This document shows positions 1-63,924 of a DNA stretch of 63,924 bases, one piece after another. The notes below the pieces were generated by a model, which did no database searches, was not told the DNA's origin, and saw nothing but the letters and a program-made list of their open reading frames with translations. The stretch spans positions 1 through 63,924 of the forward strand of contig JAHIKV010000324.1 of assembly GCA_018897395.1 (NCBI GenBank), written 5' to 3'. The first letter of the stretch is position 1, and every line of letters starts with the position of its first letter. This DNA comes from Planctomycetota bacterium. Lineage in GTDB: Bacteria > Planctomycetota > Planctomycetia > Pirellulales > Thermoguttaceae. The position numbers were made by a program, and so were the translations under genes.

Positions 1-1
1 C

Positions 2-337
2 TTCAACCTGATGGGGATCGACGCGATATCCAGCACCACCGTCATCGGCCACCTGATCGAGGAGGAGACGACGGTGGGCGACATCATTACGCTGCACGTC
101 ATGCAGAAAGGGAAGTTCGCGGTGGTCGAGGTCGATATGCCGGACACCGGCTGCAGTTCCTGCGCGCGCGCGATCAAGGACCTCGGCCTCCCGGAGAAGT
201 GCGTCCTGATCTCGATAATCAGAAACGAGGAGATGGTGATACCCCACGGCGACGTGAGACTTCAGCCGGGCGACTCGGTGATAGCGGTCACGTCGGTGGA
301 CAAGGAAAAGGAACTGAAGGAGATCCTCACCTCCTAG
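2..337 (+). CDS. TrkA-C (RCK_C) domain protein, C-terminal part; 5' end outside window
   Basis: Frame is open from the window edge to TAG 335-337. The peptide ...FAVVEVDMPDTG...CVLISIIRNEEMVIPHGDVRLQPGDSVIAVTS... has the TrkA-C/RCK_C pattern. Confidence 0.6.
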   Translation, partial: FNLMGIDAISSTTVIGHLIEEETTVGDIITLHVMQKGKFAVVEVDMPDTGCSSCARAIKDLGLPEKCVLISIIRNEEMVIPHGDVRLQPGDSVIAVTSVDKEKELKEILTS

Positions 338-338
338 T

Positions 339-983
339 TCAATCGGCGAACTCGCCGGTCACCATGTAATACACTTCCTCCCCGATGTTGACCGCGTGGT
401 CGGCAACCCTCTCCAGGAATCGGGCCGTCATGACTACCCTTACCACCAGTTCCGTCTCATTCTCGCTCTCCCTGTCATAGGTGGTTAGAAACTCGCGGTT
501 GATACGGTCTACCGTGTCGTCCATCCTTACAAGCTTCTCTACCATGTCAGGGTCACGTTCCTTGAACGCGTCTATTGCCTTGGCCATTATCTTGATCGCC
601 CACCTGAACATCTCATCCATGTTCTCCTTTATCCAAGGTGACAGGGTGTACCGCCGTATATTCACTATCGCCTTGCAGATGTTGACGCAGTTGTCGGCGG
701 CACGCTCCAACTCCTGGGACATCCTCATGATGACCACGATCGTCCTCAGGTCTATCGCCACCGGTGCCTGCCTGGCCAGTAGTTCCATTCCACCCTCATC
801 GATACGCGTAACGTACTGGTCGATCTCGTCATCGCCCTCGATGATACGCCCGGCGGTCTCTATGTCACCATCCCTGAAGGCGACCTTTGTCCGCTCCAGG
901 ACCTCCAGCGTTGCGTTTGCCATCCGCAGCAACTCCAGGTACAGGTCGTCCAACTGCTCGTGGAACTCTTTTCTTCCTTCCAT
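339..983 (-). CDS. phoU: phosphate transport system regulator PhoU
   Basis: ORF 339..1106, started here at internal ATG 983 (MEGRKEFHEQLDDLYLELL...). It has two PhoU repeats, including ERAADN and ERVADHAVNIGE. It lies immediately downstream of pstB. Confidence 0.9.
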   Translation of the reverse strand: MEGRKEFHEQLDDLYLELLRMANATLEVLERTKVAFRDGDIETAGRIIEGDDEIDQYVTRIDEGGMELLARQAPVAIDLRTIVVIMRMSQELERAADNCVNICKAIVNIRRYTLSPWIKENMDEMFRWAIKIMAKAIDAFKERDPDMVEKLVRMDDTVDRINREFLTTYDRESENETELVVRVVMTARFLERVADHAVNIGEEVYYMVTGEFAD

Positions 984-1005
984 GCGAATACCTCTCTCGC
1001 TCCGG

Positions 1006-1890
1006 CTATCCAAACCTTCCCGTGATGTACCTCTCCGTCCGTTCGTCGACCGGGTTGGTGAACATATGGTTGGTATCCCCGAACTCCACCACCTTTCCCG
1101 GTTCACCCTGGTTCTCTATCATGACGAAAGCGGTAAAATCGCTCACCCTGGCCGCCTGCTGCATGTTGTGAGTAACGATGACCATTGTGTACCTCTCCTT
1201 CAGTTCCGCCAGTAGGTCCTCCACCCGCTGGGTCGCCACCGGGTCGAGCGCCGAGCACGGCTCGTCCAGTAGTATGACCTCCGGCTCTACCGCGAGAACG
1301 CGTGCGATGCACAGCCTCTGCTGCTGGCCCCCGGAGAGGTTCATCGCGGATCCCTTAAGTTTCCCCTTAACCTCTTCCCAGAGAGCCGCCTTCTTCAAGC
1401 TCTCCTCTACAACCCGGTTGAGTCTCTCCTTGTCCTTGACGCCGGACAGCCGCGGTCCATAGGCCACGTTGTCGTAGACGGTCTTGGGGAACGGGTTGGG
1501 CCTCTGAAACACCATGCCCACCGTTCTGCGCAGTTGAATAACGTCGTAGCCGGGGGCGTAGATGTCCTCGCCATCCAGCTTGACCTCACCGGTCACCCGG
1601 CACCCTTCGACCAGGTCGTTCATGCGGTTGAAGCAGCGCAGCAGCGAACTCTTCCCGCATCCGGAAGGGCCGATGATGGCGGTGATGCTCCTGCGGGGAA
1701 CCTGCACCGTGATATCCTCCAGCGCCTTGAATTCGCCGTACGACATAGACAGACTGTCTGTCGTTATCCTCGGTTCCGACTCTTTTGTGGGCTCTTCCAT
1801 CCGCGTCTCCCGTGTAAACGAATCGGCGCACCTGCGCGAGTACTCGGATATCCTCGTTTTCGTATCGTCTATTGGTGTCTCATCAACCAT
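1006..1890 (-). CDS. pstB: phosphate ABC transporter ATP-binding protein PstB
   Basis: Walker [13 protein letters not shown] signature LSGGQQQR, Walker [12 protein letters not shown]. The N-terminus is uncertain: the alternative ATG at 1800 gives a typical PstB length. Confidence 0.9.
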
Positions 1891-2749
1891 CCGCGCCTCC
1901 GGCCAGCTTTTTCCTCTGGTAGTAACGCGCCAGTCTCCTGGCCAGGAAGTTCATGAGGAGCACCAGCAGCAGGAGAAACGCGGCCCCTCCGTCCACGACC
2001 CTGCGGAAATCTGGAATGAGGGCCTCCGTCTGCGCGTACCATATGTAACTCGCCAGGGGCGCGGCGGTATCCATTGGGCTCGTCGGGGCCTTTCTCACGA
2101 ACAGCCCCGCTGTATATACGATGGCGGCCGATTCGCCCAGTATCCTCCCGATGGTGAGCATGGTACCGGCCAGTATCCCCGGTGTCGCGGAAGGCAGCAC
2201 CACCTGCCTGACGGTGGTCCACCTGGTCGCCCCCAGGCTGAACGACGCTTCCCGGTACGTCCCGGGCACGGACCGAATGGACTCCTCTGAACTGCGCATC
2301 AATGTGGGCAGGTTCAGGATCGCGCAGGTAAACGCGCCCGCGATGAGCGAGTAGCCCCAGCCGAAATAGATCACGAAAAGCGTCATGCCGAAGATGCCGA
2401 ACACGATGGACGGCAGGCCGGCCAGGCTGTCGACACAGAAACGGATGGCGCCTGTCACCCTGCCTTCCCGCGAGTATTCCGCCAGGTATATCGCCGCGCC
2501 AAGAGAAACTGGAAGGGCTATCAGCAGGGTCAGTCCGGTGAGGTAAAGCGATGATATTATCATGGGAAAGATTCCTCCACCCTCCTTCATCGCCTCCGGC
2601 TTGCCCAGCAAAAACTTCGGGTTCAGGGCGGTCAGCAACCCGCGCCCGAATATCTGGAGGATGATGAAGAGCAGGACTCCTACGGTAATCCCCCCCAGAA
2701 GCCAGAAGACTATCGTTGCTATCCTGTCGGCCGTCTTCGGCTTCATCAT
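1883..2749 (-). CDS. pstA: phosphate ABC transporter permease PstA
   Basis: 288-aa polytopic permease with an EAA-loop-like region ([18 protein letters not shown]). Position between pstC and pstB; 4-nt overlap with pstC. Confidence 0.9.
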
Positions 2750-3657
2750 TTAACCTTCTTGTCGCGCGAGACCAGCTTCACACCAAGTATCAGCAGCATC
2801 ACCAGCAGGAGCAACACCAATCCCTGGGCGAAAAGCGCGGAGCGGAAAACGCCGGTTGACTCGCCCATATCGGTGATGATGCGGGAGGTCAAGGTACTGG
2901 TCCGCTCCGTCAGGGAGAACGCCAGTTGCCTGGCGTTACCCACCACCATCTGTACCGCCATGGTCTCCCCGATCGCCCTTCCCATGCCGAGTATGACCGC
3001 CACCAGGATACCTCTCCTGGCGGCGGGGAGCAGGGCGTGCCGTATCGTCTGCCACCTGGTCGCGCCCATCGCCAGCGAAGCCTCCTCCAACTCGTGCGGC
3101 AGGGACTTCAACGCCTCCATGCTCAGGACAACCACGGTCGGCAGCACCATCACCGCCAGTACGATGGAAGCGGCCAGGATGCCGTAGCCGGATGTGCCCG
3201 TCACCCTGGCTATGTAGGGGACCAGGAGCGTAAGGCCGAACCAGCCGATTATCACCGAGGGGATACCGGCAAGCATCTCGATACCCCTCCGGAGTATCCC
3301 CTCGATCCTTTCGGGAGCGATCTGGATTATAAAAACCGCCGTCCCTACACCAAGGGGCGCACCCAGGGCCATTCCCCCCAGCGTGGTAAGGATGGTACCG
3401 TTAAGGAAAGCCAGCATCCCGTAGCTCCCCGCCGAGGGGTCGGAGACATTGGGGGACCAGTTAGTTGTCAGCAGCGTAAACCCCTGGCTTCTTATCGCCG
3501 GAAGGCTCTCCTTGAATATGAAAAGGAGTATCAAGAGAACCGAGAAGATGGAGATCGAGGCCATGGCGAAAAGCGCGAACCTTATTACTCTCTCGCGCCC
3601 GCCGGCGCCGTTCGATCCTTTCATACCTTCGCCTTTCCAGCCTGCGCTACAACACAA
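2746..3657 (-). CDS. pstC: phosphate ABC transporter permease PstC
   Basis: 303-aa permease containing EASLAMGATRWQTIRHALLP. It is first of the two permease genes after pstS. The start may be the internal MKGSNG. Confidence 0.9.
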   Translation of the reverse strand: MCCSAGWKGEGMKGSNGAGGRERVIRFALFAMASISIFSVLLILLFIFKESLPAIRSQGFTLLTTNWSPNVSDPSAGSYGMLAFLNGTILTTLGGMALGAPLGVGTAVFIIQIAPERIEGILRRGIEMLAGIPSVIIGWFGLTLLVPYIARVTGTSGYGILAASIVLAVMVLPTVVVLSMEALKSLPHELEEASLAMGATRWQTIRHALLPAARRGILVAVILGMGRAIGETMAVQMVVGNARQLAFSLTERTSTLTSRIITDMGESTGVFRSALFAQGLVLLLLVMLLILGVKLVSRDKKVK

Positions 3658-3730
3658 GGCACGGGCGAGAAGAAAGGGGGATCTTCCCGCCCGCCCTGCC
3701 GGCTCAGTCGGAAACTAACCGATGACCTGC

Positions 3731-4621
3731 CTACTCGACTTCGCTTATCGGTATGTAGTCCTTGCTGACCACGTCGGTCTGGAACGCGTCGCTGAGCACG
3801 TAATCGATGTACCCCTTGACCGCACCCTCGGGCTCACCGTTGGTGAACATGTGCAGGTACCGCGCCAGGGGGTAGGTGTCGGCCTTGGCGTTTTCGATTG
3901 TGGGCTCGACCCCGTTGTAGTTGACCGGCTTCACCGAATCATTGATGTAACCGTACGACAGGTATCCGATTGAGTTGGCCGTCGACGCGACCGTCTCCCG
4001 CATTATCCCGTTGCTGTTTGTCTCGATCGCCGACTCGGCAGGCACTACCGGGGCGTCTTTGCTGGATCCCAGGGCCTCCTGGTCGAACATCTCCCGGGTC
4101 CCGGAAGCCTGGTCCCTTGACACCACGACGACCTCCGCGTCGGCTCCGCCTACCTCGCTCCAGTTCTTGATCGCGCCGGTGAAGAGGCCTTTCACCTGGT
4201 CAGTGGTGAGGTCGGTTACTGTTACGCCGGGGTTGACTACCACCGCGATTATGTCGAACGCGATCTTGTGGTCAACCAGGGCACCATCGTCCTCCTCGTC
4301 CTTTAGATCTCGAGAAGCGTTACCGATGTCCACAACGCCTTCCTTCACCTGAGTGATACCGGTGCTCGATCCACCGCCCTGGACCTCTACCGTTGCGTCG
4401 GGATTATCCTCCATAAAACCGGTTGCCGCCTCCTGCGCCAGTGGCAGCACAGTGGTGGAGCCGGACGCTTTCACCGTCCCCGAGTACTCGCCTTCCGTCT
4501 TCGCAGGGGTAGTACTCTCCTCTGTCTCGCCGTTGCCACATCCCACGGCTAACATCACCAGTAGCAGCGCCAGGATGACAACTCCTACCAGCAGCCCGTT
4601 TCTTGTACAATTCTTTCGCAT
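3731..4621 (-). CDS. pstS: phosphate-binding lipoprotein PstS
   Basis: Signal peptide with lipobox LAVGCG, then PBP-like ASGSTTVLPL and SRDQASGTRE motifs. It heads the pstSCAB-phoU operon. Confidence 0.9.
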   Translation of the reverse strand: MRKNCTRNGLLVGVVILALLLVMLAVGCGNGETEESTTPAKTEGEYSGTVKASGSTTVLPLAQEAATGFMEDNPDATVEVQGGGSSTGITQVKEGVVDIGNASRDLKDEEDDGALVDHKIAFDIIAVVVNPGVTVTDLTTDQVKGLFTGAIKNWSEVGGADAEVVVVSRDQASGTREMFDQEALGSSKDAPVVPAESAIETNSNGIMRETVASTANSIGYLSYGYINDSVKPVNYNGVEPTIENAKADTYPLARYLHMFTNGEPEGAVKGYIDYVLSDAFQTDVVSKDYIPISEVE

Positions 4622-4771
4622 TGATCCTCCTGTCGTTTGAATGAAATACTCCTGAACACGAGACCATTCCCGCCGTTATCTCTCCCGTATCTTTCTAGTG
4701 CCCCACGACTCCGTTCACCCCCTCTCGCACTTCCGTACACCACGTATTCAAGCAATTGAACGTTCAAAACG

Positions 4772-4821
4772 GGTTACGCCGCGGTAAGGGAACGGTTTGA
4801 TTTCGGTTAATAATGGGTTAA
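4772..4821 (-). promoter_or_regulatory. Pho-box-like array: five direct hexamers at exact 11-bp spacing upstream of pstS
   Basis: Plus-strand GGTTAC, GGTAAG, GGTTTG, GGTTAA and GGTTAA start at 4772, 4783, 4794, 4805 and 4816. On the pstS strand these read TTAACC-like repeats. A 12-bp palindrome TTGAACGTTCAA (4756-4767) lies between them and pstS. Confidence 0.55.
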
Positions 4822-4867
4822 GAAGAAACACGGCGGACCGGCGGGACGGCCGCCTCCTTCGCCGGTA

Positions 4868-6634
4868 TCAGGAAGCGGGCATTGTTACGCTGAACGTCGA
4901 CCCGTGGCCCTCGGTGCTCTCTACCGAGACCGACCCGCCGTGAAGCTCCACCACGTGCTTTACAATGGAGAGACCGAGTCCGGTGCCACCCGTCTCCCGG
5001 GAACGGGCCCGGTCCACCCTGTAGAACCTCTCGAAAACTTTGTCCTGCTCCATCGCGGGGATGCCGATGCCGGTGTCCCGGACGCGAATAACGAAACCGT
5101 CGTCAAGCCGGTCAAGCGTGATCTCCGCCTCGCCGCCCGCCTTGTTGTACTTCACAGCGTTATCCAGGAGGTTGGCGAACGCAGTCCCCATCATGTTCCT
5201 GTCCCCGACAACGTTCATTGGCCCATCGGGCCGCCCGAACTCGAGTTCGACCCGCTTGTTAGCGGCGGTGTCTGCGCACTCGCTGATGACTTCGTCAAGC
5301 AACCCCACCAGGTCAAATCCCTGCCGCTCCAGTAAGGCCTCGTCGGACTCGAGGTGGGACAGCACCAGGAGGTCCTCGATCGTCCTCATGAGTCTGTCAG
5401 ACTCTCTGTCCAGGTTGGCGATGAACCGGCGGGACGCCTCCTCGTCCTCCAGGGCCCCTTCCATCATCGCGTCCAGCGTCGCCCTGAGGTTCGACACCGG
5501 GGTTCGCAACTCGTGCGAAACGTTGGCCACGAAGTCTTTCCTCATCCTCTCCAGCCGGCGGGTAGAGGTAATATCCTCCAGAACGCAGACGACGCCCGCA
5601 GCGCCACCTCCGCTGGTTCTGATCGGGCTTGCCGCCATCCTCAACGTCATGTTCCTCGGGCTAGTTATGGTTATCTCCCCGCTTATGTCCTCTCCCGCGA
5701 ACGATTCCTCTACTGCATTATCAATGGCCCCGGCGGGGTGTATCTCGGTCATGGTCCTGCCCAGCGCGTCCTCCCTGGTGACCCCGAGTATCCTCTCGGC
5801 TACCGGGTTGATGAGCACCGCCTTCCGATCGGCGCCCAGCACCAGTATTCCCGCGTTGATGTTCACCAGGATGGCTTCCAGCCGGTCCCTCTCGCTCTCC
5901 AGTAACCGGTAGCTCTCCCTCGCTTTCCCGGCAATCGTATCGATGTCCACCGCGAAGCTCCGCAGCTCGGAGAGCTCCGGCTGAGGCATGGTCTCCAGAT
6001 CGTTACTGACCACTATCTGTTCCAGGCCCCTGCCTATCTCCTCCAGGTCGGCCGAAAGCGTCCTCTGTGTCCAGTAGGTGAGACCGAAGAGAACCATCAG
6101 CAGAAATACGAGGCCGGCAACCATTATCAGCCATGCCGGAGCCACGACCGGGACCAGGCCGCCCTCCTCTATGGCAACCCTGGCTACGCCCACCACGCCG
6201 TCCTCGGTCTCAATCGGAGCGGCGACGTATCTCATGTCCTTGTCAACGGTGGCCGAATACCTCACCGAGAGCGTTTCCTCTCCGGTGAGGGCCCCCTTAA
6301 CCTCGGGGCGGCCGGCGTGGTTGTCCATCTCCCCCGGGTCGGCCCATGAGTCCCCGAGGACGACACCGTCGGAATCGATAACCGTGAGTCTTTCTTCCGG
6401 CGAGAAAGGCACCTCCCGGAGGAGATTGCCTATCTCGTGGCTCTGGTTCTCCAGGAAGTACGGTCTCAGCAGGGCGGCGAGGTTTCTTGCCTCTATGCTC
6501 AAATGCTCTTCCTTCTCGCCACGCATCTGCGAGCGCAGGGGGAATATCAGTACTACCGCGATAATCGCTACGACAACGGTAACCGCGACCGCGTACCTGA
6601 AGAAAAGGATACCCTTCAGGCTCTTCACGAGCAC
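4868..6634 (-). CDS. phoR: PhoR-like sensor histidine kinase (TM-HAMP-PAS-HisKA-HATPase)
   Basis: H-box VSHELRTPV, N-box NLLDNAVKY, G-boxes DTGIGI and GGTGLGLSI. Overlaps the upstream response-regulator gene by 10 nt. Confidence 0.85.
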   Translation of the reverse strand: MLVKSLKGILFFRYAVAVTVVVAIIAVVLIFPLRSQMRGEKEEHLSIEARNLAALLRPYFLENQSHEIGNLLREVPFSPEERLTVIDSDGVVLGDSWADPGEMDNHAGRPEVKGALTGEETLSVRYSATVDKDMRYVAAPIETEDGVVGVARVAIEEGGLVPVVAPAWLIMVAGLVFLLMVLFGLTYWTQRTLSADLEEIGRGLEQIVVSNDLETMPQPELSELRSFAVDIDTIAGKARESYRLLESERDRLEAILVNINAGILVLGADRKAVLINPVAERILGVTREDALGRTMTEIHPAGAIDNAVEESFAGEDISGEITITSPRNMTLRMAASPIRTSGGGAAGVVCVLEDITSTRRLERMRKDFVANVSHELRTPVSNLRATLDAMMEGALEDEEASRRFIANLDRESDRLMRTIEDLLVLSHLESDEALLERQGFDLVGLLDEVISECADTAANKRVELEFGRPDGPMNVVGDRNMMGTAFANLLDNAVKYNKAGGEAEITLDRLDDGFVIRVRDTGIGIPAMEQDKVFERFYRVDRARSRETGGTGLGLSIVKHVVELHGGSVSVESTEGHGSTFSVTMPAS

Positions 6635-7317
6635 CCTCCCGGTTTCTCCAGTCTGTATCCCATTCCTCTTACGGTCACGATATATTGCGGACAGGCGGGG
6701 TCGTCCTCCAACTTCTCCCGCAGGTGACGGATGTGGACGTCCAGCGTCTTGGGGGAACCGTAGAACTCCCCGCTCCAGACCCTGTTGAGCAGGTACTCCC
6801 TGGACAGTGCCTTGCCAGGGCGCCGCATGAACGCCTCCAGGATACGGTACTCGAGGGGTGTAAGGTCCGCGATCTCTCGGTTAAGAAACACCTGGTGCTT
6901 CTCCAAGTCCATGGTGATCCCGCCACATTCGAACTCTCGCTCCTCCTCTTCCCGGTTGTCCCCCCGCCGCAGGACAGCCTTTATCCTGGCGATCAGCTTC
7001 CGGGTGTTAAATGGCTTCGTCACGTAATCGTCGGCCCCCATCTCCAGGCCCAGCACCTCGTCAATATCGGAGTCCTTCGCGGTCAACATCAGGATGGGGA
7101 CCGCAGAGACGCTCCTTATCCTCTTGCACACCTCCAGGCCGTCGACTACCGGCAGCATAAGGTCGAGCAGGATAAGGTCGGCGCCGTCGGTCTTGAACAT
7201 GTCCAGACCCTTCGCGCCGTCGGTCGCGACATCAACCCGGTACCCTTCTTTCTCCAGGGTGTACATGAGCGCCTCCGCCATGGACGGCTCATCTTCGATT
7301 ATCAATATCCTCTTCAC
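6625..7317 (-). CDS. phoB: OmpR/PhoB-family response regulator
   Basis: REC domain (ILIIEDEP, LILLDLMLPVVDG, LTAKD) plus winged-helix C-terminus (LTPLEYRILEAF, TLDVHIRHLREKLE, RGMGYRL). Confidence 0.9.
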   Translation of the reverse strand: MKRILIIEDEPSMAEALMYTLEKEGYRVDVATDGAKGLDMFKTDGADLILLDLMLPVVDGLEVCKRIRSVSAVPILMLTAKDSDIDEVLGLEMGADDYVTKPFNTRKLIARIKAVLRRGDNREEEEREFECGGITMDLEKHQVFLNREIADLTPLEYRILEAFMRRPGKALSREYLLNRVWSGEFYGSPKTLDVHIRHLREKLEDDPACPQYIVTVRGMGYRLEKPGGCS

Positions 7318-7387
7318 CCTAACCCCCTCAGAATAATAGTAGCACCCCGGCGGCGTGTTTATTACCCCAACAAGGTAACGAGCTTAA

Positions 7388-7627
7388 CACTCTGACATAT
7401 TACTCGACCACCGCTTAATCCCCGCATTTTACACCGGCGCCGTACCGGGTATATTATTTGGGATAACCGCCATGATAAAGCTGGACGGAGCGGATACCTG
7501 GATAGTGGGGACCATAACCGATATCGACTGGGAGGATGTCGAGGTCGGGATGAAGGTCAAGTCGGTCTGGGTGGATGAACCGGCGGGCAAGCTGAACGAC
7601 ATAGACCACTTCGAGCCTACACCTTGA
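7388..7627 (+). pseudogene. 3' remnant of a DUF35-type OB-fold protein gene
   Basis: Open frame after a stop at 7385-7387. It reads ...PGILFGITAMIKLDGADTWIVGTITDIDWEDVEVGMKVKSVWVDEPAGKLNDIDHFEPTP*, which resembles only the C-terminal OB-fold of DUF35 proteins. No N-terminal Zn-ribbon part is present. Confidence 0.4.
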
Positions 7628-7654
7628 TGGGCGACACTCCTTTCGCCCATGGGG

Positions 7655-8413
7655 CTAGGGCCCGGCCTCAAGCTCCGCCTCGTAGACTCGGTTGAAGCGG
7701 TCCATCTCCGGCGTCAGCAGGCGACCGGGCCGCCGGGCACGGCCGAAGTCGGCGTACTCCCTGAACCGCAGAACCGGCCAGGGGCGGCCCCTCGCCGCCA
7801 GCGAGAGCTTCAGTTGGGGGTTCACCATCACCGGGTGCCCCACCGCCTCCAGGAGCGGCAGGTCGCTCGCGCTGTCCGAGTAGAAGTAGCAGTCCGCCAT
7901 GTCCGAGCCACGCGACTCGCAGTAGGAGCGGGCCATCTTCAGTTTGCCCTCCATGAAAGCGGTAGGGCCCTCCATCTCGGTGGATATGCGGTCACCCTCG
8001 ATCGGTATCGGCGTCGCTATCACGTCGTGGGCCCCCAGTTGAGCCCGCACTCTCTCGGCTATGTACTCCCCGGCGGCGGTGGCCACGACGGTCCTGTGCC
8101 CCTTCTCCTTATGCATCGAGACCAGCCGCGCCCCCTCCCGGTACAGGCGCGGCATTATGGACTCCTCGAACCCCCTGTCCATCATCTCTATCATCTCCAG
8201 GACCGTGTACCGGCCCATGATGCTCAGGACCCTGCGGTAGACCTCCCGCCCGGGCAGGCAGTTGAGCTTGTAGAGTATCGTGTACCACGCCATCCAGAAG
8301 AGCATGCTCTTCTTCATGAACCCTTCTTTCACCATTACCAGCGCATAGATATTTCCGTTTGCGCCGTCCAACAGTGTGTGGTCGAGGTCGAAGAACGCGA
8401 CTACCTCTTTCAC
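7655..8413 (-). CDS. HAD-IB family hydrolase
   Basis: Motif I FFDLDHTLL, motif IV-like YSDSASDLPLL, and a cap region typical of the SerB-like HAD subfamily IB. Confidence 0.8.
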   Translation of the reverse strand: MKEVVAFFDLDHTLLDGANGNIYALVMVKEGFMKKSMLFWMAWYTILYKLNCLPGREVYRRVLSIMGRYTVLEMIEMMDRGFEESIMPRLYREGARLVSMHKEKGHRTVVATAAGEYIAERVRAQLGAHDVIATPIPIEGDRISTEMEGPTAFMEGKLKMARSYCESRGSDMADCYFYSDSASDLPLLEAVGHPVMVNPQLKLSLAARGRPWPVLRFREYADFGRARRPGRLLTPEMDRFNRVYEAELEAGP

Positions 8414-8460
8414 CAGGCTCCTCCTCTATCTCGATACCCGTCAGTGATGTACTGTGCCAC

Positions 8461-9378
8461 CTACTGGTAGACCGTCTTGCAGGAGTCCTCGGTGTACACC
8501 TTCTTGGCGGCGGCGCCCCCCTCCTTGCGGAGCGAGAGTATGACCGCCCCACCGATTATTAGAAAGATGGATGCCAGGCGGAAGAACCCCATGAGAGCGC
8601 CCGATGGGAATGGCTCGTGAAACGCCAGGAATCCCACCACGGTCGGTATCAGGTTGCTGAAACCGGTCACCAGGGGAACGACAACTATGGCGGCACCCCT
8701 CTGGAGCGCGGTCTGGAAAAATACCATCGCGATAATCGTGAATACCACCGCCATCCAGAAGTACGAGGAGTAGAGGACGCCGGCGACCCTGTACTCGGCC
8801 CACCTGTTGGCCACGTCCATCCAGGCGATCTTGGTCAGTATCGCGGTCAAACCCACCAGCATGCCGACCCCGATGCCGAGGAACGATGAGGCCCTCTCGT
8901 CCTTTCTCACGAAAGCGGCTGTCAGCGTGGACACCGAAACCGCCATCATCAGGAGTATGAAGAACCAGAGGATCACGGAGTGGTACTTCAGCTCTACGCT
9001 GGGTGTGTTGACCAGGCTTATCCCAAGCAGGACAACCCCCAGGACGATCGAACCGATTCCCACCCAATCAACCACCGATGCCTTTTCATGGAGCTTCGTC
9101 ACCGCTAGTATCACCAGCAGGCATATCCCCGAGGCGTTTATCGGCTGGACCACCGAGAGGGGCGCCAGGCCCACCGCGACGTTATGGGTCCAGGCGCCGA
9201 GTATCTGTATTCCCTGCGCCTTGAGCCACGGCCGGCAGTTCAGGAACGCCCGAATCGTGCGAAGGGCCGACTCTGAGCCGATCCTCGGAAGATCCTCGAG
9301 CTGTTGTTTCTGCAGGTAGTTGCTGTAGTTGATCAACACTGTGGCCACCACCGCCAGCAGTGCGCCTATCGCCAGCAT
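8461..9378 (-). CDS. DMT-superfamily (NIPA/EamA-like) membrane transporter
   Basis: 305 aa with about 9 hydrophobic segments. The family call is by overall pattern only. Confidence 0.55.
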   Translation of the reverse strand: MLAIGALLAVVATVLINYSNYLQKQQLEDLPRIGSESALRTIRAFLNCRPWLKAQGIQILGAWTHNVAVGLAPLSVVQPINASGICLLVILAVTKLHEKASVVDWVGIGSIVLGVVLLGISLVNTPSVELKYHSVILWFFILLMMAVSVSTLTAAFVRKDERASSFLGIGVGMLVGLTAILTKIAWMDVANRWAEYRVAGVLYSSYFWMAVVFTIIAMVFFQTALQRGAAIVVVPLVTGFSNLIPTVVGFLAFHEPFPSGALMGFFRLASIFLIIGGAVILSLRKEGGAAAKKVYTEDSCKTVYQ

Positions 9379-9400
9379 CGATGCCTCCTTAATGGAACAC

Positions 9401-9433
9401 TAACCAGGAATCCTAACCGGGAATCCTAACCGG
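9401..9433. repeat. 13-bp tandem repeat (2.5 copies) upstream of the transporter gene
   Basis: TAACCAGGAATCC / TAACCGGGAATCC / TAACCGG, 23 nt upstream of start codon 9378. Confidence 0.6.
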
Positions 9434-9488
9434 TTTCGCGCATGTCCGCAAGAAGAAGTGCCGGTGGGCTTGTCTACGGGGGAGGGGT

Positions 9489-9851
9489 CTACTTGGAGGC
9501 TTTTTCTTTTTCCAACCTTGCCCGTGCCGTCTTGACCATGTCCTCGCAGACATACTCCTTACAGACGACAGGCTGAAAGCGCACCTTGAGGAGGCAGTGG
9601 CCGGTCACCGTGTCCCTGTAGCGGCACGGTTCAGCCCACATCCAGTCCCGCTCGAAGCCGAAACGCTCCTTCTCGTCCTCTAGAAGGGCTATTCGCCCCT
9701 CCTCGTTCGGCCTCTCGCAGCACCACCCCTCACACTCCACGCAGGCATCCATGCCCAGCCTCTGACACCGCCGGCACAGGTGAGGCTCCATGTCCCAGTA
9801 GATCTTGTTGAACTCGCGCCCGCAGGCGTCACACTTGACCTTCATAGACAA
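9489..9851 (-). CDS. YkgJ-like cysteine-cluster (putative Fe-S/Zn) protein
   Basis: 120 aa with 15 Cys, including CDAC, CRRC and CVECEGWCC clusters. Confidence 0.5.
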   Translation of the reverse strand: MSMKVKCDACGREFNKIYWDMEPHLCRRCQRLGMDACVECEGWCCERPNEEGRIALLEDEKERFGFERDWMWAEPCRYRDTVTGHCLLKVRFQPVVCKEYVCEDMVKTARARLEKEKASK

Positions 9852-10001
9852 CCTTCATTACTCGTTTCGGCCGGATAGTGATTGTACCTCATCCTCAGTT
9901 TGGTTAGAAACAGGCGTCCGCGCAAGATGGTGACAGGCACCAACGCAACTACTTTAGACGTAATCGACATAGGTAGGCCCTCACGGGCTGTCCCTGTCAC
10001 A

Positions 10002-10031
10002 CCACCGTGCATACGGGTCCGTACACGGCGG
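10002..10031 (-). ncRNA. group II intron domain V
   Basis: RNA CCGCCGUG-UACG-GACC-CGUA-UG-CACGGUGG: an 8-bp lower helix, a 2-nt 3' bulge, a 4-bp upper helix and a tetraloop. The 5' strand carries CGC where most introns have AGC, as in class C introns. Confidence 0.65.
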
Positions 10032-10041
10032 TTCGGTAAGG

Positions 10042-11427
10042 TTATGCTATCAGACCGTGTTCCAGCGTTGGGAGTCCGAGCGCGTGGAAGTGGGCATTCG
10101 GGAAGGCGTAGTTCAAGGCCGGGCTGCGGCTAATCCGCCATGGACCGTGGGGGCTGCCCGCCGTCTTTGCGGCCAGCTCTCTCCCTATGTCCCTTGAGCG
10201 AAGTTCCGCGTACCTGGTCCTGCCCCGTATCCACTGTTTCCAGATAACGGAGCGCAGTCGCCTTCTTATCCACGAGTCAAGCTCACGTAGGACCGAGGGC
10301 GTCTGGCAGAAGCCGAAGTAGGCCCGCCATCCAAGCAGATAGCGCCTGAGGTCGGCTATCATCTGCTCTATGCTTATCCCTCGCGTCCTGCGGGTGAGTT
10401 CCCTTATCCGCTTCTTAAAGCGCGCTATCGCCTTCGGGGCGATTCGTCGCCTGGGGTTTTCTCCCCCTGTGAAGCTGAATGCCAGGTAACTCCTCTTCCG
10501 GGGCCTGTCTACCACGCTTTTCTCACTGTTGACCTTGAGCTTGAGCTTGCGGGTGATGAAGCGGGTTATGCTCTCCATTACCCTTCTGCCCGCCCGTTCG
10601 CTTCTCACGTAGATGACTATGTCATCCGCGTACCGCACGAACTTGTGGCCTCTTCTCTCAAGTTCCCGGTCCAGGTCGTCCAGCATGATGTTGGAGAGAA
10701 GCGGTGACAGGGGTCCGCCCTGTGGCGTCCCTTCCACCGTAGGGCTTACCAGCCCTCCCTCCATGACCCCGGAGTTGAGGAAGGCGCGGATGATCTTGAG
10801 CATCCGCTTGTCCTCCACCCTCTTGGCTATCCGCCCCATCAGCATGTCGTGGTTTACCCGGTCGAAGAACTTATCTAAGTCCAGGTCCACCACCCAGTTG
10901 TGACCCTCGGCTATGTATGTCTGCGCCTGGGCCACCGCCTGGTGTGCGCTTCTTCCGGGGCGGAAGCCGTAGCTGCTCTCGGAGAAGGTGGGGTCCCACG
11001 TCGGTGTCAACACCTGTAGTATCGCCTGCTGGATAAAGCGGTCCAGAACCGTGGGGATTCCGAGATTTCTCACGCCCCCGTTTGGCTTCGGTATCTGTAC
11101 CCGCTTGACCGGCTTCGGCTCGTAGGTGCCCGAGAGCAGTTGCTCCCTGATACGGGGCCAGTTCTCCTTGAGGTAGCCGGGTAGCTCCTTGACGGTTATA
11201 CCGTCTATCCCGGGGCTTCCCCTGTTCTTCCTGACTCGTTTGAGTGCCCTATCCAGATTTTCGCGCTCTACCACCACCTCCATCAGGAATTCGGTTTCTG
11301 CCGGGCTTTCGGTTTCGCGTTCCGCCGCGGGCATTTCGGTCCCTTGGTGGGTGGAGGTCGGGGCTTCACCCTTTCCTTCCTCCCACAAGGCCAGTTGATC
11401 CTGGTTGTTCTGCCGCTTTCTACCCAT
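10042..11427 (-). CDS. group II intron reverse transcriptase/maturase (no endonuclease domain)
   Basis: RT blocks include FVRYADDIVIY (YADD). Maturase X domain RRYLLGWRAYFGF. The protein ends without an HNH domain. Confidence 0.92.
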   Translation of the reverse strand: MGRKRQNNQDQLALWEEGKGEAPTSTHQGTEMPAAERETESPAETEFLMEVVVERENLDRALKRVRKNRGSPGIDGITVKELPGYLKENWPRIREQLLSGTYEPKPVKRVQIPKPNGGVRNLGIPTVLDRFIQQAILQVLTPTWDPTFSESSYGFRPGRSAHQAVAQAQTYIAEGHNWVVDLDLDKFFDRVNHDMLMGRIAKRVEDKRMLKIIRAFLNSGVMEGGLVSPTVEGTPQGGPLSPLLSNIMLDDLDRELERRGHKFVRYADDIVIYVRSERAGRRVMESITRFITRKLKLKVNSEKSVVDRPRKRSYLAFSFTGGENPRRRIAPKAIARFKKRIRELTRRTRGISIEQMIADLRRYLLGWRAYFGFCQTPSVLRELDSWIRRRLRSVIWKQWIRGRTRYAELRSRDIGRELAAKTAGSPHGPWRISRSPALNYAFPNAHFHALGLPTLEHGLIA

Positions 11428-11847
11428 GAGTCACGCGTCCTACTAGCCACTCCCTACCGTTCGGGCCTTGGGCGTATATTTCTCTCGCCTACTATGCCCT
11501 CTGCTGACTTCTGCGCCGCGCTCCGGGTTCCTCACGGTTCCCTCAGTCCCTGTGCTACGGGACACGTCGCAGACCTCCCGGGGTAAGTCCGACCGCCTTC
11601 ACCGCGCACCTGCCGGATTTACAGCCATGGCCCTTGATGGATATGGACTTCGTGGTCACTTGCCCGCTCGTCCGGCCATGATTGCCTCCTATCCGGTTCT
11701 TGTCCATCAGGTCGCGGTTTTGCTCCACGCTTCCTTCAGACAACACCTCGCGATGCTGCCCTTGCGCTTCACTAACACTTCACCTCCATCAGGTTGTGTA
11801 GAGGACTTTCACCTCCAAGCTGTCGGACATGCCCGGCACACAAGTAT

Positions 11848-11876
11848 GTGCAAAAGGGGCCTGGCCCCTTTTGCAC
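11848..11876 (-). terminator. terminator-type hairpin of the peptidase gene and likely intron homing motif
   Basis: GUGCAAAAGGGGC-CAG-GCCCCUUUUGCAC, a 13-bp stem, begins 5 nt after stop codon 11881-11883 and is followed by AUACUU and then the intron 5' end. Confidence 0.65.
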
Positions 11877-11880
11877 ACGG

Positions 11881-14460
11881 TTACCTGTTGCGGTACTTGG
11901 ACCTGAGGGAGGAAAGCGTCTCCGCGGGGAGCGCGGACGCACCCGAACCGCTCGACCCCTGACCAACGTACGCGGACAGCACCCCCAGTGAGCAGTGCGC
12001 GCCGCTCTTGCCATCCGCCGTGTTCACGTACATCGCGCGTTCGCAGACCACGTATTGGTCGCTTTCCACCTTGGTGGAAACGTCCCCAATGTAGTAGTCG
12101 TTAACGTTGAACGACTTCCTGGAGGACGGAGGTAGTGTCGCGGGGGGCCCGGCCACCGGACCTTCGGGCGTCATGAAAGTCAGTTGCACATCGGCCGAGT
12201 TTTCCGTATCCGGGTTCATGACCAGTACCCATTCATCGAATCCGGCCGCGGTGCATCCCTCGGGCAGGTACCAGCCCGTACTACTGTAGATAGACCCGCG
12301 GGAGTTATGCGCGCCCAACTTGCCTTCGGCCGTGGCTATGTACATGGCCATCTCGACCACGACGTCCTGTCCTTCCTCGTCGGTGAAGACCAGCGTCGAC
12401 ACATCTTCCAACGGAACGTAATCGTTGACACAGATAGACTTCCTGCTCCCCGCTGCCAGCATGAACTCCGGGCCGGTGATAATCTCTGTAGGTGTCAGGA
12501 AGAAGAGGTAAACAGGAACCGCGGAGCCGGTCGGGTTCTGTATCAGGACCCACTCCTCGAAACCGGGCCAGGTCGCCCCCTCGGCGACGGCCCATCCCCC
12601 GCCCGCCTGTGAAGAACCCATGGAGTTATGGCAACCAACCTTCCCGTCAGGGGCGTTAATGTACATCGATCGCTCCGCGATAACCCCCCTGCCGGGTGTC
12701 AGGCACTCGACCTTGGTGGAGATATCGCTATTCGGCACAAAATCGTTGACGTGAACGGTATCCCTGGTGCCGCCCGGCAGGCTCCGCCGCGGACCGGGGA
12801 TCTCACCGCCGGGAGTCTGGAACGTCACCTCAACGTCAACCGTGTCGCTGTAAGGGTTCATCACCATAATCCACTCGTCGTATCCGGTCCAGGTGGCGCC
12901 TTCGGCCAGGTACCAGACGTCGGAAACGCCCGGGGATCCGATCGAGTCGTGAGAGCCCCACTTGCCGTCCAGCGTGTTGACGTACATCGCCCTCTCGGCG
13001 CAAATAGGAACCCCGTTGGTGGACGTCACCACCGTGGCCACATCCTGGTTTGGCACCAGTGCGTTCACGTTCACGGTGGTTCGGCTCTGGGCATCAACGG
13101 TAAAGGTCGGGCCAGCAACAGGGCCGTCGGGCGTGAGAAGGGTGAGCTCCACTACTGAATCGTCCGTGTTGGGGTTCTGTACCAGCACCCACTCGCCGAA
13201 TCCGGGCCAAGTCGCGCCTTCGGCGAGGTACCAGCTTCCGCTGGAATACGGTGCGACGGTGAACGAACCGACGTTGGACTTCTCGCTATCCCAGTCGTAG
13301 ACGTAGACGTTCCCTGACTCGACGTCATTGGGGACGGACACCTGTATCTCGTCGTTCTTCCACGAACTCACCGTCGCCTCGCCGGCCCCCGGTGCTACCG
13401 CCGAGCCCGCATCGGGGAACGTCACCTTGGCCAGGCGCCGGGAGGCCCCGAAGTTCGTGCCCGAGATCTTGACCACGTCACCTCCGGCGGCGCTCGATGG
13501 TGTGATGCCGGAGATCTCGGGGCTGGAGTCCCTGTTCCCCATCGCCCACGCATCGGGGACGTAACCCTGGACGAAGTCGTAGCTGAGGTAAACGTCTCCG
13601 TTCCCGTTCCAGCCGGAGCCCCAGGAGTTGATCATCAGAAAGCCGCCAAGGCCAGGGCCGCCCGCGTTATCGTCGTACCCGGCGATGAAAACGGCATGGC
13701 CTCCGGCATTGGCCGAGGAACCATCATAGACGTAGTAATCAGCGCTCGGGTTGACATCGTAGTCGGGGAAATCCAGGTAAATCGGAATCCCCATCACCAG
13801 CGGGGTACCGCCATCGAGGTGCGTCTTCAGGTCAGTGATGACATCCGCACGGGCATAGGGACCCCAGGTCTGCTCGTTGAAGAAGAAACCCCAGTCGTCG
13901 GGTATACGGTACTGCTTGGCCGCCTCCACGTCTGTGGTGTTCGGCTGCTTCAGGTAGTCGTTGATGTAAGGAAACTGCTTATAGTCGCAGTCGCCGGTGT
14001 TCTGAAGGAGCGTCATCGCGTCCGAGAAGCGAGAACCCTCGTCCTTCCCCTCGTTTATCTGGTTGTAGATGAAGGCGGGGCTGAAGTAGTACATATCGTT
14101 GGTGAGATCCCAGGAAGGGTGCTCCCGCTTCTCCCACCAGCTCTTATAGTAATACCCGGTGGCCCAGCCCACGCAGCTGTTGTGGGCTCCCTGGTTACCG
14201 ACGGGCGGAAGGTCGGCCGAGAGGTCCACCGAGGCGGCAAGCGGCATACCGGTGCCTAATTTGCTGGTGTCCAGCTTGTATTTCGGGTCCGGCTCGCTGG
14301 GCAACCAGCCCAACCCGTGCTCGCCCGGCGCTAGGCCCGCCTCCCCACCGTTCCCCCCCGACGCCCCCGGTGGGGACGCCACCACCAGGGGCCCGGCGGC
14401 GACCAGCGCCAGCAGCATCGCCAACACGCATACCATGGAGATGACGATTCTTTTTTTCAT
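11881..14460 (-). CDS. secreted papain-like (C1) cysteine peptidase with a TIG-like domain and four C-terminal ~105-aa repeats
   Basis: Started at ATG 14460 (MKKRIVISMVCVLAMLLALVAAG signal). Catalytic motifs NQGAHNSCVGWA, GGHAVFIAGYDD and NSWGSGW. Four repeats begin WYLAEGATW.G..EW..V.NP. Confidence 0.85.
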   Translation of the reverse strand: MKKRIVISMVCVLAMLLALVAAGPLVVASPPGASGGNGGEAGLAPGEHGLGWLPSEPDPKYKLDTSKLGTGMPLAASVDLSADLPPVGNQGAHNSCVGWATGYYYKSWWEKREHPSWDLTNDMYYFSPAFIYNQINEGKDEGSRFSDAMTLLQNTGDCDYKQFPYINDYLKQPNTTDVEAAKQYRIPDDWGFFFNEQTWGPYARADVITDLKTHLDGGTPLVMGIPIYLDFPDYDVNPSADYYVYDGSSANAGGHAVFIAGYDDNAGGPGLGGFLMINSWGSGWNGNGDVYLSYDFVQGYVPDAWAMGNRDSSPEISGITPSSAAGGDVVKISGTNFGASRRLAKVTFPDAGSAVAPGAGEATVSSWKNDEIQVSVPNDVESGNVYVYDWDSEKSNVGSFTVAPYSSGSWYLAEGATWPGFGEWVLVQNPNTDDSVVELTLLTPDGPVAGPTFTVDAQSRTTVNVNALVPNQDVATVVTSTNGVPICAERAMYVNTLDGKWGSHDSIGSPGVSDVWYLAEGATWTGYDEWIMVMNPYSDTVDVEVTFQTPGGEIPGPRRSLPGGTRDTVHVNDFVPNSDISTKVECLTPGRGVIAERSMYINAPDGKVGCHNSMGSSQAGGGWAVAEGATWPGFEEWVLIQNPTGSAVPVYLFFLTPTEIITGPEFMLAAGSRKSICVNDYVPLEDVSTLVFTDEEGQDVVVEMAMYIATAEGKLGAHNSRGSIYSSTGWYLPEGCTAAGFDEWVLVMNPDTENSADVQLTFMTPEGPVAGPPATLPPSSRKSFNVNDYYIGDVSTKVESDQYVVCERAMYVNTADGKSGAHCSLGVLSAYVGQGSSGSGASALPAETLSSLRSKYRNR

Positions 14461-14568
14461 GCCAGATCCTTTTGTGAGACATCCCGCAACTGCAAACACC
14501 AACCTACACTGATAACCTTACCACTTTTTTCGGCAACGCCGCTCCATACCTTGAGGGCCATCCCCACC

Positions 14569-15180
14569 TTACGGGGCGATGCCCGCTTCCTCCCTCTTGA
14601 GCACCCAGGCAACGGCCTTTCCGGCTCCTTCGAAGATCCACGGCATCGTTCGCTTGAGGAAGTATACAGGAAGCATTATGGGCTGGATTACGTGCCTCTT
14701 GTTCTTCTTTATCCCCTTGACTATCATGCGGCCCATTGTCTCCGGCTTGGCGGCGACCGCCATGAGCAACTTCATGCCCATCCTGACAATAGGCCCCCCG
14801 GTGATCGTCTCGTAGAACGGGGTCTTCACTATCCCCGGGAAGACCGTGGTAACCCCGATCCCGTGCCAGAATAACTCGTAGCGCAGGGCCTCCGAGTAGC
14901 CGTCCACCGCGAACTTGGTGCAGGCGTACGCCCCCCACATCGGCACCGCGAAGAACGCCTGGCCGCTGGATATGTTCACCACCTGGCCCGACCCGCGCTC
15001 TATCATCTTCGGGGCGAACGCGTTTACCATGTGGATTATCGACCACAGGTTCACCGCCAGCAGTTTTGCCCAGTCTTCGAGGGTAGTCTCGATCATGTGC
15101 GACATGTGGGCGATCCCGGATATAACTCTGTTGAGTCCCCTTGTGGGAAATATGACAACTGCTTTCTGGTGCAGGTGCAT
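14569..15180 (-). pseudogene. short-chain dehydrogenase/reductase lacking its Rossmann N-terminus
   Basis: Has the SDR core (NISSGQAF, YACTKFAVDGY = YxxxK) but no TGxxxGxG. Upstream, only a stop-interrupted trace (LPAIALGNHAYSRDE) remains. Confidence 0.6.
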
Positions 15181-15368
15181 GAAACAGAGATGCTAGTGGA
15201 TGGAACAATACAGAATTACATATCATATGGTTGGCTCGTCCCGGGAATAGGCATGATTGCCGAGGGCAATGGCGGGGAGATAGTGGACTCGCGTTTCAAT
15301 CTTAGTTTTCAAGAGTTTACCACCCTCAGTAGAATCGAGTAGTCATTCAGACAGACACTTGCTTTTCG

Positions 15369-15626
15369 TTGATGCTGGTAGCACTCCATCGAGCAGAATC
15401 TTCTCCCGCCGGACTGGACCCCGGGACCGTGACCCCCCACGTCTTGCGTCACACTTGCGCGACCGAGCTCCTGCGCCGCGGGGTAAACTTGCGGGTGATT
15501 CAGGAAGCCCTGGGCCACAAGAACATCTCAACAACCCAGATCTACACCCACGTTGTCAACGAGGACGTGCGGCGGGCTATGAGGGTGGGGCCTGGGTTGG
15601 GTTTTAGCCGTAGTAGTGGCACTTGA
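15369..15626 (+). pseudogene. tyrosine recombinase (XerC/D-type) C-terminal fragment, copy A
   Basis: ...[50 protein letters not shown]... has the HxLRH and catalytic Tyr region only, with no N-terminal domains. The 105-bp core 15477-15582 recurs at three other sites. Confidence 0.8.
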
Positions 15627-15662
15627 TGGCCTCACCTTTTGCTTACTATTGAATTCTTCGTT

Positions 15663-16052
15663 TTACGGTGCTGGCGGCACCGGCCAGTTATTTGCAACCC
15701 CTTCGTAAGCAATATCCCTCAAAACATTCACACTGACATCGTACTTTGCGGATACAACAGCATAAGCCTCAGCATCAGAAATACCACTGTCCTGCGCTAC
15801 TACCAAGTCCCAAAACGCTTGCTTTCTCTGAGATTCTGTAAGTCCGTTTTTAACATCAGAGGGTGGTGGAGGTGCTGGTTGAGTTGCTGGTGGAGGTGTT
15901 GGTTCCGGTTCTGGTGCTGTAGTTTCGATTGCTGGTGTTGTTTCTTCGATAGTTTCTTCATCGACTGTTTCTTCTGTCTTTCCACATCCAATAACCATGA
16001 AACACCCAACTGCCATAAGCACTACGACCAAACATACAAGCGACTTTTTCAT
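15663..16052 (-). CDS. lipoprotein, Pro/Thr-rich linker
   Basis: Signal plus lipobox LVVVLMAVGCFMVIGCG. The N-terminus is homologous to that of 21382..21819. Confidence 0.6.
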   Translation of the reverse strand: MKKSLVCLVVVLMAVGCFMVIGCGKTEETVDEETIEETTPAIETTAPEPEPTPPPATQPAPPPPSDVKNGLTESQRKQAFWDLVVAQDSGISDAEAYAVVSAKYDVSVNVLRDIAYEGVANNWPVPPAP

Positions 16053-16072
16053 AACGAACCCACTCCCTTTTT

Positions 16073-16339
16073 CTAGCCCTTTCCAGTTGCATCTGATTCA
16101 TAGTTGCGGGTTGCGATAACATCATGGTTATCGTATTGCTCCAGAGCCTCCCATCCGGGGCGGTCGAAGGTTGCTCCCCTGCTGTAGATATCCTCAAGAA
16201 TATCTCCCAACGGCCACTTCTTGAGCTTGCAGTACTCGCGGATTCGCTGACGCTGGATCTCCGGGGAGAGCTTTTCTTCTGTCGGCCGGGCGTGGGACAC
16301 CCGGATGTAGCCAATGGCGCGCTTCAAAGAACCTGCCAT
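16073..16339 (-). pseudogene. serine recombinase (resolvase/invertase) N-terminal fragment
   Basis: RAIGYIRVS (catalytic Ser context), SPEIQRQRIREYC and FDRPGWEAL are present. The frame stops after 88 aa, before the rest of the catalytic domain and the HTH. Confidence 0.6.
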
Positions 16340-17211
16340 CTAGAAAAAAAGTCTTCGTCTGAGATTTGTCCGTTGTACCACGCTAGGATATCGCTTACCC
16401 CAAGAGTGATAGTCTGTACTGCGTTGCCAGCGGCGTCTCCAACAATCACAGCAACACTGTCTATATCGGCGTTCATTTCATTTTGTGCACCGATTACATA
16501 TCCCCAAATCAAGCCAAGGTCTTGGTAATAACCCTCACTTCCAACAGGGCCTTCCGGGACAAACGTGATAATAGCTAACCTTTCGCCACCCTTTGCCCTG
16601 CCATCTGCTATCCTGGCACTTCCGATGTTAACGTTGCCACTGGCGGCTGTTTCAATCAGTTGCCCGATTTCTTCATCGGTGTATGTGGCTGGGGGTTCCG
16701 GTGTGGGAGCAGGAGCCGGTTGTGTTGCCGCTGGAGCCGTAGTATCGGTTGCAGGCTCGTCCTTCTTGCCTACGTCACCGACTTCAGCCTCGGTGGTTGA
16801 AGTTGCTGGCTCGTCCTTCTTCGCTACCTCCTTCTGCTCAAATCCCCCTGCTATAGCTACGATAATCACGACTATCACAAACAAGGCTACAGCGCCTGCT
16901 ATTACGTACTTGGCATTCCTGGAGAGTCCACGTGCCTTTTTGGCTAGAATAGGAGGCTTGGGGGGAGTGATAACTGAACCACCAGCGGGGGCCGCTTCAA
17001 GGGTCGCTTCTGGAGAAATATTATTGTCGCTAAGCTGATACCTCAAATTGTGGAGGGGAGAGTATACGGTGTACTTGAACTCAGGCATCTGAGGGTTCGG
17101 CGCCACCGTCTCCACCATGACCCTTTCGCCTTCCCTGAAAGCCAATGTACCGTCAATCACGATGTCCTGGTTGACCGTACATATATCCCCTGGCTTTATA
17201 GGTTTAACCAT
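16324..17211 (-). CDS. single-pass membrane protein, unknown function
   Basis: 295 aa. Central TM segment YVIAGAVALFVIVVIIVAIAGG, then a repeated KKDEPAT linker. Confidence 0.6.
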   Translation of the reverse strand: MVKPIKPGDICTVNQDIVIDGTLAFREGERVMVETVAPNPQMPEFKYTVYSPLHNLRYQLSDNNISPEATLEAAPAGGSVITPPKPPILAKKARGLSRNAKYVIAGAVALFVIVVIIVAIAGGFEQKEVAKKDEPATSTTEAEVGDVGKKDEPATDTTAPAATQPAPAPTPEPPATYTDEEIGQLIETAASGNVNIGSARIADGRAKGGERLAIITFVPEGPVGSEGYYQDLGLIWGYVIGAQNEMNADIDSVAVIVGDAAGNAVQTITLGVSDILAWYNGQISDEDFFSRWQVL

Positions 17212-17271
17212 ACTTGCTCCGTAGTCTCTTGCGGCTTATATGAGGATTATAGCCCAATCACTCACCCTTTA

Positions 17272-18174
17272 TCACCTCTCGCTTGTAACGCTGTATCCCG
17301 AATTATCTATAGTTACCACAACATTACCGTTTGTGTCTGTCCTGTAGACCTGCCCGTACGCCCCCAGTTCTCTTAACATTGTTTCTCCAGGGTGACCGTA
17401 GGTGTTGTCAGCCCCAACCAATATGACCGACACCTGTGGTTTAACAGCATCAATAAACGACTGACAGTATGCGGAGTCCCCACCGTGGTGTGGCGCTTTC
17501 AATACCTCCACGGGTGATAATCTCTGCGACACCATGTACTCCTGTGCCGGTACCTCCACGTCTCCGGTTAGCAGCAAGTCCTGCTCTCCTAAACTTATCA
17601 GGAGTACTACGCTGTCGTTGTTCTCGTCGGCTCCCGTCCCACTGTATAGTCCATTGGGCGGGTTCAGCACCTTGACGCTTGCCGACTCCCACTGGTAGCT
17701 CTCGCCGCTCCTTACCTGTCTCCTGGGTATCTTTTTCTCGTCTATCGCCGCACTAGTGGTCTCCCACGCCTTGGTGTCCTTGCCAACGCCTGACTCCCAC
17801 ACCTCTTCAACCTTGTACTTCTCGATGACTTCATTGGCCCCGCCTATGTGGTCGAAATCAGGATGAGTCAGCACAAGGACCTCGATGTCGTCACATCCCA
17901 GATCCTCAAGCTCCTCTACCACTTCGCCCCCAGCGTTGGTCTTCCCCGTGTCCACCACTGCGAAGAAGTCGTCATCCCCCGCCTCCAGCCTGATTATGCA
18001 TGAGTCGCCCTGTCCCACATCAACGAAGGCGACTATCATCTCACCCTCACCGCTCACTCTCCTGCGTATTGATTCCTGCTTCTTGGTAGGCGCTTCCCCT
18101 TTACCGCAGCCAGCTATCAGGACTATAACCAGTGTCAATACAAGGACTGCAGTCGTCCTTCTCTGCGCCATCAT
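17272..18174 (-). CDS. MBL-fold metallo-hydrolase lipoprotein (ComEC C-terminal-domain-like)
   Basis: Lipobox LIAGCG. Motifs HPDFDHIGG (HxHxDH), VLKAPHHG and TDTNG. Confidence 0.8.
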   Translation of the reverse strand: MMAQRRTTAVLVLTLVIVLIAGCGKGEAPTKKQESIRRRVSGEGEMIVAFVDVGQGDSCIIRLEAGDDDFFAVVDTGKTNAGGEVVEELEDLGCDDIEVLVLTHPDFDHIGGANEVIEKYKVEEVWESGVGKDTKAWETTSAAIDEKKIPRRQVRSGESYQWESASVKVLNPPNGLYSGTGADENNDSVVLLISLGEQDLLLTGDVEVPAQEYMVSQRLSPVEVLKAPHHGGDSAYCQSFIDAVKPQVSVILVGADNTYGHPGETMLRELGAYGQVYRTDTNGNVVVTIDNSGYSVTSER

Positions 18175-18380
18175 GCCGTGTTCTCCTTCGGAAATGGATT
18201 AGGCTTCCGGCCAGTACCGGAACGCCTAGATATTGGTGCTTCACCCTTTGATAGACCGGACAGAGTTCAAATGACAGAACTCGTTCTGGCTTGTGTCAAC
18301 AACAAGCCAGAACAAACAACTCAGGCTCTGGTGGATAATACGTGGTAGGCGTCGTCTCGCCGGGAGTCAACTCTTTGTCC

Positions 18381-18758
18381 TCATCTCGATTCCATATCGT
18401 TTTCCCAGGCGTCCTCGGCATACTGCTCGTAGCCCTGCTGATAACCCGCTTCCCACCCGGACTCATACTCGCTTTGAGCCGCCTCCGTCTCGTACTCGCC
18501 GTTATCCTGTGCCTCAACGTCCCAGTAACTCTCATTGTCGTCGTAGGAACCCTCTCCGGCGGCCTCGTATCCTGCTTCATATCCGTCTTCAAGTCCTTCG
18601 TCATTGGCGTCAATTGTGCTCTCGTAGACCTCCTCTTCCTTGTAGTCCGAGGATGGTGTCCCGTAGTGACCGCTGTTGCTACACCCAACAACCGCGAGCA
18701 GAGTAGCGGCAAGGGCTACCAGGACTGCTGCCGCCATGACTTTCTTTATAACAGCCAC
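18381..18758 (-). CDS. highly acidic small lipoprotein
   Basis: GTG start. Lipobox LAVVGCS, followed by a D/E/Y-rich low-complexity body. Confidence 0.55.
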   Translation of the reverse strand: MAVIKKVMAAAVLVALAATLLAVVGCSNSGHYGTPSSDYKEEEVYESTIDANDEGLEDGYEAGYEAAGEGSYDDNESYWDVEAQDNGEYETEAAQSEYESGWEAGYQQGYEQYAEDAWENDMESR

Positions 18759-18759
18759 C

Positions 18760-18891
18760 TCAGGGCCACTTCCACAGCTTGCGTATGACCTTGCGGCCGA
18801 CGTACTTGTTCTTCGCCCTGTTTGCTACCTTCTTGGGTCTGCCACTGGCTATTACCTCGAGGTCCCTCATGATCCTCGAAAGCTTAAACAT
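18760..18891 (-). CDS. possible 43-aa basic protein
   Basis: ATG 18891 to TGA 18762-18760: MFKLSRIMRDLEVIASGRPKKVANRAKNKYVGRKVIRKLWKWP. It ends 1 nt before the next start. The RBS is weak. Confidence 0.3.
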   Translation of the reverse strand: MFKLSRIMRDLEVIASGRPKKVANRAKNKYVGRKVIRKLWKWP

Positions 18892-18924
18892 CTTCGAACT
18901 GGTCTTACCCACGTCCGCTACCCC

Positions 18925-19584
18925 CTACTGCGGTGGTCCGCACACCGAGCACGGCGTATACCCTTCGGCCTTGGCCTGTGATAGCGGTATGGTCCGGGTA
19001 TCGGTCTTTCCCGTCACGTACCTGCAACCGGGGTTGTGGTATTTCTTACCTGTGCGGGTCACCACCACCATCGGCTCGGCAGCTGGTGCAGGAGCCGGAG
19101 CGGGAGCCGGTTGAACTTCAGGCGCAGGTTCGGGAGCAGGCGCAGGAGCGGTAGTCTCCGGCTGTTCCTCCTTCTCTTCTTCTTTTTCGTCAAAGGAGAG
19201 CCCGGCGAGCGTGCAACCGCTCAGGTTACTGTACAGCGAGAGTTCCTCATCTATGGAGTGGGTCCCCTTGCTGGAGACCTCGAACTCGAGCTCCTCTTTC
19301 CCTGTTTCCCCACTTTCCTTTTCGTAGGTTAACTTAATTATCATGTCGCCTGGTCCGTCCGTTGTCACCTCGCCGGTGAGGCGGTAGGCGCTCCCCGACT
19401 TCGAGAGCTTCATATTGTTGAGGTTCGCCCCGCTCACACTCTTGCTCTCCAGGGTGAACGCAGCGGGAACGGTCTTCCCACAGCCGAATACCACCCCCGT
19501 GATGACCAGCATGAGCAGCAGCAGCACAACGGTTGCCCTCGTTTTCATGGTAGATCTCCCCCCTTTGTTATCTCGCCACTTCAC
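18925..19584 (-). CDS. lipoprotein with C-terminal KYH...C...CxxC metal-binding-like motif
   Basis: Lipobox VVFGCG, an AP-rich linker, and the C-terminus TGKKYHNPGCRYV...TPCSVCGPP. Confidence 0.6.
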   Translation of the reverse strand: MKWRDNKGGRSTMKTRATVVLLLLMLVITGVVFGCGKTVPAAFTLESKSVSGANLNNMKLSKSGSAYRLTGEVTTDGPGDMIIKLTYEKESGETGKEELEFEVSSKGTHSIDEELSLYSNLSGCTLAGLSFDEKEEEKEEQPETTAPAPAPEPAPEVQPAPAPAPAPAAEPMVVVTRTGKKYHNPGCRYVTGKTDTRTIPLSQAKAEGYTPCSVCGPPQ

Positions 19585-19626
19585 CGAGGATTATATCACC
19601 AGTAACGCCCCGAGGCCCAGACAGCC

Positions 19627-19763
19627 CCCCTGCGCCAGGCAAGCCGCCGCCGCGGGGTAACCCTCCGGGTGATCCAGGAAGCCCTGGGGCACAAGAACAT
19701 ATCCACCACCCAGATCTACACCCACGTCGTAAACGAGGACGTGCGGCGGGCGATGAGCCGTTC
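19627..19763 (+). pseudogene. tyrosine recombinase 3' fragment, copy B
   Basis: [44 protein letters not shown]. Core 19651-19756. Confidence 0.75.
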
Positions 19764-19904
19764 TTACATAACAAAAGCGAGGCCATCTCTGACCCCGCTT
19801 TTCCATGCCTTACCATGCCGAACCGCGCCCTTCCGAACACCGACCACGCCTAACCATACTGGGCCTAACCGAACCCTGCCACGGCATCTTCAAGTACAAC
19901 AAAA

Positions 19905-19926
19905 GCGGCCCAAATTAATGGGCCGC
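19905..19926. terminator. bidirectional-looking hairpin
   Basis: AAAA-GCGGCCCA-AAUUAA-UGGGCCGC-UUU. Confidence 0.5.
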
Positions 19927-20090
19927 TTTGTAGCCTTGCCATACCCCGCCGAACCACACCACACCATTCCACGCCGAGCCATGCCGAACCAAACCGGACC
20001 TAACCACGCCGTGCCAAACCCTGCCTAGCAAAGGCGTTATGGGACAGATTCGAGTTCGTGTAAACTCCCAAACACGGAAGCTGGCTGAAC

Positions 20091-20285
20091 ATGGCCGAGA
20101 TAGAGTTGAACGTGCTCACGGGACAATGTTTGAAAAGAAGGATCGACGATATCGATGTTGTCAGAAGAGAGGTACGGGCATGGCAAGAATACAGGAACAA
20201 CAAGAACGCCAAGGTCAACTGGCAGTTTACAACAGAGGATGCCCGGATAAAGCTATCGCGTCTTTACCCGACACTTGAGGGTTGA
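20091..20285 (+). pseudogene. IS630-family transposase C-terminal remnant
   Basis: MAEIELNVLTGQCLKRRI...WQFTTEDARIKLSRLYP aligns with the last ~64 aa of the intact copy (MAEIELSILSRQCLSRRI...WRFTTDDARIKLKKLYP). Confidence 0.75.
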
Positions 20286-20560
20286 CGCGACACTAGACGG
20301 AAACAGCCGCCAGGAGATCGCTTTCACTACCATCATGGCTGAGGGCGGGGCTGTGGGTTTCTACAACAACGAGGTAACCTGGAGCATCGGGAGGTGTGCA
20401 GTGAGTGTAAGCGGCAATAACCAAAATGTACGTGACAACAACATCGACCATATGGGCAATCCGGGCTGCAGATGCTTCCCTGAAACAACTGTGATGATCG
20501 AGGGCAACGCAGGTGACCGATTTCACCTTAAACTTTATTTCTAAGATGCCTGAGAACAAA

Positions 20561-20794
20561 CTACCATTCTATACTCGCGGTTCCGTCTGATTTTCTGCCG
20601 CCTTTGACCCGACCGACAGATTTTCCACAGGCGGGACATTTTCTATATCCTTTCTCGCCTTGGGGATCGACATGCATCCGAGTATCGCTGACTATGAATA
20701 CTTTCTTACATGCAGGGCATGTAAGGGCAGCATTGTTTCCTTCCCAATCTTCATCATGTTTAAGCTCGTTATGGATGAGATTTCTGATTGGCAT
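20561..20794 (-). CDS. zinc-ribbon protein, unknown function
   Basis: 77 aa with CPACKK...CPACGK pairs. Confidence 0.5.
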   Translation of the reverse strand: MPIRNLIHNELKHDEDWEGNNAALTCPACKKVFIVSDTRMHVDPQGEKGYRKCPACGKSVGRVKGGRKSDGTASIEW

Positions 20795-21114
20795 ATTGGC
20801 CCTTCCATTAGTTGTGCCGCTTAAGCCGGTATTTCCCCATTGGCCCCCTCCAACACCTGTTTCTTATCACGAATCCGGCCTTTCCCTCAAGGTTGACAAC
20901 CTCGGGAACTCCCTGCGCCGCTTCGCTCTCTCCCAAGAGAGGTTTCACCCGATATCCTTCATATACCGCTTCCAACGCCGATATTCTACCACGATTCGAG
21001 CCTTTCCAGCATGGTCGACTGGAATCTGCGGCATGCTCGCCGATTGACCTCTCCACGTCACCTCCAGGCCTCGTATTTTTCCGTTGTCCGGATCCCGAAG
21101 CTCTGAGAGCCCTC

Positions 21115-21334
21115 CTTACGCCCGGCAAGCCGCCGGCGCGGGGCAAAGACCCCACGTATACCTTACCTTTGGCCCGGCGGCTGAAGCGGGGTCAACTTCC
21201 GGGTGATCCAGGAGGCCCTCGGGCACAAGAACATCTCCACCACACAGATCTACACCCACGTAGTCAATGAGGACGTCAGGCGGGCTATGAAGGGGGGGCC
21301 TGGGTTAGGTCGGAACCGCAGTGCTTACACTTGA
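21115..21334 (+). pseudogene. tyrosine recombinase 3' fragment, copy C (internally disrupted)
   Basis: LRPASRRRG, then a ~40-bp insert with a stop, then [41 protein letters not shown]...*. Core 21186-21290. The GPGLG tail is shared with copy A. Confidence 0.75.
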
Positions 21335-21381
21335 TTGCCATCATTTTCGTTGCTAATCCTCACCACTTATAGCCACAGTCC

Positions 21382-21819
21382 TTACATTTCATTGTTTTGT
21401 GAACCTTTCCAAGTCTCACCCACACCTGTGCCTTCAATTACCCGAAGGTCCTTACCTGATTTACTACATACAAACTCTTGTGATTCGGTTCCCTCAACTT
21501 CAAACACCGCAATTTCAATTTTTTCGTCTTCTTCGTGATATCGACCTCTAAGTTCACGTCCGTGTGTTTCGCCAGGTGGGGGGCCAACAAAAATGACGGC
21601 AGTACCGTCGCCAGTATCATCTCTCCGAAGCACCATTGTGTTCCCAGTGGTTCCATTTATATAGGATTTGACTTGGTTTGTATCCGAAGTACTGGTGGAT
21701 TCTTCACTCTTAGGTTCTGACGATGCTTCTTTCTGTTTTTGTTGTCCACACCCCACAACAACCAAACATCCAACAACCATAAAAACAACGACCAGGCCGA
21801 CAACAGACTTTATCGGCAT
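21382..21819 (-). CDS. lipoprotein
   Basis: Signal plus lipobox LVVVFMVVGCLVVVGCG, homologous to the N-terminus of 15663..16052. Confidence 0.6.
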   Translation of the reverse strand: MPIKSVVGLVVVFMVVGCLVVVGCGQQKQKEASSEPKSEESTSTSDTNQVKSYINGTTGNTMVLRRDDTGDGTAVIFVGPPPGETHGRELRGRYHEEDEKIEIAVFEVEGTESQEFVCSKSGKDLRVIEGTGVGETWKGSQNNEM

Positions 21820-22314
21820 CTAATCTCCCCTTCTTTCGACTTCTTTAGCAGCATCGTTATACTTGTTTGCGTTTTCAATGGCGAATGATAATTCCGCGTC
21901 ACCGGCTCTTAATATTTCTACGATTCGTTCTTCTGACCCCTCTGATAGCCCTAACGGTTGCCCTTTGGCGTTGTATTCTTCTGCACTCGCATCAAACGGG
22001 TCGAAGGCGTAGATTGCCTCAAACTTCTTAACCATAAGCTCCATGTTGTTATCACTATCGTCTTTCTCAACCCTCTCTATTGCCTCCTTGTAATCATCGT
22101 ACAGAGTTTGTAACTCGCTTCTGAATTGTTCGGGCGTATACGTCTTACCGCTGGGACTAATGTACTGTACCTCCTTAGACCCACAACCTATCGCTAACAA
22201 CCCAACTGAGAGTAAACACACAACCAGTAGAACAATGAACAGTCTCCGCAATTGAATCTCCCCCCCTGTCGTTGCCTTGCCGCTTATGGAATTACGCAGA
22301 TCCCTTTCATCCAA
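21820..22314 (-). CDS. lipoprotein, paralog of 22284..22691
   Basis: Lipobox LLAIGCG, then TPEQFRSELQTLYDDYKEA. The true start is probably internal. Confidence 0.55.
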   Translation of the reverse strand: MDERDLRNSISGKATTGGEIQLRRLFIVLLVVCLLSVGLLAIGCGSKEVQYISPSGKTYTPEQFRSELQTLYDDYKEAIERVEKDDSDNNMELMVKKFEAIYAFDPFDASAEEYNAKGQPLGLSEGSEERIVEILRAGDAELSFAIENANKYNDAAKEVERRGD

Positions 22315-22691
22315 CTGCCGAGCTGTTCGTCATTGAACGTCAAGACCTCTTCTATGATGTCCTCCTGGGCGCTGTTTGGGCCAGGTGATACCAAGTCGTA
22401 ACCCAGTTGGAAGCCCAATACCTCAAGTTTATCAGCGGCTTCAGATGCCTTGTCTAACGCATCCATGTCCATTTCCGGGCCTTCTAAGTACGCATTGCTT
22501 GCCTCTTGGTACTCCCCGTAAAGTGTTTTAAGTTCGATCCTGTATTCCTCCGGGGTCATCTCCCGGCCCCCAACAGAATAAGTGGCTACGCCGCCGCAAC
22601 CAAGTAACGACACAGCTACAAACATCAAGGCCACTAACAAGCACACACCTTTTCTCACTTGGACCCCCCCTCGTTGCCTCCTAGTTGCCAA
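22284..22691 (-). CDS. lipoprotein, paralog of 21820..22314
   Basis: Lipobox SLLGCGG, then TPEEYRIELKTLYGEYQEA. Confidence 0.55.
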   Translation of the reverse strand: MATRRQRGGVQVRKGVCLLVALMFVAVSLLGCGGVATYSVGGREMTPEEYRIELKTLYGEYQEASNAYLEGPEMDMDALDKASEAADKLEVLGFQLGYDLVSPGPNSAQEDIIEEVLTFNDEQLGSWMKGICVIP

Positions 22692-22856
22692 CCAATACTA
22701 TCACGGGACTACCCCTCCGCGGCCCTCTTCATCCTTCTCCGCCAGCTCCACTTAGCGTTAGCTCTTGCCTCCTCGAGGGATTGCTCCAACAACTCCACCT
22801 TTTTGTCCAGGACCTCCACGGTTACCTGGACCTCGTCTCTCTCCTTTTTCACCTGG

Positions 22857-23067
22857 TCAGCCTCTTCCCTCGTCTTCTCCGCCTGTTCCTTCAGCTGGTC
22901 CCTTTTCATCTGGCTGCTTTTCTACCCCAGGTTCTTCCCTTCCCTCCTTATTCGACCCTTGCAGTCCCTCAATTTCTCGTACAGCCTCTTCTCTCTCTTC
23001 GCCTACGAGTTTTACTACAGTAATACAATTTACAAGGTCTCCCGGGCAGTACTTTACCGTGTGCCTA
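22857..23067 (-). pseudogene. 3' part of a gene split by IS630
   Basis: Deleting 23068-24275 (the IS plus one TA) joins this frame to 24276..24511, giving one 148-codon ORF ending at TGA 22859-22857. Confidence 0.55.
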
Positions 23068-23075
23068 GTACTCTG

Positions 23076-23702
23076 TCATTCGCCAAATGATGGGTAGAGT
23101 TTCTTCAATTTGATCCTAGCATCGTCGGTGGTGAAACGCCAGTCGATGGATGAGTTTTTAGCGTTGCGCGCTTTCTCCCACGCTGCTACCTCATCTCGTA
23201 ATCTCTGCTGGTCGGGAATCCTACGCGAGAGGCACTGGCGGGAAAGGATGCTCAACTCGATCTCCGCCATATTCAGCCAGCTGCCATGCTTCGGGGTGTA
23301 GTGAAGCTCAAGGCGGCACAGTATCCGTCTTGCCTCTTCGGGAGCGAACGCCTCGTAAAGCGAGGAGGGGCAGTGTGTGTTCAAGTTGTCCATGACCACC
23401 GTGATTCTTTTCGCACTGGGGAAGTGCTCGTCCACCAGTTCGCGCATCCCAAGAGCCCAGTCGATCTTCGTCCGCCTGTCGGTGACCTTAACATGCCGCC
23501 AGCCCTCCAAGGGCGCGAAGAACATGAACAGGTTGCTGACGCCGTTGCGCCGGTACTCGGAATCGTAGCGGCGGCCTCGGCCCTGCTTCATGGCATGAGG
23601 CTCGCGCACCTCCATGATCTGCTGCTTGCTCGTCTCATCCATGCAGACAAGGGGGCGCTCCGCGTCACAGGGGCGCGTGTACACCTCAAGAACATCCTCC
23701 AT
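23076..23702 (-). CDS. IS630 transposase, DDE catalytic part (orfB frame)
   Basis: MEDVLEVYTRP...VCMDETSKQ...VVMDNLNTH...WLNMAEIELS is typical of the IS630/Tc1 DDE domain. Confidence 0.85.
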   Translation of the reverse strand: MEDVLEVYTRPCDAERPLVCMDETSKQQIMEVREPHAMKQGRGRRYDSEYRRNGVSNLFMFFAPLEGWRHVKVTDRRTKIDWALGMRELVDEHFPSAKRITVVMDNLNTHCPSSLYEAFAPEEARRILCRLELHYTPKHGSWLNMAEIELSILSRQCLSRRIPDQQRLRDEVAAWEKARNAKNSSIDWRFTTDDARIKLKKLYPSFGE

Positions 23703-23734
23703 CTTCCATACGAACTCGGCGCTGGCAACTGGTG

Positions 23735-24199
23735 CTATACACCACTCTTTGACAAGCCACGGTTTAATTTCGTTTTTTTTAGAACCTGGCGGACCGTCTC
23801 ATGGGAGAGGCTGTCCACATAGGCAAGCTCAACCATCTTCCCGGCCAGCATGCGCAGGGTCCAGCGAGTGTGACCCTCCGGCGCCTCGCTGCATGCCAGC
23901 GCGATCAGATGCGCCTCCTGCTCACCGTCAAGTTTCCTTGCATATGGTCTCGGCTTGATGCTGCGGGCTCCCAGGGCAATGTCCATTCCCTCCTCCACAA
24001 ACCGCTGGCGGATACGTTGCACCGTCGGGAGACTGACAAGAAACGCTTCACGGATCCTCTCGTCTGTCCATCCGGCATCAGCTTTGAGCAGTACGTGTGC
24101 CCACCTGATCCTTCTTGCCGAATGTTTCCCGGTGCTGATTATCTCCTTCAGCTCGTCCCGCTCCTCCTCGGTCAGATCAACAACATATTTCTTGTTCAT
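23735..24199 (-). CDS. IS630 transposase, N-terminal HTH part (orfA frame)
   Basis: DLTEEERDELKEII...ARRIRWAHVLLKADAGW, and a second HTH with SHETVRQVLKK. Ends shortly after an A8 run. Confidence 0.85.
   Translation of the reverse strand: MNKKYVVDLTEEERDELKEIISTGKHSARRIRWAHVLLKADAGWTDERIREAFLVSLPTVQRIRQRFVEEGMDIALGARSIKPRPYARKLDGEQEAHLIALACSEAPEGHTRWTLRMLAGKMVELAYVDSLSHETVRQVLKKTKLNRGLSKSGV
23773..23780 (-). other. A8 slippery run linking transposase orfA and orfB
   Basis: On the coding strand, CUA AAA AAA ACG. A -1 slip on A_AAA_AAA, or one extra A, continues as NEIKPWLVKEWCIAPVASAEFVWKMEDVLEVY into orfB. Confidence 0.55.
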
Positions 24200-24275
24200 G
24201 ATCCCTCCTGTAGAGTATCTCCTACAGGAGAGTATACGATTCAGAACGTATCATGTCAAGCTAGACAGAGTACTA

Positions 24276-24511
24276 GTAGCATCTCGGGTGCAGAGCGTTC
24301 CGTACTCTTTTTCGAGTATGTTGGTTACAACGCGTTTCTTCTCGCTTTTGCTTTCAAACTTACCCCATTCCTTGTTTTTCATAAACGCTTCCCGGGTTTT
24401 AACGACAAACGCCTCATCCACCGCTACTTCCGGGTGGCACTTTCGGCAAAGCTCGCATATTGAGCAAACCTGACCGTTCTCGTCCCCACACTCCTTGCAT
24501 TTAACTGCCAA
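24276..24511 (-). pseudogene. 5' part of the gene split by IS630 (zinc-ribbon N-terminus)
   Basis: TTG start with a GGGGAG RBS. MAVKCKECGDENGQVCSICELCRKC... The annotated ORF runs into the IS end. Confidence 0.55.
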
Positions 24512-24666
24512 TTCTCCCCGTTTCTACGTTCTCTTACTCCTGGATATATCGTTCCACTGGTTTCCCGCCATGAAAGTCAGCCCATCTCTTCATGTGACCT
24601 TCTATGGTTCCCCTCCACTCGCTTTCCCAAGACGTTCGACGTCTCGTCGGTTTCGGGTCCCGGTAT

Positions 24667-25413
24667 TCAGTTGTCGCTGCCTCCTTCAATCTCCCTGCGA
24701 ACCCCTTCCCTGGAGCGAAGGTCTGTGTGGTCAAGAGACTTGCCGTCCCGGTAACCTTGTGAGTATGCGGTTTCGTCCCCAAAGGCGGTGAGCTTCCTTT
24801 TTACACCATTGGTCATCTTCAAATCGTTGACATAGTCTATGACCATCGCGTTTTGCGTTAACACAAGCGCTTTCGACTCTACCTGCTCTCGGAATTTGTT
24901 CTCGAGACCGCTCACGAAGCCTCCGAGGTAATCGTTTCGTATCCTCATGGTTAAGCCGCGTGAACCCTTTCTCCCCCGGGTACTCTCTTTCTTCCACTTG
25001 GTTAAGAAACGATGGAAACATGTTGTGAACGCCCCAAACGCAAACATCAAGGTCTCCTTGCAGACCGCAACATCAGTCTCCAGTCCTATGAGGACAAACT
25101 TGCTCCCCATCCTACTGCCGCCGTAATCGTCTGTCCGAACACATGGCGTTACCCTAAAGTTCTCGCAGATCGGCCTGGTGATCATGAGTTTCCACGTGCT
25201 GGCGGACTTCATGCCGTCTTCTAGCGTTTCCTGTACGACCCGCTCTTCATCTTCCTCGTCGTCCAGGTCACCGACCTCCTCCATGGTTAGCCCGGCGCCG
25301 AGAAGAATCTCCTGCGCTTTCAACAGCGCCGCGAACGCCTCTTCCTCGTATGGTGTTCCGTCGGCAAGCCTCAGTAGCTTTTTCACTTTCGTTACGGTCT
25401 GTGACTTAAGCAA
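24667..25413 (-). CDS. DUF2786-domain protein (phage/plasmid-associated)
   Basis: N-terminus KVKKLLRLADGTPYEEEAFAALLKAQEIL is the DUF2786 signature. The start may be GTG 25386. Confidence 0.7.
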   Translation of the reverse strand: MLKSQTVTKVKKLLRLADGTPYEEEAFAALLKAQEILLGAGLTMEEVGDLDDEEDEERVVQETLEDGMKSASTWKLMITRPICENFRVTPCVRTDDYGGSRMGSKFVLIGLETDVAVCKETLMFAFGAFTTCFHRFLTKWKKESTRGRKGSRGLTMRIRNDYLGGFVSGLENKFREQVESKALVLTQNAMVIDYVNDLKMTNGVKRKLTAFGDETAYSQGYRDGKSLDHTDLRSREGVRREIEGGSDN

Positions 25414-25475
25414 CTATGGTTCAACCCCTTTGTTTCCCATCCTCAAACCGAATATCATCTACTATGTCGATAACA

Positions 25476-25730
25476 TCAATGAACTCGTCGGCAGCCCGTA
25501 TCAACTCCTCGGATGCCCTGTACCCGTTTATCTCGTAGATCTCTCTTGCCTCCGTGCTGGCCAGAATAGTAATATGCTCTGAGCAGCATCCCGTTCTGCG
25601 TCAGTAATTTCAGGAGCTTCACGTAATCAACCTTGAGTTGTAACGGTTCCCAGGTGGCCGATCGCCAGTTCCACCCATCCATGAATATTGCTGTTCGCCC
25701 CAGCTGTGTCACGGTGTAAGAAAGGTTCAT
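25476..25730 (-). CDS. NYN/LabA-like N-terminal fragment, possibly frameshifted
   Basis: TAIFMDGWNW...VDYVKLLKLL...LLRAYYY resembles the start of NYN-domain RNases. The frame ends early, and an adjacent frame stays open to about 25425. Confidence 0.35.
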   Translation of the reverse strand: MNLSYTVTQLGRTAIFMDGWNWRSATWEPLQLKVDYVKLLKLLTQNGMLLRAYYYSGQHGGKRDLRDKRVQGIRGVDTGCRRVH

Positions 25731-25741
25731 CTTGTTGATCG

Positions 25742-26656
25742 TTACCCACCTCTTATCTGTTCGTTCCGTCCGGTTACGCCGGCTCCAACGAGTATCTCGC
25801 CCTTATCCTCTCGCGCTTCGTACGCTTTTTCCGCCCTTGCGTGGTCTTCAACCGCATAACAGTAGATGCACCCGTGAGGGCACGAGTTATATGCGCCGAT
25901 GTCTCGAGACTCAAAACAGCAACACCCTTCCCTGTTCCCCTTCCTTTTTGCCTTGATTGGGTAGCCGGCCACGTCTGACAACCTGTAGGCGTCAACGCAG
26001 GCTGCCTCTTGCGCCCCGCCAACCGCATATTTCTTCTGAGAGCAAACGCTTAACTGCATCCTTCTTTCCGCCGCCACCTGCACCAGGTCTGACACCAGCT
26101 CTCTTTTTGACCAGTCTGATGGGTCAAACCACCTGAATCCCTGTTCTGCCGCAGCCCTGTTCATGTTCGTCGTGGTTTTTTGATACATCTGTGCGAATGA
26201 AACCACTACCTCATCTACCGCCCCCTCCAATGCTCTGGCCATTGCGTTGAACCTCGTTATATGCTGTTCTAACGTCATCGTGTTTGTCACCACTATTGGG
26301 TCATACCTCCACACCACGGTCCTCGGACCGTACCGTTCAGCCACCGCATGGGCCTGCTCAACAGAATCCCTCCAATCAACAACGCGCCCTTCGAGCTCTC
26401 TGGGATAACCATTAATCGTGTGCTGGATGATAAACGGGTAGCCGAGCGCGTCTATTTCTTCCAAATGGGGCAAGAAAGGGCCTAAGTTCTTGGTCCAGAA
26501 CACAAAGCCGTCAACATCGTCTCTGCCTAGAGGCACCCGGTTCTCGGTGCCGTTGTAGGGGTTACTTACCTTGCAGTGCCCCTCACGGAGCCTGGCCATG
26601 AACCATTCCCCGTAAAACGCCGGTATGTCGGTTCTGTAGCTTGCAGATATTATCAA
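25742..26656 (-). CDS. DUF1848-domain protein
   Basis: IISASYRTDIPAFYGEWF, VDGFVFWTKN, and a C-terminal Cys cluster CCCFESRDIGAYNSCPHGCIYCYA. Confidence 0.75.
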   Translation of the reverse strand: MIISASYRTDIPAFYGEWFMARLREGHCKVSNPYNGTENRVPLGRDDVDGFVFWTKNLGPFLPHLEEIDALGYPFIIQHTINGYPRELEGRVVDWRDSVEQAHAVAERYGPRTVVWRYDPIVVTNTMTLEQHITRFNAMARALEGAVDEVVVSFAQMYQKTTTNMNRAAAEQGFRWFDPSDWSKRELVSDLVQVAAERRMQLSVCSQKKYAVGGAQEAACVDAYRLSDVAGYPIKAKRKGNREGCCCFESRDIGAYNSCPHGCIYCYAVEDHARAEKAYEAREDKGEILVGAGVTGRNEQIRGG

Positions 26657-26724
26657 TATTCCCCTTTGGCTGCTTGCGCCCTATTATCCTACAAGGCATC
26701 AACATTCTCACGTGGACGTTGTAG

Positions 26725-27042
26725 CTACCACCCCCTTGCTATTGTCTCTGTGAACGTGTATCCGCGGCCAAGCCCGGTCGGTGCCGACACCCTCAGGGCT
26801 TCTCCAGATGCCCGCGCGGCGACTATCTCTCGAACCCCGTCGCCCGTGAGGTCGTCATTGTTGAAGAAGAGATCGTCCACCATCGCCTGCACTACAGCAT
26901 CCTCATCTTCATAATCGAACTCCGCCAGCTCGCTTGGCTCCATGAGCGAAAGGTAATACTTGACCAATATCGCCCCTGCCTTGCGCCACGCCATCCGGAA
27001 CTGCTCGTTGTCTCGGTCTCTTTCTGGTATAGTTATTGCCAT
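26725..27042 (-). CDS. hypothetical protein
   Basis: Started at ATG 27042 (GGAGGT RBS), downstream of the conserved promoter at 27089-27117. Confidence 0.5.
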   Translation of the reverse strand: MAITIPERDRDNEQFRMAWRKAGAILVKYYLSLMEPSELAEFDYEDEDAVVQAMVDDLFFNNDDLTGDGVREIVAARASGEALRVSAPTGLGRGYTFTETIARGW

Positions 27043-27088
27043 GTTCTCTACCTCCGTTTCAAGGGGCTCTTGCTTTTTGCCTAGAACC

Positions 27089-27117
27089 ATAATATTATGG
27101 TAGAGATAGTACGTCAA
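27089..27117 (-). promoter_or_regulatory. element-type promoter
   Basis: GTTGACGTACTATCTCTACCATAA-TATTAT (TTGACG, 17 nt, TATTAT). Confidence 0.7.
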
Positions 27118-27135
27118 CATATGGAGGTGTCGCAC

Positions 27136-27549
27136 ATGGTGGAACAAGAGAATCAGTATCTGGTCTTCTACGAGAGAGTCCTATTGGCCTCAGCTATCAT
27201 CTTTGGGTTCATCGGCGGCTTCACGATTTATCTCACCTGCACGCCTGACACCCCTGCCAATTCAACGGTTCAGGTATTCCTCATAATATCTCTGGCCATG
27301 CTGTCCTTTTCTGTCTTCTCTGGCCTTCTCGCGCCTCTTTACTTCATGTCTTACTGCACCAAAGATCCGTACGGATCCCTTCTGTTTTTCAGGAGGAAGG
27401 AAGAGGTTAAGGGAGACGAAGCCCTGAACCAGTTGCAGAAGGACAAGAAGCGAAATTACGAGAGCCTCTTTCTTTTCCAGTTGACGTTTTTCGTTCTTGG
27501 CCAACTTTTCCTTTTCGTTGCCATATTCGTCAACATGTTCTGGGACTGA
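27136..27549 (+). CDS. small membrane protein
   Basis: ATG 27136 preceded by GGAGGTG. Three hydrophobic segments. AT-richer than its surroundings. Confidence 0.45.
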   Translation: MVEQENQYLVFYERVLLASAIIFGFIGGFTIYLTCTPDTPANSTVQVFLIISLAMLSFSVFSGLLAPLYFMSYCTKDPYGSLLFFRRKEEVKGDEALNQLQKDKKRNYESLFLFQLTFFVLGQLFLFVAIFVNMFWD

Positions 27550-27632
27550 GGCCCATTCTTCGTCAATCTTGAACCAGCCAGTACTGGTCGACGTCTTACC
27601 CGGGGAACAGAACCTCTCTGCCAGTTGTTTGT

Positions 27633-27721
27633 TGGTGCCGACGGAGGGATTCGAACCCCCACGCCCGTTGCCGGACACCTGGATTTAAGCCAAGCGCGTC
27701 TTCCAGTTCCGCCACGTCGGC
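27633..27721 (-). tRNA. tRNA-Leu(UAA)
   Basis: Acceptor GCCGACG/CGUCGGC, anticodon loop CU-UAA-AU, long variable arm, T-loop UUCGAAU, CCA encoded. Confidence 0.85.
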
Positions 27722-27797
27722 TGGTAGCCCCTGCTGGTCTCGAACCAGCGGCCTCCTGTTTGTAAGACAGGCGCTCTCCCTGCTGAGCTAAGGGGCT
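27722..27797 (-). tRNA. tRNA-Val(UAC)
   Basis: Loop CU-UAC-AA, A1-U72, CCA encoded. Confidence 0.85.
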
Positions 27798-27801
27798 GTG
27801 T

Positions 27802-27888
27802 TGGTACCGGTGGAGAGAGTCGAACTCCCACGCCCTTTCGGACACCTGGTCCTAAGCCAGGCGCGTCTTCCAGTTCCGCCACACCGGC
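27802..27888 (-). tRNA. tRNA-Leu(UAG)
   Basis: Loop CU-UAG-GA, long variable arm, CCA encoded. Confidence 0.85.
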
Positions 27889-28051
27889 ACGGTTACCGCA
27901 ACAGCCATTAACCCCGGTTCCGTTCTACCCGGCCATCTATCTCGAGGCTTTATGCACCCCAGGTCATTGTTTCCCCCGGAGTTTCTCCTAAGGAACACTC
28001 GTTCCTCAGCGACAGGTGGTTGTCGCGGCAATATTCAGTTTTCAAGGTAGC

Positions 28052-28139
28052 TGGTGGCCGCACCAGGATTCGAACCTGGATGCTCGATGCGAACGGGAGC
28101 TTTTGAGGCCCCTGCGTCTTCCAATTCCGCCATACGGCC
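28052..28139 (-). tRNA. tRNA-Leu(CAA)
   Basis: Loop CU-CAA-AA, long variable arm, CCA encoded. Confidence 0.85.
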
Positions 28140-28142
28140 ATT

Positions 28143-28218
28143 TGGTCCCGAGGGCTGGGATTGAACCAGCGACGCCCTGGTCTTCGGCCAGGCGCTCTAC
28201 CGTCTGAGCTACCTCGGG
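28143..28218 (-). tRNA. tRNA-Phe(GAA), C33 variant
   Basis: Stem CCUGG/CCAGG, loop CC-GAA-GA (C at position 33), C1-G72, CCA encoded. Confidence 0.75.
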
Positions 28219-28221
28219 TTC

Positions 28222-28312
28222 TGGCGGAGAGAGCAGGACTCGAACCTGCAAGACGGCACTTGACCGTCCACGGGTTAGCAACCCGCTGCCTTACCAATTC
28301 GGCCACCTCTCC
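28222..28312 (-). tRNA. tRNA-Ser(GCU)
   Basis: Loop UU-GCU-AA, long variable arm, CCA encoded. Confidence 0.85.
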
Positions 28313-28313
28313 G

Positions 28314-28387
28314 TGGTTTGGGAGGGAGGGATCGAACCTCCAGCACCAGGTCCAAAGCCTGGCGTTCTACCGTTGAACTACTCCCAA
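28314..28387 (-). tRNA. tRNA-Gln(UUG)
   Basis: U1-A72, loop CU-UUG-GA, CCA encoded. Confidence 0.85.
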
Positions 28388-28388
28388 G

Positions 28389-28462
28389 TGGATGCCCGGG
28401 GAGGGGTCGAACCCCCGTCTCCTGGTCCAGGGCCAGGCGTCTTCCCACTAGACTACCGGGCA
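28389..28462 (-). tRNA. tRNA-Gln(CUG), C33 variant
   Basis: U1-A72, loop CC-CUG-GA (C33), CCA encoded. Confidence 0.75.
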
Positions 28463-28463
28463 T

Positions 28464-28556
28464 TGGCGGAGGGGAAGGGGATCGAACCCTTAAGACCCTC
28501 TCGGGCTCAACTGTTTTCAAGACAGTCTCCGTCGCCAGCCTTCGGATTGCCCCTCC
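28464..28556 (-). tRNA. tRNA-Ser(UGA)
   Basis: Acceptor GGAGGGG/CCCCUCC, G73, 3-bp D stem, loop CU-UGA-AA, long variable arm, CCA encoded. Confidence 0.8.
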
Positions 28557-28569
28557 GCACGCTTATAAT

Positions 28570-28646
28570 TGGTCGGGGTGGCAGGATTTGAACCTGCGCC
28601 CCCATGGTCCCAAACCATGTGCGCTACCTGACTGCGCCACACCCCG
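28570..28646 (-). tRNA. tRNA-Pro(UGG)
   Basis: Loop UU-UGG-GA, CCA encoded. Confidence 0.85.
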
Positions 28647-28655
28647 ATGATTTTC

Positions 28656-28731
28656 TGGAGCGACCGGCGGGTCTTGAACCCGCGACCTCAACCCTGGCAA
28701 GGTTGCGCTCTACCGTCTGAGCTACGGTCGC
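28656..28731 (-). tRNA. tRNA-Gly(GCC)
   Basis: Loop UU-GCC-AG, CCA encoded. Confidence 0.85.
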
Positions 28732-28732
28732 T

Positions 28733-28807
28733 TGGAGCGAGCAAAGGGGTTCGAACCCTTATGGCCGACTTGGAAGGCCGGGGCTCTACCGATTGAGCTA
28801 TGCTCGC
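28733..28807 (-). tRNA. tRNA-Gly(UCC)
   Basis: Loop CU-UCC-AA, CCA encoded. Confidence 0.85.
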
Positions 28808-28883
28808 TGGTGGAACCGGTCGGGATCGAACCGACAACCTCCTGGTTGCAAACCAGGTGCTCTCCCGATTGAGCTACAGTCCC
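28808..28883 (-). tRNA. tRNA-Ala(UGC)
   Basis: Loop UU-UGC-AA, G3:U70 identity pair present, CCA encoded. Confidence 0.9.
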
Positions 28884-28887
28884 GCGA

Positions 28888-28963
28888 TGGTCGGCCCGGC
28901 AAGAATCGAACTTGCAATCTACCGGTTAAGAGCCGGTTGCTCTGCCAATTGAGCTACGGGCCG
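28888..28963 (-). tRNA. tRNA-Lys(CUU)
   Basis: Loop CU-CUU-AA, CCA encoded. Confidence 0.85.
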
Positions 28964-28964
28964 A

Positions 28965-29039
28965 TGGTAGCGGCGGTGGGGATCGAACCCACGACCTCCA
29001 GGGTATGAACCTGGTGAGCTAACCACTGCTCCACGCCGC
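28965..29039 (-). tRNA. tRNA-Met(CAU), elongator type
   Basis: Loop UU-CAU-AC, paired 1:72, no GGG/CCC anticodon stem, CCA encoded. Confidence 0.8.
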
Positions 29040-29044
29040 ATTGT

Positions 29045-29119
29045 TGGGGTGACCTACCGGAATCGCACCGGCACCTCCAGGGCCACGGCCTGACGCTCTT
29101 CTATTGAGCTAAGGTCACC
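29045..29119 (-). tRNA. tRNA-His(GUG), C33 and atypical T-loop
   Basis: Encoded G-1 opposite C73, loop CC-GUG-GC (C33), T-loop UGCGAUU, CCA encoded. Confidence 0.7.
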
Positions 29120-29123
29120 TCGT

Positions 29124-29200
29124 TGGCTGCGGTGGCAAGATTCGAACTTGCGACACGGCGGTTAACAGCCGCCTGCTCTACCACTGAGCTACACCGCAGC
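29124..29200 (-). tRNA. tRNA-Asn(GUU)
   Basis: Loop CU-GUU-AA, CCA encoded. Confidence 0.85.
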
Positions 29201-29350
29201 GTTGCCCGACCCCACTCGAGAGGTCGGGCTTGCCGTTGACCGCCCTGGCCGATCACGTTACCTTAATACTGCTGCAAACGCTCTTGCTTCTCTCTTCAAT
29301 CAAACCCCCTTCCTTGCCTTTCTTTGCCAGTCACTCACGCTTTAGTTTTT

Positions 29351-29434
29351 TGGTGGGGATGTCAGGAATCGAACCTGCCTAGTCATCGACGCCGGGGTTA
29401 CGGCCCGGCACAGCTCCCACGCTGTCGCATCCCC
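29351..29434 (-). tRNA. tRNA-Tyr(GUA), C33 variant
   Basis: Loop CC-GUA-AC (C33), long variable arm as in bacterial tRNA-Tyr, CCA encoded. Confidence 0.7.
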
Positions 29435-29435
29435 T

Positions 29436-29509
29436 TGGAGGCGGAGACAGGAATCGCACCTGCGTGTGCCGGTTTGCAGCCGGCCGCTTTTCTCCTCAGC
29501 CACTCCGCC
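29436..29509 (-). tRNA. tRNA-Cys(GCA), atypical T-loop
   Basis: Loop CU-GCA-AA, T-loop UGCGAUU, CCA encoded. Confidence 0.75.
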
Positions 29510-29510
29510 T

Positions 29511-29584
29511 TGGTGGACCCGGATGGTGATGCTCCACCTCCTCCCGCTTATGAGGCGGGCGTTCTCCTGTTAAACTACGGGTCC
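29511..29584 (-). tRNA. tRNA-Ile2-like (CAU), atypical T-loop
   Basis: Loop CU-CAU-AA. Acceptor and D-arm (GGACCCGUAGUUUAAC) are nearly identical to tRNA-Ile(GAU) at 30085. T-loop AGCAUCA. CCA encoded. Confidence 0.65.
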
Positions 29585-29660
29585 TGGAGCCGGTGGAGGG
29601 CATCGAACCCCCGACCTTGGCATTACAAGTGCCCTGCTCTGCCATCTGAGCTACACCGGC
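29585..29660 (-). tRNA. tRNA-Thr(UGU)
   Basis: Loop CU-UGU-AA, CCA encoded. Confidence 0.85.
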
Positions 29661-29664
29661 TGTT

Positions 29665-29740
29665 TGGCACCCCCGCGAGGATTTGAACCCCGAACCTCCC
29701 GGGCCGAAACCGGGCGCTCTATCCGTTGAGCTACGGAGGT
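29665..29740 (-). tRNA. tRNA-Arg(UCG)
   Basis: A1-U72, loop UU-UCG-GC, CCA encoded. Confidence 0.8.
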
Positions 29741-29767
29741 ACATGTTGTTTGTCTTTTTCTGCTATT

Positions 29768-29844
29768 TGGAGGCCATCCCCGGACTCGAACCGGGAACAT
29801 CCACCTTAGGAGGGTGACGCTCTGTCCAGTTGAGCTAGATGGCC
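29768..29844 (-). tRNA. tRNA-Arg(CCU)
   Basis: Loop CU-CCU-AA, CCA encoded. Confidence 0.85.
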
Positions 29845-29852
29845 TTTTCCTT

Positions 29853-29929
29853 TGGAGCCCCCGGTCGGACTTGAACCTACAACCTGTGGATTAGAAGTCC
29901 ACCGCTCTATCCAATTGAGCTACGGGGGC
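29853..29929 (-). tRNA. tRNA-Arg(UCU)
   Basis: Loop CU-UCU-AA, CCA encoded. Confidence 0.85.
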
Positions 29930-29930
29930 T

Positions 29931-30005
29931 TGGCGCCCTGTAGGAGAGTCGAACTCCTATCTCCTCCTCGACAGGGAGGTATGCTTGCCACTACACCAAC
30001 AGGGC
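29931..30005 (-). tRNA. tRNA-Asp(GUC)
   Basis: Loop CU-GUC-GA, CCA encoded. Confidence 0.85.
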
Positions 30006-30084
30006 TGGTGGCCTCTGAGGGATTTGAACCCTGCGTTTCCGGGTTGAAAGTCCGGCGTCCTTGACCTGGCTGGACGAAGAGGCC
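30006..30084 (-). tRNA. tRNA-Glu(UUC)
   Basis: Loop CU-UUC-AA, enlarged D-loop, CCA encoded. Confidence 0.8.
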
Positions 30085-30159
30085 TGGTAGACCCGGAAGG
30101 CTTCGAACCCTCGCTTCACCCTAATCAGGGGTGCGTTCTGCCGGTTAAACTACGGGTCT
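30085..30159 (-). tRNA. tRNA-Ile(GAU), U37 variant
   Basis: Stem CACCC/GGGUG, loop CU-GAU-UA (pyrimidine at position 37), CCA encoded. Confidence 0.75.
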
Positions 30160-30347
30160 TTTAGGATGCCTAGCCGCTACCACCCAGGCCACTAAGGACC
30201 GGGGTCCACCCCAAACCGCTTCACTCCTCGCGGCAACACTCCCCGGGTCACACCGGGCGGAGTGCTTTCGGCACCAATACTTTTCCAGCTATTCTTTTTT
30301 CAAGGTTCCGCATCCCGCGTCTTTCCAGCGAGACAGTCACCGACTAT

Positions 30348-30423
30348 TGGTTGCGGGGGCGGGAGTTGCACCCGCACCCTCAGGGTTATGAACCCCGCTG
30401 AGCTGCTCCAGCTCCACCCCGCT
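30348..30423 (-). tRNA. initiator tRNA-fMet(CAU), atypical T-loop
   Basis: A1/A72 mismatch, GGG/CCC pairs closing the anticodon stem, loop UU-CAU-AA, T-loop UGCAACU, 3' end CCCCGCAACCA as in bacterial initiators. Confidence 0.75.
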
Positions 30424-30431
30424 TCATTTCC

Positions 30432-30507
30432 TGGTGGAGGTGGCAGGCCTCGAACCTGCGGCCTCCGGGTTAAAAGCCCGTTGCTCTGCCGTCTGAGCTA
30501 CACCTCC
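30432..30507 (-). tRNA. tRNA-Lys(UUU)
   Basis: Loop CU-UUU-AA, CCA encoded. Confidence 0.85.
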
Positions 30508-30509
30508 GC

Positions 30510-30584
30510 TGGCGGGCCGGGAAGGACTCGAACCTCCACTCTCCGGTTTTGGAGACCGTTGTGTTCCCGTTACACCACCGACCC
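30510..30584 (-). tRNA. tRNA-Trp(CCA)
   Basis: Loop CU-CCA-AA, G73, CCA encoded. Confidence 0.85.
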
Positions 30585-30595
30585 GTACTCCCACT

Positions 30596-30619
30596 AAAAA
30601 ACCGCCCCGTTCGAGGCGG
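30596..30619 (-). terminator. intrinsic terminator-like hairpin 12 nt upstream of the first tRNA
   Basis: RNA CCGCC-UCGAACGG-GGCGG followed by UUUUUU. tRNA-Trp starts at 30584. Confidence 0.6.
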
Positions 30620-30881
30620 CCTTGAGGAGTAATCCGTCAAAGAGTCACGTTACGCCCCCCGACCACCGCCTTCCCGTACGCCCTCGAAATAACCTGTGAG
30701 GGCACAAATCGGGTCCCAGGTCCCTGATGGCACCGTCTGGTGCTTCAAGGTTTTCCTCGCTATTCCATTCAGTTGTCGTGCTCTTCGTTTCACCATCAAC
30801 CTTCCGCTTTTCGTTCCCTGTCTATACAAACGCTTTCCATTCTGCGCTTGTTCCCAGTCAACACCTTTCTCTACAATAACT

Positions 30882-30910
30882 ATAATACTATCGCCATGAT
30901 AGTGAGTCAA
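30882..30910 (-). promoter_or_regulatory. element-type promoter heading the leader and tRNA array
   Basis: GTTGACTCACTATCATGGCGATAG-TATTAT (TTGACT, 17 nt, TATTAT). Confidence 0.65.
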
Positions 30911-30977
30911 CCGTCATTTCAACAATAATGTCCCTGATATTTTTCATGCCTGATGAATCTCCACCCGCTATTGCGGC

Positions 30978-31262
30978 TTATATCTTCTTCGCCGGCCTTC
31001 CGGCAGACTTCTTCTTTGCTGGTTTCTTAGCAGCCTTCTTCTTTGCGGGAGCTTTCCGCTTCTTCGCGGCCGCCCTCTTCTTGGCCGGTTTTTTCGCAAC
31101 CTTCTTTTCTACCGCACTTATCCTTGCGTCCAGCTCCTTTATGTCCTGGGTAGTAGCTACTCCAACCGTGTTCAGGGCCTTCCGCATTGCCCCGACTACC
31201 GCATCGTCCAACTCGCTCCTGATCTCTTCTATGGACTTCGTTACCTTCTTTTTCTCAGCCAT
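30978..31262 (-). CDS. histone-H1-like Lys/Ala-rich DNA-binding protein with phasin-like N-terminus
   Basis: 94 aa. Helical N-terminus (TTQDIKELDARISAVEKKV), then a KKPAKKRAAAKKRKAPAKKKAAKKPAKKK tail. Confidence 0.6.
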   Translation of the reverse strand: MAEKKKVTKSIEEIRSELDDAVVGAMRKALNTVGVATTQDIKELDARISAVEKKVAKKPAKKRAAAKKRKAPAKKKAAKKPAKKKSAGRPAKKI

Positions 31263-31372
31263 CCGTACCCCTCCTTATACGTATGTGTATACAGCAGGAT
31301 TTATTATACACGAAGGTGTCACGTTGCTGTATTATTGCGCAGTTTCGTCTACCTGCTTGCAGTGTTCAATCT

Positions 31373-31873
31373 TTATTCTTCTGCCAAGCCCCACAATAGT
31401 TCCTTCACCAACTCTTCTCGCTTGTATCCCAGCCCCAACCTGTAAACCCCTATCAGAAGAACGGTTGCACCGCCGGCAATCCAGTAGATCAGATGTTGTA
31501 CTGCCCTGTCCTGATCTTCTAGTTCGTATCTGTCCATGTCGTACTCATCGTCCAGCGAGTACTCCCTCCCGTTTCTTTTGCTTCGCCACCTCTTTGCCCT
31601 AAAGGTATCTTCCGCTACTTCGATACTCTCAAGTACGGTATCTCCACTCTGGTAGACATAGTGCTGCCCTCCCGCCGGCAACTTCCAGTTAATCAAGACA
31701 AGTGCTATGAATACACCGACCGCGACCACGACTATTGCTGTCACAAGCGTATTTCTCGTGGATTGCAACTCATCGTTTGCCTTCGCTATTGCGGCATCGT
31801 CACCCCTTCCCCCCACATCTCTCTGGTCTATGGGTTCGCCGCCCTTTTTTGCCCAGTAAAGTACGCCTCTCAA
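31373..31873 (-). CDS. two-TM membrane protein, unknown function
   Basis: 166 aa with hydrophobic segments VTAIVVVAVGVFIALVLI and IAGGATVLLIGVY. Confidence 0.5.
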   Translation of the reverse strand: MRGVLYWAKKGGEPIDQRDVGGRGDDAAIAKANDELQSTRNTLVTAIVVVAVGVFIALVLINWKLPAGGQHYVYQSGDTVLESIEVAEDTFRAKRWRSKRNGREYSLDDEYDMDRYELEDQDRAVQHLIYWIAGGATVLLIGVYRLGLGYKREELVKELLWGLAEE

Positions 31874-31930
31874 TCTCTCACTCCCGTCCTTTCCCCCAGC
31901 AGTTCATCCCCCTTACAATACCACTCGTCG

Positions 31931-33973
<2,043 letters not shown>

Positions 33974-33980
33974 CTATATG

Positions 33981-34009
33981 ATAATACGATGGTACGGATT
34001 GTAGGTCAA
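33981..34009 (-). promoter_or_regulatory. element-type promoter (ligA)
   Basis: GTTGACCTACAATCCGTACCATCG-TATTAT. Confidence 0.7.
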
Positions 34010-34031
34010 CCTTGAGGACGTCAATTACCCA

Positions 34032-34388
34032 TCAGGGTTTCAGTCTTGAGGTAACAAAGTTGTTGTCCCAGTGTAAGTCCTTCCGCGTACACCGGGTCGC
34101 CGACCCCCAGTCCCTTCGAGCAGCCTCTATGCACTGCTCTCTAGCCACGCCGCATATTCCTTCGCACACCACGGGTGGAAAATCGCCGCCCCCTATGATC
34201 TGATAGCAGTTCTCGCAACAACTCATCCACTTTTGTGGCCTGTTCTTATTCTTGAAATGCTTCGGGCAGTCCCTCCCCCCTTGGGCTTCATCCCCGCACC
34301 ACGCGTCATCGTAGTTCTTACACTCGAAGCGGTTGCCCGGTTTCATGAGCACACTTTTGTCCTCGCGCACCTTAAGCGACATCTTCAA
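34032..34388 (-). CDS. Cys-rich hypothetical protein
   Basis: 118 aa with 12 Cys (CCENC, CEGIC). Confidence 0.45.
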   Translation of the reverse strand: MKMSLKVREDKSVLMKPGNRFECKNYDDAWCGDEAQGGRDCPKHFKNKNRPQKWMSCCENCYQIIGGGDFPPVVCEGICGVAREQCIEAARRDWGSATRCTRKDLHWDNNFVTSRLKP

Positions 34389-34608
34389 CCTTTCCGAAAT
34401 CCTCGTAGGCGAATATCTCGGTCATCGCCAGTTCGTTGTCAGCCGCGTTGAACACGTCCACTATCACCCCGATTGGAGGCCTGTCGTCATCTTCCTTCAC
34501 CTCTATGTGCAGTTTCTGCTCCTTGGTGACCTCGCAGAACGCCTCCACGATAACCCTGCCGCCATCCCCCCGAGTAACTTTTAGCACTGCCTTCTCCCTT
34601 CGTTTCAA
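34372..34608 (-). CDS. hypothetical protein
   Basis: 78 aa. The TTG start is very close to the predicted transcription start. Confidence 0.4.
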   Translation of the reverse strand: MKRREKAVLKVTRGDGGRVIVEAFCEVTKEQKLHIEVKEDDDRPPIGVIVDVFNAADNELAMTEIFAYEDFGKVEDVA

Positions 34609-34619
34609 CTTGTGATTAC

Positions 34620-34648
34620 ATCATACGTTGCCGTAGATTGTACGTCAA
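34620..34648 (-). promoter_or_regulatory. element-type promoter
   Basis: ATTGACGTACAATCTACGGCAACG-TATGAT. Confidence 0.65.
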
Positions 34649-34666
34649 TCTATCCCCCTTTTCGTT

Positions 34667-34696
34667 ATGACTAATTGACAATTCAGTAAGTATAAT
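34667..34696 (+). promoter_or_regulatory. possible divergent promoter for a non-coding transcript
   Basis: ATGACT, 18 nt, TATAAT. No plausible ORF follows. Confidence 0.4.
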
Positions 34697-34702
34697 GTAT
34701 CA

Positions 34703-34835
34703 TGTAATTGCCCGTTCAGCGGGCGCACTGGGATTGTCCTCCCGGTGTATGACGTCACCTCCAAGGGGTCGCTTCCGAGCGGCTCCGCCGGGCGCTAAAG
34801 CTTAGCCCCCAGCCGAGTCGCTGGGGGTGATTTCA
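34703..34835 (+). ncRNA. candidate small RNA (~130 nt)
   Basis: Downstream of the promoter above. Hairpins GCCCG-UUCA-GCGGGC and AGCCCCCAGC-CGAGUC-GCUGGGGGU, followed by GAUUUCAUCU. The longest ORF is 18 codons. Confidence 0.35.
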
Positions 34836-35036
34836 TCTCTGGACAATGCGTTAGGTCTAAAAACACATTAGAGCCTGTCAGGGGCTAGACCATGTTGTGC
34901 CAAATCGTTCCACTTCACACTATATGTTGCCAATATTGTGCATGGTAACGCATGTTTACGCACATAGGGGTTAACAAATAATTAGCAATGTAACTCTGGG
35001 GGTTTTTGCTCAGCAAACAGCCTTCTAGCTTGCTTG

Positions 35037-35261
35037 CTACAGCTCACAAAGCGCTCTTTCCAGGTACTTGATCATTAGTGGCACCTGGTCCTCCCTCAGT
35101 CGCAGTCCCTTCTTGGTTGGGCCTTCATAATCATCCTTGGAAACATACTCTCTCGCGTCAATATAGGGCCCGTATTTCCCCTCCCCTTTGGTCACCACCA
35201 CGTAGGATCCGTATTGGTTCTTCGCGAACTCGGCTACGTGCCCGTCTATGTGCTCGAACAC
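35037..35261 (-). CDS. PC4/YdbC-like ssDNA-binding protein (putative)
   Basis: 74 aa. YIDAREYV...GPTKKGLRLREDQVPLMIKYLE resembles bacterial PC4-fold YdbC proteins. Confidence 0.5.
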   Translation of the reverse strand: MFEHIDGHVAEFAKNQYGSYVVVTKGEGKYGPYIDAREYVSKDDYEGPTKKGLRLREDQVPLMIKYLERALCEL

Positions 35262-35541
35262 GCTTTCCCCCTTTCCACTTCAACGCGCTCTAGGTTTCTC
35301 ACAAGCGACATCCAGATTATTCTCTCCCTTGTCCCCTTGTCGTCCCAATCCGTTTCCCGAACCAGTTCCACCACCACCGATTCTCCACCCAGGTGGTCCT
35401 TTACAACGTCCCCCCGCTTGCCATGTCTGCTAAAGTCACCCTCTCAGATGGTGTTCCCGGCGCAAGCACCTCGTCACCCTCTTCTGTTGTCGTGGCCTTC
35501 CCGTATATCACGATGGAGATACGCCGCTCTTGTTCATCCAC
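35246..35541 (-). CDS. hypothetical protein interrupted at a G6 run (two frames)
   Basis: GTG 35541 with an AAGGGAGG RBS opens frame 1, which stops at 35403-35401. Frame 2 (35410 to TAG 35248-35246) has no start of its own. The two frames meet at the G6 run (C6 on the plus strand, 35410-35415). Confidence 0.4.
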
Positions 35542-35962
35542 GGGTCGCCTCCCTTTGTTCAATGTCTCCCGGGTATGCCGCATAGTCACCCATGCTCGTC
35601 TGGCTGTCGTCCAGCCAGTCAAGCCCTATCCAGCTGAGCCTCTCGCAAAGCTTCTTCCATCCCCGCCCTTCTCGGGTGCCGTCGCACTTGTAGGAGAAGC
35701 GGTCCATGAGCAGTTTGAGGCCTGCCCTTCTCTGCTCTGGTGTGGCCTCGTAGGGGAACCTTGTGCAGTAACTTGCATCATCCAGGTCTTCCCATTCCTT
35801 GTACTCAGGGTTCCAGCGCGAGAAGTAAAAGCGGAGCAACGCTTTGTCCTGGGGATCCTTTTCGTTGTAATAGCCGCAATATCCCTCGCCGATATACTGC
35901 CACTCGACCTTTAGGTCTTCCTGTACAAGTTCGTCACAGTCGGGTTCGACAGCCTCTTTCAT
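35534..35962 (-). CDS. hypothetical protein
   Basis: Started at ATG 35962 (MKEAVEPD), overlapping the upstream stop as TAATG. Confidence 0.5.
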   Translation of the reverse strand: MKEAVEPDCDELVQEDLKVEWQYIGEGYCGYYNEKDPQDKALLRFYFSRWNPEYKEWEDLDDASYCTRFPYEATPEQRRAGLKLLMDRFSYKCDGTREGRGWKKLCERLSWIGLDWLDDSQTSMGDYAAYPGDIEQREATRG

Positions 35963-36321
35963 TATTGCCCCCGTTTGTTGTCCCGCAGCGCGGCGTATAT
36001 CGCTTCGCTCCCTGCCAGCCAGTATGATGCACCCCTCATGCCGGAACTGTTGAAGCATTGGTCGACCAACTCCTGCGCCCGGTCTTCGCTGTAGGACTCC
36101 ATGCTGGCAGCGTCTTCCCTCTCCATGACTACGGTTATCATCCCTTTGCTGTCGGCCCCGGCCTCTTCGGCCACCTCAAATGCCCTGAGGACTCTTGCTC
36201 CTCGCCCTGTTGCTTCTTTGAACTTCTCTTCATCTGGCATCGAGTTGATGTCCTCACAGACCACATCCGCGAAATCATCCGCTTCCTTCTCCTGCATTCG
36301 TACTTCTATACCCTTTGTCAT
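35962..36321 (-). CDS. hypothetical acidic protein
   Basis: 119 aa, in an operon with its neighbours. Confidence 0.5.
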   Translation of the reverse strand: MTKGIEVRMQEKEADDFADVVCEDINSMPDEEKFKEATGRGARVLRAFEVAEEAGADSKGMITVVMEREDAASMESYSEDRAQELVDQCFNSSGMRGASYWLAGSEAIYAALRDNKRGQ

Positions 36322-36333
36322 GGGTACACCCTC

Positions 36334-36963
36334 CTAGATATACGCCGGGTCGTGCTGTCTTTTGAGCGCGGTCCTTATTGTGTTGTGCGCTCTCTTGAGA
36401 TGCCCCTCCAGGGGGACCCCTGAATCCAGCAGCCCCTCTATTGCCGTAGATATGGCCTGGGCGTCTTCTCGCATCAGGCTTATTTCTACCTGCTTGTTGC
36501 CAAACGTTTCCTTGAGTGTATGTTGCCATCCAAGCGACACTATCAGCGCATCCCTTGCCTGCTCGAACTGCTCTGCATTTTCTGCCGGCGTCAGGGCGGG
36601 TCTTCCGTATTCGAGACTCTCCCCCTCTTCATGCACGTGCCGCAGGTACTCCGCGCAGTAATCCATCTCATAGGTGACATGTTCCGCCTCGTCTGTCTTG
36701 AGGACCACCGTTACAACCTCGTTGTCGTTTCCAGTAAGCGCGTCCTCTGACGCGTCCGCCGTCCCCTTGAAAAGCGCGGCTGTTGCCAGCTCTTCATCGT
36801 TTGATTCCATTCCTAGGCGCAGGATATCTTTTGCCCGACGTTCCATCTCGTCTCTCAGGAACTTTGCGTTCCCCCTTGTCATAGAAGCTTCTATCTCAAC
36901 CAACGGGATGCCCCCCTCTCTTATGTGTAATCTTATCGTATGTTCTAAGAGATAGTTGGTCAA
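36334..36963 (-). CDS. hypothetical protein
   Basis: 209 aa. No family recognised. Confidence 0.5.
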   Translation of the reverse strand: MTNYLLEHTIRLHIREGGIPLVEIEASMTRGNAKFLRDEMERRAKDILRLGMESNDEELATAALFKGTADASEDALTGNDNEVVTVVLKTDEAEHVTYEMDYCAEYLRHVHEEGESLEYGRPALTPAENAEQFEQARDALIVSLGWQHTLKETFGNKQVEISLMREDAQAISTAIEGLLDSGVPLEGHLKRAHNTIRTALKRQHDPAYI

Positions 36964-37033
36964 CTGTTGCCGGTGAATATCTGTTTTTGGGAAAGTTTGG
37001 GGCTGTTTCCGGATACTCAGCTATTTGAAGTTG

Positions 37034-37990
37034 TTAGCCATCTCGCTCGCATCTTACCCTGCCGTCTTCGCATATTACCGCAACGTGGTCGGTCCCTTGA
37101 ACCCGGTCAACGCCTTTCTCCCTAGCGTATTTGGTCAACTTCTTCGCCAGCACCCACGCACGGTCAACCTTTTGGTCCACGACCTTCTTTAGAAGAGCCA
37201 GTTCTTCGACGGCTTCTCCCAACTCCAGCCCCGGCCCGCCGCCATTCCCCTTCTTGGCCTTGTCTGGCTTCTTCTTCCCTTCCCACAGCGGACACCTTTC
37301 TATGTAGTCGCACCATGGGCAAAGCGGCCCCTTGCTCGGCTGAAACTCCTTGTCCTCAATTGCCGTGACCACCCGGGCGATTTCCTCTTTGGCCTCGGCT
37401 ATCCGTTCTTTGCTTATCGTCACGCTGTGCTTATGGTTCGGCAGCACGTAGTAGAATGAGGCCGTCTCCGGTTCCACTCCCCAAACCTCGCTTACTGCCA
37501 TGTGGTAGATCGGCAGTTGTAGGTCGGTCTTGAGTATCTTCGCTGGCGGCAGGCGTCGGCTTGTCTTGTAGTCAATTATTTCGAAACCGCCGTCCGGGTC
37601 CTTGTCCAGCCGGTCGATTCTCCCGCTCATTTTGCAAACGCCCAGGTCTATCAAGAACTTGCGCTCCAGGGCCACCGGTACCCTGAACTCCCCAACATTA
37701 TGCTTGTGGAAGCACCGCAGGATTCCCTGCGCCTGATAGAAGTACATTGTTTCCTCGCCCTTCGAGGTGTACCCGTCACCTATCCAGCAGGTTTCCAGGT
37801 ACTCCAGCAGGTCGTCCAGAGGTCTGGGGTCCGCGGTTGGGATGTCGTAGAACCACCTCAAGGCTTCATGTACGCTGTTCCCAAACGAGAACACCGCCTT
37901 CGGCCCAACCCGTATCTTGTCAACGTACTGGTACTTGTACTGTAACGGACAGTTTTGATACGTGCTTATCGCGCTATAACTGGCTCTCAT
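37034..37990 (-). CDS. PD-(D/E)XK nuclease, Cas4/RecB-exonuclease-like with 4-Cys cluster
   Basis: N-terminal Cys (YQNCPLQYKY), core GRIDRLD...FEIIDYKTSRR...QLPIYH, and C-terminal CPWCDYIERC. Confidence 0.8.
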   Translation of the reverse strand: MRASYSAISTYQNCPLQYKYQYVDKIRVGPKAVFSFGNSVHEALRWFYDIPTADPRPLDDLLEYLETCWIGDGYTSKGEETMYFYQAQGILRCFHKHNVGEFRVPVALERKFLIDLGVCKMSGRIDRLDKDPDGGFEIIDYKTSRRLPPAKILKTDLQLPIYHMAVSEVWGVEPETASFYYVLPNHKHSVTISKERIAEAKEEIARVVTAIEDKEFQPSKGPLCPWCDYIERCPLWEGKKKPDKAKKGNGGGPGLELGEAVEELALLKKVVDQKVDRAWVLAKKLTKYAREKGVDRVQGTDHVAVICEDGRVRCERDG

Positions 37991-38032
37991 CTTGTCAAAT
38001 CATCCACCTTTCGGGTTGTATTCCTGTCTGTT

Positions 38033-38061
38033 ATATTATAATGCGTGGGATAGTACGTCAA
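38033..38061 (-). promoter_or_regulatory. element-type promoter
   Basis: GTTGACGTACTATCCCACGCATTA-TAATAT. Confidence 0.7.
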
Positions 38062-38101
38062 CTGTTTTAGAAACACACATTTTTCTTTTCAAGCCATTCT
38101 C

Positions 38102-38617
38102 CTAGTAAGTCGAGTATCCAATCTCGTCCATGCTACTGTAGAGCTGCTCACCGCATTCCCCGCACCGCAACGAAAACAGTTCCGACTCGTCATGTATTCT
38201 GCTGTCGTTGTTCATCTTGAGTTCTGCCATCCCCCCAGGCCTCAGTTTCAATTCTGCCTTGTATTGACAGGCTTCTTCGATCGCCACATCCAGCCCGGAA
38301 CATGCCTCCAGGTCTGCCCCACATTTCGGGCACCTCCCGTCCAGTCCTACGCCCGCGATGCTCCTTAGCTCGCCAGCCGTGGGCACCCGGCTCTCCCCCG
38401 TGTCCCCGATATCCTCTCCCCTCATCTCCTTAAGGTCATCCAGGTTTGCCCAGGCGTACCTGGCCGCCATCCTTACGGCCCCTGGTTCTTTTGCCTCTAG
38501 GTCTTTCTCGGTAGGCACGTTTGCCCCGGTTTCCGCCGCTATCTCCCTAAGGTGATCGTAGTTGGCCAGTGTGTATGCCACCACGAACTCTCTTGCATTC
38601 GCTTCCGTTGCTTCCAT
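38102..38617 (-). CDS. zinc-ribbon hypothetical protein
   Basis: 171 aa with CPKCGADLEAC and CGECGEQL. Confidence 0.5.
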   Translation of the reverse strand: MEATEANAREFVVAYTLANYDHLREIAAETGANVPTEKDLEAKEPGAVRMAARYAWANLDDLKEMRGEDIGDTGESRVPTAGELRSIAGVGLDGRCPKCGADLEACSGLDVAIEEACQYKAELKLRPGGMAELKMNNDSRIHDESELFSLRCGECGEQLYSSMDEIGYSTY

Positions 38618-38640
38618 CAGCTTCCTCCTGGGTTATCTTG

Positions 38641-39798
38641 CTAAGCGGCCCTCGCTATAGATGTTGGCCTCGGCTTGTTCATTATTTCGCGCAGCTCGTC
38701 CGGTCCCCACGGTCGGAACGCTTCTTCAAACGTTGCTGCGTCCAGCAACTTCCGTCTGGTCAGTTCGCAGGATGGGATGGATCCCCGGGAGTGTATTGCT
38801 CCGTGCAGGACCCTCTTAAACTTCTCAACCGTTTGAAGCTGGTCGATGTCCCAGTTCCGAGACACAAAGTTGTTCTTCGGCTCTGCCGTCTTGTGTTGGT
38901 ATCTCATCGGGAACGCGGCCACGCCCCACTCGATAAGTGTGTTTATGCGCGCCCAGAAAGACTCCGGCGTATCCCTGAAGTTGTACAGCACGTAAACCAT
39001 TACGCGGCTCGGGTTTATCCCGGCGTCCTTTATCAACCCCACGGTTCGCTTAAGCGGCCGGAACACCTTTCCCTGGTCGTAGGCAAGCCTTATGGTTTTG
39101 ACCTTCGACTTCCTAAGGAACTCTACGTCGCCTTCGTTCACCCTACGGCAGTCGAGCCCCTGACTAAAATCTATCTCCTTGATGTTGGGCATCTCCGCCA
39201 CCTCGCCCAGCACGTCTTTCCAATGGGCGTTGGCAAAGAAATTATTGTCCCAGAAGACAACCTTTTTGTGATTTTCTTCTACGAGATGTTTCACCGATCG
39301 CTTCTCTTCGAACTCAGGCTCCAGCAGCCTCACGAAGCAGTACGGGCACTTCTCGGGGCAGCCCCTGGATGCGAACACCTGGCTTGTAGACCCGTGCTTT
39401 ATCATCCTGTCATCGTCTGCTGGTAGCAAGTCGTAATCAGGCATGAGGTCTTCCGCCTCCGGGAATACGCCCCTGTGTACCTCAACGTCATCTCCCCAGT
39501 AATCCTCGATATCACCAGGGCAAAGGCTTGCGTAAATTCCACCGCAAATCAGCCTTGCCTTGGGATAAGCGTTCCGGTAGAAGGTTATCGCCTCACCTAC
39601 CCGCTCGAAAGCGTATGTATACAGGCTGGTGATGTAAATTACGTCTGGGTTATATCGGCAGTCGTCTGGCCCACACACATACTTGACCTCATCCCCCAAC
39701 GCCTTATGGTATGCGCTCAGTTTGAGCAGGCCCAGCGGGGGGTAGGTTACGTGGTACTTGATCAACGATCTCCTCGGTTCAACCAGTAGTACTCTCAC
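38641..39798 (-). CDS. B12-binding-domain radical SAM protein
   Basis: N-terminal Rossmann-like B12 region (RVLLVEP...PPLGLLKLSAY), then the radical SAM cluster motif SRGCPEKCPYC. Confidence 0.8.
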   Translation of the reverse strand: MRVLLVEPRRSLIKYHVTYPPLGLLKLSAYHKALGDEVKYVCGPDDCRYNPDVIYITSLYTYAFERVGEAITFYRNAYPKARLICGGIYASLCPGDIEDYWGDDVEVHRGVFPEAEDLMPDYDLLPADDDRMIKHGSTSQVFASRGCPEKCPYCFVRLLEPEFEEKRSVKHLVEENHKKVVFWDNNFFANAHWKDVLGEVAEMPNIKEIDFSQGLDCRRVNEGDVEFLRKSKVKTIRLAYDQGKVFRPLKRTVGLIKDAGINPSRVMVYVLYNFRDTPESFWARINTLIEWGVAAFPMRYQHKTAEPKNNFVSRNWDIDQLQTVEKFKRVLHGAIHSRGSIPSCELTRRKLLDAATFEEAFRPWGPDELREIMNKPRPTSIARAA

Positions 39799-40036
39799 TC
39801 TTATGCCCCTTCAGTTTCCACAAGGCCTTCCGAGCCTTCCCTATCTTCCCGAAATAGTCGCTTATCTCTTCCTCAACCGTATCTGGTGCCCACTCCGCTG
39901 CCAGGTAAACGGCCTCATCAATATCTCTTATCTCCTCGCTGGAGAGTTCCTGGTAACCGATTCCGTTTCCCGCCACTCTCTCCAGAGCCTCTTTTGTCCT
40001 TTCCCCATCATCTATTTTCACTACTACTAATCTCAT
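39779..40036 (-). CDS. hypothetical protein
   Basis: 85 aa. First gene after the promoter at 40072-40100. Confidence 0.45.
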   Translation of the reverse strand: MRLVVVKIDDGERTKEALERVAGNGIGYQELSSEEIRDIDEAVYLAAEWAPDTVEEEISDYFGKIGKARKALWKLKGHKSESTTG

Positions 40037-40071
40037 CTTTTCCCCTCGGGAACGTTCGTTATCTTGTTTAT

Positions 40072-40100
40072 ATATTATTATGTAAGGGATAGTACGTCAA
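40072..40100 (-). promoter_or_regulatory. element-type promoter
   Basis: GTTGACGTACTATCCCTTACATAA-TAATAT. Confidence 0.7.
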
Positions 40101-40244
40101 CCTTATAGCTTTATTCATCCCCATTCTCGGCCTCCCGGGTCGCCTCATTTCCTTTTATGACTTCTCCCAATCAAATTTCTCACAGGATGGCGGGTCTAAC
40201 CGCTCTCCTGGAAAAAATAGACAAAAAAGGCAACTGGATCGTAT

Positions 40245-40298
40245 GGTTTACAGGGGTTACGTGGTTTACAAGGGTTTACAAGTTTACCTGGGTTTACA
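40245..40298. repeat. iteron-like array of six GGTTTACA-type repeats at ~9-10 bp spacing
   Basis: GGTTTACA at 40245, 40263, 40273 and 40291. Degenerate GGTTAC at 40255 and GTTTACC at 40282. Preceded by an A-rich tract (GGAAAAAATAGACAAAAAAGG). Confidence 0.7.
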
Positions 40299-40376
40299 TA
40301 GAGAATATATTGTGGCTATTCAGGGACATGTAACCAAGAGGAATGCAAGTCTGTGTAATCCCTGTGGAAGTGTTTT

Positions 40377-40796
40377 TTACTGTGCTAGTTTCCAAAAGAT
40401 GCTGGCAAGAATTATAGCTTCACCAAGAAGCAACAGGAGGACTTGCACGACGATTATGCGGCTTTGTATCACAGAAACTCGCTTCTTTTGGATTGCATCC
40501 ACAGACATGTTCTTTTCCTTCTCCTTTTTTCTGGTAGTTAACCACGAGATACCCGGAAGCTCCTCTTCGTAATATGCGTATTCCCATAGTGCGCTTACAC
40601 CAGCGCCTATGGAGAGCAAGAGAGATCCCAATCCGACTGCGAGAATTAACATTGGAGTTTCGGTGGCGCATACTGCCTCTGCTCCAGAGAAGGCTGCCGC
40701 CACTAAGAACCCAAGGATGATCGACATACTGACTGCGGCCACCGTTGACAATCTTTCAGAAAGTCTCAGGTAAGCTTCTGCCACTTTTGGCTTCAT
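40377..40796 (-). CDS. membrane protein, unknown function
   Basis: 139 aa with three hydrophobic segments. AT-rich. Confidence 0.5.
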   Translation of the reverse strand: MKPKVAEAYLRLSERLSTVAAVSMSIILGFLVAAAFSGAEAVCATETPMLILAVGLGSLLLSIGAGVSALWEYAYYEEELPGISWLTTRKKEKEKNMSVDAIQKKRVSVIQSRIIVVQVLLLLLGEAIILASIFWKLAQ

Positions 40797-40859
40797 TGGA
40801 AAACTCCTTTTCTATTTCTCCCCATCTTCCCCAAAAAGTACAACCGGGCATACCCTAAG

Positions 40860-41288
40860 CTATCCCCCTCGGCCTCCCTTAATCCTTCTCCTCTGCCTGA
40901 ACACCGGGTCATGTTTCTTTCTCTCAAACGACCCGCCTCCCCAGCCTTCCGCTCCCGCCATATCAAGGACATCCTCCTTTGATACCGACATCCCCCTCGT
41001 CCCCTTAAACTCCTGCTTACCCTTCTTTGTTATTACTATTGTCCCCGTTTTTCTTACCCCTATTGGCACGTAGGCCAGGCGGACCTCTCCCCCTTCACCC
41101 ATGTGTCCCTGGAACAACGCCGCCATGTCATCTTGCTTCTTCTCCCATTCCATGACTGTCCCGCTGGCCATCAGATGCCCTTGGTGAACCATCGCCGGCA
41201 GCCCCAACAGTTCCAGGCCTTCGGCAATCTCGCTTATTTCCCCGGCATTTATTCCGGTTGCTTTCCCTAACACAAAGTAAACGTCCAT
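40860..41288 (-). CDS. hypothetical protein, near-leaderless
   Basis: ATG 41288 lies about 10 nt after the -10 of the promoter at 41299-41327. The longer ORF-track start falls inside the promoter. Confidence 0.45.
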   Translation of the reverse strand: MDVYFVLGKATGINAGEISEIAEGLELLGLPAMVHQGHLMASGTVMEWEKKQDDMAALFQGHMGEGGEVRLAYVPIGVRKTGTIVITKKGKQEFKGTRGMSVSKEDVLDMAGAEGWGGGSFERKKHDPVFRQRRRIKGGRGG

Positions 41289-41298
41289 TTCTTTTTCA

Positions 41299-41327
41299 AA
41301 GATAGGGGCTGTGGAATAGTGCGTCAA
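41299..41327 (-). promoter_or_regulatory. element-type promoter
   Basis: GTTGACGCACTATTCCACAGCCCC-TATCTT. Confidence 0.6.
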
Positions 41328-41349
41328 CCTCAATCGGCCAGAATGACCC

Positions 41350-41703
41350 TTATATCATGTCTGCGTCATCATTCCCCAGAAATATGGGCCAGAAGGTATT
41401 TTCGGGCAACTCATCCCCAGAGTACTTGCCCTCCAGGGTCGTCTCTCGCCATACGAACGGCGACGGTAGTTCTCTTGCCACTTCTCGTGCTGCCTTAATG
41501 TGGGGCGAGTATATGACTGTGTGGCTTGAGCTGACCACCAGTTTTTGGTTTTTCTTGAACGCCTTTTCTACTCGCCACTTTGCGTATCTCATGCTCCAGC
41601 ATGCCACGTATCCATCTTCAGCACATCTCACGGACCTGTTCCCGAACACTCCGGTGTTCCTTATCAGGTATTTTGCGCTCTCGAGCGACTTTGCCTTGTT
41701 CAC
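41350..41703 (-). CDS. hypothetical protein
   Basis: 117 aa. 4-nt overlap with the upstream gene. Confidence 0.45.
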   Translation of the reverse strand: MNKAKSLESAKYLIRNTGVFGNRSVRCAEDGYVACWSMRYAKWRVEKAFKKNQKLVVSSSHTVIYSPHIKAAREVARELPSPFVWRETTLEGKYSGDELPENTFWPIFLGNDDADMI

Positions 41704-42410
41704 CGTGCCCCCGCTCCTGCTTCCCTCAGGCCTCTTGGGTCTTCTCTGTTCTTAGCAAACACCGGGTTTGCCCTGCCATGCCCGTATTCGTCATTGTTTA
41801 TACTTATCTCGTGGGCCCCTGCCTCAGTGAGTTCACTCCTTCTCCTTACCCCCCCTTCGGTTCGAACCAGGTATGCCTTCTTGTCCCCATCGAGTGGCAC
41901 GACGATCTCTGGCTTGCTGTCCCCCAGTGTTATTAAGACCTCCGGGTCCTCCAGACGCCAAGTCTCGCCGCTGGCCCGAGCGACGAATACACCCCCTTCT
42001 GGAGTCTTCCATATATCCTCGCGCACAGCTTCCCAGGTCGCCTGCGATTCCCCCTTGACTAGGCTGCTTGTTTTCGCGTCCAGGAATCTGCCCTTTCCGT
42101 GGTCCCAGACGAACGTTAGCCCGAGCGTGCTTCCGTCCAGGTAGACTCGCCCCATCTTTCCTAGTCCGGCTTGTCCCGCAAACACCACGTTCATTACCAT
42201 CTTGGTCAACCGGTGTTCCCTGTTGTCTATTGCATGATCTCTTGTTATTAATGCGTGGTTGAAACTGACGAGCTTCCTTGACCCCTCGGCCGGCTTGTAC
42301 CCGTTTGATCTCTTGGTGCTGAACGCTACCCTGAAAGGGCAGCGCTCTTCCCCTTCCAACCAAAAAGGCATACAGGTTGTCTTCCCCTCGCCGTTTGCTG
42401 TTGTCAACAC
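41700..42410 (-). CDS. hypothetical protein with N-terminal GEGKTT P-loop-like motif
   Basis: GTG start with an AGGAGAGG RBS. TTANGEGKTTC at residues 3-13. The rest is unassigned. Confidence 0.45.
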   Translation of the reverse strand: MLTTANGEGKTTCMPFWLEGEERCPFRVAFSTKRSNGYKPAEGSRKLVSFNHALITRDHAIDNREHRLTKMVMNVVFAGQAGLGKMGRVYLDGSTLGLTFVWDHGKGRFLDAKTSSLVKGESQATWEAVREDIWKTPEGGVFVARASGETWRLEDPEVLITLGDSKPEIVVPLDGDKKAYLVRTEGGVRRRSELTEAGAHEISINNDEYGHGRANPVFAKNREDPRGLREAGAGAR

Positions 42411-42450
42411 CTCTCCTGTTTCCCCCTAGTTTGCCGCTTTTCTGCCTTGC

Positions 42451-43146
42451 TCAGGCGACCCCCACCTTCGCTTGCGTTTTTACCTTCCCGTTTCCCGGGG
42501 TTGCCACGTAGATTGCGGGCTTGAACTCCGAGTTCTTGAACGTTATCGCTCTCTTCGCCAACTCCAGCACGTCTTCTATGGTGTTCACCGAGTTGTACGC
42601 ATTCCTGTAGTCTTTGACTAGAGTTCTTGGGCAAGCCAGCCCTCTCTGATGCGCGAGGTCTAGTGCGCCACGCAAAATGGAATCCAGTATCACGGTAAGC
42701 ACTGGCACGCCGAGAAGCGCTCCGTTAAGGTACGCCTGCGCACCCCATATTGTTATGCTGTCCCCTGAAACCGACACCGTCTCGAATGCGTAGTCGTCCT
42801 CTCCGGTTAGCCTGGAGACCACTCCACTTCTTGTCCCTTGTGCCAGGTACACCTTGCAGGACTCTAATGCCTCCTTTGACCTTCTCCCCCACACCTCACC
42901 CAGTCGCTCTGCGTCCACCTGGACCTCGACCCTGTCGCCGGCGTACCCATCCTTGAATCCCGCGTAGATCTCCCGGGCAATGTTTTCCGGCATCTCCCTC
43001 CAGGCTTCCGTTTCTCTTTCTACGGGACGCAGTTTCCTTTCGCTCGCTCCTTCCCCCCCTTTGACGTCAACTGGCTCTTCCCGGGCCTCCCTGTCACGCT
43101 CCTGGCCGATCCTTTCAACCAATCTCCGCGCCTCCATCTCTGTCAT
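42451..43146 (-). CDS. hypothetical protein (candidate replication or partition factor by position only)
   Basis: ATG 43146, 8 nt after AGGAGG. First gene of the operon, divergent from two small plus-strand genes. Confidence 0.45.
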   Translation of the reverse strand: MTEMEARRLVERIGQERDREAREEPVDVKGGEGASERKLRPVERETEAWREMPENIAREIYAGFKDGYAGDRVEVQVDAERLGEVWGRRSKEALESCKVYLAQGTRSGVVSRLTGEDDYAFETVSVSGDSITIWGAQAYLNGALLGVPVLTVILDSILRGALDLAHQRGLACPRTLVKDYRNAYNSVNTIEDVLELAKRAITFKNSEFKPAIYVATPGNGKVKTQAKVGVA

Positions 43147-43195
43147 GCGACCCACCTCCTGTGTCCTTTGTCATTAAAACCTATCATAAGTAATA

Positions 43196-43224
43196 TTGAT
43201 ATGTCAATTATTATTGTTTATAAT
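43196..43224 (+). promoter_or_regulatory. promoter for the small Cys-rich gene
   Basis: TTGATA, 17 nt, TATAAT. Confidence 0.6.
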
Positions 43225-43254
43225 AGTAATAGTTCTTTCTACAGGAGGTGCCAG

Positions 43255-43494
43255 ATGGAGGTTTCTTGTGACGTAAAGACCCGCTACGTTTGCCTCTGTT
43301 GCGGGATGGAGTCCGTTTTCTGTATTACGGGGGGCGGTGAATGCCCTCCTCCCCCTGACGCAACATCCCGCTATTTATCTGTGACGGTTAGCGACGGCCA
43401 TTGGTCGGGATGGACACTGGTCTGCCCGGGCTGCCTCCTGGGATGCTCTTGCCGCGGGACCGACATAACCGTTGTAGAGGAGCGCGATAAATAA
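43255..43494 (+). CDS. small Cys-rich protein
   Basis: ATG 43255 after an AGGAGG RBS. 79 aa with CLCC, CPGC and CSC motifs. Confidence 0.5.
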   Translation: MEVSCDVKTRYVCLCCGMESVFCITGGGECPPPPDATSRYLSVTVSDGHWSGWTLVCPGCLLGCSCRGTDITVVEERDK

Positions 43495-43506
43495 TTGAAA
43501 TAATAA

Positions 43507-43535
43507 ATGACGTATTATTATATGTTATCTATAAT
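43507..43535 (+). promoter_or_regulatory. plus-strand variant of the element-type promoter
   Basis: ATGACGTATTATTATATGTTATC-TATAAT. Confidence 0.55.
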
Positions 43536-43555
43536 GGTAACAGGAGGTGGTCATT

Positions 43556-43807
43556 ATGTTCCGAACCAACGGGAGGAACCTACAACAAGAGATTCGCAAG
43601 GCCAACAAATTGGCCAGTAAGGCGGACGATCGGTCCTCGCGCAACCTGCTCAGGACGGATATGGAGAACCCGATGTGTCTCTCTAACTACCTGAGAATGG
43701 CCACGGTTTGCGCATGGAACAGTCTTTGCCTATCTACGGACCGAAGGCTTTACGGCAGAAAAAAGAGTCACATACTCTCTTATCTCGATTCGTCGACATC
43801 TCTTTGA
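43556..43807 (+). CDS. small basic hypothetical protein
   Basis: ATG 43556, 8 nt after AGGAGG. 83 aa. Confidence 0.45.
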   Translation: MFRTNGRNLQQEIRKANKLASKADDRSSRNLLRTDMENPMCLSNYLRMATVCAWNSLCLSTDRRLYGRKKSHILSYLDSSTSL

Positions 43808-43849
43808 GAAGGCAATTCCGCGTTTCTCCAAACTCTTTTCCTCCTCAAT

Positions 43850-43880
43850 AAAAAAGGAGACCGGCTCTTGGCCGGTCTCC
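43850..43880 (-). terminator. intrinsic terminator
   Basis: GGAGACCGGC-CAAGA-GCCGGUCUCC followed by UUUUUU on the minus strand. Confidence 0.75.
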
Positions 43881-44024
43881 CCGCGGTCCTATCAGGTCGT
43901 TGCTCAACCCGCAAACCACGATGTCTTCGTGTTTCTTGTGGCTTTCGCCTCTTAGAAACTCCCCAGATCGCAAAATAGCGAACGCGGTTTATAATGTGGG
44001 GATATTGCAATTAGACGCCGTCTT
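43850..44024 (-). ncRNA. candidate ~175-nt small RNA
   Basis: Runs from the promoter at 44031-44059 to the terminator at 43850-43880. The only ORF (43780..44010) reads straight through the terminator. Confidence 0.45.
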
Positions 44025-44030
44025 GCTTAC

Positions 44031-44059
44031 ATCTTAGCAAGATACTTGCTTCACGTCAA
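44031..44059 (-). promoter_or_regulatory. promoter of the candidate small RNA
   Basis: GTTGACGTGAAGCAAGTATCTTGC-TAAGAT. Confidence 0.55.
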
Positions 44060-44194
44060 CAAAAAATAACCAACACCGGCTATTCCTTCTCAATAAAGCT
44101 CTCTCTAACTCTGCCGGTCTCGCTAATTGCTTGATGGCCCGTCATCTCGTCTATTGCTCGCCAGCCGGGCTCTGCCTGGCCTTCCTTGAAGTAG

Positions 44195-44220
44195 AAGGAG
44201 CGCCCCTTGGGGCGCTCCTT
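44195..44220 (-). terminator. ssb terminator hairpin
   Basis: AAGGAGCGCCCC/GGGGCGCUCCUU palindrome followed by CUACUU, about 35 nt after the ssb stop. Confidence 0.5.
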
Positions 44221-44253
44221 CCCGTTCGAGGCGCGTCTCTGCGCGGTCGTTAC

Positions 44254-44799
44254 CTACCAGGGTCCCCCATCATCAATGGGTTCGACGGGGTCTTCTCTTG
44301 CTGGTACCTGTGGCGCCGGAGCCGTCTTGTTGCCACTTCCTTCTATGGTCCCACCGAGGATATCCTCTAGTGGGTCAACGACCGCCTCTGTTGCCGGACG
44401 CTGCGGCTGGCTCGGTTGCTCCTGACGGTTCGTGTTCCTGTTGTTGGACCCGTTCCCGTTCTTGGCGATTGTCTCCAGGTTGTTCACTTTCAACTGGAGT
44501 TGGAACCGCTTCTGCCCCGTCTCGGCATCATCCCAGCTCCGTGGCACCAATTTCCCATCAACCGCGATGTAGTCGCCGACCTTGAGCCCACCGTTGTTCA
44601 CGATGGTTTTTGCGTAGTTGCCCCACGCGACAGCGGTCATGTACAGAACGTCGTCCTCCCACACCCCGTCGCCATTCTTCTTTCTGCCGTTCACGGCTAT
44701 CCGAAGGTTCACGCGGGGTGTCCCGTCCTCGTTCGGCGGTTCGAATAGCTTCGCGTCCTTCGTCAACCTTCCCGTCAGCATCGTCCTGTTTACATTCAT
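44254..44799 (-). CDS. ssb: single-stranded DNA-binding protein
   Basis: OB-fold N-terminus (MNVNRTMLTGRLTKDAKL...YMTAVAWG), a Gly/Asn/Gln/Pro-rich linker, and an acidic tail EPIDDGGPW. Confidence 0.9.
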   Translation of the reverse strand: MNVNRTMLTGRLTKDAKLFEPPNEDGTPRVNLRIAVNGRKKNGDGVWEDDVLYMTAVAWGNYAKTIVNNGGLKVGDYIAVDGKLVPRSWDDAETGQKRFQLQLKVNNLETIAKNGNGSNNRNTNRQEQPSQPQRPATEAVVDPLEDILGGTIEGSGNKTAPAPQVPAREDPVEPIDDGGPW

Positions 44800-44836
44800 C
44801 CCTTCCCCCTCTGTCTATCGCCTCGACACTATGTAT

Positions 44837-44865
44837 ATAATAGGGTGGATAGGATAGTGCGTCAA
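44837..44865 (-). promoter_or_regulatory. element-type promoter (ssb)
   Basis: GTTGACGCACTATCCTATCCACCC-TATTAT. Confidence 0.7.
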
Positions 44866-44927
44866 CCTTGAATCCAATAATATATTGTCCTTCGGGTGTT
44901 TTCTGGTGTCTCTCTGTGCTGTTCTAT

Positions 44928-45602
44928 CTACCGCACTTGGTCTATCAGGCTTTTTCCCTGGCTAACGAGTGTTTCTAGGCCAACTTCCTTTAGTACCTCT
45001 CCCCAGTTCGCCTCGCTCAACACCTTGCTCCAGTCGAGAGTTTCCAGCACTCCCTTGGCGTCGGCCTCCTCCACCGTTTCCCCGGGTCCGCTTTTCACGC
45101 TAATCGTTTTCTCCACTTTTTCCCAGTCCACCTGATCGAGAAGGCTCTCCCAGTCAATCTTGCCATTCATTATCGCCTTGCTCATGTCTATCTTCTCTGC
45201 CACCTGGTCCAACGGCAACGGAAACTCCACGGCTGATCCTATTGATTCTAGCAATACCTCTATCTGCGGCACTTTCAGCTCTAGGGGTATGCCGTTGCCG
45301 ACATCGAACTTTACAGGAACTTCCGACAGGCCGCTCATCCTTATGTCCACCGGTGGGACTTCTTCCATTTTCACCTCAGCAGTGATCGGCGGTATCTCTC
45401 CCGCTTCCACCCTGACCGGTATCTCCCCGCTCATGTCCACGTTGACGTTGAGGTCAACTTCGGGGTCTTCCATCTTCACCTTCATGGAAGCTCCTGGCTC
45501 CATCTCCACAGAAGTTTTTATCGCCCCACAGCCTGCCGCCAGCATCACTCCCATCGCCGCCACGACTGTTATTGCCACCACTATTGTTGCCCATTTTCTC
45601 AT
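44928..45602 (-). CDS. lipoprotein, unknown function
   Basis: Lipobox MLAAGCG. 224 aa, acidic. Confidence 0.55.
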   Translation of the reverse strand: MRKWATIVVAITVVAAMGVMLAAGCGAIKTSVEMEPGASMKVKMEDPEVDLNVNVDMSGEIPVRVEAGEIPPITAEVKMEEVPPVDIRMSGLSEVPVKFDVGNGIPLELKVPQIEVLLESIGSAVEFPLPLDQVAEKIDMSKAIMNGKIDWESLLDQVDWEKVEKTISVKSGPGETVEEADAKGVLETLDWSKVLSEANWGEVLKEVGLETLVSQGKSLIDQVR

Positions 45603-45627
45603 CTTGCTCTTCCTCCTGGTCGCTCTT

Positions 45628-46512
45628 CTACTTGCCGGCTCCGGCCGCCCTGGTCATGGCTCTTGCCGTTTTCATTATCCCTTTCGCCATGTCTTCAATC
45701 CTCGTGCACGCCTTTATTTGCTCTTCATCCCCTGCTTCTATCTCTCCTAGCAGCTCCGTGACCTCTTCGTACACCTTTTCCAGTGTCCTTGCCACTCTCT
45801 CTACCCCCACCCTCGGGCTCACCCTCGGGCTCTTTCCCTTTCTCTCGCTTGCGAGGGACGCCGCTTTCGCCACCGACCATCCTTCTTTGTCGCATTCCAC
45901 CAGTGTTGGCGCAGGCAAGCTGTCTACCGAGAGGTACTTCCTCACCATCCTGGCACTTATGTCGAGCTTCCCGGCAACGGCCTCCCATCCTTCTCGCACT
46001 TCCACGTTCCCGCCGGCCTGCTCTGTTCTCAGCCGCCGCATCTCCTCTTCATATATCTCGGTTACCGCCCTTGCTCTTTTAGACAAGGGGAGGTCTCTTC
46101 GCTGGAAGTTCTCAACTATTGCTATCTCTCGAGCCGTTCTGCCGGTCAGGTCGCAGATTCTCGCCTCGATTTCTCTCCTCCCAGCCAGTTTAACTGCCAG
46201 GTATCGCCTTTCGCCCGCGATTATCTCGAACCTGCCCCCCTCCGCCTGTCTCACCAGTATCGGATGTATCAGCCCGTGTTCCTTGACCGATTTGGCAAGG
46301 TTCTTGACCTCCTCCAACGATACGCTGCCCCGCGGTTGCTCCGGATTTGGGTCTACAATGCTTACCGGGATCAGCCTTATGCTTTGCTCCTCTTGAAGCC
46401 CCTCGACTTTTCTCAGCTCCTGCATTTTCTCACTGTCGAACGGGATTACGTTTGACGGGCTGGATGTCCCCTCTTCCAGCGGATTCCTCTTCTTTAGTTG
46501 CTTTCCGGCCAT
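45628..46512 (-). CDS. parB: ParB-like partition/nuclease-domain protein
   Basis: ParB N-terminal box HGLIHPILVRQAEGGRFEIIAGERRYLA. Immediately downstream of parA. Confidence 0.85.
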   Translation of the reverse strand: MAGKQLKKRNPLEEGTSSPSNVIPFDSEKMQELRKVEGLQEEQSIRLIPVSIVDPNPEQPRGSVSLEEVKNLAKSVKEHGLIHPILVRQAEGGRFEIIAGERRYLAVKLAGRREIEARICDLTGRTAREIAIVENFQRRDLPLSKRARAVTEIYEEEMRRLRTEQAGGNVEVREGWEAVAGKLDISARMVRKYLSVDSLPAPTLVECDKEGWSVAKAASLASERKGKSPRVSPRVGVERVARTLEKVYEEVTELLGEIEAGDEEQIKACTRIEDMAKGIMKTARAMTRAAGAGK

Positions 46513-47319
46513 CTATACCACCTGCCGTTCCGCTTCTTCTGCCAACGTCTTCAGGTTTTCATTCTTCTCTAGTCTCTCGACTATCTCCCTCGCCATACAG
46601 CGATACTGTTCCGCTCCCTCGCACCTGGGTGCGTACTCTGTGACCGGCAGCCCCACTGCCGGCGCTTCCGCTATCTTGACCGTTTTCTTAATGAGGCTCC
46701 TGAGGAGCGTGGGGCCGAAGTATCGCTCCGCCTGCTCCAGGTTTTCTCTGGCGTCTCGCGTGGACTTCTCATAGAACGTTACCGCTACCCAGTATTTAAG
46801 TGAGGGGTTCATGGTTTCGAGTACCCGCCCCAATATGTTCAAGAACTGTCCTACCCCCAGCATGTCAAAGAATTGGCTTCTCGTTGGGATTATTGCCCTG
46901 TCGGCCGCTACCAGTGCATTTGTCGTGAGGAAGTCCTGCCCGGGCCCGCAGTCTATTATCGTAAAGTCGAAGTTGCCGTTGAGGGATGCCAGTTGTTCTT
47001 TGAGTGTTTCGACATCTCCCCTCCGGTACAGCGCATACTGGCTGTCCGTCAGTTCCGCCCGTCCTCCCGCTACCCATATGTTCTTGACAGGCCCCCTTTG
47101 CATGGCCTGCTCTACGCTTTTATCGCCCCTCATCACGTCGGCCATGGACTTCCCCATTACGGCATTCAGGCCCATGCCCACCGTGAGGCTCGCCTGCGGG
47201 TCGATGTCCACCAGTAGCACCTTGTACCCCATTTCCCCCAGGGACGCGCCCAGGTTGATGCAGGTCGTGCTCTTGCCCACCCCACCTTTGTTGTTCACTA
47301 CCGCTAATATTCTCATCAT
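46513..47319 (-). CDS. parA: ParA/Soj partition ATPase
   Basis: Deviant Walker A NNKGGVGKST after start MMRILAVV (ATG 47319 or 47316). The ORF-track start lies inside the promoter. Confidence 0.9.
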   Translation of the reverse strand: MMRILAVVNNKGGVGKSTTCINLGASLGEMGYKVLLVDIDPQASLTVGMGLNAVMGKSMADVMRGDKSVEQAMQRGPVKNIWVAGGRAELTDSQYALYRRGDVETLKEQLASLNGNFDFTIIDCGPGQDFLTTNALVAADRAIIPTRSQFFDMLGVGQFLNILGRVLETMNPSLKYWVAVTFYEKSTRDARENLEQAERYFGPTLLRSLIKKTVKIAEAPAVGLPVTEYAPRCEGAEQYRCMAREIVERLEKNENLKTLAEEAERQVV

Positions 47320-47341
47320 AAAAGATATTGCCTCATCAATT

Positions 47342-47370
47342 ATTATATTCCCCGGGTCTCTGTATGTCAA
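47342..47370 (-). promoter_or_regulatory. parAB promoter
   Basis: ATTGACATACAGAGACCCGGGGAA-TATAAT. Confidence 0.65.
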
Positions 47371-47397
47371 TTGTCTGTGCCCCTGTTGGCCATAATT

Positions 47398-47422
47398 AAA
47401 ACCCCCGCTTGACGGGGGTTTT
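47398..47422. terminator. bidirectional intrinsic terminator
   Basis: AAAA-CCCCCG-CUUGA-CGGGGG-UUUU between the HIRAN gene and the parA promoter. Confidence 0.75.
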
Positions 47423-47501
47423 CTCGTGTCCTTGCTCTTATTCCTTATTCTTCAAACCCGTGCGTTCTCGCTCACCCTGGACTCATGTTCTCCCCGGCAT
47501 T

Positions 47502-47864
47502 TCAGCTTGCACGTTTTATCTCGATCACCAACCCCCTCGTCTTCCCCTCTTCTTTTCCCGTAAGCGCAGTCACCTTTGCCCTGAACCTGGCGCCTCCCGC
47601 TATCGACTTTGACATCGACTCTGCCAGCTTTTTCTTCCGCCCGTCCGGCGTTTTCCTGTACCGCGGCACGTATCCGACCAGCTTCTTCTCTGCTCCCTCT
47701 TCTCTTACCACCGCAACCGCGTATGGGTCGGTCTTGTTGGTCGGGTGTCTCATTATGCTCAGGCTCTCCCCCACCCTGACTTTCCTCACGGTTTCTTGCC
47801 TCTTGTTGAAGCTTACTCCCACTACCTTTGTCGGGAACGGTTTCGGAAACGGCAGCGTCTTCAC
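47502..47864 (-). CDS. HIRAN-domain protein
   Basis: GTG 47864 overlaps the upstream stop (GTGA). VVGVSFNKRQ...GESLSIMRHPTNKTDPYAVAVV...KLVGYVPR fits HIRAN. Only the last 120 codons of ORF 47502..48416 are used. Confidence 0.7.
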   Translation of the reverse strand: MKTLPFPKPFPTKVVGVSFNKRQETVRKVRVGESLSIMRHPTNKTDPYAVAVVREEGAEKKLVGYVPRYRKTPDGRKKKLAESMSKSIAGGARFRAKVTALTGKEEGKTRGLVIEIKRAS

Positions 47865-49606
47865 TTTTTCCACCCTCTCGTGTAATCCTTGATTGCCTTG
47901 GTTAGTCTTGATGGCAACGTCTCTGTGTCCTCTGCGAATACGTACCTTGAGTAAATCTTCTTTAGGTGGTTGTCGCTCTTTGGCCCTATGTAGATACACA
48001 TCACGTCCGCAAACCTCTCGACATCCTTCACGCTTATCCTTGTGTCCTCTATTGCCCCTGCCCCCCAGTAGTCGATGCTTTGGGGCAGTCCGTCGCTTAT
48101 CACAACCATCAGCTTTCTTCTGTTCTTCTCGGCCCTCAGGTACTCTCCCGCAAGATTGATAGCCAGTCCGTCCCTGTTGTTGTCTCTTGCCCTTACGTTT
48201 GCCAGTTTCGCCGAGAGTGACCTGGTTACCCTTTCCCCGAACTTGATGTATGCCCTCAGCCGCAAGTTGTCCGTTACGCCACAGTTGTCGAACCCCATTA
48301 CCGAGTGCCTTATCCCAAGCTCTCTTAGCGCTTCGTGTAACGCCACCGCCGCTTCTCTCAAGTGCTTTTCTCTTGTGTACATAGACCCGCTTTCGTCGAG
48401 CAGCACCATCACACAAGGTTCTCTGTTTACCTTTGCCCGCTGGTTCCTGAATATACTCTTCTCCCCTAGAACTGACCTGTACACCAGCGGCGGGTCCACG
48501 GTCCCCCTTCTCTCTTCCCGCCTTACGTCGTCCAGCTCTTCCCTCAGTAGTATCAACTTCAACGCCTTCTTGAGCTTCTTTGCGGCGGGTTTTGTCACCG
48601 CCTTTACGTTCTCATACTCTGCCAGATCCCCGTCCGGCCTTTCCAAAACCACTTCTGCGGAGAACCTTAGTACCCGATTTTTGTACTCTTCTTTCCCCCC
48701 TCTTATTGCTTTTTCCAGTCCATTTTCCCCCTCTGCGTTCGCCCTGCCCGTTTCCTCGATCTCCCTCTCGATCTCCCGCAGCAGTTCTTCCTCTCTGTCT
48801 TCTCCCCCCTTTTCTGCTTCTCCGAGCACCGTCACGTCTTCCTCTTTGCCTTCCGGTATCGCTTCCCCCCCCACGTCCACCCTTATCTTCGGCCCCTCTC
48901 CCGGCATATCGTCACTTGATAGTTGAGGCTCCCCTACCCCGGGAAAATCCTTCGCTCCTGGCGGGATCAGGTCTTTTACTATCTCCCATATGTCCTCTGC
49001 CCCCGCCAGCACGTCCAGCGGGTCTCGTGCATACCTTGCCTCTGCCACCTTCGGCTTTACTCCCTCAACGATGTTCCTTATTGCGCTTCCCGATATCCCG
49101 TCGCTTGACTTCTTGAAACGGGTCCTTATCTCTCCAAGCTTTGAGAGTTCCCACATGGCACTCCACACCTGTTGCCACGCCGTCGCTTCCCCTTCTATCT
49201 TTTCATACATGTGTTCGTTCATCGTGCCCAGCAGCGCGTTCGCCCTTTTGACCGCCTGTCTCAGCAGTAACTCTATCCGCCCGTCCTCGAGCAAGTTCCA
49301 GATATTCTTTATCCCGTTCTTTGACTCTTCCTTCCGTCCTGCTTCGACTACCGTCTCTGTCGGTGTGTACAGGGCATGCCCCGCTTCGTGGAGCACCATG
49401 GCCTTGGCTATGTGCAATTCTTCCATGCCACCTTCCATCTCTTCCACGCGGATCAGGTTCCTCACGTGCTCATAGGACGCCCCGATTCCCTCGCCGTACA
49501 GGACCCTTATCGTCCAGTCATTCGCCACCCGGTGCGCGTACCGGCTCAAGAAACCTGCGATTACGTCTCTGCTTACGCTGGCCTTCTCCTTAAGCAGCAA
49601 GCTCAT
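47861..49606 (-). CDS. vWA-domain protein with N-terminal HExxH motif (CobT-like)
   Basis: MVLHEAGHALYTP near the N-terminus, an acidic linker, a vWA MIDAS motif VLLDESGSM, and VVISDGLP. Confidence 0.8.
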   Translation of the reverse strand: MSLLLKEKASVSRDVIAGFLSRYAHRVANDWTIRVLYGEGIGASYEHVRNLIRVEEMEGGMEELHIAKAMVLHEAGHALYTPTETVVEAGRKEESKNGIKNIWNLLEDGRIELLLRQAVKRANALLGTMNEHMYEKIEGEATAWQQVWSAMWELSKLGEIRTRFKKSSDGISGSAIRNIVEGVKPKVAEARYARDPLDVLAGAEDIWEIVKDLIPPGAKDFPGVGEPQLSSDDMPGEGPKIRVDVGGEAIPEGKEEDVTVLGEAEKGGEDREEELLREIEREIEETGRANAEGENGLEKAIRGGKEEYKNRVLRFSAEVVLERPDGDLAEYENVKAVTKPAAKKLKKALKLILLREELDDVRREERRGTVDPPLVYRSVLGEKSIFRNQRAKVNREPCVMVLLDESGSMYTREKHLREAAVALHEALRELGIRHSVMGFDNCGVTDNLRLRAYIKFGERVTRSLSAKLANVRARDNNRDGLAINLAGEYLRAEKNRRKLMVVISDGLPQSIDYWGAGAIEDTRISVKDVERFADVMCIYIGPKSDNHLKKIYSRYVFAEDTETLPSRLTKAIKDYTRGWKK

Positions 49607-51131
49607 CGTCTATCATGTCCACAAGGGACACCCTTTCCTCTTCATCTTTCGCAACCGCCGGCACTATGAGCAGTTGCGCTATCTTCTTTGGGCTTTCCCC
49701 GTCCGTGTACTTCGCCCAGGTTATGAGGTTCCTTGTTGTTATCGGTTGCGAGATCTCTCCGTGTTCATACTGCTTCCTGGTCTTCTGCGCGATTTCTACC
49801 ATCTTCCTTATTAGTCCGTTGTCCTTGTTCCCGCTTCTCTTCGCTACCACCTTGGTCTCTTCGGGTGTGTCCAGGTAATCAAGGTATATCTTCACGAACC
49901 TGTCCTCTGTTGAGGGGTCAAGCCCCCCGGCACCCAGGTACTCGTCGCCTTCATTTGCGGTTGCGATAACTCTTGTGTGCCTGTGTAGCTTCATCGTCCT
50001 GTCCCCCAGTTCAAGCACCCTATCCTGTAGGAATGAGTTAAACACCATCGCTCTCTCCGGCTTGAGGCTTCTTATCTCGTCAACAAGTAGCCCGTACCCA
50101 TTCCTAGCTGCTATCATCAACTTGCTTTCTACCTCATGTGTTGACCCGTCCTTTATGCCAGTGCTTTTCACCAGTGAACAGTAGTAGTCAAAGTCGCTGT
50201 TCGCGCTTATTGTCACCATCGGCATCCCCATGTGTGCATACACCGCCTGCGCCAGCGTACTTTTGCCTATCCCTGCGGGGCCGATGATCATTAGCGGGTC
50301 CTTCTCGTGAGTTATGGTAGTCGCCAGTTTTTCTTCTCCCATCCTGTCAACGTAGAACACCCGCTTTGGTACCATCTTCTCTTCGGCCTTGGTTAACTTG
50401 CGCTCTACCACAAACTGGCTCCAGTCGATATTTTCCACCTTCCTTTTCGCTGCGCCCTTTTCTACCTTCGCTTTCCCGAGCACGTCTGTTCCCAACCGCA
50501 GTTCCCTCCCCTTGTGGCTTCTGAACGTCTTCTCGCGGTCCGGTATGTCCATCAACTTGAAGTCTTCGTTCATCTTGTGTGTCCATCTCATCTGGTAGTA
50601 CGTCTCGTCCATCAACCGTATGAGCTCTTTTTCCTCTTCGCTTCCGACCGTCATGGTAATAGCCCCCGCAGCCATGATCTTGTTTATACCCTCTCTTGTC
50701 TCGCTTCCCCCTCTGACCGCCTCAAGGCAAAGCATCGCTACAGGTATGTGGTAACAAGAGGCATGCCCGCTTGAGGGGTCGCAGGCCGGGCACTCATGTG
50801 ACACCAGTATCTCTCCGCTATGTTTCCCGCGCGTAATCCTCATGTGGTATGTCTTGCTCGCGGTGCTCCCGCTTGCCATCGCAACAAAAATGCCCTCTGG
50901 GTTTTGCTTGTCTTCGTACACCCTTGTTTGCCACAGTGCCTTTACGACCACCGCTTCCATCTTTCCGCTCACTACGGTGTGGGCCTGTACCTTGGGCGTT
51001 TTTGCGTCCAGGAGTTCTACGTGCGTGGTTCCGAAGTAATCCCTGTCTATTATCTTCTCCAGGGCACCCCTTTGTAACAACCAAAGGTCTGTGCTCCGCC
51101 CGAAAAGTTGTGTGAAATTGTACTTTGCCAT
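49590..51131 (-). CDS. MoxR/CobS-like AAA+ ATPase with N-terminal SWIM zinc finger
   Basis: SWIM-type CPACDPSSGHASCYH. Walker A IIGPAGIGKST, Walker B LLVDEI. ATG 51131 follows the promoter at 51151-51179. Confidence 0.8.
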   Translation of the reverse strand: MAKYNFTQLFGRSTDLWLLQRGALEKIIDRDYFGTTHVELLDAKTPKVQAHTVVSGKMEAVVVKALWQTRVYEDKQNPEGIFVAMASGSTASKTYHMRITRGKHSGEILVSHECPACDPSSGHASCYHIPVAMLCLEAVRGGSETREGINKIMAAGAITMTVGSEEEKELIRLMDETYYQMRWTHKMNEDFKLMDIPDREKTFRSHKGRELRLGTDVLGKAKVEKGAAKRKVENIDWSQFVVERKLTKAEEKMVPKRVFYVDRMGEEKLATTITHEKDPLMIIGPAGIGKSTLAQAVYAHMGMPMVTISANSDFDYYCSLVKSTGIKDGSTHEVESKLMIAARNGYGLLVDEIRSLKPERAMVFNSFLQDRVLELGDRTMKLHRHTRVIATANEGDEYLGAGGLDPSTEDRFVKIYLDYLDTPEETKVVAKRSGNKDNGLIRKMVEIAQKTRKQYEHGEISQPITTRNLITWAKYTDGESPKKIAQLLIVPAVAKDEEERVSLVDMIDDELAA

Positions 51132-51150
51132 GCTTATCACCTCAAGTATT

Positions 51151-51179
51151 AATATATGTTCTATGGGATAGTACGTCAA
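51151..51179 (-). promoter_or_regulatory. element-type promoter (AAA+/vWA/HIRAN operon)
   Basis: GTTGACGTACTATCCCATAGAACA-TATATT. Confidence 0.7.
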
Positions 51180-51281
51180 CATTTAACGTTGTTTTTTTGT
51201 ATATCAAATCTTTACTTGAAACAAAAACTTATTGGGCTCGACCGGCCCTCAGGGCCTCCCTAACGCCCTGGTGAAGAAAGG

Positions 51282-51392
51282 GCGCGGTAAACTTTTCTGG
51301 CCACCCAAGAAGCCCTGGGCCACAAGAACATCTCAACCACACAGATTTACACCCACGTTGTCAATGAGGACGTTAGAAGGGCGATGAGTTAG
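51282..51392 (+). pseudogene. tyrosine recombinase 3' fragment, copy D
   Basis: ...[28 protein letters not shown]. Core 51282-51387. The tail is of the same type as copy B. Confidence 0.75.
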
Positions 51393-51471
51393 TGCTCCAA
51401 TTCAAGACTACGGTAACGTATCCCGACAGCACTATATACTGCCCACCATGGGGAAAGCTGAGAATACCCCG

Positions 51472-54400
51472 TTAATCAGAGTATCCCCCAATGGTATCGG
51501 TTCCCGCTCCCCGGTTGTTCCAGTACATGGAGCGCTCAACCATTATCTTCTTGCCTTCTGTCTTGGAGGTGACAAGAACGGCTGCCCTGCCGTTTATGCC
51601 CTTGTCCTCCATGGAGTAGGTCATACGGGAGTTGGCCCCCACCGACTCCTCGAAGGTGACGTTTCCGGCACCGTCCGGTGTCAGGTAGGTTATCTGGACC
51701 GTCACCGCGTTGTCGTTGGGGTTGGCCACCAGGGTGTAGGTCTCATATCCATCGCCCGCCTGCCCGTCGGGGAGGTAGAAGGTGGTGTGGGGCTCAGCCA
51801 TCCCTATGGAGTCGTGGGAAGCCTCACCCAGCGCTGTGTCTGCTCCCCAGTACATGGCCCTCTCGGCGATTATGGGGTTTGCGCCACTCACCTGGGTGGA
51901 GAAATCGCTTCCGGGAAGGAAGTCGTTCACGCAGATGGTGTCACGGGAGTTGGCGGGCATGTTGATGGGGTTTTCCGGGTGTGCCACCGGACCGGAGTTG
52001 GTCAGGTAGGTCACGTTCACGTCGGTTGCGGTGTCATTGGGGTTCTGCACCAGAACGTAGGTGGTGAACCCGTAGTTGGTGGTGCCTTCGGCCAGGTAGT
52101 AGTCGGCCGCCGGTGCGGTGGTCCCGATCGAGTCGTGGCCCGACCTCTTGTTGTTGCGGTACATCGCCCTCTCGGGGATTATGGGGATTTCCGATTCCAC
52201 CTTGATGGAAGCGTCTTTTTCTCCAATGTCGTTTGCCATTTTGAAGGTTCTTCTGGAGTTTGCGGGTATCTTCTTCGTGAAGGCTTGGGGTTCCTCGTTC
52301 TCCATCATATATGTCACTAGGCAGGTGGCCTCCAGGTTGTTGGGGTTCTGTATGAGGAGGAAGCACTCGAAACCCCAGGCGGAGGAGCCTTCGGGCAGGT
52401 ACCAGGTCTTTGCCGGGGAAGTGACACCTATCGAGCTATGGGCCTCCTCGCTCTTTGCTCCCTCTCCAGTCCAGGTCATGGTGCGGTCCACCGCTATTGA
52501 TTTGCCCTCCAGACATTCCACCCTGGTGGAGAAGTCGGTGTCGCCCAGGTCCCTTCTCGGGTCAACGGTGGTCTGGCTCTCGGGGGGGAGGGACACGGTC
52601 CTAGTGGCAACCTTTCCCCATCCGCCCTCGGTGTTCGTGTCCATGTAGGTGACATTCGCGTGAAGTTCTTCCTTGTTGGGGTTCTCTACCGATATCTCGG
52701 TGTCGAAACCCCAGGCGGTGGAGCCCTCAGCCAGGTACCAGACCGGCTGGGTCACGGTGAACACCTTGTCGTCGTTGGAGACCCCTCCGACCGTCTCCAC
52801 CGTCACCGGCCCGGTGGTGGCCCCTACCGGGACCCTGCACTCTATCCGCTTGTCGGACCACTCGAGGTACTCGCCCGCAGGCACCCCGTTGAAGCGGACG
52901 ACGGCCGCTTCGCTCCCGCCTACCCCCTCCCTGGAACCAAGGAAGTTGGAGCCGGTGATGGCCACCTTCGTCCCGGTGGGGCCCACCCGCGGCTCGAGGC
53001 CCTCCACAGCCGGGGCCTCCACCACAGGGGCCTGCTCGACCACGGAGAAGCCGCCCCGCTTGGGGGCAGGGACCTCGGAGCCCGTCCGGACGTTCACGTC
53101 CCTGGCCCCGGCGGTCGCGCTTGCCGATATGGTGATGTTGGTGGTGGCGTGGGCGGCGTCGGAGACCGTGGTGGAGTTAACGGTTGTCCCCGTCCCCGAG
53201 AAGGTGGCGGCGCTGACCCCGTCCTGGAAGTTGGTGTAGGTCCCCACTATGGCCACGTCCATGGTCTGGCCCTGGGCCCCCGAGGCGGGGTTGACCGAGG
53301 TTATTTTGGCGTTCCCCACCGCGAACCCGCCGACAAGCGGCATCGGCACTTCCGGGCCGGTGGTCACGTTCACGTCGCGGGGTCCCTCTGCGGCGGAAGG
53401 GCTGATTGTAACGTTGACCTTCACGCTCTCCGGACCCACCTCCTCTATATGGTTCACGGTGACGCCGGCACCGAGGGTTGCATCGCTTGTGATTTCGAAA
53501 TGGGTCTGGCTGCCGGAGATGTTCACTTCACCCGACCAGCCGGGGGGGGCCGACGGCGGCGATACCCCTACCATCGTGGGGTCGGGGTCGACGACGAAGC
53601 CCCCGGCGAGGGGAGTAGGAGTCTCGCCGCCGGTTGTGACGTTAACGTCCCTGGGGCCCTGCGCCACATCCGGCGCGATCCGAAGATCGGCCTCCAGGTG
53701 AGTGTGGTCGATGACGTTGAGGGAGCCGGGCACGACCGTTACGCCGCGCCCCGCGTCTATGGTGCTCGCGCCGCCGAAGTGGGTGTAGCCGCCCACAATC
53801 TCGACCTTGACGGTCTGCCCCGTGTTCCCCCAGTTGGGAGAGCAGTACTTGATGTACGGAGGGTCGGCGAAGAGGATGTCGCCGTTTACGCCGACCGCCC
53901 AGGCGTTGTTCGCGTCGTACGCGCGGACCCCGTAGAGGTTGTCGGTGGTCCAACTTTCCTGGAATCCCCACGAAGAACCGTTATAGAAGCATATGGTCCC
54001 GCCGTCGCCGACGGCCCAGACGTGGGTGCTGTCCACGGCGGACACGCCGCGCAGGGTCACGGTTGTTCCGCTCGCCTGGGGGGTCCAGTTGGTCCCCCCG
54101 TTGGAGGTGTACAGGATGGTGCCGTTGGCACCCACCGCCCATACTACCGAGGTGGAGAGGGCGCAGACCCCGAGGAGGTTCTCGGTGGTGCCGCTGGTCT
54201 GGCTACCCCAGGTCCTGCCGTTCGTCGTCCGGTATATCCTGCCCTCGTCCCCCACCGCCCAGGCGTAGAGGGTGGAGGCTGCGGACACTGCGTTCAGGGG
54301 CCTGTCGGTTATGTCGTTGTACTGAAGGCTCCAGGAACCGTTTCTATAGCGCCAGATGTTTCCTATCGAGGTGACATCCCAGAGATAATTGGCCGCCGGG

Positions 54401-56466
54401 GCCGTCACCCCGGTGTTGGATTCGCCGGCGGAGGTCGACTTGAGGGCCCACGTGCTTCCATTGAAGTAGAGGTCCTCGCCATTCGACGTGGACGGGTTCC
54501 ACCCCACCGCCCAGGCGAAGGTAGAACTGACGGCGGAGACGGCGTTCAGGTCGCCGGTGGTGGGGCAGGACTGTGGTATCCACGTCTCGCCGCCGCTGGA
54601 GGTGTACTGTATGGCGCCGTTGTCTCCCACCGCCCAGACAACGTCCGCGCTCAAGGCGTCCACGCCCTGGAGGGTCTCGGTTGTGCCGCCGGAGAGCGCG
54701 GACCAGGCGGAGCCGCCGTTGAAGAGAGCGGTGCCGGCGTCCCCCACCGCCCAGGCGCTGCCGGCACCTACGGTCGACACGCCATGCAGATACCTCTCTG
54801 TCCCGCTGGCCTTTTCGACCCATCCAGAACCGCCGTCACCAGTGTAGATGGTCTTGCCCTTATCTCCCACCGCCCACACTCTTTTCTCGTCAATGGCCGA
54901 CACGGCACTGAGGTCCACTTCCGCGGGATTATGCTGCTCGGTCCATTTGGAGCCGTCGTAGAAGAGGATTGTGAAATGATCGCCCACCGCCCAGACTCTT
55001 TTCTCGTCAATGGCCGACACGGCACTGAGGTTCGCGGGCACGGGACTCTCCTGCTCTTTCCAATTGATGCCGTCGTAGAAGAGGATGGTGCCGTTCGCCC
55101 CCACCGCCCAGGCGCTTGTGGTGGAGAGGGCGCTTGCCCCGTAGAGGTTCTGCGCGGTGCCGCTCGCCTGGGTGCCCCAGTTGGTGCCGCCGTTGGCGGT
55201 GTAGCGTATCATTCCGGTCGCCCCCACCGCCCACACGTGGCTGGTGTCCAGCGCGGTAATGTCGTATAGAGGGTAGTCAATGCTCAACTGGGTGGACCAG
55301 CTACTGCCGTTCCACTTGTATATCCATCCGTCCTCGTCCACTATCCACACGCTGTCGCCGGCGGCGGCGGCGACGCTGACTATCGAGTAGCCGTTCAAGG
55401 TCGCCCTCAACGACCACGAACCGCCGTAGTAGCGCAAGACCTCCCCCCGGGATAGTGACGGGTTCCAGCCGACCGCCCAGGCCTCGTCCGCGCTGACAGA
55501 GTCCACGTCCAGAAGATTCGCGGTGGTGCCGCTGGCCTGTTCGGTCCATCCCCCTCCTCCGCGGGAAAAGAGGAACTTTTCCGAACCCACGGAGTATATG
55601 TGGGTGCTATCCAGGGCACAGACATCGTATAAGTCCTGGGTGGTGCCGGAGGGCTGTTCGGTCCATGACGCGCCGTTGTACTTCTGGATCACGCCATCCC
55701 AGCCCACCGCGTACACGTTGGTCCCGTTGAAGGCGGAGATGCTGACCGGCCAGCCACCGAGGTAATACGTGGTGCCCCATGTAACGCCCCCGTTGGTCGA
55801 ACGGAGTATGGTGCCGTCCCAGTCGACCGCCCACACGTCGGAAGCGCTGTAAGCGGACACCTGGTACGGCTTCCGGGTGCTTCCGTCGTTGATGATGCTC
55901 CAGGAGGTACCGTTGAAGAAGTAGGTTTTTAGATCAACCGCCCACACGTGGGTCGCGTCGAGAGCGTAAACGTCCTGGAAGCCGCCTTCATCGTATGTCT
56001 TCTGCACGCTCCAGGAGGTGCCGTTGTAGAAGAGTATCGTCGCGTTGTGCCAGCCGTCCCTGCTGCCCACCGCCCAGACGTGGGTGTTGTCGGATGCTGA
56101 TACCGCCTTGAGGTCGTAGGTTGTGCCGCTCGCCTGGGTGGTCCAGGCGGAGCCGTTGTAGAAGAGTATTGTGCCGGCCTCGCCGACCGCCCAGGCGTGT
56201 GTCGCGTCGGTGGCGGTAACCCCGTAGAGGTCGTGCGTGGTCCCGCTATACTGCTTGCTCAATGTGGCGCCGTTCCAGAACATGATGGTTCCGTATTCGC
56301 CCACCGCCCACGCGTTTGTGGAGTTTGCGGCCTCCACGGCGAATAGGTTGTGGCGCTTGGGGATCGGGCTCTGCCATACCCAGGTGTAATCGGGCCCTGC
56401 GAGCGCGCCGCAGGTGCAGACTAGCATCACGAGTACGACTGCCACCCCAAACAGCGCGAGCAGCAT
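51472..56466 (-). CDS. 1,664-aa secreted surface protein: beta-propeller WAVG repeats, TIG/IPT domains, four C-terminal ~105-aa repeats
   Basis: ATG 56466 with a GGAGG RBS and signal MLLALFGVAVVLVMLV. About 20 repeats of ~40 aa ending in W/AVG. Ig-like segments (GARDVNVRTG, GPRDVNVTTG). C-terminal repeats start WYLAEGSTAWGF, WYLPEGSSAWGF, YYLAEGTTNYGF and FYLPDGQAGDGY. Confidence 0.85.
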   Translation of the reverse strand: MLLALFGVAVVLVMLVCTCGALAGPDYTWVWQSPIPKRHNLFAVEAANSTNAWAVGEYGTIMFWNGATLSKQYSGTTHDLYGVTATDATHAWAVGEAGTILFYNGSAWTTQASGTTYDLKAVSASDNTHVWAVGSRDGWHNATILFYNGTSWSVQKTYDEGGFQDVYALDATHVWAVDLKTYFFNGTSWSIINDGSTRKPYQVSAYSASDVWAVDWDGTILRSTNGGVTWGTTYYLGGWPVSISAFNGTNVYAVGWDGVIQKYNGASWTEQPSGTTQDLYDVCALDSTHIYSVGSEKFLFSRGGGGWTEQASGTTANLLDVDSVSADEAWAVGWNPSLSRGEVLRYYGGSWSLRATLNGYSIVSVAAAAGDSVWIVDEDGWIYKWNGSSWSTQLSIDYPLYDITALDTSHVWAVGATGMIRYTANGGTNWGTQASGTAQNLYGASALSTTSAWAVGANGTILFYDGINWKEQESPVPANLSAVSAIDEKRVWAVGDHFTILFYDGSKWTEQHNPAEVDLSAVSAIDEKRVWAVGDKGKTIYTGDGGSGWVEKASGTERYLHGVSTVGAGSAWAVGDAGTALFNGGSAWSALSGGTTETLQGVDALSADVVWAVGDNGAIQYTSSGGETWIPQSCPTTGDLNAVSAVSSTFAWAVGWNPSTSNGEDLYFNGSTWALKSTSAGESNTGVTAPAANYLWDVTSIGNIWRYRNGSWSLQYNDITDRPLNAVSAASTLYAWAVGDEGRIYRTTNGRTWGSQTSGTTENLLGVCALSTSVVWAVGANGTILYTSNGGTNWTPQASGTTVTLRGVSAVDSTHVWAVGDGGTICFYNGSSWGFQESWTTDNLYGVRAYDANNAWAVGVNGDILFADPPYIKYCSPNWGNTGQTVKVEIVGGYTHFGGASTIDAGRGVTVVPGSLNVIDHTHLEADLRIAPDVAQGPRDVNVTTGGETPTPLAGGFVVDPDPTMVGVSPPSAPPGWSGEVNISGSQTHFEITSDATLGAGVTVNHIEEVGPESVKVNVTISPSAAEGPRDVNVTTGPEVPMPLVGGFAVGNAKITSVNPASGAQGQTMDVAIVGTYTNFQDGVSAATFSGTGTTVNSTTVSDAAHATTNITISASATAGARDVNVRTGSEVPAPKRGGFSVVEQAPVVEAPAVEGLEPRVGPTGTKVAITGSNFLGSREGVGGSEAAVVRFNGVPAGEYLEWSDKRIECRVPVGATTGPVTVETVGGVSNDDKVFTVTQPVWYLAEGSTAWGFDTEISVENPNKEELHANVTYMDTNTEGGWGKVATRTVSLPPESQTTVDPRRDLGDTDFSTRVECLEGKSIAVDRTMTWTGEGAKSEEAHSSIGVTSPAKTWYLPEGSSAWGFECFLLIQNPNNLEATCLVTYMMENEEPQAFTKKIPANSRRTFKMANDIGEKDASIKVESEIPIIPERAMYRNNKRSGHDSIGTTAPAADYYLAEGTTNYGFTTYVLVQNPNDTATDVNVTYLTNSGPVAHPENPINMPANSRDTICVNDFLPGSDFSTQVSGANPIIAERAMYWGADTALGEASHDSIGMAEPHTTFYLPDGQAGDGYETYTLVANPNDNAVTVQITYLTPDGAGNVTFEESVGANSRMTYSMEDKGINGRAAVLVTSKTEGKKIMVERSMYWNNRGAGTDTIGGYSD

Positions 56467-56772
56467 GCTGCGGCTTCCTCCCGCCCCTCCGACCTTTCCT
56501 TTCCCCGTAGACGGCACTCCGGAACTCAAAGGACCTCCACCTCGCTCGCCGTTGCGGTACCTTGCCGCGGGGCATCCCCCTGAAGGACTATGCACGGGTA
56601 ATACCTCTCTTGGGATTTCTCTCCCCTGATATATGTATAGCGTTCTGATACCCACATCGGTTCTTAATCACCATAACGCGGACCGCTTTTCACCCATTCG
56701 ACCGATAAATAGTCGTGCTCTTCAAGCCGATAAATAAAGTGAAGGCTGGTTTCTAGCAGTGTAGGTGATGAG

Positions 56773-56985
56773 ATGAGTTGCCGTGTGCTCGTTCTGTTTA
56801 CTTTTCTCGTCCTGCTTATGTCTTTTCTCATGATGTCCCAAACCTGCCTTGCCGACTCGGCGAACGCGTCCGTCGAGGTCAGGATCTCGCGTGTCATACA
56901 GGTCAACGACGCCGGCGCCGCCCGATCAAACGTCAGCGTGCTCAAGCAGATCGATAGCGCTTTCGTGACCTTCGTAACCCCGTGA
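56773..56985 (+). CDS. small secreted protein
   Basis: ATG 56773 after AGGTGA. Signal peptide VLVLFTFLVLLMSFLMM. 70 aa. Competes with the antisense ORF 56664..56945. Confidence 0.4.
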   Translation: MSCRVLVLFTFLVLLMSFLMMSQTCLADSANASVEVRISRVIQVNDAGAARSNVSVLKQIDSAFVTFVTP

Positions 56986-57076
56986 CATGCTTCGCCGCTC
57001 GATCCCTACCGCCCCGTCAATACGGAGCTTTCCTTATGAAATCCTCTTTTTCCGGTACTGCCCTCCCGCCTCCGTC

Positions 57077-57745
57077 TCATATAGGTGAAATGGATACGGC
57101 CTGCGTGGACCTGTAGGTGTCCGGTTCCACCTCCCAGGACACGTGAAGCCCGTACCGTATGGTGACGGTTATCCAGTCCCCCGCATCCTCGACCCCCCTG
57201 CAGACGACGCCTGCCTGCGGTCCTTGGTCACACTTGACGGAGAGCGCCGCGTTCTCGCCCAACTTGGACCTGGCATCGATCGAAACGCTGGGAGCATCCA
57301 TTACCTGACCGTGCCTCTCGCCGACCAGTCCACTTTCCTTGTTAAGCCAGAGAGCCCACTCGCTTCCGCTTCGCACCCTGACGGTCACCGTGTCGTAGTA
57401 CGTTTTGCCGGGCTCCAGGTAACCTCCGCCGAAGTCGACAACGGTCTCGGGTATGTCGACCGACATCTCGACCATCGGTTCCTTCTTAGGTTCTTGTTCC
57501 TGCTCCCCCTCCGGCTGCGTGGAACCGGGCCGGTCTTCTTTCTGTGGCGTCTTTTCGGGCTGCGAGCTCGGTGGCGGTTCTACTGTCTGCCCGGGCTGGC
57601 CCGCTGCAACCGCACCCAACGACGTCCAGGCGGCAAGTAAGAATAGCACGCCAAGGATCGTTGCTGCTGCGGTCCTCAAGCGGTTCCCACCGTTGCCCCC
57701 ATCCTTCCCGGTTATTCTGCTGCGTCCCCGTCCATGAAGAGCCAT
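57077..57745 (-). CDS. WxL-domain-like surface protein
   Basis: ATG 57745 with a GAGGAG RBS. Signal/TM segment ILGVLFLLAAW. WAL/WLN and C-terminal HVSWEVEPDTY motifs parallel those of 59077..59598. Confidence 0.6.
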   Translation of the reverse strand: MALHGRGRSRITGKDGGNGGNRLRTAAATILGVLFLLAAWTSLGAVAAGQPGQTVEPPPSSQPEKTPQKEDRPGSTQPEGEQEQEPKKEPMVEMSVDIPETVVDFGGGYLEPGKTYYDTVTVRVRSGSEWALWLNKESGLVGERHGQVMDAPSVSIDARSKLGENAALSVKCDQGPQAGVVCRGVEDAGDWITVTIRYGLHVSWEVEPDTYRSTQAVSISPI

Positions 57746-57773
57746 CTTCTCCTCTTTGGGAAGGCCTCCCCGG

Positions 57774-58991
57774 CTACCGCGAACCTGCTTCGCTTCCGCC
57801 CTCGTCCTTCGGGTTTTCCCCGGACCCGTCCTTTCCCCTCTGTGCTCTCCTTCGAAAGATCCGCGAAAGCTTCCCCTCCTTTGGAGGTCCTTCCGAAGGG
57901 CTCCCACCGCTCTCTCCGCTAGGTTTTGAGGGAGCGCCACCGGGGCTCTCCTCCTCTGAAGGGCCCTCACCTTCCTCTTCCTCTGTGAGCAACTCGCCCT
58001 CGGTAGCGGCCTCGGGCTCCCCGGCAGGCTCCTCCTCCGCGGCTTCCTCCGGCTGCTTTCTCCTCCTCTTTAGCAGGAACATCGCGAGCTTTATCAGGAA
58101 GATGACAAAAGCGATGAGGAGGATGAGAAAGAGCAGGAGGCTGAGCGGATACACGTTGAAGCTCGCGGTCTTGGTCTTTGTCGTGTCAAACACGTCCAGG
58201 CTCGGGCCGTACTGGACCTCCGCCTTCACCCGGTAGGAACCGAAGGCGGGGGGCTTGGGGAGCACCCCCTCGAGGTACCTGGTGGTCTTGGGGAGGACCG
58301 TAATCTCGCCCAGGTCCAGCGAGCCGGAGCCCCATCCGAACGTGGGTGAGTATGTAAGCTTACCCTTTATCGTCAGGTGGACGTTACCCTTGTTGTAGAA
58401 CGCCACCCTGTACTTCTCGGTGGTTGTCGGGAAAAACAGGAACTTGCGCTTGGGCCAGAACCAGGCGCTGCCAACCCTGACGGACTTGACCTCTCCTTCC
58501 CTCACTATCTCGCCGGGGACCGTGACGAGGGCGAGCGAGCCGATGCGTGGCCTGGCCTTGAGGGTTTGAGAGCCGGGAGGGGGTTGTCCCTCGAAGAATA
58601 TCACCGCATAGTGGCCTCCCGGCTCGGCGTCCCCGGGCACGGTGACCCGGAAGCCCTTTTTCGACACCTTCCCGGCCGGGGCGTAGAGCTCCGGCGTATC
58701 GGTGGACAGCCAGGTCCCGCAGGAGTAGGCGTAGTGCTCTGGCTCCTTGAACACGAACTGGTTGTTCGGCTTTATGTAGTAGTCCATGAAGTAGACCCTT
58801 AAGTTCTGGTCTTCGGCGCCGTCGTTGCGCACGTTAATCGCGAAGTCCGCCGACGCGCCCGGCGCAACAGCGATCTCGAACTTTGCGGGGAATACCGTCA
58901 TGTTGAAGCCGCCCTGGGCGGTGGCGGCACCACCGTGGATCGGTACGAGGACAAGGGTTGCCAGGGCGACGACCGAGACGACCCGCCGCAT
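57774..58991 (-). CDS. DUF916/DUF3324-like (WxL-interacting) cell-surface protein with C-terminal TM anchor
   Basis: ATG 58991 with an AGGAGG RBS and a signal peptide. FNMTVFPAKFEIAVAPGASADFAINVRNDG is PapD/Ig-like. C-terminal TM segment LSLLLFLILLIAFVIFLI, then an acidic tail. Confidence 0.6.
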   Translation of the reverse strand: MRRVVSVVALATLVLVPIHGGAATAQGGFNMTVFPAKFEIAVAPGASADFAINVRNDGAEDQNLRVYFMDYYIKPNNQFVFKEPEHYAYSCGTWLSTDTPELYAPAGKVSKKGFRVTVPGDAEPGGHYAVIFFEGQPPPGSQTLKARPRIGSLALVTVPGEIVREGEVKSVRVGSAWFWPKRKFLFFPTTTEKYRVAFYNKGNVHLTIKGKLTYSPTFGWGSGSLDLGEITVLPKTTRYLEGVLPKPPAFGSYRVKAEVQYGPSLDVFDTTKTKTASFNVYPLSLLLFLILLIAFVIFLIKLAMFLLKRRRKQPEEAAEEEPAGEPEAATEGELLTEEEEGEGPSEEESPGGAPSKPSGESGGSPSEGPPKEGKLSRIFRRRAQRGKDGSGENPKDEGGSEAGSR

Positions 58992-59076
58992 GTTGCCTCC
59001 TAAAAAGGAATCAAGAGGCCTATGCCTCTTGATTCTTTCACCTCTCACCCTGTGAAAGTCCACCTATAATTGCGAC

Positions 59077-59598
59077 TTATGGCTGGGTAGCAGTATAGGT
59101 GTGAGTCGCCGTGTAAGTATCCGGCTCAAGCTCCCAGGGTACGTCGAGGCTATAACTTATCGTGCTGAGTATCGCACCGCCCCTGGTACCCTGCACGGCG
59201 TAATCGTCTGCCGCTGGGAACTCCGTGGCGGTGGTTCGCTTTTGGGTGACCCTGGGGTTGGCAGAGTCGGAAGTGAACGTTAAGTTGGAAGAGGGCATTA
59301 CCTCAAGAGACACCGCGCCGGTAAGGTCTTGGTTCTTGCGAACATCCAGGCTCCAGCCCTTATTGCTGCTAACGGTAGCGTCGATGGCCTGGTTGTAAAC
59401 CGCCCCGGGTGCGAGTGGGCCGGCGCCGAAGTTAACAACCGTTGTCGGCATGTCCAAAGTTATGGTGGCAGCAACATTGGCGGAAACCGACACGTCTGTT
59501 GGGTTCACCGCCATAGCGCCCACGCACATCAACACCATGATGAACGTAACCATCACCCCAGCGCAGATTATCAATATTTTCCTTTTCACCTCTACCAC
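59077..59598 (-). CDS. WxL-domain surface protein
   Basis: Signal anchor, then the two motifs GWSLDV and VPWELEPDTY with the spacing typical of WxL domains. Confidence 0.65.
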   Translation of the reverse strand: MVEVKRKILIICAGVMVTFIMVLMCVGAMAVNPTDVSVSANVAATITLDMPTTVVNFGAGPLAPGAVYNQAIDATVSSNKGWSLDVRKNQDLTGAVSLEVMPSSNLTFTSDSANPRVTQKRTTATEFPAADDYAVQGTRGGAILSTISYSLDVPWELEPDTYTATHTYTATQP

Positions 59599-59826
59599 CT
59601 CCGGTTGGTCTTCGAGAGTCGTGTATGAATCCCTATGAATTTGGAATAAATACCCTGCCTCCCAGCCTTATAAAAACTACTTTTGTTAATTTAACGGCAA
59701 GTGCTTAATAAAGGACAGTGCTTGGTAAAATAAAAGTAACAAACCGTCATAAGAATGTAACGAACTGCTTAATTCAAGAAACGAAAATCTAAGGCGTTGC
59801 CGCCTTGATTGGCTTTCAAACTCACA

Positions 59827-60624
59827 TCAGATGCCCAGGCGCTCCTTGACAGACTGAAGGTACGACTTGCCAACCCTTAGCTCGGAATGCTTTTCATCCG
59901 CGACCACGATTACCAGCTTCTTCTGCGCATCCCGTGTCACCTTGAGTATGTGCTCAATGTTCACCATGTAAGAGCGGTTGATGCGGATGAAGTGTTCATC
60001 CCCGCCGAGACTCTTATCCAGTTCACTTATGGAGAAGCCTGTCAGGTACCGCTTCTCACGGATGTGCGCATAACTGTACTTTCCGGCGGCTTCCAGATAC
60101 AGGATGTCCTTCAAGGGTAAGAAGTAGGTCTCTTTCCCGAGCTTTATGGGAATGCGGCTGGACAGCGGCAGCTCCTGGTCCGGCCTCGTCTCCCCGCGCT
60201 TGCCCACGCGATCAAGTATCTTCCTTATGCGGGCCTCGAGCTCCAGTGGTCCGATCTGCTTGTCCACGTAGTCGTCAGCGCCCTTCAGCCCCTGGACCAC
60301 CGTCGCCTCGTCGCCGACCGCCGACAGGAACAAGATCGGGATGGCCTTTGTGGCCGGGTTGGTTCGGATCTCGCGCATGACCTCGATTCCGTTCTTCCCC
60401 GGCATCAGCACATCAAGGATGATGAGGTCGGGATTCTCTTCCTCGGCAATCCTGATTCCCTCGATACCGTCGGCGCAGGATCTAACGCGGAACCCCGCCA
60501 TCGAGAGGACGCCGTCAAGAATTTTCAGTATTTCTCTGTCGTCATCGATAATAAGGATATGCGGTCTATTCTTCGATTCCACAGGACAGCACCGCCTTCC
60601 GACCTCGATATGAATTATCTGCAT
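59827..60624 (-). CDS. LytTR-family response regulator
   Basis: REC domain (ILIIDDD, LIILDVLMPGKNG) plus a LytTR DNA-binding C-terminus (IRINRSYMVNIEHI). The start may be internal. Confidence 0.85.
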   Translation of the reverse strand: MQIIHIEVGRRCCPVESKNRPHILIIDDDREILKILDGVLSMAGFRVRSCADGIEGIRIAEEENPDLIILDVLMPGKNGIEVMREIRTNPATKAIPILFLSAVGDEATVVQGLKGADDYVDKQIGPLELEARIRKILDRVGKRGETRPDQELPLSSRIPIKLGKETYFLPLKDILYLEAAGKYSYAHIREKRYLTGFSISELDKSLGGDEHFIRINRSYMVNIEHILKVTRDAQKKLVIVVADEKHSELRVGKSYLQSVKERLGI

Positions 60625-60733
60625 TCCTCATATGCCCGTCAAGCCCACGAAGATTCGCCTGGGGGTTTTATGGAAGTCTAGGGGCTTGGCCTGTTCAGCG
60701 GGAAACTGTCCAGGGTGTCCGCATCAAGGAGGA

Positions 60734-63445
60734 CTATGACGTTTGGTCTTCTTGGAAGTCTCTAATAGTGAACTCGAAGCAGGCGCCGTTGTCGTTGTAG
60801 GCCCTTATCTTGCCGCCGTATACCCCTGTTATCTTCTCCGCAATAGAAAGCCCTATCCCGGTGCCGCCTCCCTCTCCCTTCACGAACGGGGTGAACACCC
60901 GTTCGATGATGTCCTCGGGGATACCGCCCCCGTTGTCCCGAACCAGGTACTGGTGGCCACCACTCCCGTCGTACCCTAGGTAGGAGACCTCGACAACCGG
61001 TCTCTGGTTCGAGCTGTGCTCAATGGCGTTTCTGATGAGGTTGGAGAAGAGCTGGAACATCTGGGTGCGGTTGGCGGTTACGGACCCCAGGTCCGGGGAC
61101 ACCTTCACCTCAACGCCTTTTTCCCTTACCGCCGAGGAGCACTCACGGAGTATCTCCTCGACCAGGTCTGCCATGTCCACGGCGGATACCTCCCCCGGCA
61201 CCTGTCCCGATTTCGCCAGGGAGAGCAGGTCCTTGATAAGCCTGTGTGCGTTCTTGGCGTTTTTGCCAAGTGTCGCAGCGATCTCATCAACCGCCTCAAT
61301 GCTCTCCAAGCTCCCGCTCTTGAGGCCCTCAACCGATTGGCCGAGCATGTCCACGGCAAGGCTGATGACCGTGAGCGGGCCCCTTAAGTCATGAGACACA
61401 GTATGGGCGAAGCCCTCCAGTTCGGCGTTGATTCTTTGAAGCTCCTCCTCCGCTTGCTTGAGTTCGTCGGCCCTTTTCCGCTCTGCTGCTACAAGTTCCT
61501 TCTCTTTCTGCATAAGCCGCTTGATTTCCCGCATGTCCCTGGCGATGCCCACGATGCCGATCAGCTCGCCTTCTTTATCCCTCATCGCTGAACCTGAGAA
61601 ACTGACAGGAATCTCCTCACCGGACTTTGTCTTATAAGTCATATCGCAATTGCGGATGCTCCCTTCCTTGATTAACTCCGTGAGCCTGGTGCCTTTGAAG
61701 ATGGAGACTTCTTCTTCTTCTTCTTCTTCTTCTGCAAAAATCATGGAAACTGGGTTCCCTATGAGTTCATCCTCGGAGTATCCAAGGAGCTTGCAGGTCT
61801 CGGAGTTGACCGTCTTGATGTTTGCCTCGGGGTCAACCAGGATTAGTGTGTCTACCAGAGAGCGGATGATATTTTCTGTGTAATCCTTTGCTAGGACTAA
61901 TTCCTCCTCCGCCCGCTTGCGCTCGGTGATGTCGCGGGAGACCAGCACGACGCCTTCAACCGCCGGGTTGTCGATGAGGTTATGGCAGATCGACTCGTAC
62001 TCGCGCCAGGTGCCGTCCTTGTGCTGGTACCTGAACTCCACGCTAAGAGCGCCCCCCGGGTTGCCGATCTCCCGGGCGAAGATGCCGGCCATTTCCTCCA
62101 CCTGGTCCGGATCAACATGCTCGAAGGGGCTCGTTCCTATCAGTTCTTCAGGCGTGTACCCGAAGGCTTCCTCCGCCGAACCGCTGATGTACCTTATCGT
62201 TCCATCGCGATCCAGGATGGAGACAACATCCTGGACGTTTTCTATCAGCGCCCGGAAGTACTCTTCGCTCCTCCTCAGCCGGTCCTCCATCCGCTTCTGG
62301 TCGGTTATGTCCCTGGCCACTCCAACCAGGCCGATGACTTCTCCGCTGTCGTCGAAGGCCGGTACCTTGACCGCGTGGAACCAGAAATCCTCTCCGGTTG
62401 TCGAGGTCATGTGCTTGACGAATTCCTCGGACTTACCGGTATCGAAGACCGATTGGTCGTCTTTCACATTCTGCCTTGCCTCATCCTCGTCAGGCATTAT
62501 CTCGAAGTCGTTTTTACCGATCACGTCTTCGAGGGACGCGCCGAAGGCTTCCAGGGTCTTGTCGTTGACCACCAGGTAGCGGCTCTGCAGGTCCTTGAAG
62601 AAGATGGCGTCATGCGCCGACTCCACCATGGACCGATACCTCTCCAGTGTTCCCTCCGCCCGCTTGCGCTCGGTGATGTCCCTGCAAATCCCCTCGATGG
62701 CGATGATTCTTCCATCGTCATCGAAGACCCCCCGGTTGGACTGGACGATCCACCGCTCTTCTCCGTTCGGGTCGACTATCTTGTACTCGTAGGCATTCGA
62801 AACCCTGCCTCCGGCGAGTTCGGACCATTTCTCATTGAAGTACTCCGTAGAATCAGGATGGATAATATCCCGAATAAGCATGGGATCATCGATGAACTCT
62901 TCCGCTGTGTATCCGAAAACGTCCTTCGCCGAAGGACCGAAATACTCGTACTCGCCCCCCGGCAGTTTCATCCTGTATACAGTTTCGCCCAATCCCTCGA
63001 TAAGGGAGCGGTACTTTATCTCGCTATTCAGCAGTGCCTCCTCCGACCTTTGAGGCGCGACCTCGGAGAGGGCGTGGTACACCGCGTCGGGGAGCATGGA
63101 GGAGAGCCGCTTGTCCTTCACCACGTAGCCGGAGGCGCCGAGCTTGAACGACTCCACCGCGGTCCGCTCGTCGCCGTGCCCGGTGACCATCACCACCGGG
63201 GGCGTGTGGTACATAGCCCGTATCTCCCGCAGGAGCTCCAGGCCGTCCCCGTCGGGAAGCTGGTAGTCCAACGTGATGATGTCAAAGGTTGCCGATGCAA
63301 ACTTCTCCCTTGCGGAGGCGCAGTCCCCGGCAATCTCCACGGAGGCGGGGAACTTACCCTTCAAGAGCATCTTGTACATGGATGCTATGTCGGGTTCGTC
63401 CTCGATGATAAGTATTTGAAGAAGATCAGGCGAATCCATGAACAA
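60734..63445 (-). CDS. hybrid REC-PAS(x4-5)-HisKA-HATPase sensor kinase
   Basis: N-terminal REC (ILIIEDEPD, IITLDYQLPDGDG), several PAS blocks (RDITERKRAEE recurs), H-box VSHDLRGPL, and G-boxes DNGGGI and GTGIGLSI. Confidence 0.9.
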   Translation of the reverse strand: MFMDSPDLLQILIIEDEPDIASMYKMLLKGKFPASVEIAGDCASAREKFASATFDIITLDYQLPDGDGLELLREIRAMYHTPPVVMVTGHGDERTAVESFKLGASGYVVKDKRLSSMLPDAVYHALSEVAPQRSEEALLNSEIKYRSLIEGLGETVYRMKLPGGEYEYFGPSAKDVFGYTAEEFIDDPMLIRDIIHPDSTEYFNEKWSELAGGRVSNAYEYKIVDPNGEERWIVQSNRGVFDDDGRIIAIEGICRDITERKRAEGTLERYRSMVESAHDAIFFKDLQSRYLVVNDKTLEAFGASLEDVIGKNDFEIMPDEDEARQNVKDDQSVFDTGKSEEFVKHMTSTTGEDFWFHAVKVPAFDDSGEVIGLVGVARDITDQKRMEDRLRRSEEYFRALIENVQDVVSILDRDGTIRYISGSAEEAFGYTPEELIGTSPFEHVDPDQVEEMAGIFAREIGNPGGALSVEFRYQHKDGTWREYESICHNLIDNPAVEGVVLVSRDITERKRAEEELVLAKDYTENIIRSLVDTLILVDPEANIKTVNSETCKLLGYSEDELIGNPVSMIFAEEEEEEEEVSIFKGTRLTELIKEGSIRNCDMTYKTKSGEEIPVSFSGSAMRDKEGELIGIVGIARDMREIKRLMQKEKELVAAERKRADELKQAEEELQRINAELEGFAHTVSHDLRGPLTVISLAVDMLGQSVEGLKSGSLESIEAVDEIAATLGKNAKNAHRLIKDLLSLAKSGQVPGEVSAVDMADLVEEILRECSSAVREKGVEVKVSPDLGSVTANRTQMFQLFSNLIRNAIEHSSNQRPVVEVSYLGYDGSGGHQYLVRDNGGGIPEDIIERVFTPFVKGEGGGTGIGLSIAEKITGVYGGKIRAYNDNGACFEFTIRDFQEDQTS

Positions 63446-63924
63446 GCTCCCTCTATAAGCTCCCGCTCGTTGTCGTTATTCTTTTCTCAAACCGGTTTCA
63501 CTATACCGATATCCATCATTTACCTCTTCCAGCGCCAGGATTCTAACATGATTCCGGCCTTTCGTGCACGATTGACTGCTGTCTGGCGCCAGCTCGTGAC
63601 CCGACCTTGTCATATCTCCTCCAAGCAGCCTGGTTTTCCGTTGGGGACAGTACTCCCGCATTTGAGTCCACCCTGCTTTCTGCCCCAGTTCTTCACAGAC
63701 TCAAGGCGGGCGCTCTCGCGCAGGCCCTCCCCAGGCGGTGGATTCTCGACAGCATCGACCGGAACAGCTTTCCAGGAACAGCGACCTCCGCCATCTGGAA
63801 TAATGTTGAGTGTTCATTAATGTTGAGTGCCATCCAGTATCTCCCTAAATAGAGGCGTTTCTTAAGGCGAACTCTTCACATTAATGATGACAGGTTTAGC
63901 CCACCGGGTCAGGCTTGTTGGGCC

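Follow-up and report, generated by a model that had tools for sequence, protein, structure and literature searches.

Gene content and organisation of the tRNA array

The window analysed here, by which we mean the whole 63,924-nt stretch of contig JAHIKV010000324.1, carries 30 tRNA genes arranged head to tail on the minus strand within 2952 nt, a density of 10.2 tRNA genes/kb. ARAGORN identified 29 minus-strand genes between positions 27633 and 30584, and the Rfam tRNA model (RF00005) supplied the 30th, an Ile-like tRNA(CAU) that ARAGORN missed (Rfam match at 29514-29584), the total being the union of the two sets of calls. At its gathering score of 29 the Rfam model missed only the class-II tRNA-Ser(UGA) and tRNA-Tyr, both of which were sub-threshold matches to the tRNA-Sec model, and the scores of array members with RF00005 ranged from 38.6 to 72.2 bits. 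Neither program found a tRNA outside the array in the whole window. Stems, CCA ends, and identity elements were checked, and the genes are given below in transcription order.

27633..30584, minus strand: array of 30 tRNA genes
Genes 1-6: Trp CCA, Lys UUU, iMet CAU, Ile GAU, Glu UUC, Asp GUC
Genes 7-12: Arg UCU, Arg CCU, Arg UCG, Thr UGU, Ile2-like CAU, Cys GCA
Genes 13-18: Tyr GUA, Asn GUU, His GUG, Met CAU, Lys CUU, Ala UGC
Genes 19-24: Gly UCC, Gly GCC, Pro UGG, Ser UGA, Gln CUG, Gln UUG
Genes 25-30: Ser GCU, Phe GAA, Leu CAA, Leu UAG, Val UAC, Leu UAA
30348..30423, minus strand: initiator-type tRNA(CAU), three G:C pairs adjoining the anticodon loop
29511..29584, minus strand: Ile2-like tRNA(CAU), Rfam score 52.1 bits
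28965..29040, minus strand: Met(CAU), elongator-like anticodon arm and 3' half

The number of genes, their order, and their anticodons agree exactly with the initial annotation of this DNA, as do the coverage of all 20 amino acids, together with an initiator and an Ile2-type tRNA, and the position of the array away from rRNA genes. Spacers had been described as mostly 0-10 nt, and 24 of the 29 are indeed 10 nt or shorter, with no spacer at all at five junctions; the rest are single cases of 13 and 27 nt and three long spacers of 152, 163, and 188 nt.

tRNA structure and sequence constraint

The CCA end was encoded in all 30 genes, as had been claimed, and all 30 acceptor stems have seven positions, with a 1:72 mismatch in the two Met-type CAU tRNAs only. 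The T stems have five positions, one of them non-pairing in the Glu, Arg-UCU, and Tyr tRNAs, and the Glu tRNA of the present copy also contains an A31xC39 mismatch. Identity elements read from the sequence were G3:U70 for Ala, G-1/C73 for His, U73 for Cys and for Gly, C1:G72 for Pro, and U1:A72 for Gln, along with the class-II form of Tyr, Ser, and Leu and the initiator features.

For the three CAU species, the 1:72 mismatch and GGG/CCC anticodon stem reported for the initiator were seen as A1xA72 and G29-31:C39-41, accompanied by A11:U24; this tRNA scored lowest of all array members with Rfam (38.6 bits) and has a TGCAACT T-loop with G at position 55. As described earlier, the Ile2-like tRNA matches Ile(GAU) in acceptor stem and D arm; it is presumably a substrate for lysidine formation by the host TilS and has an aberrant T-loop, AGCATCA. 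The assignment of the remaining species as an elongator Met stands in part: it was nearest to a Bacillaceae elongator Met (78% identity versus 71% to the initiator), but positions 1 and 72 form a U1xU72 mismatch and the D arm, with A11:U24, resembles that of an initiator. Across the array, G55 occurred in three T-loops and AGCATCA in one, and these four non-canonical tRNAs may function poorly.

Alignment with a 97.5% variant (L001) revealed 11 differences in 711 tRNA nucleotides compared with 19 in 491 leader and spacer nucleotides (Fisher p = 0.014), and nine of the 11 fell in D or variable loops, avoiding the stems. This pattern suggests that the array tRNAs are under constraint. In a related genome (L015), chromosomal tRNA-Cys and tRNA-Gly(GCC) matched the corresponding array tRNAs at only 71% and 79% identity; the chromosomal tRNA genes of the host lineage also encode CCA and sit in ordinary chromosomal contexts. 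Judged by these identities and by the odd T-loops, the array tRNAs do not appear to be of the host type.

The surrounding island

The array lies inside a low-GC island of about 14.5-51.4 kb with host-like genes on both sides, including a Pst transporter, histidine kinases, and giant surface proteins. GC content was about 0.53 in the island versus 0.60 in the flanks, and GC3 was 0.66 versus 0.78. The principal features of the island were as follows.

44254..51182, minus strand: first island operon, with AAA_5 (CbbQ/NorQ-like), VWA (CobT_C), HIRAN, ParA, ParB, a 224-aa protein, and SSB
37034..37990, minus strand: PD-(D/E)XK (RecB/Cas4-like) exonuclease, paralogue of a chromosomal gene adjoining dnaE in related genomes
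31931..33958, minus strand: NAD-dependent DNA ligase (LigA paralogue), served by a separate element-type promoter at 33997-34011
24667..26656, minus strand: DUF1848, NYN remnant, and DUF2786/DUF7168 protein, downstream of the array
51232..51436, plus strand: 3' fragment of a tyrosine-recombinase gene, right island edge
21186..21339, plus strand: further tyrosine-recombinase 3' fragment, forming the left repeat of the "30-kb" unit in the initial annotation
19652-19805: fourth 3' fragment of a tyrosine-recombinase gene
15369..15631, plus strand: longest of the tyrosine-recombinase 3' fragments, near the left compositional edge, matching Pfam Phage_integrase over profile positions 121-169 of 172 (E = 9e-19)

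The long island ORFs are intact, and a radical SAM gene and an IS630-type DDE_3 fragment are also present. The ligase was 53-59% identical to LigA of metagenome-assembled genomes labelled Actinobacteria/Actinomycetota (e.g. Anoxymicrobiaceae and Aquicultor). The earlier description of plasmid-type neighbours without a capsid was borne out by ParA/ParB, SSB, the PD-(D/E)XK exonuclease, the NAD-ligase, and the CobS/CobT-like pair, and by a Pfam and PHROGs scan of about 40 ORFs that found no capsid, terminase, or tail genes. The direct repeats said to bound the element, by contrast, proved to be integrase-gene 3' fragments; the four fragments are 62-83% identical to each other, mark off modules of the island, and are not clean att duplications. 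The element may be the remnant of a larger phage or phage-plasmid and not a complete 30-kb element.

Mobility of the island, as in the earlier description of a mobile element, is inferred, and an intact integrase and clean att sites are lacking. No conjugation gene was found in the island either, neither an empty site nor a circular form or junction was found, and every other assembly carrying the element had the same junction. The island is apparently integrated and now fixed in a chromosome or large replicon of an uncultivated Actinomycetota-like bacterium; the identity of this host is uncertain because the homologues are Actinomycetota-like whereas NCBI labels the bin Planctomycetota.

Promoters and leader of the array

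A block of at least 24 kb around the array is organised in ten transcription units, all with one element-specific promoter motif. This motif had 12 matches in the window versus 0.95 expected, and its ten minus-strand copies all lay within 27105-51181.

30882..30912, minus strand: element-type sigma-70-like promoter, GGTTGACTCACTATC ... TATTAT, upstream of the array; one of the ten motif copies
30585..30876, minus strand: leader between promoter and first tRNA, compared with L001
30597..30623, minus strand: terminator-like hairpin, 11-bp stem with GC-rich core, GAAC loop, and U6 run
27089..27119, minus strand: next element-type promoter, downstream of the array, opening the following transcription unit

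Based on the common motif, the array appears to be part of the island's transcription programme. The promoter is about 290 nt from the first tRNA, with the hairpin between them ending 12 nt before tRNA-Trp. The hairpin and its U6 run (-16.8 kcal/mol, z = -2.75) are kept in L001, and with such a structure directly upstream the array could be largely silent. The leader is probably non-coding, since all three L001 differences inside the candidate ORF (48 aa) are nonsynonymous or destroy its ATG.

Codon usage and decoding capacity

As previously noted, every four-codon box has a U34 tRNA. The further claim that the set is a self-sufficient decoder of 61 codons would hold only if U34 reads all four bases: seven of these boxes have a U34 tRNA only, leaving 14 NNY codons uncovered under classical wobble, which account for 23% of codons in the host flanks and 12.5% in the island. 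The comparison of element and flanks proposed with the initial annotation gave a clear difference. Codons that have a Watson-Crick cognate tRNA in the array made up 0.51-0.62 of the total in 20 of 20 island genes and 0.42-0.50 in 12 of 12 flank genes, with disjoint ranges (Mann-Whitney p = 3e-6). Within four-codon boxes, NNA accounted for 0.239 in the island versus 0.105 in the flanks, and NNC for 0.224 versus 0.419. Compared with the flanks, the island thus uses fewer NNC and more NNA/NNG codons, the latter being those that the array U34 tRNAs read, and the set is a poor fit to host codon usage.

Origin and function of the array

Based on these data, we favour, with a probability of about 60%, the view that this is a long tRNA array ("tRNA array unit" or "L-array") gained by horizontal transfer and carried on an integrated low-GC phage/plasmid-like island, and that its tRNAs supplement those of the host. 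One polycistronic precursor would be transcribed from the promoter at about 30910, reading through the hairpin before the first tRNA, and since such readthrough is needed, basal expression is probably low or conditional. RNase P would cleave at every tRNA 5' end, a cut that at the five 0-nt junctions would also leave the preceding tRNA with its mature CCA terminus, while exonucleases would trim trailers of 1-27 nt elsewhere. Completed by host aminoacyl-tRNA synthetases, TilS, and other modification enzymes, the tRNAs would add to the inferred host pool without replacing it and would favour translation of the A/G-ending codons of the island (among them ATA, AGA/AGG, CAA, and four-box NNA).

Horizontally transferred arrays of 20-43 tRNAs with all 20 isotypes occur on chromosomes, plasmids, prophages, and phages (PMC8421152, PMC5966550, PMC6582537). 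L-arrays of up to 43 genes spread horizontally, carry supernumerary tRNAs, and are poorly transcribed but inducible by translational stress (PMC8421152); tRNA array units are borne by mycobacterial chromosomes, plasmids, and prophages (PMC5966550), and some tRNAs of horizontally acquired clusters are expressed (PMC6582537). The dense and complete set that the initial annotation called unusual is real and has documented counterparts, and the present array is a further example of these spreading arrays and no new kind of system. No homologous array was found in phage, plasmid, or IMG/VR collections.

The codon-usage match could also reflect the lower GC of the island plus a general tendency of mobile tRNA sets towards U34, and the Trp, Met, and two-codon-box G34 tRNAs have no codon-bias rationale; for these, a whole-set backup role fits at least as well. 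Such a set, normally silent behind the terminator, would be expressed only upon damage to the host tRNAs, for example through anticodon nucleases belonging to defence or toxin systems, translation-targeting antibiotics, or the element's own takeover functions, and would then restore translation with divergent tRNAs that the nucleases may not recognise. The coverage of all 20 amino acids plus an initiator, the placement of promoter, leader, and terminator directly before the first tRNA, and the strong divergence from host-lineage tRNAs, including some unusual T and D loops, are consistent with this. In Anabaena the L-array, itself cryptic, is switched on by translational stress and promotes survival (PMC8421152), and phage tRNA loci are tied to escape from a tRNA-cleaving defence (PMC13096335). 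However, nothing in the window was recognised as a tRNA-targeting nuclease, toxin, or defence system, PADLOC matches being partial or accessory only, and the strong codon-usage match is compatible with a backup role but not required by it. We regard this as a tentative possibility, on the unlikely side.

More doubtful is that the island (24-37 kb) is what remains, as an early/replication module, of a larger temperate phage or phage-plasmid that has decayed, with the array carried neutrally or in slow decay. Its CobS/CobT-like pair, ParA/ParB, SSB and exonuclease, NAD-ligase, radical SAM, and DUF2786 genes form a set of the large-phage/phage-plasmid kind, and remote tblastn matches linked it to CobT of Vibrio phage ICP2, to Salmonella and Acinetobacter plasmids of ~106-112 kb, and to further Yersinia plasmids. 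Structural genes and an intact integrase are missing, integrase genes, DDE_3, and NYN persist as truncated remnants, all assemblies show an identical element at one and the same site, and several tRNAs are aberrant (odd T-loops, U1xU72 in Met, A31xC39 in Glu). Neutral carriage is nevertheless at odds with cloverleaves, CCA ends, and identity elements kept in 30 of 30 genes, with L001 differences that avoid stems, with ten well-conserved promoters, and with the intact long ORFs.

That the array is the host's own housekeeping cluster, resembling the long operons of Firmicutes and no accessory cargo, is highly improbable: completeness for 20 amino acids and the CCA encoded by host-lineage genes would suit it, but the low-GC setting, island-type promoter, phage/plasmid gene neighbours, absence of rRNA linkage, non-canonical T-loops, and 71-79% identity to related-lineage tRNAs that sit in ordinary chromosomal contexts all argue against it, as do the seven U34-only boxes, given that NNC supplies 42% of the four-box codons in the host flanks and that we know of no GC-rich bacterium that dispenses with G34 tRNAs for these boxes.

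Gene content and packing of the tRNA array

Within the 63,924-nt window, ARAGORN called 29 tRNA genes, which occupy the minus strand at 27633-30584 with none outside that interval, and the Rfam tRNA model (gathering score 29) added a thirtieth, an Ile-like tRNA with a CAU anticodon at 29514-29584 (52.1 bits), the total of 30 used here being the union of the two methods. Rfam scores were 38.6-72.2 bits for 28 of the 30 genes; the two that it missed, the class-II Ser-UGA and Tyr tRNAs, were both found by ARAGORN and scored below threshold in the tRNA-Sec model. The initial annotation had described thirty minus-strand tRNA genes, each encoding its own CCA and most of them 0-10 nt apart, and this description is borne out: its anticodons and their order agree exactly with the gene calls, CCA is encoded in 30/30 genes, and 24 of the 29 spacers are 10 nt or shorter, five of them 0 nt. 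The other spacers are 13 nt, 27 nt, 188 nt (30160-30347), 152 nt (29199-29350), and 163 nt (27889-28051), and the three long ones contained no Rfam match, common motif, tRNA remnant, or significant fold.

The density of 10.2 genes per kb (30 genes in 2952 nt) exceeds the thresholds that define a tRNA array unit, at least 20 tRNAs in one region and at least 2 per kb (Tran et al. 2016, as quoted in Morgado & Vicente 2018, PMC5966550). All genes share the minus-strand orientation with a longest gap of 188 nt, as in the co-transcribable arrangement of L-arrays, and the composition is likewise non-periodic, with 28 different anticodons and no tandem repetition of a small unit. The only clear paralogues within the array were Leu-UAG and Leu-UAA (83% identity), and the median pairwise identity was 0.61. 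Rfam and gene scans revealed no tmRNA, GOLLD RNA, or HNH genes in the array, and no homing or HNH endonuclease gene adjoins it.

Integrity and unusual features of the tRNAs

All 30 tRNAs have an acceptor stem of 7 positions and form a cloverleaf ending in a discriminator base and CCA. Each T stem is 5 positions long, one of which does not pair in Glu, Arg-UCU, and Tyr, and 1:72 mismatches are confined to two Met-type tRNAs. Identity elements could be read directly: G3:U70 in Ala, U73 in Cys and Gly, C1:G72 in Pro, U1:A72 in Gln, an encoded G-1 opposite C73 in His, and G73 in Asp and Trp, with long variable arms in Ser, Leu, and the bacterial-type Tyr. The assignment of such elements to their synthetases is well established in E. 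coli.

The array contains three tRNAs with CAU anticodons:

30348-30423, minus strand, CAU tRNA with an A1xA72 mismatch, A11:U24, and three G:C pairs beside the anticodon loop
29511-29584, minus strand, CAU tRNA with acceptor stem and D arm in common with Ile-GAU
28965-29040, minus strand, CAU tRNA with a U1xU72 mismatch and an initiator-like D arm

The first carries the hallmarks of an initiator, and the second is best read as a lysidine-dependent Ile2 tRNA, both in agreement with the roles originally proposed for them. The third had been called an elongator Met. When compared with the Niallia CAU tRNAs, it was 78% identical to the Bacillaceae elongator Met versus 71% to the initiator, which favors that call, but because of its U1xU72 mismatch and initiator-like D arm an elongator role is probable rather than certain; blastn of this tRNA against E. 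coli genomes gave no match.

Several tRNAs depart from consensus in their loops. The otherwise near-universal U55 is replaced by G in the T-loops of the initiator (30348-30423), Cys (29436-29509), and His (29045-29118) tRNAs, the same His tRNA has a D-loop without GG, and the Ile2-like tRNA (29511-29584) has the T-loop AGCATCA. These non-canonical T-loops could reflect altered tertiary pairing between the D- and T-loops.

A variant of the first nine to ten tRNAs, 97.5% identical, was found in another assembly (locus L001). The two versions differ at 11/711 tRNA positions versus 19/491 leader and spacer positions (Fisher p = 0.014), and 9/11 of the tRNA differences fall in D or variable loops, which is the pattern that would be expected of genes under structural constraint.

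Composition and gene content of the island

The array lies in a block of distinct composition, with a GC content of about 0.53 compared to about 0.60 at positions 1-14,500 and past 51,500. The flanks encode a Pst phosphate transporter, PAS/histidine kinases, response regulators, a group II intron, and two giant BNR/TIG/DUF5719 surface proteins, and the island genes lie almost all on the minus strand. The located features are:

10042-11757, minus strand, group II intron in the host flank (RT/maturase ORF 10042-11427; Rfam D1-D4 at 11464-11546 and 11588-11757, 139.9 bits)
11881-14502 and 51472-56655, minus strand, giant secreted-type BNR/TIG/DUF5719 proteins flanking the island
23076-23702, minus strand, DDE_3 (IS630-type) transposase ORF, 208 aa, probably truncated
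24667-26656, DUF1848, NYN, and DUF2786/DUF7168 trio downstream of the array
47502-51182, minus strand, AAA_5 (CbbQ/NorQ-type) ATPase, VWA (CobT_C), and HIRAN proteins opening the island

Further island genes encode ParA, ParB, SSB, a B12-binding/radical-SAM protein, a PC4-like protein, an MBL-fold protein, a PD-(D/E)XK exonuclease, and an NAD-dependent ligase. The presence of ParA/ParB and SSB around the array agrees with the plasmid-type neighbors first noted there. Pfam and/or PHROGs scans took in about 40 ORFs, many of them without a match, and among these we found no capsid, portal, terminase, or tail genes, as would mark a prophage and as the original description of the element as capsid-less had held; no relaxase, FtsK-like translocase, or type IV secretion genes, as would mark a conjugative element; and no replication-initiator family. 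A lone PHROG "tail protein" match was rejected as an MBL-fold domain. PADLOC detected no complete defence system.

Several of these genes have features of their own. The VWA domain of the AAA_5/VWA pair bears a remote likeness (27-34%) to CobT-like genes of Vibrio phage ICP2, and a likeness at the same level to those of Salmonella and Acinetobacter plasmids of about 106-112 kb. The PADLOC model RTasDUF1848, which covers an accessory of defence-associated reverse transcriptases, matches the DUF1848 gene, with no RT gene adjacent, and the NYN gene is cut down to an 84-aa remnant. The C-terminal parts of the giant flank proteins are paralogous, and the larger protein is internally repetitive in units of about 117 nt.

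Codon usage and decoding capacity

Comparison of codon usage between the element and its flanks showed a clear shift, with a GC3 of 0.66 in 20 island genes versus 0.78 in 12 flank genes, specifically from NNC toward NNA/NNG codons.

Codon share within its amino acid in island and flank genes
GCA (Ala): island 0.31, flanks 0.10
CCA (Pro): island 0.21, flanks 0.07
TCA (Ser): island 0.15, flanks 0.05
CAA (Gln): island 0.36, flanks 0.13
AGA (Arg): island 0.24, flanks 0.12
ATA (Ile): island 0.58, flanks 0.35

ATA is the top Ile codon of the island (58%, or 30 per 1000 codons) and common in the flanks as well (35%). The main Arg codons of the island are AGG and AGA, with AGG the most used in the flanks, and the coding strands of both regions are strongly purine-rich.

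The array matches the usage of its carrier. The fraction of codons with a Watson-Crick cognate in the array was 0.51-0.62 in every island gene versus 0.42-0.50 in every flank gene, with no overlap between the two ranges (p = 3e-6), and classical wobble extends coverage to 87.5% of island codons and 76.8% of flank codons. A U34 tRNA is present for each four-codon box, as first reported. The further claim that the set decodes all 61 sense codons by itself was not established, because 14 NNY codons, spread over seven four-codon boxes, lack a reader under classical wobble and would depend on U34 pairing with all four bases. Boxes read by U34 alone would be a poor housekeeping set for the flanks, in which NNC makes up 42% of four-box codons. 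The reading that we consider most probable (roughly 0.6) is an accessory role, in which the array adds to the tRNA pool of the host and favors translation of the A/G-ending codons of the island.

Promoters, leader hairpin, and expression

A 15-nt motif, GGTTGACGTACTATC, followed by TATnAT about 17 nt past its TTGAC(G) hexamer, occurs 12 times in the window versus 0.95 times expected by chance. Ten copies are on the minus strand, all within 27105-51181 and each ahead of a gene block:

27105, 30898, 33997, 34636, 36951, 38049, 40088, 41315, 44853, and 51167, minus strand, starts of the promoter motif

This distribution points to one regulon specific to the element, in which an operator may overlap the -35 region. 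The copy at 30882-30912 precedes tRNA-Trp by about 290 nt and the next, at 27089-27119, lies downstream of the array; there is no promoter-like site inside it. At its end, the leader between promoter and tRNA-Trp folds into a hairpin of 11 bp, GC-rich in its core and trailed by U6 (30597-30623; -16.8 kcal/mol, z = -2.75). This terminator-like structure, which ends 12 nt ahead of tRNA-Trp, is kept in the L001 variant, and no terminator was found within about 70 nt past the array end. A 48-aa ORF in the leader is probably not coding, as 3/3 of its L001 differences are nonsynonymous or destroy the ATG.

Judging from this arrangement, the array would be transcribed from the promoter type of the element and only by read-through of the hairpin, and its expression may therefore be low or conditional. 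Transcription from the promoter near 30910 would yield one precursor, which RNase P and 3' exonucleases would process, a single RNase P cut making both ends at the 0-nt junctions, and host enzymes would then complete the tRNAs. These processing and charging steps follow general bacterial tRNA biology. The terminator ahead of the array also bears on a different reading, in which the array would normally stay silent and serve as a backup or for anti-defence; that the set is complete favors this as well, and we regard it as rather unlikely but worth serious consideration. The array would offer a convenient test case for two ideas on horizontally acquired tRNA arrays, namely that they compensate for codon usage and that they provide a conditional backup or anti-defence supply.

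Integrase fragments and mobility of the element

The modules of the low-GC island are bounded by four fragments of tyrosine-recombinase genes, all in direct orientation and all matching the C-terminus of Pfam Phage_integrase:

15369-15631, plus strand, tyrosine-recombinase 3'-terminal fragment (also placed at about 15478)
19652-19805, plus strand, tyrosine-recombinase 3'-terminal fragment
21186-21339, plus strand, tyrosine-recombinase 3'-terminal fragment
51232-51436, plus strand, tyrosine-recombinase 3'-terminal fragment (also placed at about 51283)

The fragments share a 27-residue amino-acid core and are 62-83% identical pairwise, and none is full length. The initial annotation placed the array between direct repeats, and repeats do exist there, but they are these integrase-gene 3' fragments rather than a clean att duplication. 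No full-length recombinase was found in the 64-kb window, and an IMG/VR scan with the integrase-core DNA pattern gave no match. Successive insertions at the 3' end of an integrase gene could explain the row of fragments, as could the decay of several tandem elements.

The element was found at 100% identity and with an identical right-hand junction in at least 6 other assemblies, whose contigs often end within the array or at an integrase fragment. It is contained in the sequencing runs SRR11548472, SRR11548474, SRR7080200, and SRR6516042 and in the reads behind ERZ27247108, ERZ27247110, ERZ27247113, and ERZ24794679. When the VWA and flank proteins were looked up as exact matches, each record proved to be an identical integrated copy, with no empty site or circular junction among them.

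The truncated integrases, together with the IS fragment, the reduced NYN gene, a gene content like that of phages, and a location that does not vary, could mark the array as relic cargo of a decayed larger phage or phage-plasmid; we consider this improbable, since the tRNAs and promoters are intact. Quite the opposite, and a speculation to which we give little credence, would be that the promoter-defined unit of 24-30 kb is not a remnant but a complete ParA/ParB element of an undescribed family, without capsid or conjugation genes, carrying a near-minimal full decoder set (28 anticodons, with a U34 tRNA for each four-codon box) that a read-through terminator would gate. Translation of the element's own genes could then continue through depletion or cleavage of the host tRNAs, and no smaller mobile element with a full decoding set would be known. 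In a related scenario, members of this family might insert successively into the 3' end of an integrase gene and leave the four fragments behind.

Host identity and relatives of the island

The window is one complete contig of 63,924 bp (proteins MBU4273876.1 and MBU4273865.1), and the source MAG is labelled Planctomycetes/Planctomycetota, but the informative homologues were Actinobacteria/Actinomycetota wherever they were named, which makes the label doubtful; either the contig would be mis-binned or the bin mislabelled. The island ligase was 53-59% identical to LigA of Actinobacteria/Actinomycetota MAGs, including Anoxymicrobiaceae and Aquicultor, and the exonuclease was 56-57% identical to a chromosomal gene adjoining dnaE, ileS, and the his operon, so these exonuclease homologues beside dnaE were rejected as related islands. 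One of the flanking giant proteins had a single relative among GTDB species representatives, in an Actinomycetota MAG (59% identity), which was rejected as a related locus because it shares no gene order with the window and has no island.

Searches for relatives of the island itself returned little. With 24 kb of the island as megablast query, INPHARED phages and PLSDB plasmids matched at single tRNAs only, and in blastn of the array alone no record of these phage and plasmid collections covered more than 16%; no related array was found in either. The best plasmid match (Niallia) is an ordinary Bacillaceae tRNA cluster in a different order. In IMG/VR, neither a related array nor relatives of the ligase, VWA, AAA_5, and radical-SAM proteins turned up in the protein scans, and in JGI metagenomes the Ile2 T-arm pattern was matched only by chance, over 22 nt. 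The nearest non-identical ligase (62%; L002/L003, from Logan SRR17165147 and SRR17165148) belongs to an unrelated gene-dense element, which carries a single tRNA-His and a UvrD helicase and ends beside a giant Big/DUF5719 protein. Locus L004, from another metagenome, contains an 86%-identical DUF1848/NYN/DUF2786 trio at 1202-3460 with the NYN gene intact; with an rve transposase as neighbor and no tRNAs, it was rejected as a related island.

The island was absent from the related loci fetched, in which the sole tRNA genes were an ordinary chromosomal pair in L015, tRNA-Cys and tRNA-Gly(GCC) beside the his operon, 71% and 79% identical to their array counterparts and encoding CCA. The foreign composition, codon usage, and gene content of the island support a horizontal acquisition of the array. 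That the array is the housekeeping tRNA cluster of the host is highly improbable given its location and composition, its anticodon set, and its divergence from the tRNAs of the host lineage.

Comparison with known tRNA arrays

L-arrays are long, non-periodic, co-oriented tRNA arrays that have spread horizontally, add supernumerary tRNAs, and are poorly transcribed; the trn operon of Anabaena sp. PCC 7120 is one example and is induced by translational stress (Santamaria-Gomez et al. 2021, PMC8421152). Our array resembles them in being long, non-periodic, on one strand, possibly co-transcribed, and located in foreign DNA, with isoacceptors largely redundant with host needs, and the terminator-like hairpin ahead of it fits their reported poor basal transcription. 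It differs in its greater density, in having no homing or HNH endonuclease gene beside it, in an order and sequences unrelated to arrays in the phage and plasmid collections searched, and in its host lineage, an uncultivated Actinomycetota-like MAG. Because the array fits both the tRNA array unit definition and the L-array description, it belongs to a known class.

Arrays with all 20 isotypes are known from mycobacterial chromosomes, plasmids, prophages, and phages, and some of their tRNAs are expressed (Morgado & Vicente 2018, PMC5966550; Behra et al. 2019, PMC6582537). The array studied here falls under the same definition, covers all 20 isotypes, is linked to mobile-element DNA, and probably comes from the same phylum, Actinomycetota; its Arg-UCG also occurs in a horizontally acquired mycobacterial tRNA cluster. 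In contrast, the Mycobacterium arrays span 3-19 kb at 2-9 tRNAs per kb, compared to 10.2 here, and often include tmRNA, GOLLD RNA, or HNH genes, whereas the carrier here is an island of 24-37 kb without structural or conjugation genes, and the arrays are not collinear. The current picture is unaltered, since arrays for all 20 amino acids on mobile DNA of Actinomycetota were already described. What is added is a dense, complete, and near-minimal U34-based array from an uncultivated lineage of which little is known, a small carrier with its own promoter regulon and no virion or conjugation genes, an unusually clean quantitative match between array and carrier codon usage, and a terminator-like hairpin directly ahead of the first tRNA.

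Large lytic phages (T4, T5, and jumbo phages) also bear tRNA clusters. The array is similar to these in its U34-rich set matching the more A/T-ending codons of the element, in the structural oddities of single tRNAs, and in the NAD-ligase and CobS/CobT-like genes nearby. However, the DNA here is integrated, with host genes on either side, the scans detected no virion genes, and four island proteins have no relatives in IMG/VR.

The housekeeping operons of Firmicutes, represented by the 21-tRNA cluster on the Niallia taxi megaplasmid (L021), share tight one-strand spacing, encoded CCA, and three CAU species (Met, Ile2, and fMet) with the array. The order and anticodon set differ, however, with Arg-ACG present in the Bacillaceae cluster, and L021 is a resident housekeeping-type cluster rather than a compositionally foreign island.

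Follow-up and report, generated by a model that had tools for sequence, protein, structure and literature searches.

The tRNA genes of this locus raise the question of whether tRNAs that break near-universal sequence rules can still be working tRNAs and, if so, why their unusual bases have been retained. We addressed it in a window of 63,924 nucleotides (the whole stretch of DNA analysed) from a contig assigned to a Planctomycetota bacterium. ARAGORN predicted 29 tRNA genes on the minus strand between 27633 and 30584, and the Rfam model RF00005 added a thirtieth at 29514-29584 (29511-29584 including CCA). The 30 genes occupy 2952 bp (10.2 per kb), all on the minus strand, with a median spacer of 3 nt and no repeated gene order. 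CCA is encoded in all of them, and three gaps of 152-188 nt within the array gave no Rfam match. The repertoire comprises all 20 amino acids, an initiator and an Ile2-type CAU tRNA, and all codons are readable. The array is not an assembly error: an independent ENA contig (L291) matches 24273-35860, a stretch that includes all of it, at 100% identity.

By the published definition (PMC4758250), a tRNA array unit has 20 or more tRNA genes, packed at 2 or more per kb; the array exceeds both values. Like the L-arrays, which are known in Actinobacteria (PMC4758250, PMC5966550, PMC8421152), it combines 20 or more same-strand genes, packed far more densely than 2 per kb, with operon-like spacers of a few nucleotides, a non-periodic order and one set of genes for about 20 amino acids. 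It is also associated with horizontally mobile DNA, although neither an integrase nor an empty site was found for the island that bears it. The array fits this known class, and elements of this kind have been described before. The island (15478-51436, minus strand, about 36 kb) was recognised from domains, GC content and repeats; it is phage/plasmid-like, low in GC (50-55%) and flanked on both sides by copies of a 154-nt repeat. It encodes ParA, ParB, SSB, HIRAN, a CobT-like VWA protein, a MoxR ATPase, a PD-(D/E)XK exonuclease, a radical-SAM protein, an NAD-dependent LigA, DUF1848 and DUF2786/DUF7168 proteins and a copy of IS630. Searches of plasmid, phage, IMG/VR, GTDB and JGI collections returned no close relative of the island.

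The preliminary description of this DNA had reported that several array tRNAs depart from near-invariant positions of the anticodon loop and T-loop. Covariance models could have restored U33 or standard T-loops to these genes; the deviant bases stayed in the same columns, and each reported departure was borne out. ARAGORN and the Rfam covariance-model registers agree on C33 in four minus-strand genes: tRNA-Phe(GAA) (28143-28218, loop CCGAAGA, 61.5 bits), tRNA-Gln(CUG) (28389-28462, loop CCCUGGA, 57.1 bits, U1-A72 kept), tRNA-His(GUG) (29045-29119, loop CCGUGGC, 54.4 bits) and the class II tRNA-Tyr(GUA) (29351-29434, loop CCGUAAC). For tRNA-Tyr, which RF00005 missed, the register rests on the agreement of ARAGORN with an alignment to the tRNA-Sec model, its sole match, at 39.6 bits and below that model's threshold. 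Both methods likewise place the pyrimidine claimed for position 37 of tRNA-Ile(GAU) (30085-30159, minus strand, loop CUGAUUA) as U37, where A37 with t6A is expected; the t6A37 site is consequently lost. In E. coli, t6A37 is important for recognition by IleRS and for the reading of ANN codons.

At the elbow, ARAGORN and the covariance model both recovered G55 in three minus-strand genes: tRNA-His (T-loop UGCGAUU, D-loop AAUAGAA), tRNA-Cys(GCA) (29436-29509, 57.5 bits, T-loop UGCGAUU, D-loop AGGAGAA) and an initiator-type tRNA-Met(CAU) (30348-30423, 38.6 bits, T-loop UGCAACU, D-loop UGGAGCA with U14). All three D-loops read A18 G19. A further CAU tRNA (29511-29584, minus strand), missed by ARAGORN and aligned by Rfam at 52.1 bits, carries the T-loop AGCAUCA (A54 G55 ... 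U58), as had been described. It is probably the Ile2 (lysidine) tRNA, because its acceptor stem and D arm resemble those of tRNA-Ile(GAU); the two are near-identical there when aligned, as paralogues. Across the array, U33 is present in 26 of 30 tRNAs and U55 in 26 of 30.

Several departures go beyond the preliminary description. Position 8 is C in tRNA-Tyr and in tRNA-Ser(UGA) (28464-28556, minus strand), the latter predicted by ARAGORN with an unusual D arm; its RF00005 score is sub-threshold, and the only model that it matches is that of tRNA-Sec (41.4 bits). The initiator has, besides U14, one additional base after position 26; its A1xA72 mismatch, A11:U24 pair and GGG/CCC anticodon stem are as expected for an initiator. 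The third CAU tRNA (28965-29040, minus strand, Rfam 64.1 bits), elongator Met by default, has a U1.U72 mismatch, and tRNA-Glu an A31.C39 mismatch.

With the same parser, C33 was found in 4 of 30 array tRNAs versus 2 of 121 pooled comparators (Fisher p = 0.015). The comparators were 45 chromosomal tRNAs of other bacteria, many of them Actinomycetota (none with C33), Shigella phage Sf14 (0/24), mycobacteriophage Bxz1 (2/28) and the Anabaena L-array (0/24). Compared with the arrays parsed, the present array has more C33 tRNAs (four) and more A18/G55 tRNAs (three). The Anabaena L-array does include a tRNA with T-loop UGCAACU (G55) that lacks G18G19 (L169, 2507-2584); it may be one of the three undetected, pseudogene members of that array.

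Judged from their sequences, the deviant tRNAs are most likely working tRNAs rather than decayed copies, given the co-variation of positions 18 and 55, the substitutions in a variant of the element, the recurrence of C33 in tRNA-His of another element, and the identity elements kept. Intact stems and kept identity elements had already been read as speaking against pseudogenes, a view that these data support. RF00005 scored 28 of the 30 genes at 38.6-72 bits (threshold 29). Readable identity elements include an encoded G-1 (base 29119) facing C73 in tRNA-His, G3.U70 in Ala, U73 in Cys and Gly, G73 in Trp, C1-G72 in Pro, U1-A72 in Gln and Asn, and A20 in all three Arg tRNAs; long variable arms are present in Leu, Ser and Tyr. 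We found neither the broken helices nor the low scores, lost identity or free substitution of pseudogenes, the weakest cases being the initiator, tRNA-Tyr and tRNA-Ser(UGA).

All three U54-G55 tRNAs have A18, which is absent from the 26 U55 tRNAs (Fisher p = 0.001); His, Cys and initiator are otherwise unrelated in sequence, and each keeps G19 and C56. This joint change points to a compensated tertiary contact. Natural, functional bacterial tRNAs without the G18/U55 elbow contact are also known from the Staphylococcus tRNA-Gly (PMC4574755, PMC7826273); unlike the array G55 tRNAs, these have lost G19 and C56 as well and serve cell-wall synthesis via Fem transferases.

A 97.5% identical variant of the element (L164) allowed substitutions to be compared. 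It carries 11 changes in 711 tRNA positions versus 19 in 491 non-tRNA positions (p = 0.014), a test on 30 substitutions in the sole near relative, which spans 10 of the 30 array genes, none of them a C33 tRNA. Nine of the 11 tRNA changes lie in D-loop positions 16/17/20 or in the variable loop, and the anticodon and T-loops are free of changes; U37 of tRNA-Ile, the initiator T-loop and the A18/G55 pair are all kept. These substitutions show the pattern of purifying selection on the tRNAs. For C33, a different element (L162), whose ligase is 62% identical and which has no other protein in common with the present one, also has C33 in its tRNA-His.

We therefore favour, at a probability of roughly one half, the reading that this is a long tRNA array on a phage/plasmid-like island whose deviant tRNAs work, their unusual bases being fixed and either tolerated or compensated. 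The 30 genes would most likely be co-transcribed from sigma-70-type promoters of the element itself. A promoter-like site (TTGACT-N17-TATTAT, 30882-30910, minus strand) precedes the first tRNA by about 300 nt and is one of eight copies of an element-specific 31-nt motif. The transcript would be cut into tRNAs already bearing CCA, to give a decoding set sufficient by itself, in which each four-codon box has one U34 tRNA; we presume this set to be expressed, charged and used in translation. The unusual bases would then be fixed variants, at the elbow (A18 together with G55) and inside otherwise normal anticodon arms (C33). Their retention could reflect either a relaxation of constraint, the set being redundant, or positive selection, for example for escape from tRNA-targeting enzymes. 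In special-purpose tRNAs the ribosome can accept C33 and altered T-loops, as eukaryotic cytoplasmic initiator tRNAs with C33 and A54/A60 show. The A54-A58 of these initiators has been mentioned (PMC7912444); they come from another domain of life, and in the array C33 occurs in elongators whereas the initiator keeps U33. In the Anabaena L-array, 23 of 26 tRNAs are aminoacylated in vivo (PMC8421152). Counting against a working set are the lost t6A37 site of tRNA-Ile, the initiator, with its low score, U14 and extra base, and the failure of tRNA-Tyr and tRNA-Ser(UGA) to match the general tRNA model. So does a G+C-rich hairpin with a U run behind it (GGCCGCCUCGAACGGGGCGGUUUUUU; 30598-30625, minus strand), 14 nt upstream of tRNA-Trp. 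In sequence and fold this hairpin resembles a terminator or attenuator, and it separates the array from the nearest promoter.

A possible but tentative alternative is that C33, U37 and A18/G55 were selected because they would remove determinants for tRNA-targeting nucleases or modifying toxins, so that translation would persist when host tRNAs are destroyed. The idea is not new: as the preliminary description stated, changes in anticodon loops of phage tRNAs have been linked to nuclease evasion (PMC10264068), and later work applied the model to tRNA array units (PMC12803027). Infection is reported to be rescued by phage tRNAs where retrons or other defences act (PMC11555353). Such enzymes read two tRNA surfaces, the elbow and the anticodon loop, which is where the deviations fall, and the deviant tRNAs appear, from the variant element, to be under selection. 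Besides recurring in tRNA-His of two elements, C33 is conserved in cluster C1 mycobacteriophages (Bxz1), where, as here, tRNAs of an actinobacterial mobile element have non-canonical anticodon loops: tRNA-Val(GAC) and tRNA-Val(CAC) keep it in 142-144 of 161 phages, about 89% (PMC10264068). The carriers differ, being Val there and Phe, Gln, His and Tyr here. Bxz1-type tRNA-Gly(GCC) and tRNA-Asp(GUC) have A54...U58 T-loops (AUCGUAA) resembling that of the array CAU tRNA (AGCAUCA), whereas UGCGA or UGCAA (G55) T-loops occur nowhere in that mycobacteriophage data set (PMC10264068). In contrast to the phage clusters, no phage structural genes were seen within the window.

Other observations count against evasion. 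Scanning about 50 window proteins gave no match to PrrC, RloC, VapC, PARIS or colicin-type nucleases, and no tRNA nuclease was identified among them. The sole ribonuclease-type match linked an 84-aa ORF to the NYN domain, weakly (E = 0.0015) and short of the Pfam cut-off, and PADLOC on the window proteins matched only Cas4-like, DUF1848 and MBL accessory domains. Moreover, the four C33 tRNAs fit the target set of no single known nuclease. Colicin E5 tolerates any pyrimidine at position 33, which likewise counts against evasion. U33C is also without effect on cleavage by the K. lactis gamma-toxin (PMC2275089). Nuclease or defence resistance of the array tRNAs is only an analogy. In its strongest form, which we consider doubtful, C33 and A18.G55 would be deliberate countermeasures hiding a self-sufficient, still ribosome-competent set from tRNA-targeting enzymes for which U33 or the G18-Psi55 contact is the recognition feature. 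In that case A18.G55 would be an isosteric substitute, so far unrecognised, for a tertiary contact that is among the most conserved in tRNA.

Early decay is unlikely: under it the array would be redundant, and the C33 group, Ile-U37, the initiator, tRNA-Tyr and tRNA-Ser(UGA) would be drifting towards pseudogenes while still tRNA-like. The positions hit (U33, R37, U55, U8, A14) are near-essential elsewhere, 3 of 26 Anabaena array tRNAs are undetectable (PMC8421152), and mismatches occur in Glu (A31.C39) and Met (U1.U72), with a U72-to-C change in tRNA-Ile of the variant element; in addition, the adjoining NYN gene is truncated and the IS630 copy recently inserted. Drift does not, however, predict that three independent tRNAs should change jointly at positions 18 and 55, and it is opposed by intact helices, kept identity elements, substitutions that spare anticodon and T-loops, and a C33 tRNA-His common to very divergent elements.

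That last observation could also mean that chromosomal tRNAs of the host clade bear the same bases, such as C33 in His, and that the element copied them, all the more as the ligases of both C33-His elements group with uncultivated Actinomycetota. We regard such a lineage trait as quite unlikely, since both C33-His genes lie inside low-GC, single-strand runs of orphan genes and so are element-borne, since the prevalence of U33 and U55 in the array argues against a generally altered translation apparatus, and since no chromosomal comparator has C33. It is highly improbable that the G55 tRNAs (His, Cys and initiator-like) are kept off the ribosome or EF-Tu as amino-acid donors, decoys or regulators like the S. 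aureus non-proteinogenic tRNA-Gly, which lacks G18, G19, U55 and C56 (PMC4574755), because they retain G19 and C56, because the set, complete in other respects, has no second tRNA for His or for Cys, and because no Fem-like or other aminoacyl-tRNA transferase partner was found among the scanned window proteins.

Under the favoured reading of working tRNAs, U33 and the G18-Psi55 contact would be less indispensable than textbooks hold, and the array would be a natural test set in which four C33 elongators and three A18.G55 tRNAs stand beside canonical controls in one operon. If the changes do stop defence or toxin enzymes from cutting tRNAs, the counter-defence idea developed for phage tRNAs would extend to non-phage islands and to the tRNA elbow besides the anticodon loop. 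If neither holds, the locus would simply add to the known tRNA array units, some of its genes being idiosyncratic.

The tRNA genes form a single array, in which ARAGORN predicted 29 genes at 27633-30584, throughout on the minus strand, and to which the Rfam tRNA model added a thirtieth (29514-29584). All 30 genes encode CCA at their 3' end. Together they span 2952 bp. The median spacer is 3 nt, and three longer gaps (152-188 nt) gave no match to an Rfam family. All 20 amino acids are represented among the anticodons, and the set comprises three CAU tRNAs (initiator, elongator and Ile2 types) and one U34 tRNA per four-codon box, including the unusual Arg-UCG. By wobble rules, the set could in principle read all sense codons. 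As judged from the sequence, the aminoacylation identity elements of bacterial tRNAs are present across the whole array: Ala has G3.U70, Cys and Gly have U73, Trp and Asp have G73, Pro has C1-G72, Asn and both Gln tRNAs have U1-A72, all three Arg tRNAs have A20, and the variable arm is long in Leu, Ser and Tyr. The CAU tRNA at 29511-29584 is 72% identical to Ile-GAU, with a near-identical acceptor stem and D arm, which supports its assignment as Ile2.

The preliminary description had reported departures from near-universal tRNA positions, and the ARAGORN cloverleaves gave the same loops: C33 in Phe (CCGAAGA), Gln-CUG (CCCUGGA), His (CCGUGGC) and Tyr (CCGUAAC), U37 in Ile-GAU (CUGAUUA), and G55 in the T-loops of His and Cys (both UGCGAUU) and of the Met tRNA at 30348-30423 (UGCAACU). 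The T-loop AGCAUCA, also described earlier for the Ile2-like CAU tRNA, was found in the same register by Rfam covariance-model alignment; the 54-58 pair is here swapped to A54...U58. For His, Cys, this CAU tRNA, Phe, Gln-CUG, Ile and the initiator, the Rfam columns agreed with ARAGORN and carried the deviant bases instead of U33 or a standard T-loop, and a shifted loop register was rejected on the basis of these concordant alignments. The Ser-UGA (28464-28556, minus strand) and Tyr (29351-29434, minus strand) tRNAs, both with C8 and an unusual D arm, missed the general tRNA model, and their highest scores, which were below threshold, came from the tRNA-Sec model; for Tyr this was the only match, and its loop register was unchanged. 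The identity features noted earlier were likewise recovered, namely an encoded G-1 facing C73 in tRNA-His and, in the tRNA at 30348-30423, the 1:72 mismatch, A11:U24 and GGG/CCC of bacterial initiators. Further deviations are U14 and one extra base in the initiator, U1.U72 in the Met tRNA at 28965-29040 and A31.C39 in tRNA-Glu. A protein search with a re-started 105-aa ORF retrieved an independent ENA contig that is 100% identical over 24273-35860, including the whole array, and the deviant bases are therefore not sequencing or assembly errors. Spurious ORFs across the array, used as protein queries, retrieved no further contigs.

The G55 tRNAs also differ at the position that faces base 55 in the tRNA elbow. 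All three U54-G55 tRNAs have A-G in place of G18-G19 (7-nt D-loops AAUAGAA, AGGAGAA and UGGAGCA), whereas GG occupies this position in all 26 U55 tRNAs of the array (p = 0.001 for the association of A18 with G55), position 18 in the short D-loops being our own assignment by alignment to AGUGGUA, the canonical 7-nt D-loop in tRNA-Asn. G19-C56 is retained in the G55 tRNAs. Since the three are unrelated elsewhere in sequence, the G18-Psi55 contact (described in PMC7912444) has undergone a repeated paired change. A literature search found no description of A18/G55, which is a weak negative.

Identical copies of the island that carries the array were present in six other public assemblies, and a search with its ligase protein found a 98% variant and a 62% relative. 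The variant element (97.5-98.5% identical) covers ten tRNAs from the start of the array (Trp to Thr) and retains the initiator T-loop UGCAACU with A18 as well as U37 in Ile. Its 30 substitutions affect 1.5% of tRNA positions versus 3.9% elsewhere (p = 0.014). Of the 11 changes within tRNAs, nine lie at D-loop positions 16/17/20 or in the variable loop, one restores a pair in Glu, and none falls in an anticodon loop or T-loop. In this small sample, the pattern is that expected of tRNAs under purifying selection. The distant element, recovered on two contigs (L162 and L163), shares no protein with the window by BLASTP other than the 62% identical ligase. Within a same-strand run of orphan genes (50% GC) it carries a lone tRNA-His (L162 7317-7390; L163 3054-3127) with C73, canonical D- and T-loops and the anticodon loop UCGUGGC; it has U at -1, whereas the tRNA-His of the window encodes G-1. 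C33 in tRNA-His thus persisted across very divergent elements. L162 ends in a DUF5719/Big protein that resembles the two large surface-type proteins on either side of the island in the window.

Searches for other relatives were negative. Both the whole array and tRNA-His alone showed only generic tRNA similarity to plasmids and phages at the DNA level, and a 25-nt match to the tRNA-His of a Moogle-like phage was rejected as a relative, given its canonical UUCGAUU T-loop. IMG/VR scans with DUF1848, the CobT-like protein, the exonuclease or the C33 plus G55 pattern of tRNA-His found no relative. With the looser pattern CAGGYCGTGGCCCTGG there were at least 120 IMG/VR matches, but in the 120 loci retrieved no match coincided with a tRNA, and we therefore dismiss these matches as chance. 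The 166-aa protein adjoining the array had no homologue beyond the element in protein searches.

The array lies on an island of 50-55% GC that extends from approximately 15.5 kb to 51.4 kb, with 58-64% GC on either side. A direct repeat of 154 nt in four copies of 62-83% identity (15478-15631, 19652-19805, 21186-21339 and 51283-51436) brackets the island, the outermost copies coinciding with its low-GC edges. The island encodes ParA, ParB, SSB, a HIRAN protein, a CobT-like VWA protein, a MoxR ATPase, a PD-(D/E)XK (Cas4-like) exonuclease, a radical-SAM protein with a B12-binding domain, an NAD-dependent ligase, DUF1848, a short ORF with a weak NYN match, DUF2786/DUF7168, an IS630 copy and many orphan ORFs. 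We recognised no gene for an integrase, a capsid or a terminase in the window, and we call the element a phage/plasmid-like island and claim nothing stronger. The IS630-type transposase (23071-24272; ORFs 23076-23702 and 23735-24199) is missing from the otherwise identical ENA contig and is therefore a recent insertion polymorphism. The DUF1848 protein, which is also hit by a PADLOC model of defence genes associated with reverse transcriptases, has an 86% relative on a contig without a tRNA array. There the trio DUF1848, NYN (214 aa) and DUF2786/DUF7168 is intact; at 25476-26656 of the window, just an 84-aa ORF with the weak NYN match remains of the NYN gene. Outside the island, a group II intron (10042-11757, minus strand; RF02001 and RF01998 domains) carries a reverse transcriptase/maturase ORF, and large surface-type proteins with TIG/DUF5719 domains (plus BNR repeats) flank the island at 11881-14502 and 51472-56655 (minus strand); these have repeat segments in common and are thus paralogous.

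A 31-nt promoter-like motif, GTTGAC(G/T/C)nACTATCc...TAtTAT, occurs in eight copies, all on the coding (minus) strand and all within the island (27088-27118, 30881-30911, 33980-34010, 36934-36964, 38032-38062, 40071-40101, 44836-44866 and 51150-51180). The copies look like a promoter family that is specific to the element and has a conserved box in its spacer. One copy lies approximately 300 nt upstream of the array, from which it is separated by a leader of about 270 nt (30585-30882, minus strand). The leader ends in a strong hairpin and U run (30598-30625), 14 nt ahead of tRNA-Trp, which could provide conditional read-through control of the array; it had no Rfam match, and its fold was not unusually stable (z-score -1.75). 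As for the host, the window is an NCBI MAG contig of 63,924 bp, and its bin is labelled Planctomycetes. Because several MAGs named "Actinobacteria bacterium" contain the same flank proteins and the island ligase groups with ligases of uncultivated Actinomycetota (nearest, 58%), the host is probably an actinobacterium and the bin label probably wrong. In a ligase scan of GTDB genomes and JGI metagenomes, the best matches were chromosomal ligases of 58% identity that had no array near them.

Protection against tRNA-cutting enzymes, as proposed in the preliminary description, would follow a published model (van den Berg et al., PMC10264068) since suggested for mycobacterial array units (PMC12803027), and it fits the location of the changes and the selection evidence. 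However, no tRNA nuclease was found among approximately 50 window proteins scanned, and in the sole position-33 data set examined U33C leaves cleavage by the K. lactis gamma-toxin unaffected (PMC2275089); we thus regard evasion as a possible but rather unlikely explanation. Decay of the tRNAs is improbable, being disfavoured by the 18/55 co-variation and by the substitution pattern of the variant element, which both support the earlier view that these genes are not decayed pseudogenes. That the deviations are a trait of the lineage seems about as improbable.

To relate the array to other tRNA sets, one parser was applied to it and to four comparators. The 45 chromosomal tRNAs from ligase-neighbourhood loci had no C33 or Y37, and one was without U55. 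The array of Shigella phage Sf14 (n = 24) had neither C33 nor G55, and U37 in one CAU tRNA. Mycobacteriophage Bxz1 (n = 28) had C33 in two tRNAs, both Val, the T-loop AUCGUAA in Gly-GCC and Asp-GUC, which thus share A54...U58 with the Ile2 tRNA, and no G55. The L-array on the delta plasmid of Anabaena 7120 (n = 24) had no C33 and one G55. C33 was hence found in 4/30 array tRNAs versus 2/121 in the pooled comparators (Fisher p = 0.015). The deviation load of the array is unusual; the single deviations are not unique to it. A non-ribosomal role, as for the Staphylococcus tRNA-Gly that loses G18, G19, U55 and C56 (PMC4574755), is highly unlikely, because the G55 tRNAs keep G19-C56 and because the set has no His or Cys tRNA besides those with G55.

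Elements of this kind are already known. The anatomy of the array is that of tRNA array units or L-arrays, which are supernumerary, horizontally moving tRNA operons of Actinobacteria, Cyanobacteria and others (PMC4758250, PMC5966550, PMC8421152). C33, A54/U58 and G55 without G18 each have precedents as well. The two C33 tRNA-Val genes of Bxz1 are kept in 144 and 142 of 161 C1 phages, and its Gly-GCC and Asp-GUC sequences in most of them (PMC10264068 supplement). The G55 tRNA of the Anabaena array (2507-2584 of the plasmid segment, minus strand; Glu-CUC by ARAGORN) has the D-loop AAAUAAGAUAA without GG and a T arm, GCGGG-UGCAACU-CCCGU, that hardly differs from the T arm of the initiator in the window; it is a second, independent case of G55 without G18. 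Less familiar is that a single set, otherwise orderly and complete, brings together four C33 elongators and three A18/G55 tRNAs, and that A18 is explicitly paired with G55.

In the only array studied experimentally, that of Anabaena, 23 of 26 tRNAs were charged in vivo and the operon was switched on under translational stress (PMC8421152). Based on this precedent and on the fit to the L-array class, we infer, with a probability of about 0.5, that the array is a co-transcribed, self-sufficient tRNA set in which the deviant tRNAs are working members, their unusual bases being tolerated or compensated; expression, charging and decoding are predicted from sequence. Such a set would support translation, for the element or for its host, when the housekeeping tRNA pool is limiting or damaged.

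What the first reader, a model, noticed from the sequence alone, without database searches (positions are those of the whole stretch)
47502..51131. Translationally coupled SWIM-AAA+ / HExxH-vWA / HIRAN operon
Three genes are transcribed from one element-type promoter and end at a strong bidirectional terminator (47398-47422).

- The first is a MoxR/CobS-like AAA+ ATPase carrying an N-terminal SWIM zinc finger.
- The second is a 581-aa protein with an HEAGH metallopeptidase-like motif and a C-terminal vWA domain with a DESGSM MIDAS motif.
- The third is a 120-aa stand-alone HIRAN protein. HIRAN domains bind DNA 3' ends.

The coding regions overlap, by 17 nt and by a GTGA overlap, which implies fixed stoichiometry.

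MoxR-vWA pairs are known as chaperone-like modules, as CobS/CobT-like phage genes, and as cores of predicted NTP-dependent conflict systems. I am not aware of a described system that combines them with SWIM and HIRAN DNA-recognition modules. On a mobile element, plausible roles include replication-fork or DNA-end remodelling, and a defence or anti-defence function. These roles are inference.
Basis: partly seen in the sequence, partly recalled or inferred. Interest (0 to 1): 0.65.

Follow-up and report, generated by a model that had tools for sequence, protein, structure and literature searches.

The report
Mobile-element AAA+/vWA/HIRAN operon
A real three-gene operon on an integrated mobile element pairs a rare version of the phage "CobS/CobT-like" ATPase and adaptor proteins with a DNA-end-binding HIRAN protein; relatives share only the pair, which usually sits among DNA replication and repair genes, so it probably acts on DNA enzymes rather than making vitamin B12.

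Summary
The operon is real. It has one promoter (one of nine near-identical element promoters), three overlapping minus-strand genes and a strong terminator.

- **g1** is a MoxR-class AAA+ ATPase (AAA_5 plus CbbQ_C lid) with intact catalytic motifs.
- **g2** has an invariant HExxH...EDGRIE motif and a C-terminal vWA domain with a DESGSM MIDAS site.
- **g3** passes Pfam's HIRAN threshold.
- **SWIM** is not confirmed. The Cys/His cluster (HxCxxC...CxH) is conserved, but no profile or fold search supports it.

The g1-g2 pair belongs to the known, functionally unresolved phage "CobS/CobT-like" module, also described as MoxR plus metallopeptidase-vWA. This subfamily is very rare: about five clusters among 1.84 billion representative proteins, from groundwater and Actinomycetota (Geothermincolia) assemblies.

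The triad is not conserved. In relatives the gene after g2 is DnaE or a Cas4-like nuclease, and HIRAN was found only here. Replication or recombination genes lie near 12 of 13 examined loci. None has capsid, tail, cobN or other cobalamin genes.

Best reading (inferred): an ATP-driven remodelling or maturation module for DNA-bound or DNA-enzyme clients, here targeted to DNA 3' ends by HIRAN. It is a new variant of a known kind, of moderate interest.

The parts
51151..51179 (-). Operon promoter: -35 TTGACG, 17-nt spacer, -10 TATATT. It is one of nine copies of the element's conserved promoter motif (GTTGACGTACTATCC...).
49590..51131 (-). g1: 513-aa MoxR-class AAA+ ATPase. It has an N-terminal domain of about 260 aa, an AAA_5 core and a CbbQ_C lid. 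The start at 51131 follows the ribosome-binding site GAGGTGA. The upstream ATG at 51182 lies inside the promoter.
50748..50798 (-). Conserved Cys/His cluster H112-E-C114-P-A-C117...C126-Y-H128 followed by a helix. It is SWIM-like by signature only.
50259..50282 (-). Walker A motif GPAGIGKS (residues 284-291). Walker B LLVDE is at 50076-50090. The arginine-finger region DRF is at 49896-49904 and sensor 2 TTRN at 49728-49739.
47861..49606 (-). g2: 581-aa adaptor protein. It has an N-terminal helical domain carrying HExxH, an acidic linker and a C-terminal NorD/CobT-type vWA domain. It overlaps g1 by 17 nt.
49271..49390 (-). Zincin-like motif: HEAGH (residues 73-77) and EDGRIE (residues 107-112). 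An HExxH and an ED[GA]xxE motif are present in all eight database homologues, down to 26-30% identity.
48380..48397 (-). MIDAS motif DESGSM (residues 404-409) of the vWA domain. SDGLP lies at 48083-48097.
47502..47864 (-). g3: 120-aa stand-alone HIRAN protein. Its GTG start overlaps the g2 stop codon (GTGA). N43 and D46 align with HLTF N91 and D94, and F19 with Y72.
47398..47422 (.). Intrinsic terminator hairpin flanked by A and T runs. It separates the operon from the parA promoter (47370-47342, a perfect consensus).
51283..51436 (+). Context only: a remnant of a tyrosine-recombinase C-terminal box. It is one of four direct repeats and probably marks the right edge of the ~30-kb element, just upstream of the operon promoter.

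Best explanation
**What it is (shown).** This is the first transcription unit inside the right end of an integrated mobile element of about 30 kb in a groundwater bacterium, probably Actinomycetota. It encodes three proteins:
- g1, a MoxR-class AAA+ ATPase;
- g2, its vWA/MIDAS adaptor, which carries an N-terminal HExxH domain; and
- g3, a stand-alone HIRAN protein.

The g1-g2 pair is a rare subfamily of the widespread phage 'CobS/CobT-like' module.

**How it most likely works (inferred).**
- By analogy with the solved NorQ-NorD and CobS-CobT machines, g1 forms a hexameric ring.
- g2 docks on the ring by inserting a vWA 'finger' or 'shaft' into the pore, and holds a client protein on its other face.
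- ATP hydrolysis then remodels the client. This could be cofactor insertion or release of a bound partner, and the HExxH domain might also cleave the client.
- The clients are DNA-replication or recombination proteins of the element or host.
- In this locus g3 brings the machine to DNA 3'-OH ends (primer ends, stalled forks or processed breaks). In relatives the coupled partner is DnaE itself or a Cas4-like nuclease.
- The Cys/His cluster in the g1 N-terminal domain is a probable structural or nucleic-acid-binding zinc site.
For: - **Domains and motifs.** establish the domain calls and intact catalytic motifs.
- **Mechanistic precedent.** The AAA ring plus inserted vWA adaptor is described in PMC13036017 and in bioRxiv 10.64898/2026.07.21.739949. 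Both structures are the nearest solved relatives of g1 and g2.
- **Conserved coupling.** g1 and g2 overlap in every relative where both are seen: by 1 nt in L001 and by 4 nt in L002 and L003.
- **Context within the subfamily.**
  - L001/L010: PD-(D/E)XK nuclease, AAA, vWA, then DnaE overlapping vWA by 4 nt.
  - L002: DnaE, a sigma factor and RecR upstream of AAA and vWA.
  - L003: AAA, vWA, then a Cas4-like nuclease.
  - L011: AddB-like and AddA-like genes, then the AAA gene.
  - Window: terminator, then parA, parB, one ORF with no family hit and ssb. A NAD-dependent ligase and a PD-(D/E)XK nuclease lie on the same element.
- **Context of distant pairs.** They sit next to a UvrD helicase; SSB, a helicase and ParAB; a YqaJ exonuclease; SSB; primase, helicase and polymerase in Vibrio phage ICP2; and a DNA polymerase in Listeria phage P70 and Bacteroides phage BS162P1.
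- **HIRAN.** The Pfam hit is above threshold, and the residue aligned with HLTF D94 is kept. That D94 contacts the 3'-OH is from my recollection of the HLTF HIRAN structures.
- **Closest phage relative of g3.** Bacillus phage G gp253 is a HIRAN protein located between gyrB and gyrA.
Against: - There is no experimental evidence for any member of this subfamily, and no RNA data.
- HIRAN occurs with the pair only once, so its functional link rests on one shared promoter, one terminator and a 4-nt overlap.
- Co-location with replication genes could simply reflect shared early timing.
- The peptidase fold of the g2 N-terminal domain is not confirmed: Foldseek finds no match, and residues 1-59 have low pLDDT.
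- The client is unknown.
- One distant pair (L021) sits among ADP-ribose-processing genes instead.
- L011 lacks an adjacent vWA gene.
Confidence: 0.4

Rival explanations
1. The pair is a defence, counter-defence or other conflict module. An NTP-driven vWA-MoxR sensor and switch controls a variable effector (a nuclease, or a HIRAN-targeted activity), as in the predicted vWA-MoxR conflict systems.
For: - The operon lies on a mobile element.
- The third gene is variable, as effectors are.
- g3 matches the HIRAN region of the PADLOC candidate PDC-M03B at 3e-8.
- Some distant pairs neighbour ADP-ribosylglycohydrolase and Macro genes.
- vWA-MoxR cores of conflict systems are described in PMC7159879 (listed).
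Against: - g2 matches no PADLOC model, and g1 gives only P-loop-level matches.
- g1 gives no bpMoxR (PF20030) hit.
- DnaE as the coupled third gene is not an effector.
- The pair is conserved in replication modules of lytic phages such as ICP2.
Confidence: 0.15
2. g3 is a functionally independent passenger gene. On this reading HIRAN acts on its own in element DNA replication or repair. It shares the promoter only because the genome is compact, and the AAA+/vWA pair has an unrelated client.
For: - HIRAN is absent from all other loci with the pair.
- Stand-alone HIRAN genes occur by themselves in phages, for example phage G gp253.
- Four-nucleotide overlaps are common in compact operons (general knowledge).
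Against: - There is one promoter and one terminator, no internal signals were found on the minus strand, and the start and stop codons overlap.
- In a relative the same position is also translationally coupled, to DnaE.
Confidence: 0.2
3. The pair is a cobaltochelatase CobS/CobT that joins a host CobN to boost cobalamin synthesis. This is the usual database annotation.
For: - g2 matches Pfam CobT_C and g1 matches phrog_249 'porphyrin biosynthesis'.
- PMC8651126 proposes this role for viral cobST.
- A B12-binding radical-SAM gene lies on the same element at 38641-39798.
Against: - The NCBIfam equivalog scores are far below their cut-offs: CobS 38.7 against 558.55, and CobT 18.2 against 759.05.
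- NorD is a closer solved relative of g2 than CobT.
- Outside the vWA region g2 gave no family or structure match: the PDB profile matches lie in the C-terminal vWA region, and Pfam gave no credible hit for residues 1-360. That N-terminal part carries the conserved HExxH motif.
- No cobN or other cobalamin gene appeared among the ORFs scanned in the window, and there is no cobalamin riboswitch.
- No related locus has cobalamin genes nearby.
Confidence: 0.1
4. The pair is a virion-assembly chaperone and protease, as proposed for jumbo-phage MoxR plus metallopeptidase-vWA pairs and as reported for the MoxR-vWA pair of Acidianus two-tailed virus.
For: PMC7824862 describes the same architecture and proposes this role.
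Against: - No capsid, tail or portal gene was detected in the window ORFs scanned or in any related locus.
- The operon uses the same promoter type as the element's ligase, ssb and other genes.
- In ICP2, P70 and BS162P1 the pair lies in the replication module.
Confidence: 0.1

Closest known systems
Phage 'CobS/CobT-like' pair, also described as a MoxR AAA+ plus metallopeptidase-vWA chaperone pair (phrog_249 with phrog_1576/17276; PMC7824862, PMC8651126)
   Same: - It has the same two-gene architecture: an AAA_5 ATPase next to a vWA/MIDAS protein whose N-terminal domain carries HExxH...ED[GA]xxE.
- It is found on phages and other mobile elements, and its function is unresolved.
   Different: - This subfamily shares only about 26-30% identity with those pairs, over the vWA domain alone.
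- Its ATPase has a conserved Cys/His cluster in the N-terminal domain that distant phage members lack.
- It is translationally coupled to HIRAN or DnaE.
- It is extremely rare.
NorQ-NorD, CbbQ-CbbO and CobS-CobT (CbbQ/GvpN/NorQ-type MoxR machines with vWA adaptors)
   Same: - These are the nearest solved relatives of the g1 AAA core and lid and of the g2 vWA domain.
- The likely mechanics are shared: a hexameric ring with an inserted vWA finger or shaft.
   Different: - Their clients are metabolic metalloenzymes.
- g1 has an extra N-terminal domain of about 260 aa.
- g2 has an HExxH domain, and outside its vWA region it gave no match to the NorD or CobT chains.
- The equivalog scores are not met.
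E. coli yehL-yehM-yehP-yehQ operon (YehL subfamily of MoxR ATPases)
   Same: It combines a MoxR AAA_5 ATPase, a vWA protein and a genuine SWIM zinc-finger protein in one uncharacterised operon. The association of MoxR and vWA with a SWIM-type module is therefore not unprecedented.
   Different: - There SWIM is a separate 614-aa protein that passes Pfam.
- The vWA protein is of the CoxE type.
- A DUF5682 protein (YehM) is part of the operon.
- There is no HExxH domain and no HIRAN gene.
HLTF/Rad5-type HIRAN domain and stand-alone phage HIRAN proteins (for example Bacillus phage G gp253)
   Same: - g3 passes the Pfam HIRAN threshold.
- The N91/D94 motif and the aromatic residue at the Y72 position are kept.
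- It sits in a DNA-metabolism context, as gp253 does between gyrB and gyrA.
   Different: - R71 and Y93 are replaced by Ser and Thr.
- No helicase or ligase is fused to it.
- Prokaryotic HIRAN domains are described as uncharacterised in PMC11090510.
SPRTN-p97 and Wss1-Cdc48 (eukaryotic repair of DNA-protein crosslinks). This is an analogy from general knowledge only.
   Same: The combination is similar: an HExxH metalloprotease, an AAA+ ATPase and a module that binds DNA structures.
   Different: No homology was shown. The peptidase fold of g2 is unconfirmed, and the AAA+ class differs (MoxR rather than Cdc48).

Membership tests
MoxR-class AAA+ ATPase (AAA_5 / CbbQ-NorQ-CobS-midasin type) | An AAA_5 core with a CbbQ_C-type lid, and intact Walker A, Walker B, arginine-finger and sensor-2 motifs | tested here: met
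   AAA_5 scores 57.4 bits (cut-off 22) and CbbQ_C 37.1 bits (cut-off 20.6). PDB profile hits are midasin 2e-36, CbbQ 7e-24, NorQ 8e-22 and CobS 5e-18. GPAGIGKS, LLVDE, DRF and TTRN are present. G284, P285, G289, K290, S291, E352, D410, R411, F412, T465, T466 and R467 are invariant in the family alignment.
Cobaltochelatase CobS (TIGR01650 equivalog) | Whole-protein score above NCBIfam's equivalog cut-off | tested here: not met
   38.7 bits against a cut-off of 558.55.
Cobaltochelatase CobT (TIGR01651 equivalog) | Whole-protein score above the cut-off, and a CobN partner gene in the genome context | tested here: not met
   18.2 bits against a cut-off of 759.05. No cobN or other cobalamin gene appeared among the window ORFs scanned, and there is no cobalamin riboswitch. 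None is seen in the related loci.
vWA domain with a MIDAS site | The vWA fold, plus the DxSxS motif and downstream Thr/Asp ligands | tested here: met
   CobT_C scores 47 bits (cut-off 21) and VWA 24.5 bits (cut-off 23.8). NorD matches at 1e-13. A D.SGSM motif is present in all eight database homologues, and DESGSM in the three full-length close relatives.
Zincin-like metallopeptidase | An HExxH motif with a third ligand, on a zincin fold (a mixed beta-sheet followed by the active-site helix) | tested here: inconclusive
   HExxH and ED[GA]xxE are present in all eight homologues down to 26-30% identity. phrog_459 'peptidase' matches residues 70-117 at 1.9e-5. However, the AlphaFold model is mostly helical, residues 1-59 fall below pLDDT 50, and Foldseek against the PDB finds nothing with E<=0.001.
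SWIM zinc finger (PF04434) | The CxCxnCxH signature recognised by the family profile | tested here: not met
   Pfam gives no hit at E<=10 for g1, for seven relatives' N-termini, or for the 37-aa motif alone. Foldseek finds nothing significant. Only a resemblance remains: conserved HxC(xxC)...CxH followed by a helix. The best hhalign local alignment to E. coli YehQ falls on a second CxC...CxH motif there, outside its Pfam SWIM hit, at a probability of 2%.
HIRAN domain (PF08797) | A profile score above the gathering cut-off, and conserved residues of the 3'-end-binding pocket | tested here: met
   34.2 bits against a cut-off of 24.7. phrog_18569 covers residues 12-97. In the alignment to the verified HLTF HIRAN sequence, N43 aligns with N91, D46 with D94 and F19 with Y72, but R71 becomes Ser and Y93 becomes Thr. 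The closest phage relative, phage G gp253, matches HIRAN at 1e-11. DNA binding itself was not tested.
vWA-MoxR ternary conflict systems (Kaur et al. 2020) and known defence systems in PADLOC | A bpMoxR-type ATPase with vWA, VMAP and effector partners, or a match to a defence-system model | tested here: not met
   g1 does not match PF20030. g2 has no PADLOC hit and g1 has only weak P-loop matches. g3 matches only the HIRAN segment of the candidate PDC-M03B.
YehLMPQ-type operon | A YehL-type MoxR ATPase, a DUF5682 protein, a CoxE-type vWA protein and a separate SWIM protein | tested here: not met
   The operon has only three genes. None matches DUF5682, VWA_CoxE or SWIM, in contrast to the E. 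coli operon.

The most novel reading that the evidence does not exclude
The operon may encode a DNA-end-targeted protein remodeller and protease. HIRAN would dock an AAA+ ring and an HExxH-vWA adaptor at 3' ends of stalled or broken replication intermediates. There the machine would strip, mature or cleave DNA-bound proteins such as polymerase, nuclease, covalently trapped proteins or terminal proteins. This would be a prokaryotic mobile-element counterpart of SPRTN-p97 or Wss1-Cdc48. It would also give the widespread phage 'CobS/CobT' genes a first real function, in DNA metabolism rather than in B12 synthesis or virion assembly.
Probability: 0.15. Interest if true: 0.8.

Novelty: new variant of a known kind. 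Interest (0 to 1): 0.5.

Why it matters
- **Unresolved function.** Phage 'CobS/CobT' pairs are widespread. PMC8651126 calls the cobST cluster part of the core genome in cyanophages. They are routinely annotated as auxiliary metabolic genes for cobalamin, yet their function has never been tested, and two incompatible predictions are in print.
- **What this locus adds.** This subfamily is translationally coupled to DnaE or HIRAN and flanked by Cas4-like or AddAB nucleases, RecR, SSB and ParAB. Together with the replication-module position of distant pairs in ICP2, P70 and BS162P1, that gives a concrete and testable alternative: a role in DNA replication or recombination.
- **HIRAN.** It also offers a rare functional handle on prokaryotic HIRAN domains, which are described as uncharacterised.
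- **If wrong.** If the DNA link fails, the finding is simply one more divergent MoxR-vWA pair.

Tried and rejected
- **Nucleotide searches.** Megablast of 44-52 kb against the phage and plasmid collections found no match.
- **IMG/VR scans.** Searches with profiles of g1 and g2 found no relatives.
- **Word-index protein search for g3.** It found only itself, as a 98%-identical variant.
- **Lookup of the 530-aa gene call P0001.** It is not on record.
- **SWIM tests.** I tried Pfam at E<=10 on g1, on seven relatives and on the bare motif. I also ran Foldseek against the PDB and BFVD with an AlphaFold model of residues 1-262 (pLDDT 62), and hhalign against E. coli YehQ. None is significant. The top but non-significant fold hits were E2/UBC enzymes in both libraries, and I do not rely on them.
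- **g2 N-terminal domain.** The AlphaFold model (pLDDT 69) gave no significant Foldseek match against the PDB.
- **g3 against the PDB by sequence.** phmmer did not reach HLTF, so I used MAFFT and BLASTP against the verified HLTF HIRAN sequence instead.
- **RNA evidence.** No RNA sequencing runs are available.
- **PHROGs scan of ten unannotated element ORFs.** It found no structural genes, so I cannot say whether the element is a prophage.
- **Rejected readings.**
  - Genuine CobST: the equivalog cut-offs are missed by more than tenfold.
  - A known defence system: no PADLOC system matches.
  - A conserved triad: HIRAN is absent from all relatives.

Full report
**1. The observation**

The stated coordinates hold three minus-strand genes:
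- g1, 49590-51131 (513 aa)
- g2, 47861-49606 (581 aa)
- g3, 47502-47864 (120 aa)

The overlaps are as described. g2's ATG lies 17 nt inside g1 (ATGAGCTTGCTGCTTAA). g3's GTG shares GTGA with g2's stop codon. A GTG three codons upstream would give the 123-aa form that a database gene call uses (P0016); it would still overlap g2.

The g1 start at 51131 is preceded by GAGGTGA and by the promoter TTGACG-17-TATATT at 51179-51151. The longer 530-aa ORF would begin inside that promoter. Alignment with homologues also supports 51131.

The promoter is one of nine copies of a conserved motif, GTTGAC(G/C)NAC(T/A)AT(C/T)...TAxxAT. All nine are on the minus strand between 27 and 51.2 kb. 'Element-type promoter' is therefore a fair description.

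Downstream of g3 is a hairpin, AAAACCCCCG-UCAA-GCGGGGGUUUU. It folds at -20.3 kcal/mol with z = -4.1. parA's own perfect-consensus promoter follows it. The scan found no minus-strand terminator-like site inside the operon.

**2. The proteins**

*g1*
- It matches AAA_5 and the CbbQ/NorQ lid above Pfam's cut-offs.
- Its family profile finds midasin AAA modules, CbbQ, NorQ and CobS in the PDB.
- Walker A, Walker B, arginine-finger and sensor-2 positions are intact and conserved.
- It matches phrog_249, the phage 'CobS', at 6e-37. It misses NCBIfam's CobS equivalog cut-off by more than tenfold.

*g2*
- Its C-terminal vWA domain matches CobT_C and VWA. NorD is a closer solved relative than CobT.
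- DESGSM is the MIDAS motif.
- HEAGH at residues 73-77 and EDGRIE at 107-112 are conserved in the three close relatives. An HExxH and an ED[GA]xxE motif are also present in all eight database homologues, including the 637-756-aa phage-type proteins that share only 26-30% identity over the vWA domain.
- An AlphaFold model of residues 1-223 (pLDDT 69) is helical from residue 61 and poorly defined before that. Foldseek finds no significant match. The peptidase assignment therefore rests on the motif, on phrog_459 and on the published description (PMC7824862).

*g3*
- It passes the HIRAN gathering threshold, 34.2 bits against 24.7.
- I checked my recalled HLTF HIRAN sequence against the PDB, and it is exact.
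- In the MAFFT alignment, g3 N43 and D46 align with HLTF N91 and D94, and F19 with Y72. R71 and Y93 are replaced by Ser and Thr. The roles of those HLTF residues in 3'-end binding are from my own knowledge of the HLTF HIRAN structures.
- The only phage relative, Bacillus phage G gp253, is also a Pfam HIRAN. It sits between gyrB and gyrA.

**3. The SWIM claim**

The cluster H112-x-C114-x2-C117-x8-C126-x-H128 followed by a helix is real. H112, C114, C126 and H128 are invariant in the four aligned members. They are also present in three further members, P0017, P0018 and P0021. C117 is missing in two members.

No method recognises it as SWIM:
- Pfam gives nothing at E<=10 for g1, for seven relatives or for the bare motif.
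- Foldseek with an AlphaFold model of residues 1-262 finds nothing significant in the PDB or BFVD.
- hhalign against the genuine SWIM protein YehQ places the motif on a second CxC...CxH motif in YehQ, outside its Pfam SWIM hit, at a probability of only 2%.

More distant long phage ATPases align over the same N-terminal domain but have lost the ligands. The partners of the distant 740-aa vWA proteins lack the motif altogether. I call it a SWIM-like zinc cluster of unproven family.

**4. How common the family is, and who has it**

- The word-index search found two full-length relatives of g1 and one of g2 at 41-44% identity.
- An exhaustive profile search of 1.84 billion representative proteins found only four full-length clusters plus one fragment. 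Every other strong hit was a eukaryotic-sized midasin-like protein or an AAA-only match.
- Scans of genome and metagenome collections added five loci. Two are contigs of Actinomycetota assemblies, one of them Candidatus Anoxymicrobiaceae in the class Geothermincolia.
- IMG/VR holds none.
- The window sequence itself occurs mainly in groundwater metagenomes.

**5. Context of the relatives**

The g1-g2 pair is always adjacent, and it overlaps wherever both genes are seen. The third gene varies.

| Locus | Arrangement |
|---|---|
| L001/L010 | PD-(D/E)XK nuclease, AAA, vWA, then a 799-aa DnaE overlapping vWA by 4 nt |
| L002 | DnaE, a 90-aa gene, a sigma factor and RecR, then AAA and vWA |
| L003 | a classical AAA gene, AAA_5, vWA, then a Cas4-like nuclease |
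| L011 | AddB-like and AddA-like genes, an AAA with degenerate motifs, no adjacent vWA, then Fic |

tblastn with g3 finds no HIRAN in any of these loci.

Distant pairs show the same kind of neighbours:

| Locus | Neighbours |
|---|---|
| L004-L006 | UvrD helicase |
| L007, L020 | SSB, helicase, NrdD, ParA and ParB; L020 also has a YqaJ exonuclease |
| L022 | SSB |
| Vibrio phage ICP2 | primase, helicase, polymerase |
| Listeria phage P70 | DNA polymerase, Cas4-like gene, RuvC-like resolvase |
| Bacteroides phage BS162P1 | DNA polymerase |

L021 is the one exception. It sits among ADP-ribosylglycohydrolase, Macro and MGMT-like genes.

No locus shows capsid, tail, cobN or other cobalamin genes. 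The window has no cobalamin riboswitch.

**6. The element**

- The left part of the contig looks chromosomal: pstSCAB, a PhoR-like kinase and a group II intron.
- GC drops from about 0.59-0.60 in the flanks to 0.54 inside the element.
- Four direct repeats at 15.5, 19.7, 21.2 and 51.3 kb all encode the identical tyrosine-recombinase C-terminal peptide [27 protein letters not shown].
- The last interval, about 21.3-51.3 kb, holds all nine conserved promoters, a tRNA array of 29-30 genes, a NAD-dependent ligase, a PD-(D/E)XK nuclease, SSB, ParB, ParA and this operon.
- The operon is therefore the first transcription unit inside the right end of an integrated element of about 30 kb.
- No phage structural genes were detected among the ORFs scanned.

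**7. Mechanism**

Shown:
- The ATPase has intact catalytic motifs.
- The adaptor has a MIDAS site.
- g3 is a HIRAN domain.
- The three genes form a coupled operon.
- The pair keeps replication and recombination neighbours across about a dozen independent loci.

Inferred:
- By analogy with the solved NorQ-NorD and CobS-CobT machines, the vWA adaptor inserts a finger or shaft into the ATPase ring and presents a client on its other face.
- The client would be a DNA enzyme or a DNA-bound protein.
- HIRAN would target the machine to DNA 3' ends.
- The HExxH domain may add proteolysis.
- One variant is worth testing. Known MoxR-vWA systems mature metalloenzymes. From general knowledge, the coupled partners in relatives carry metal sites: the DnaE PHP domain, and the Fe-S clusters of Cas4-like and AddB nucleases.

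My confidence in the DNA-directed remodeller reading is about 0.4.

**8. Comparison with what is known**

- The pair is a member of the described phage MoxR plus metallopeptidase-vWA, or 'cobST', module. Two incompatible functions are proposed for it: virion assembly (PMC7824862) and cobalamin synthesis (PMC8651126).
- It is not a CobS or CobT equivalog.
- It is not a bpMoxR conflict system and matches no PADLOC system.
- MoxR, vWA and SWIM together have a precedent in E. coli yehLMPQ.
- What is new:
  - the Cys/His-bearing N-terminal domain;
  - the translational coupling to HIRAN or DnaE;
  - the consistent replication and repair context.
- The HIRAN link rests on a single locus.

**9. Verdict**

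- The triad is not a conserved system.
- I class it as a new variant of a known kind, with interest 0.5.
- Its value lies in pointing the uncharacterised phage CobS/CobT-like genes towards DNA metabolism, which is directly testable in cultured phages.

Noticed in passing
window 27633-30584 (-): A dense array of 29 tRNA genes by ARAGORN. Rfam adds a 30th at 29514-29584. The array covers most anticodon families and lies inside the lower-GC element.
   Followed up: partly
window 27088, 30881, 33980, 36934, 38032, 40071, 41298, 44836, 51150 (31-nt motif start positions, + coordinates; promoters read on -): Nine copies of a conserved extended promoter, GTTGAC(G/C)NAC(T/A)AT(C/T)...TAxxAT, all pointing the same way. 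They suggest one regulon, and perhaps recognition by an element-specific factor through the box that follows the -35 hexamer.
   Followed up: partly
window 15478-15631, 19652-19805, 21186-21339, 51283-51436 (+): Four direct repeats encode the identical C-terminal catalytic-Tyr peptide of a tyrosine recombinase ([27 protein letters not shown]). The upstream reading frames are truncated or broken, and no full-length integrase was seen. They look like scars or att-type duplications from serial integrations into the 3' end of an integrase gene, and they probably delimit the ~30-kb element.
   Followed up: partly
window 11881-14502 (-) and 51472-56655 (-): Two paralogous giant surface-type proteins with shared repeats flank the island. 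The 873-aa protein matched DUF5719 and TIG. The 1727-aa protein was not scanned; its repeats were noted by eye.
   Followed up: no
window 10042-11757 (-): A group II intron: a reverse transcriptase/maturase ORF plus Rfam D1-D4 RNA domains. It lies just downstream of the 873-aa surface-protein gene.
   Followed up: no
window 47342-47370 (-): parA has a perfect TTGACA-17-TATAAT promoter. The mechanical ORF start (TTG at 47370) is in fact the -35 box, so the real ParA start lies further downstream, near MMRILAVVNNKGG.
   Followed up: no
window 38641-39798 (-): A gene on the same element gives sub-threshold Pfam hits to B12-binding and radical-SAM domains. It is the only cobalamin-related feature seen in the window.
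   Followed up: no
g1 residues 56-155 (window about 50667-50966): The AlphaFold model shows a helix, a four-stranded meander, a Cys-bearing loop and then helices. The top Foldseek hits in both the PDB and BFVD are E2 ubiquitin-conjugating enzymes. They are not significant (E 0.035-0.3, TM about 0.2-0.3).
   Followed up: partly
L001 6047-6817; L021 4777-6973: ADP-ribosylglycohydrolase genes, plus Macro and R2K genes in L021, lie next to two AAA_5/vWA pairs. This hints at a link to ADP-ribose processing in some members.
   Followed up: no
L011 8477-10093: An orphan family member (P0018) follows AddB-like and AddA-like genes with no adjacent vWA gene. The consensus GLDPSTxDRFV is replaced by GIDHRIRDFFV and C117 is lost, so it may be decaying.
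   Followed up: partly
window 23076-23702 and 25742-26656 (-): A DDE_3 transposase and a DUF1848 protein lie inside the element. A DUF2786/DUF7168 protein is at 24667-25413.
   Followed up: no
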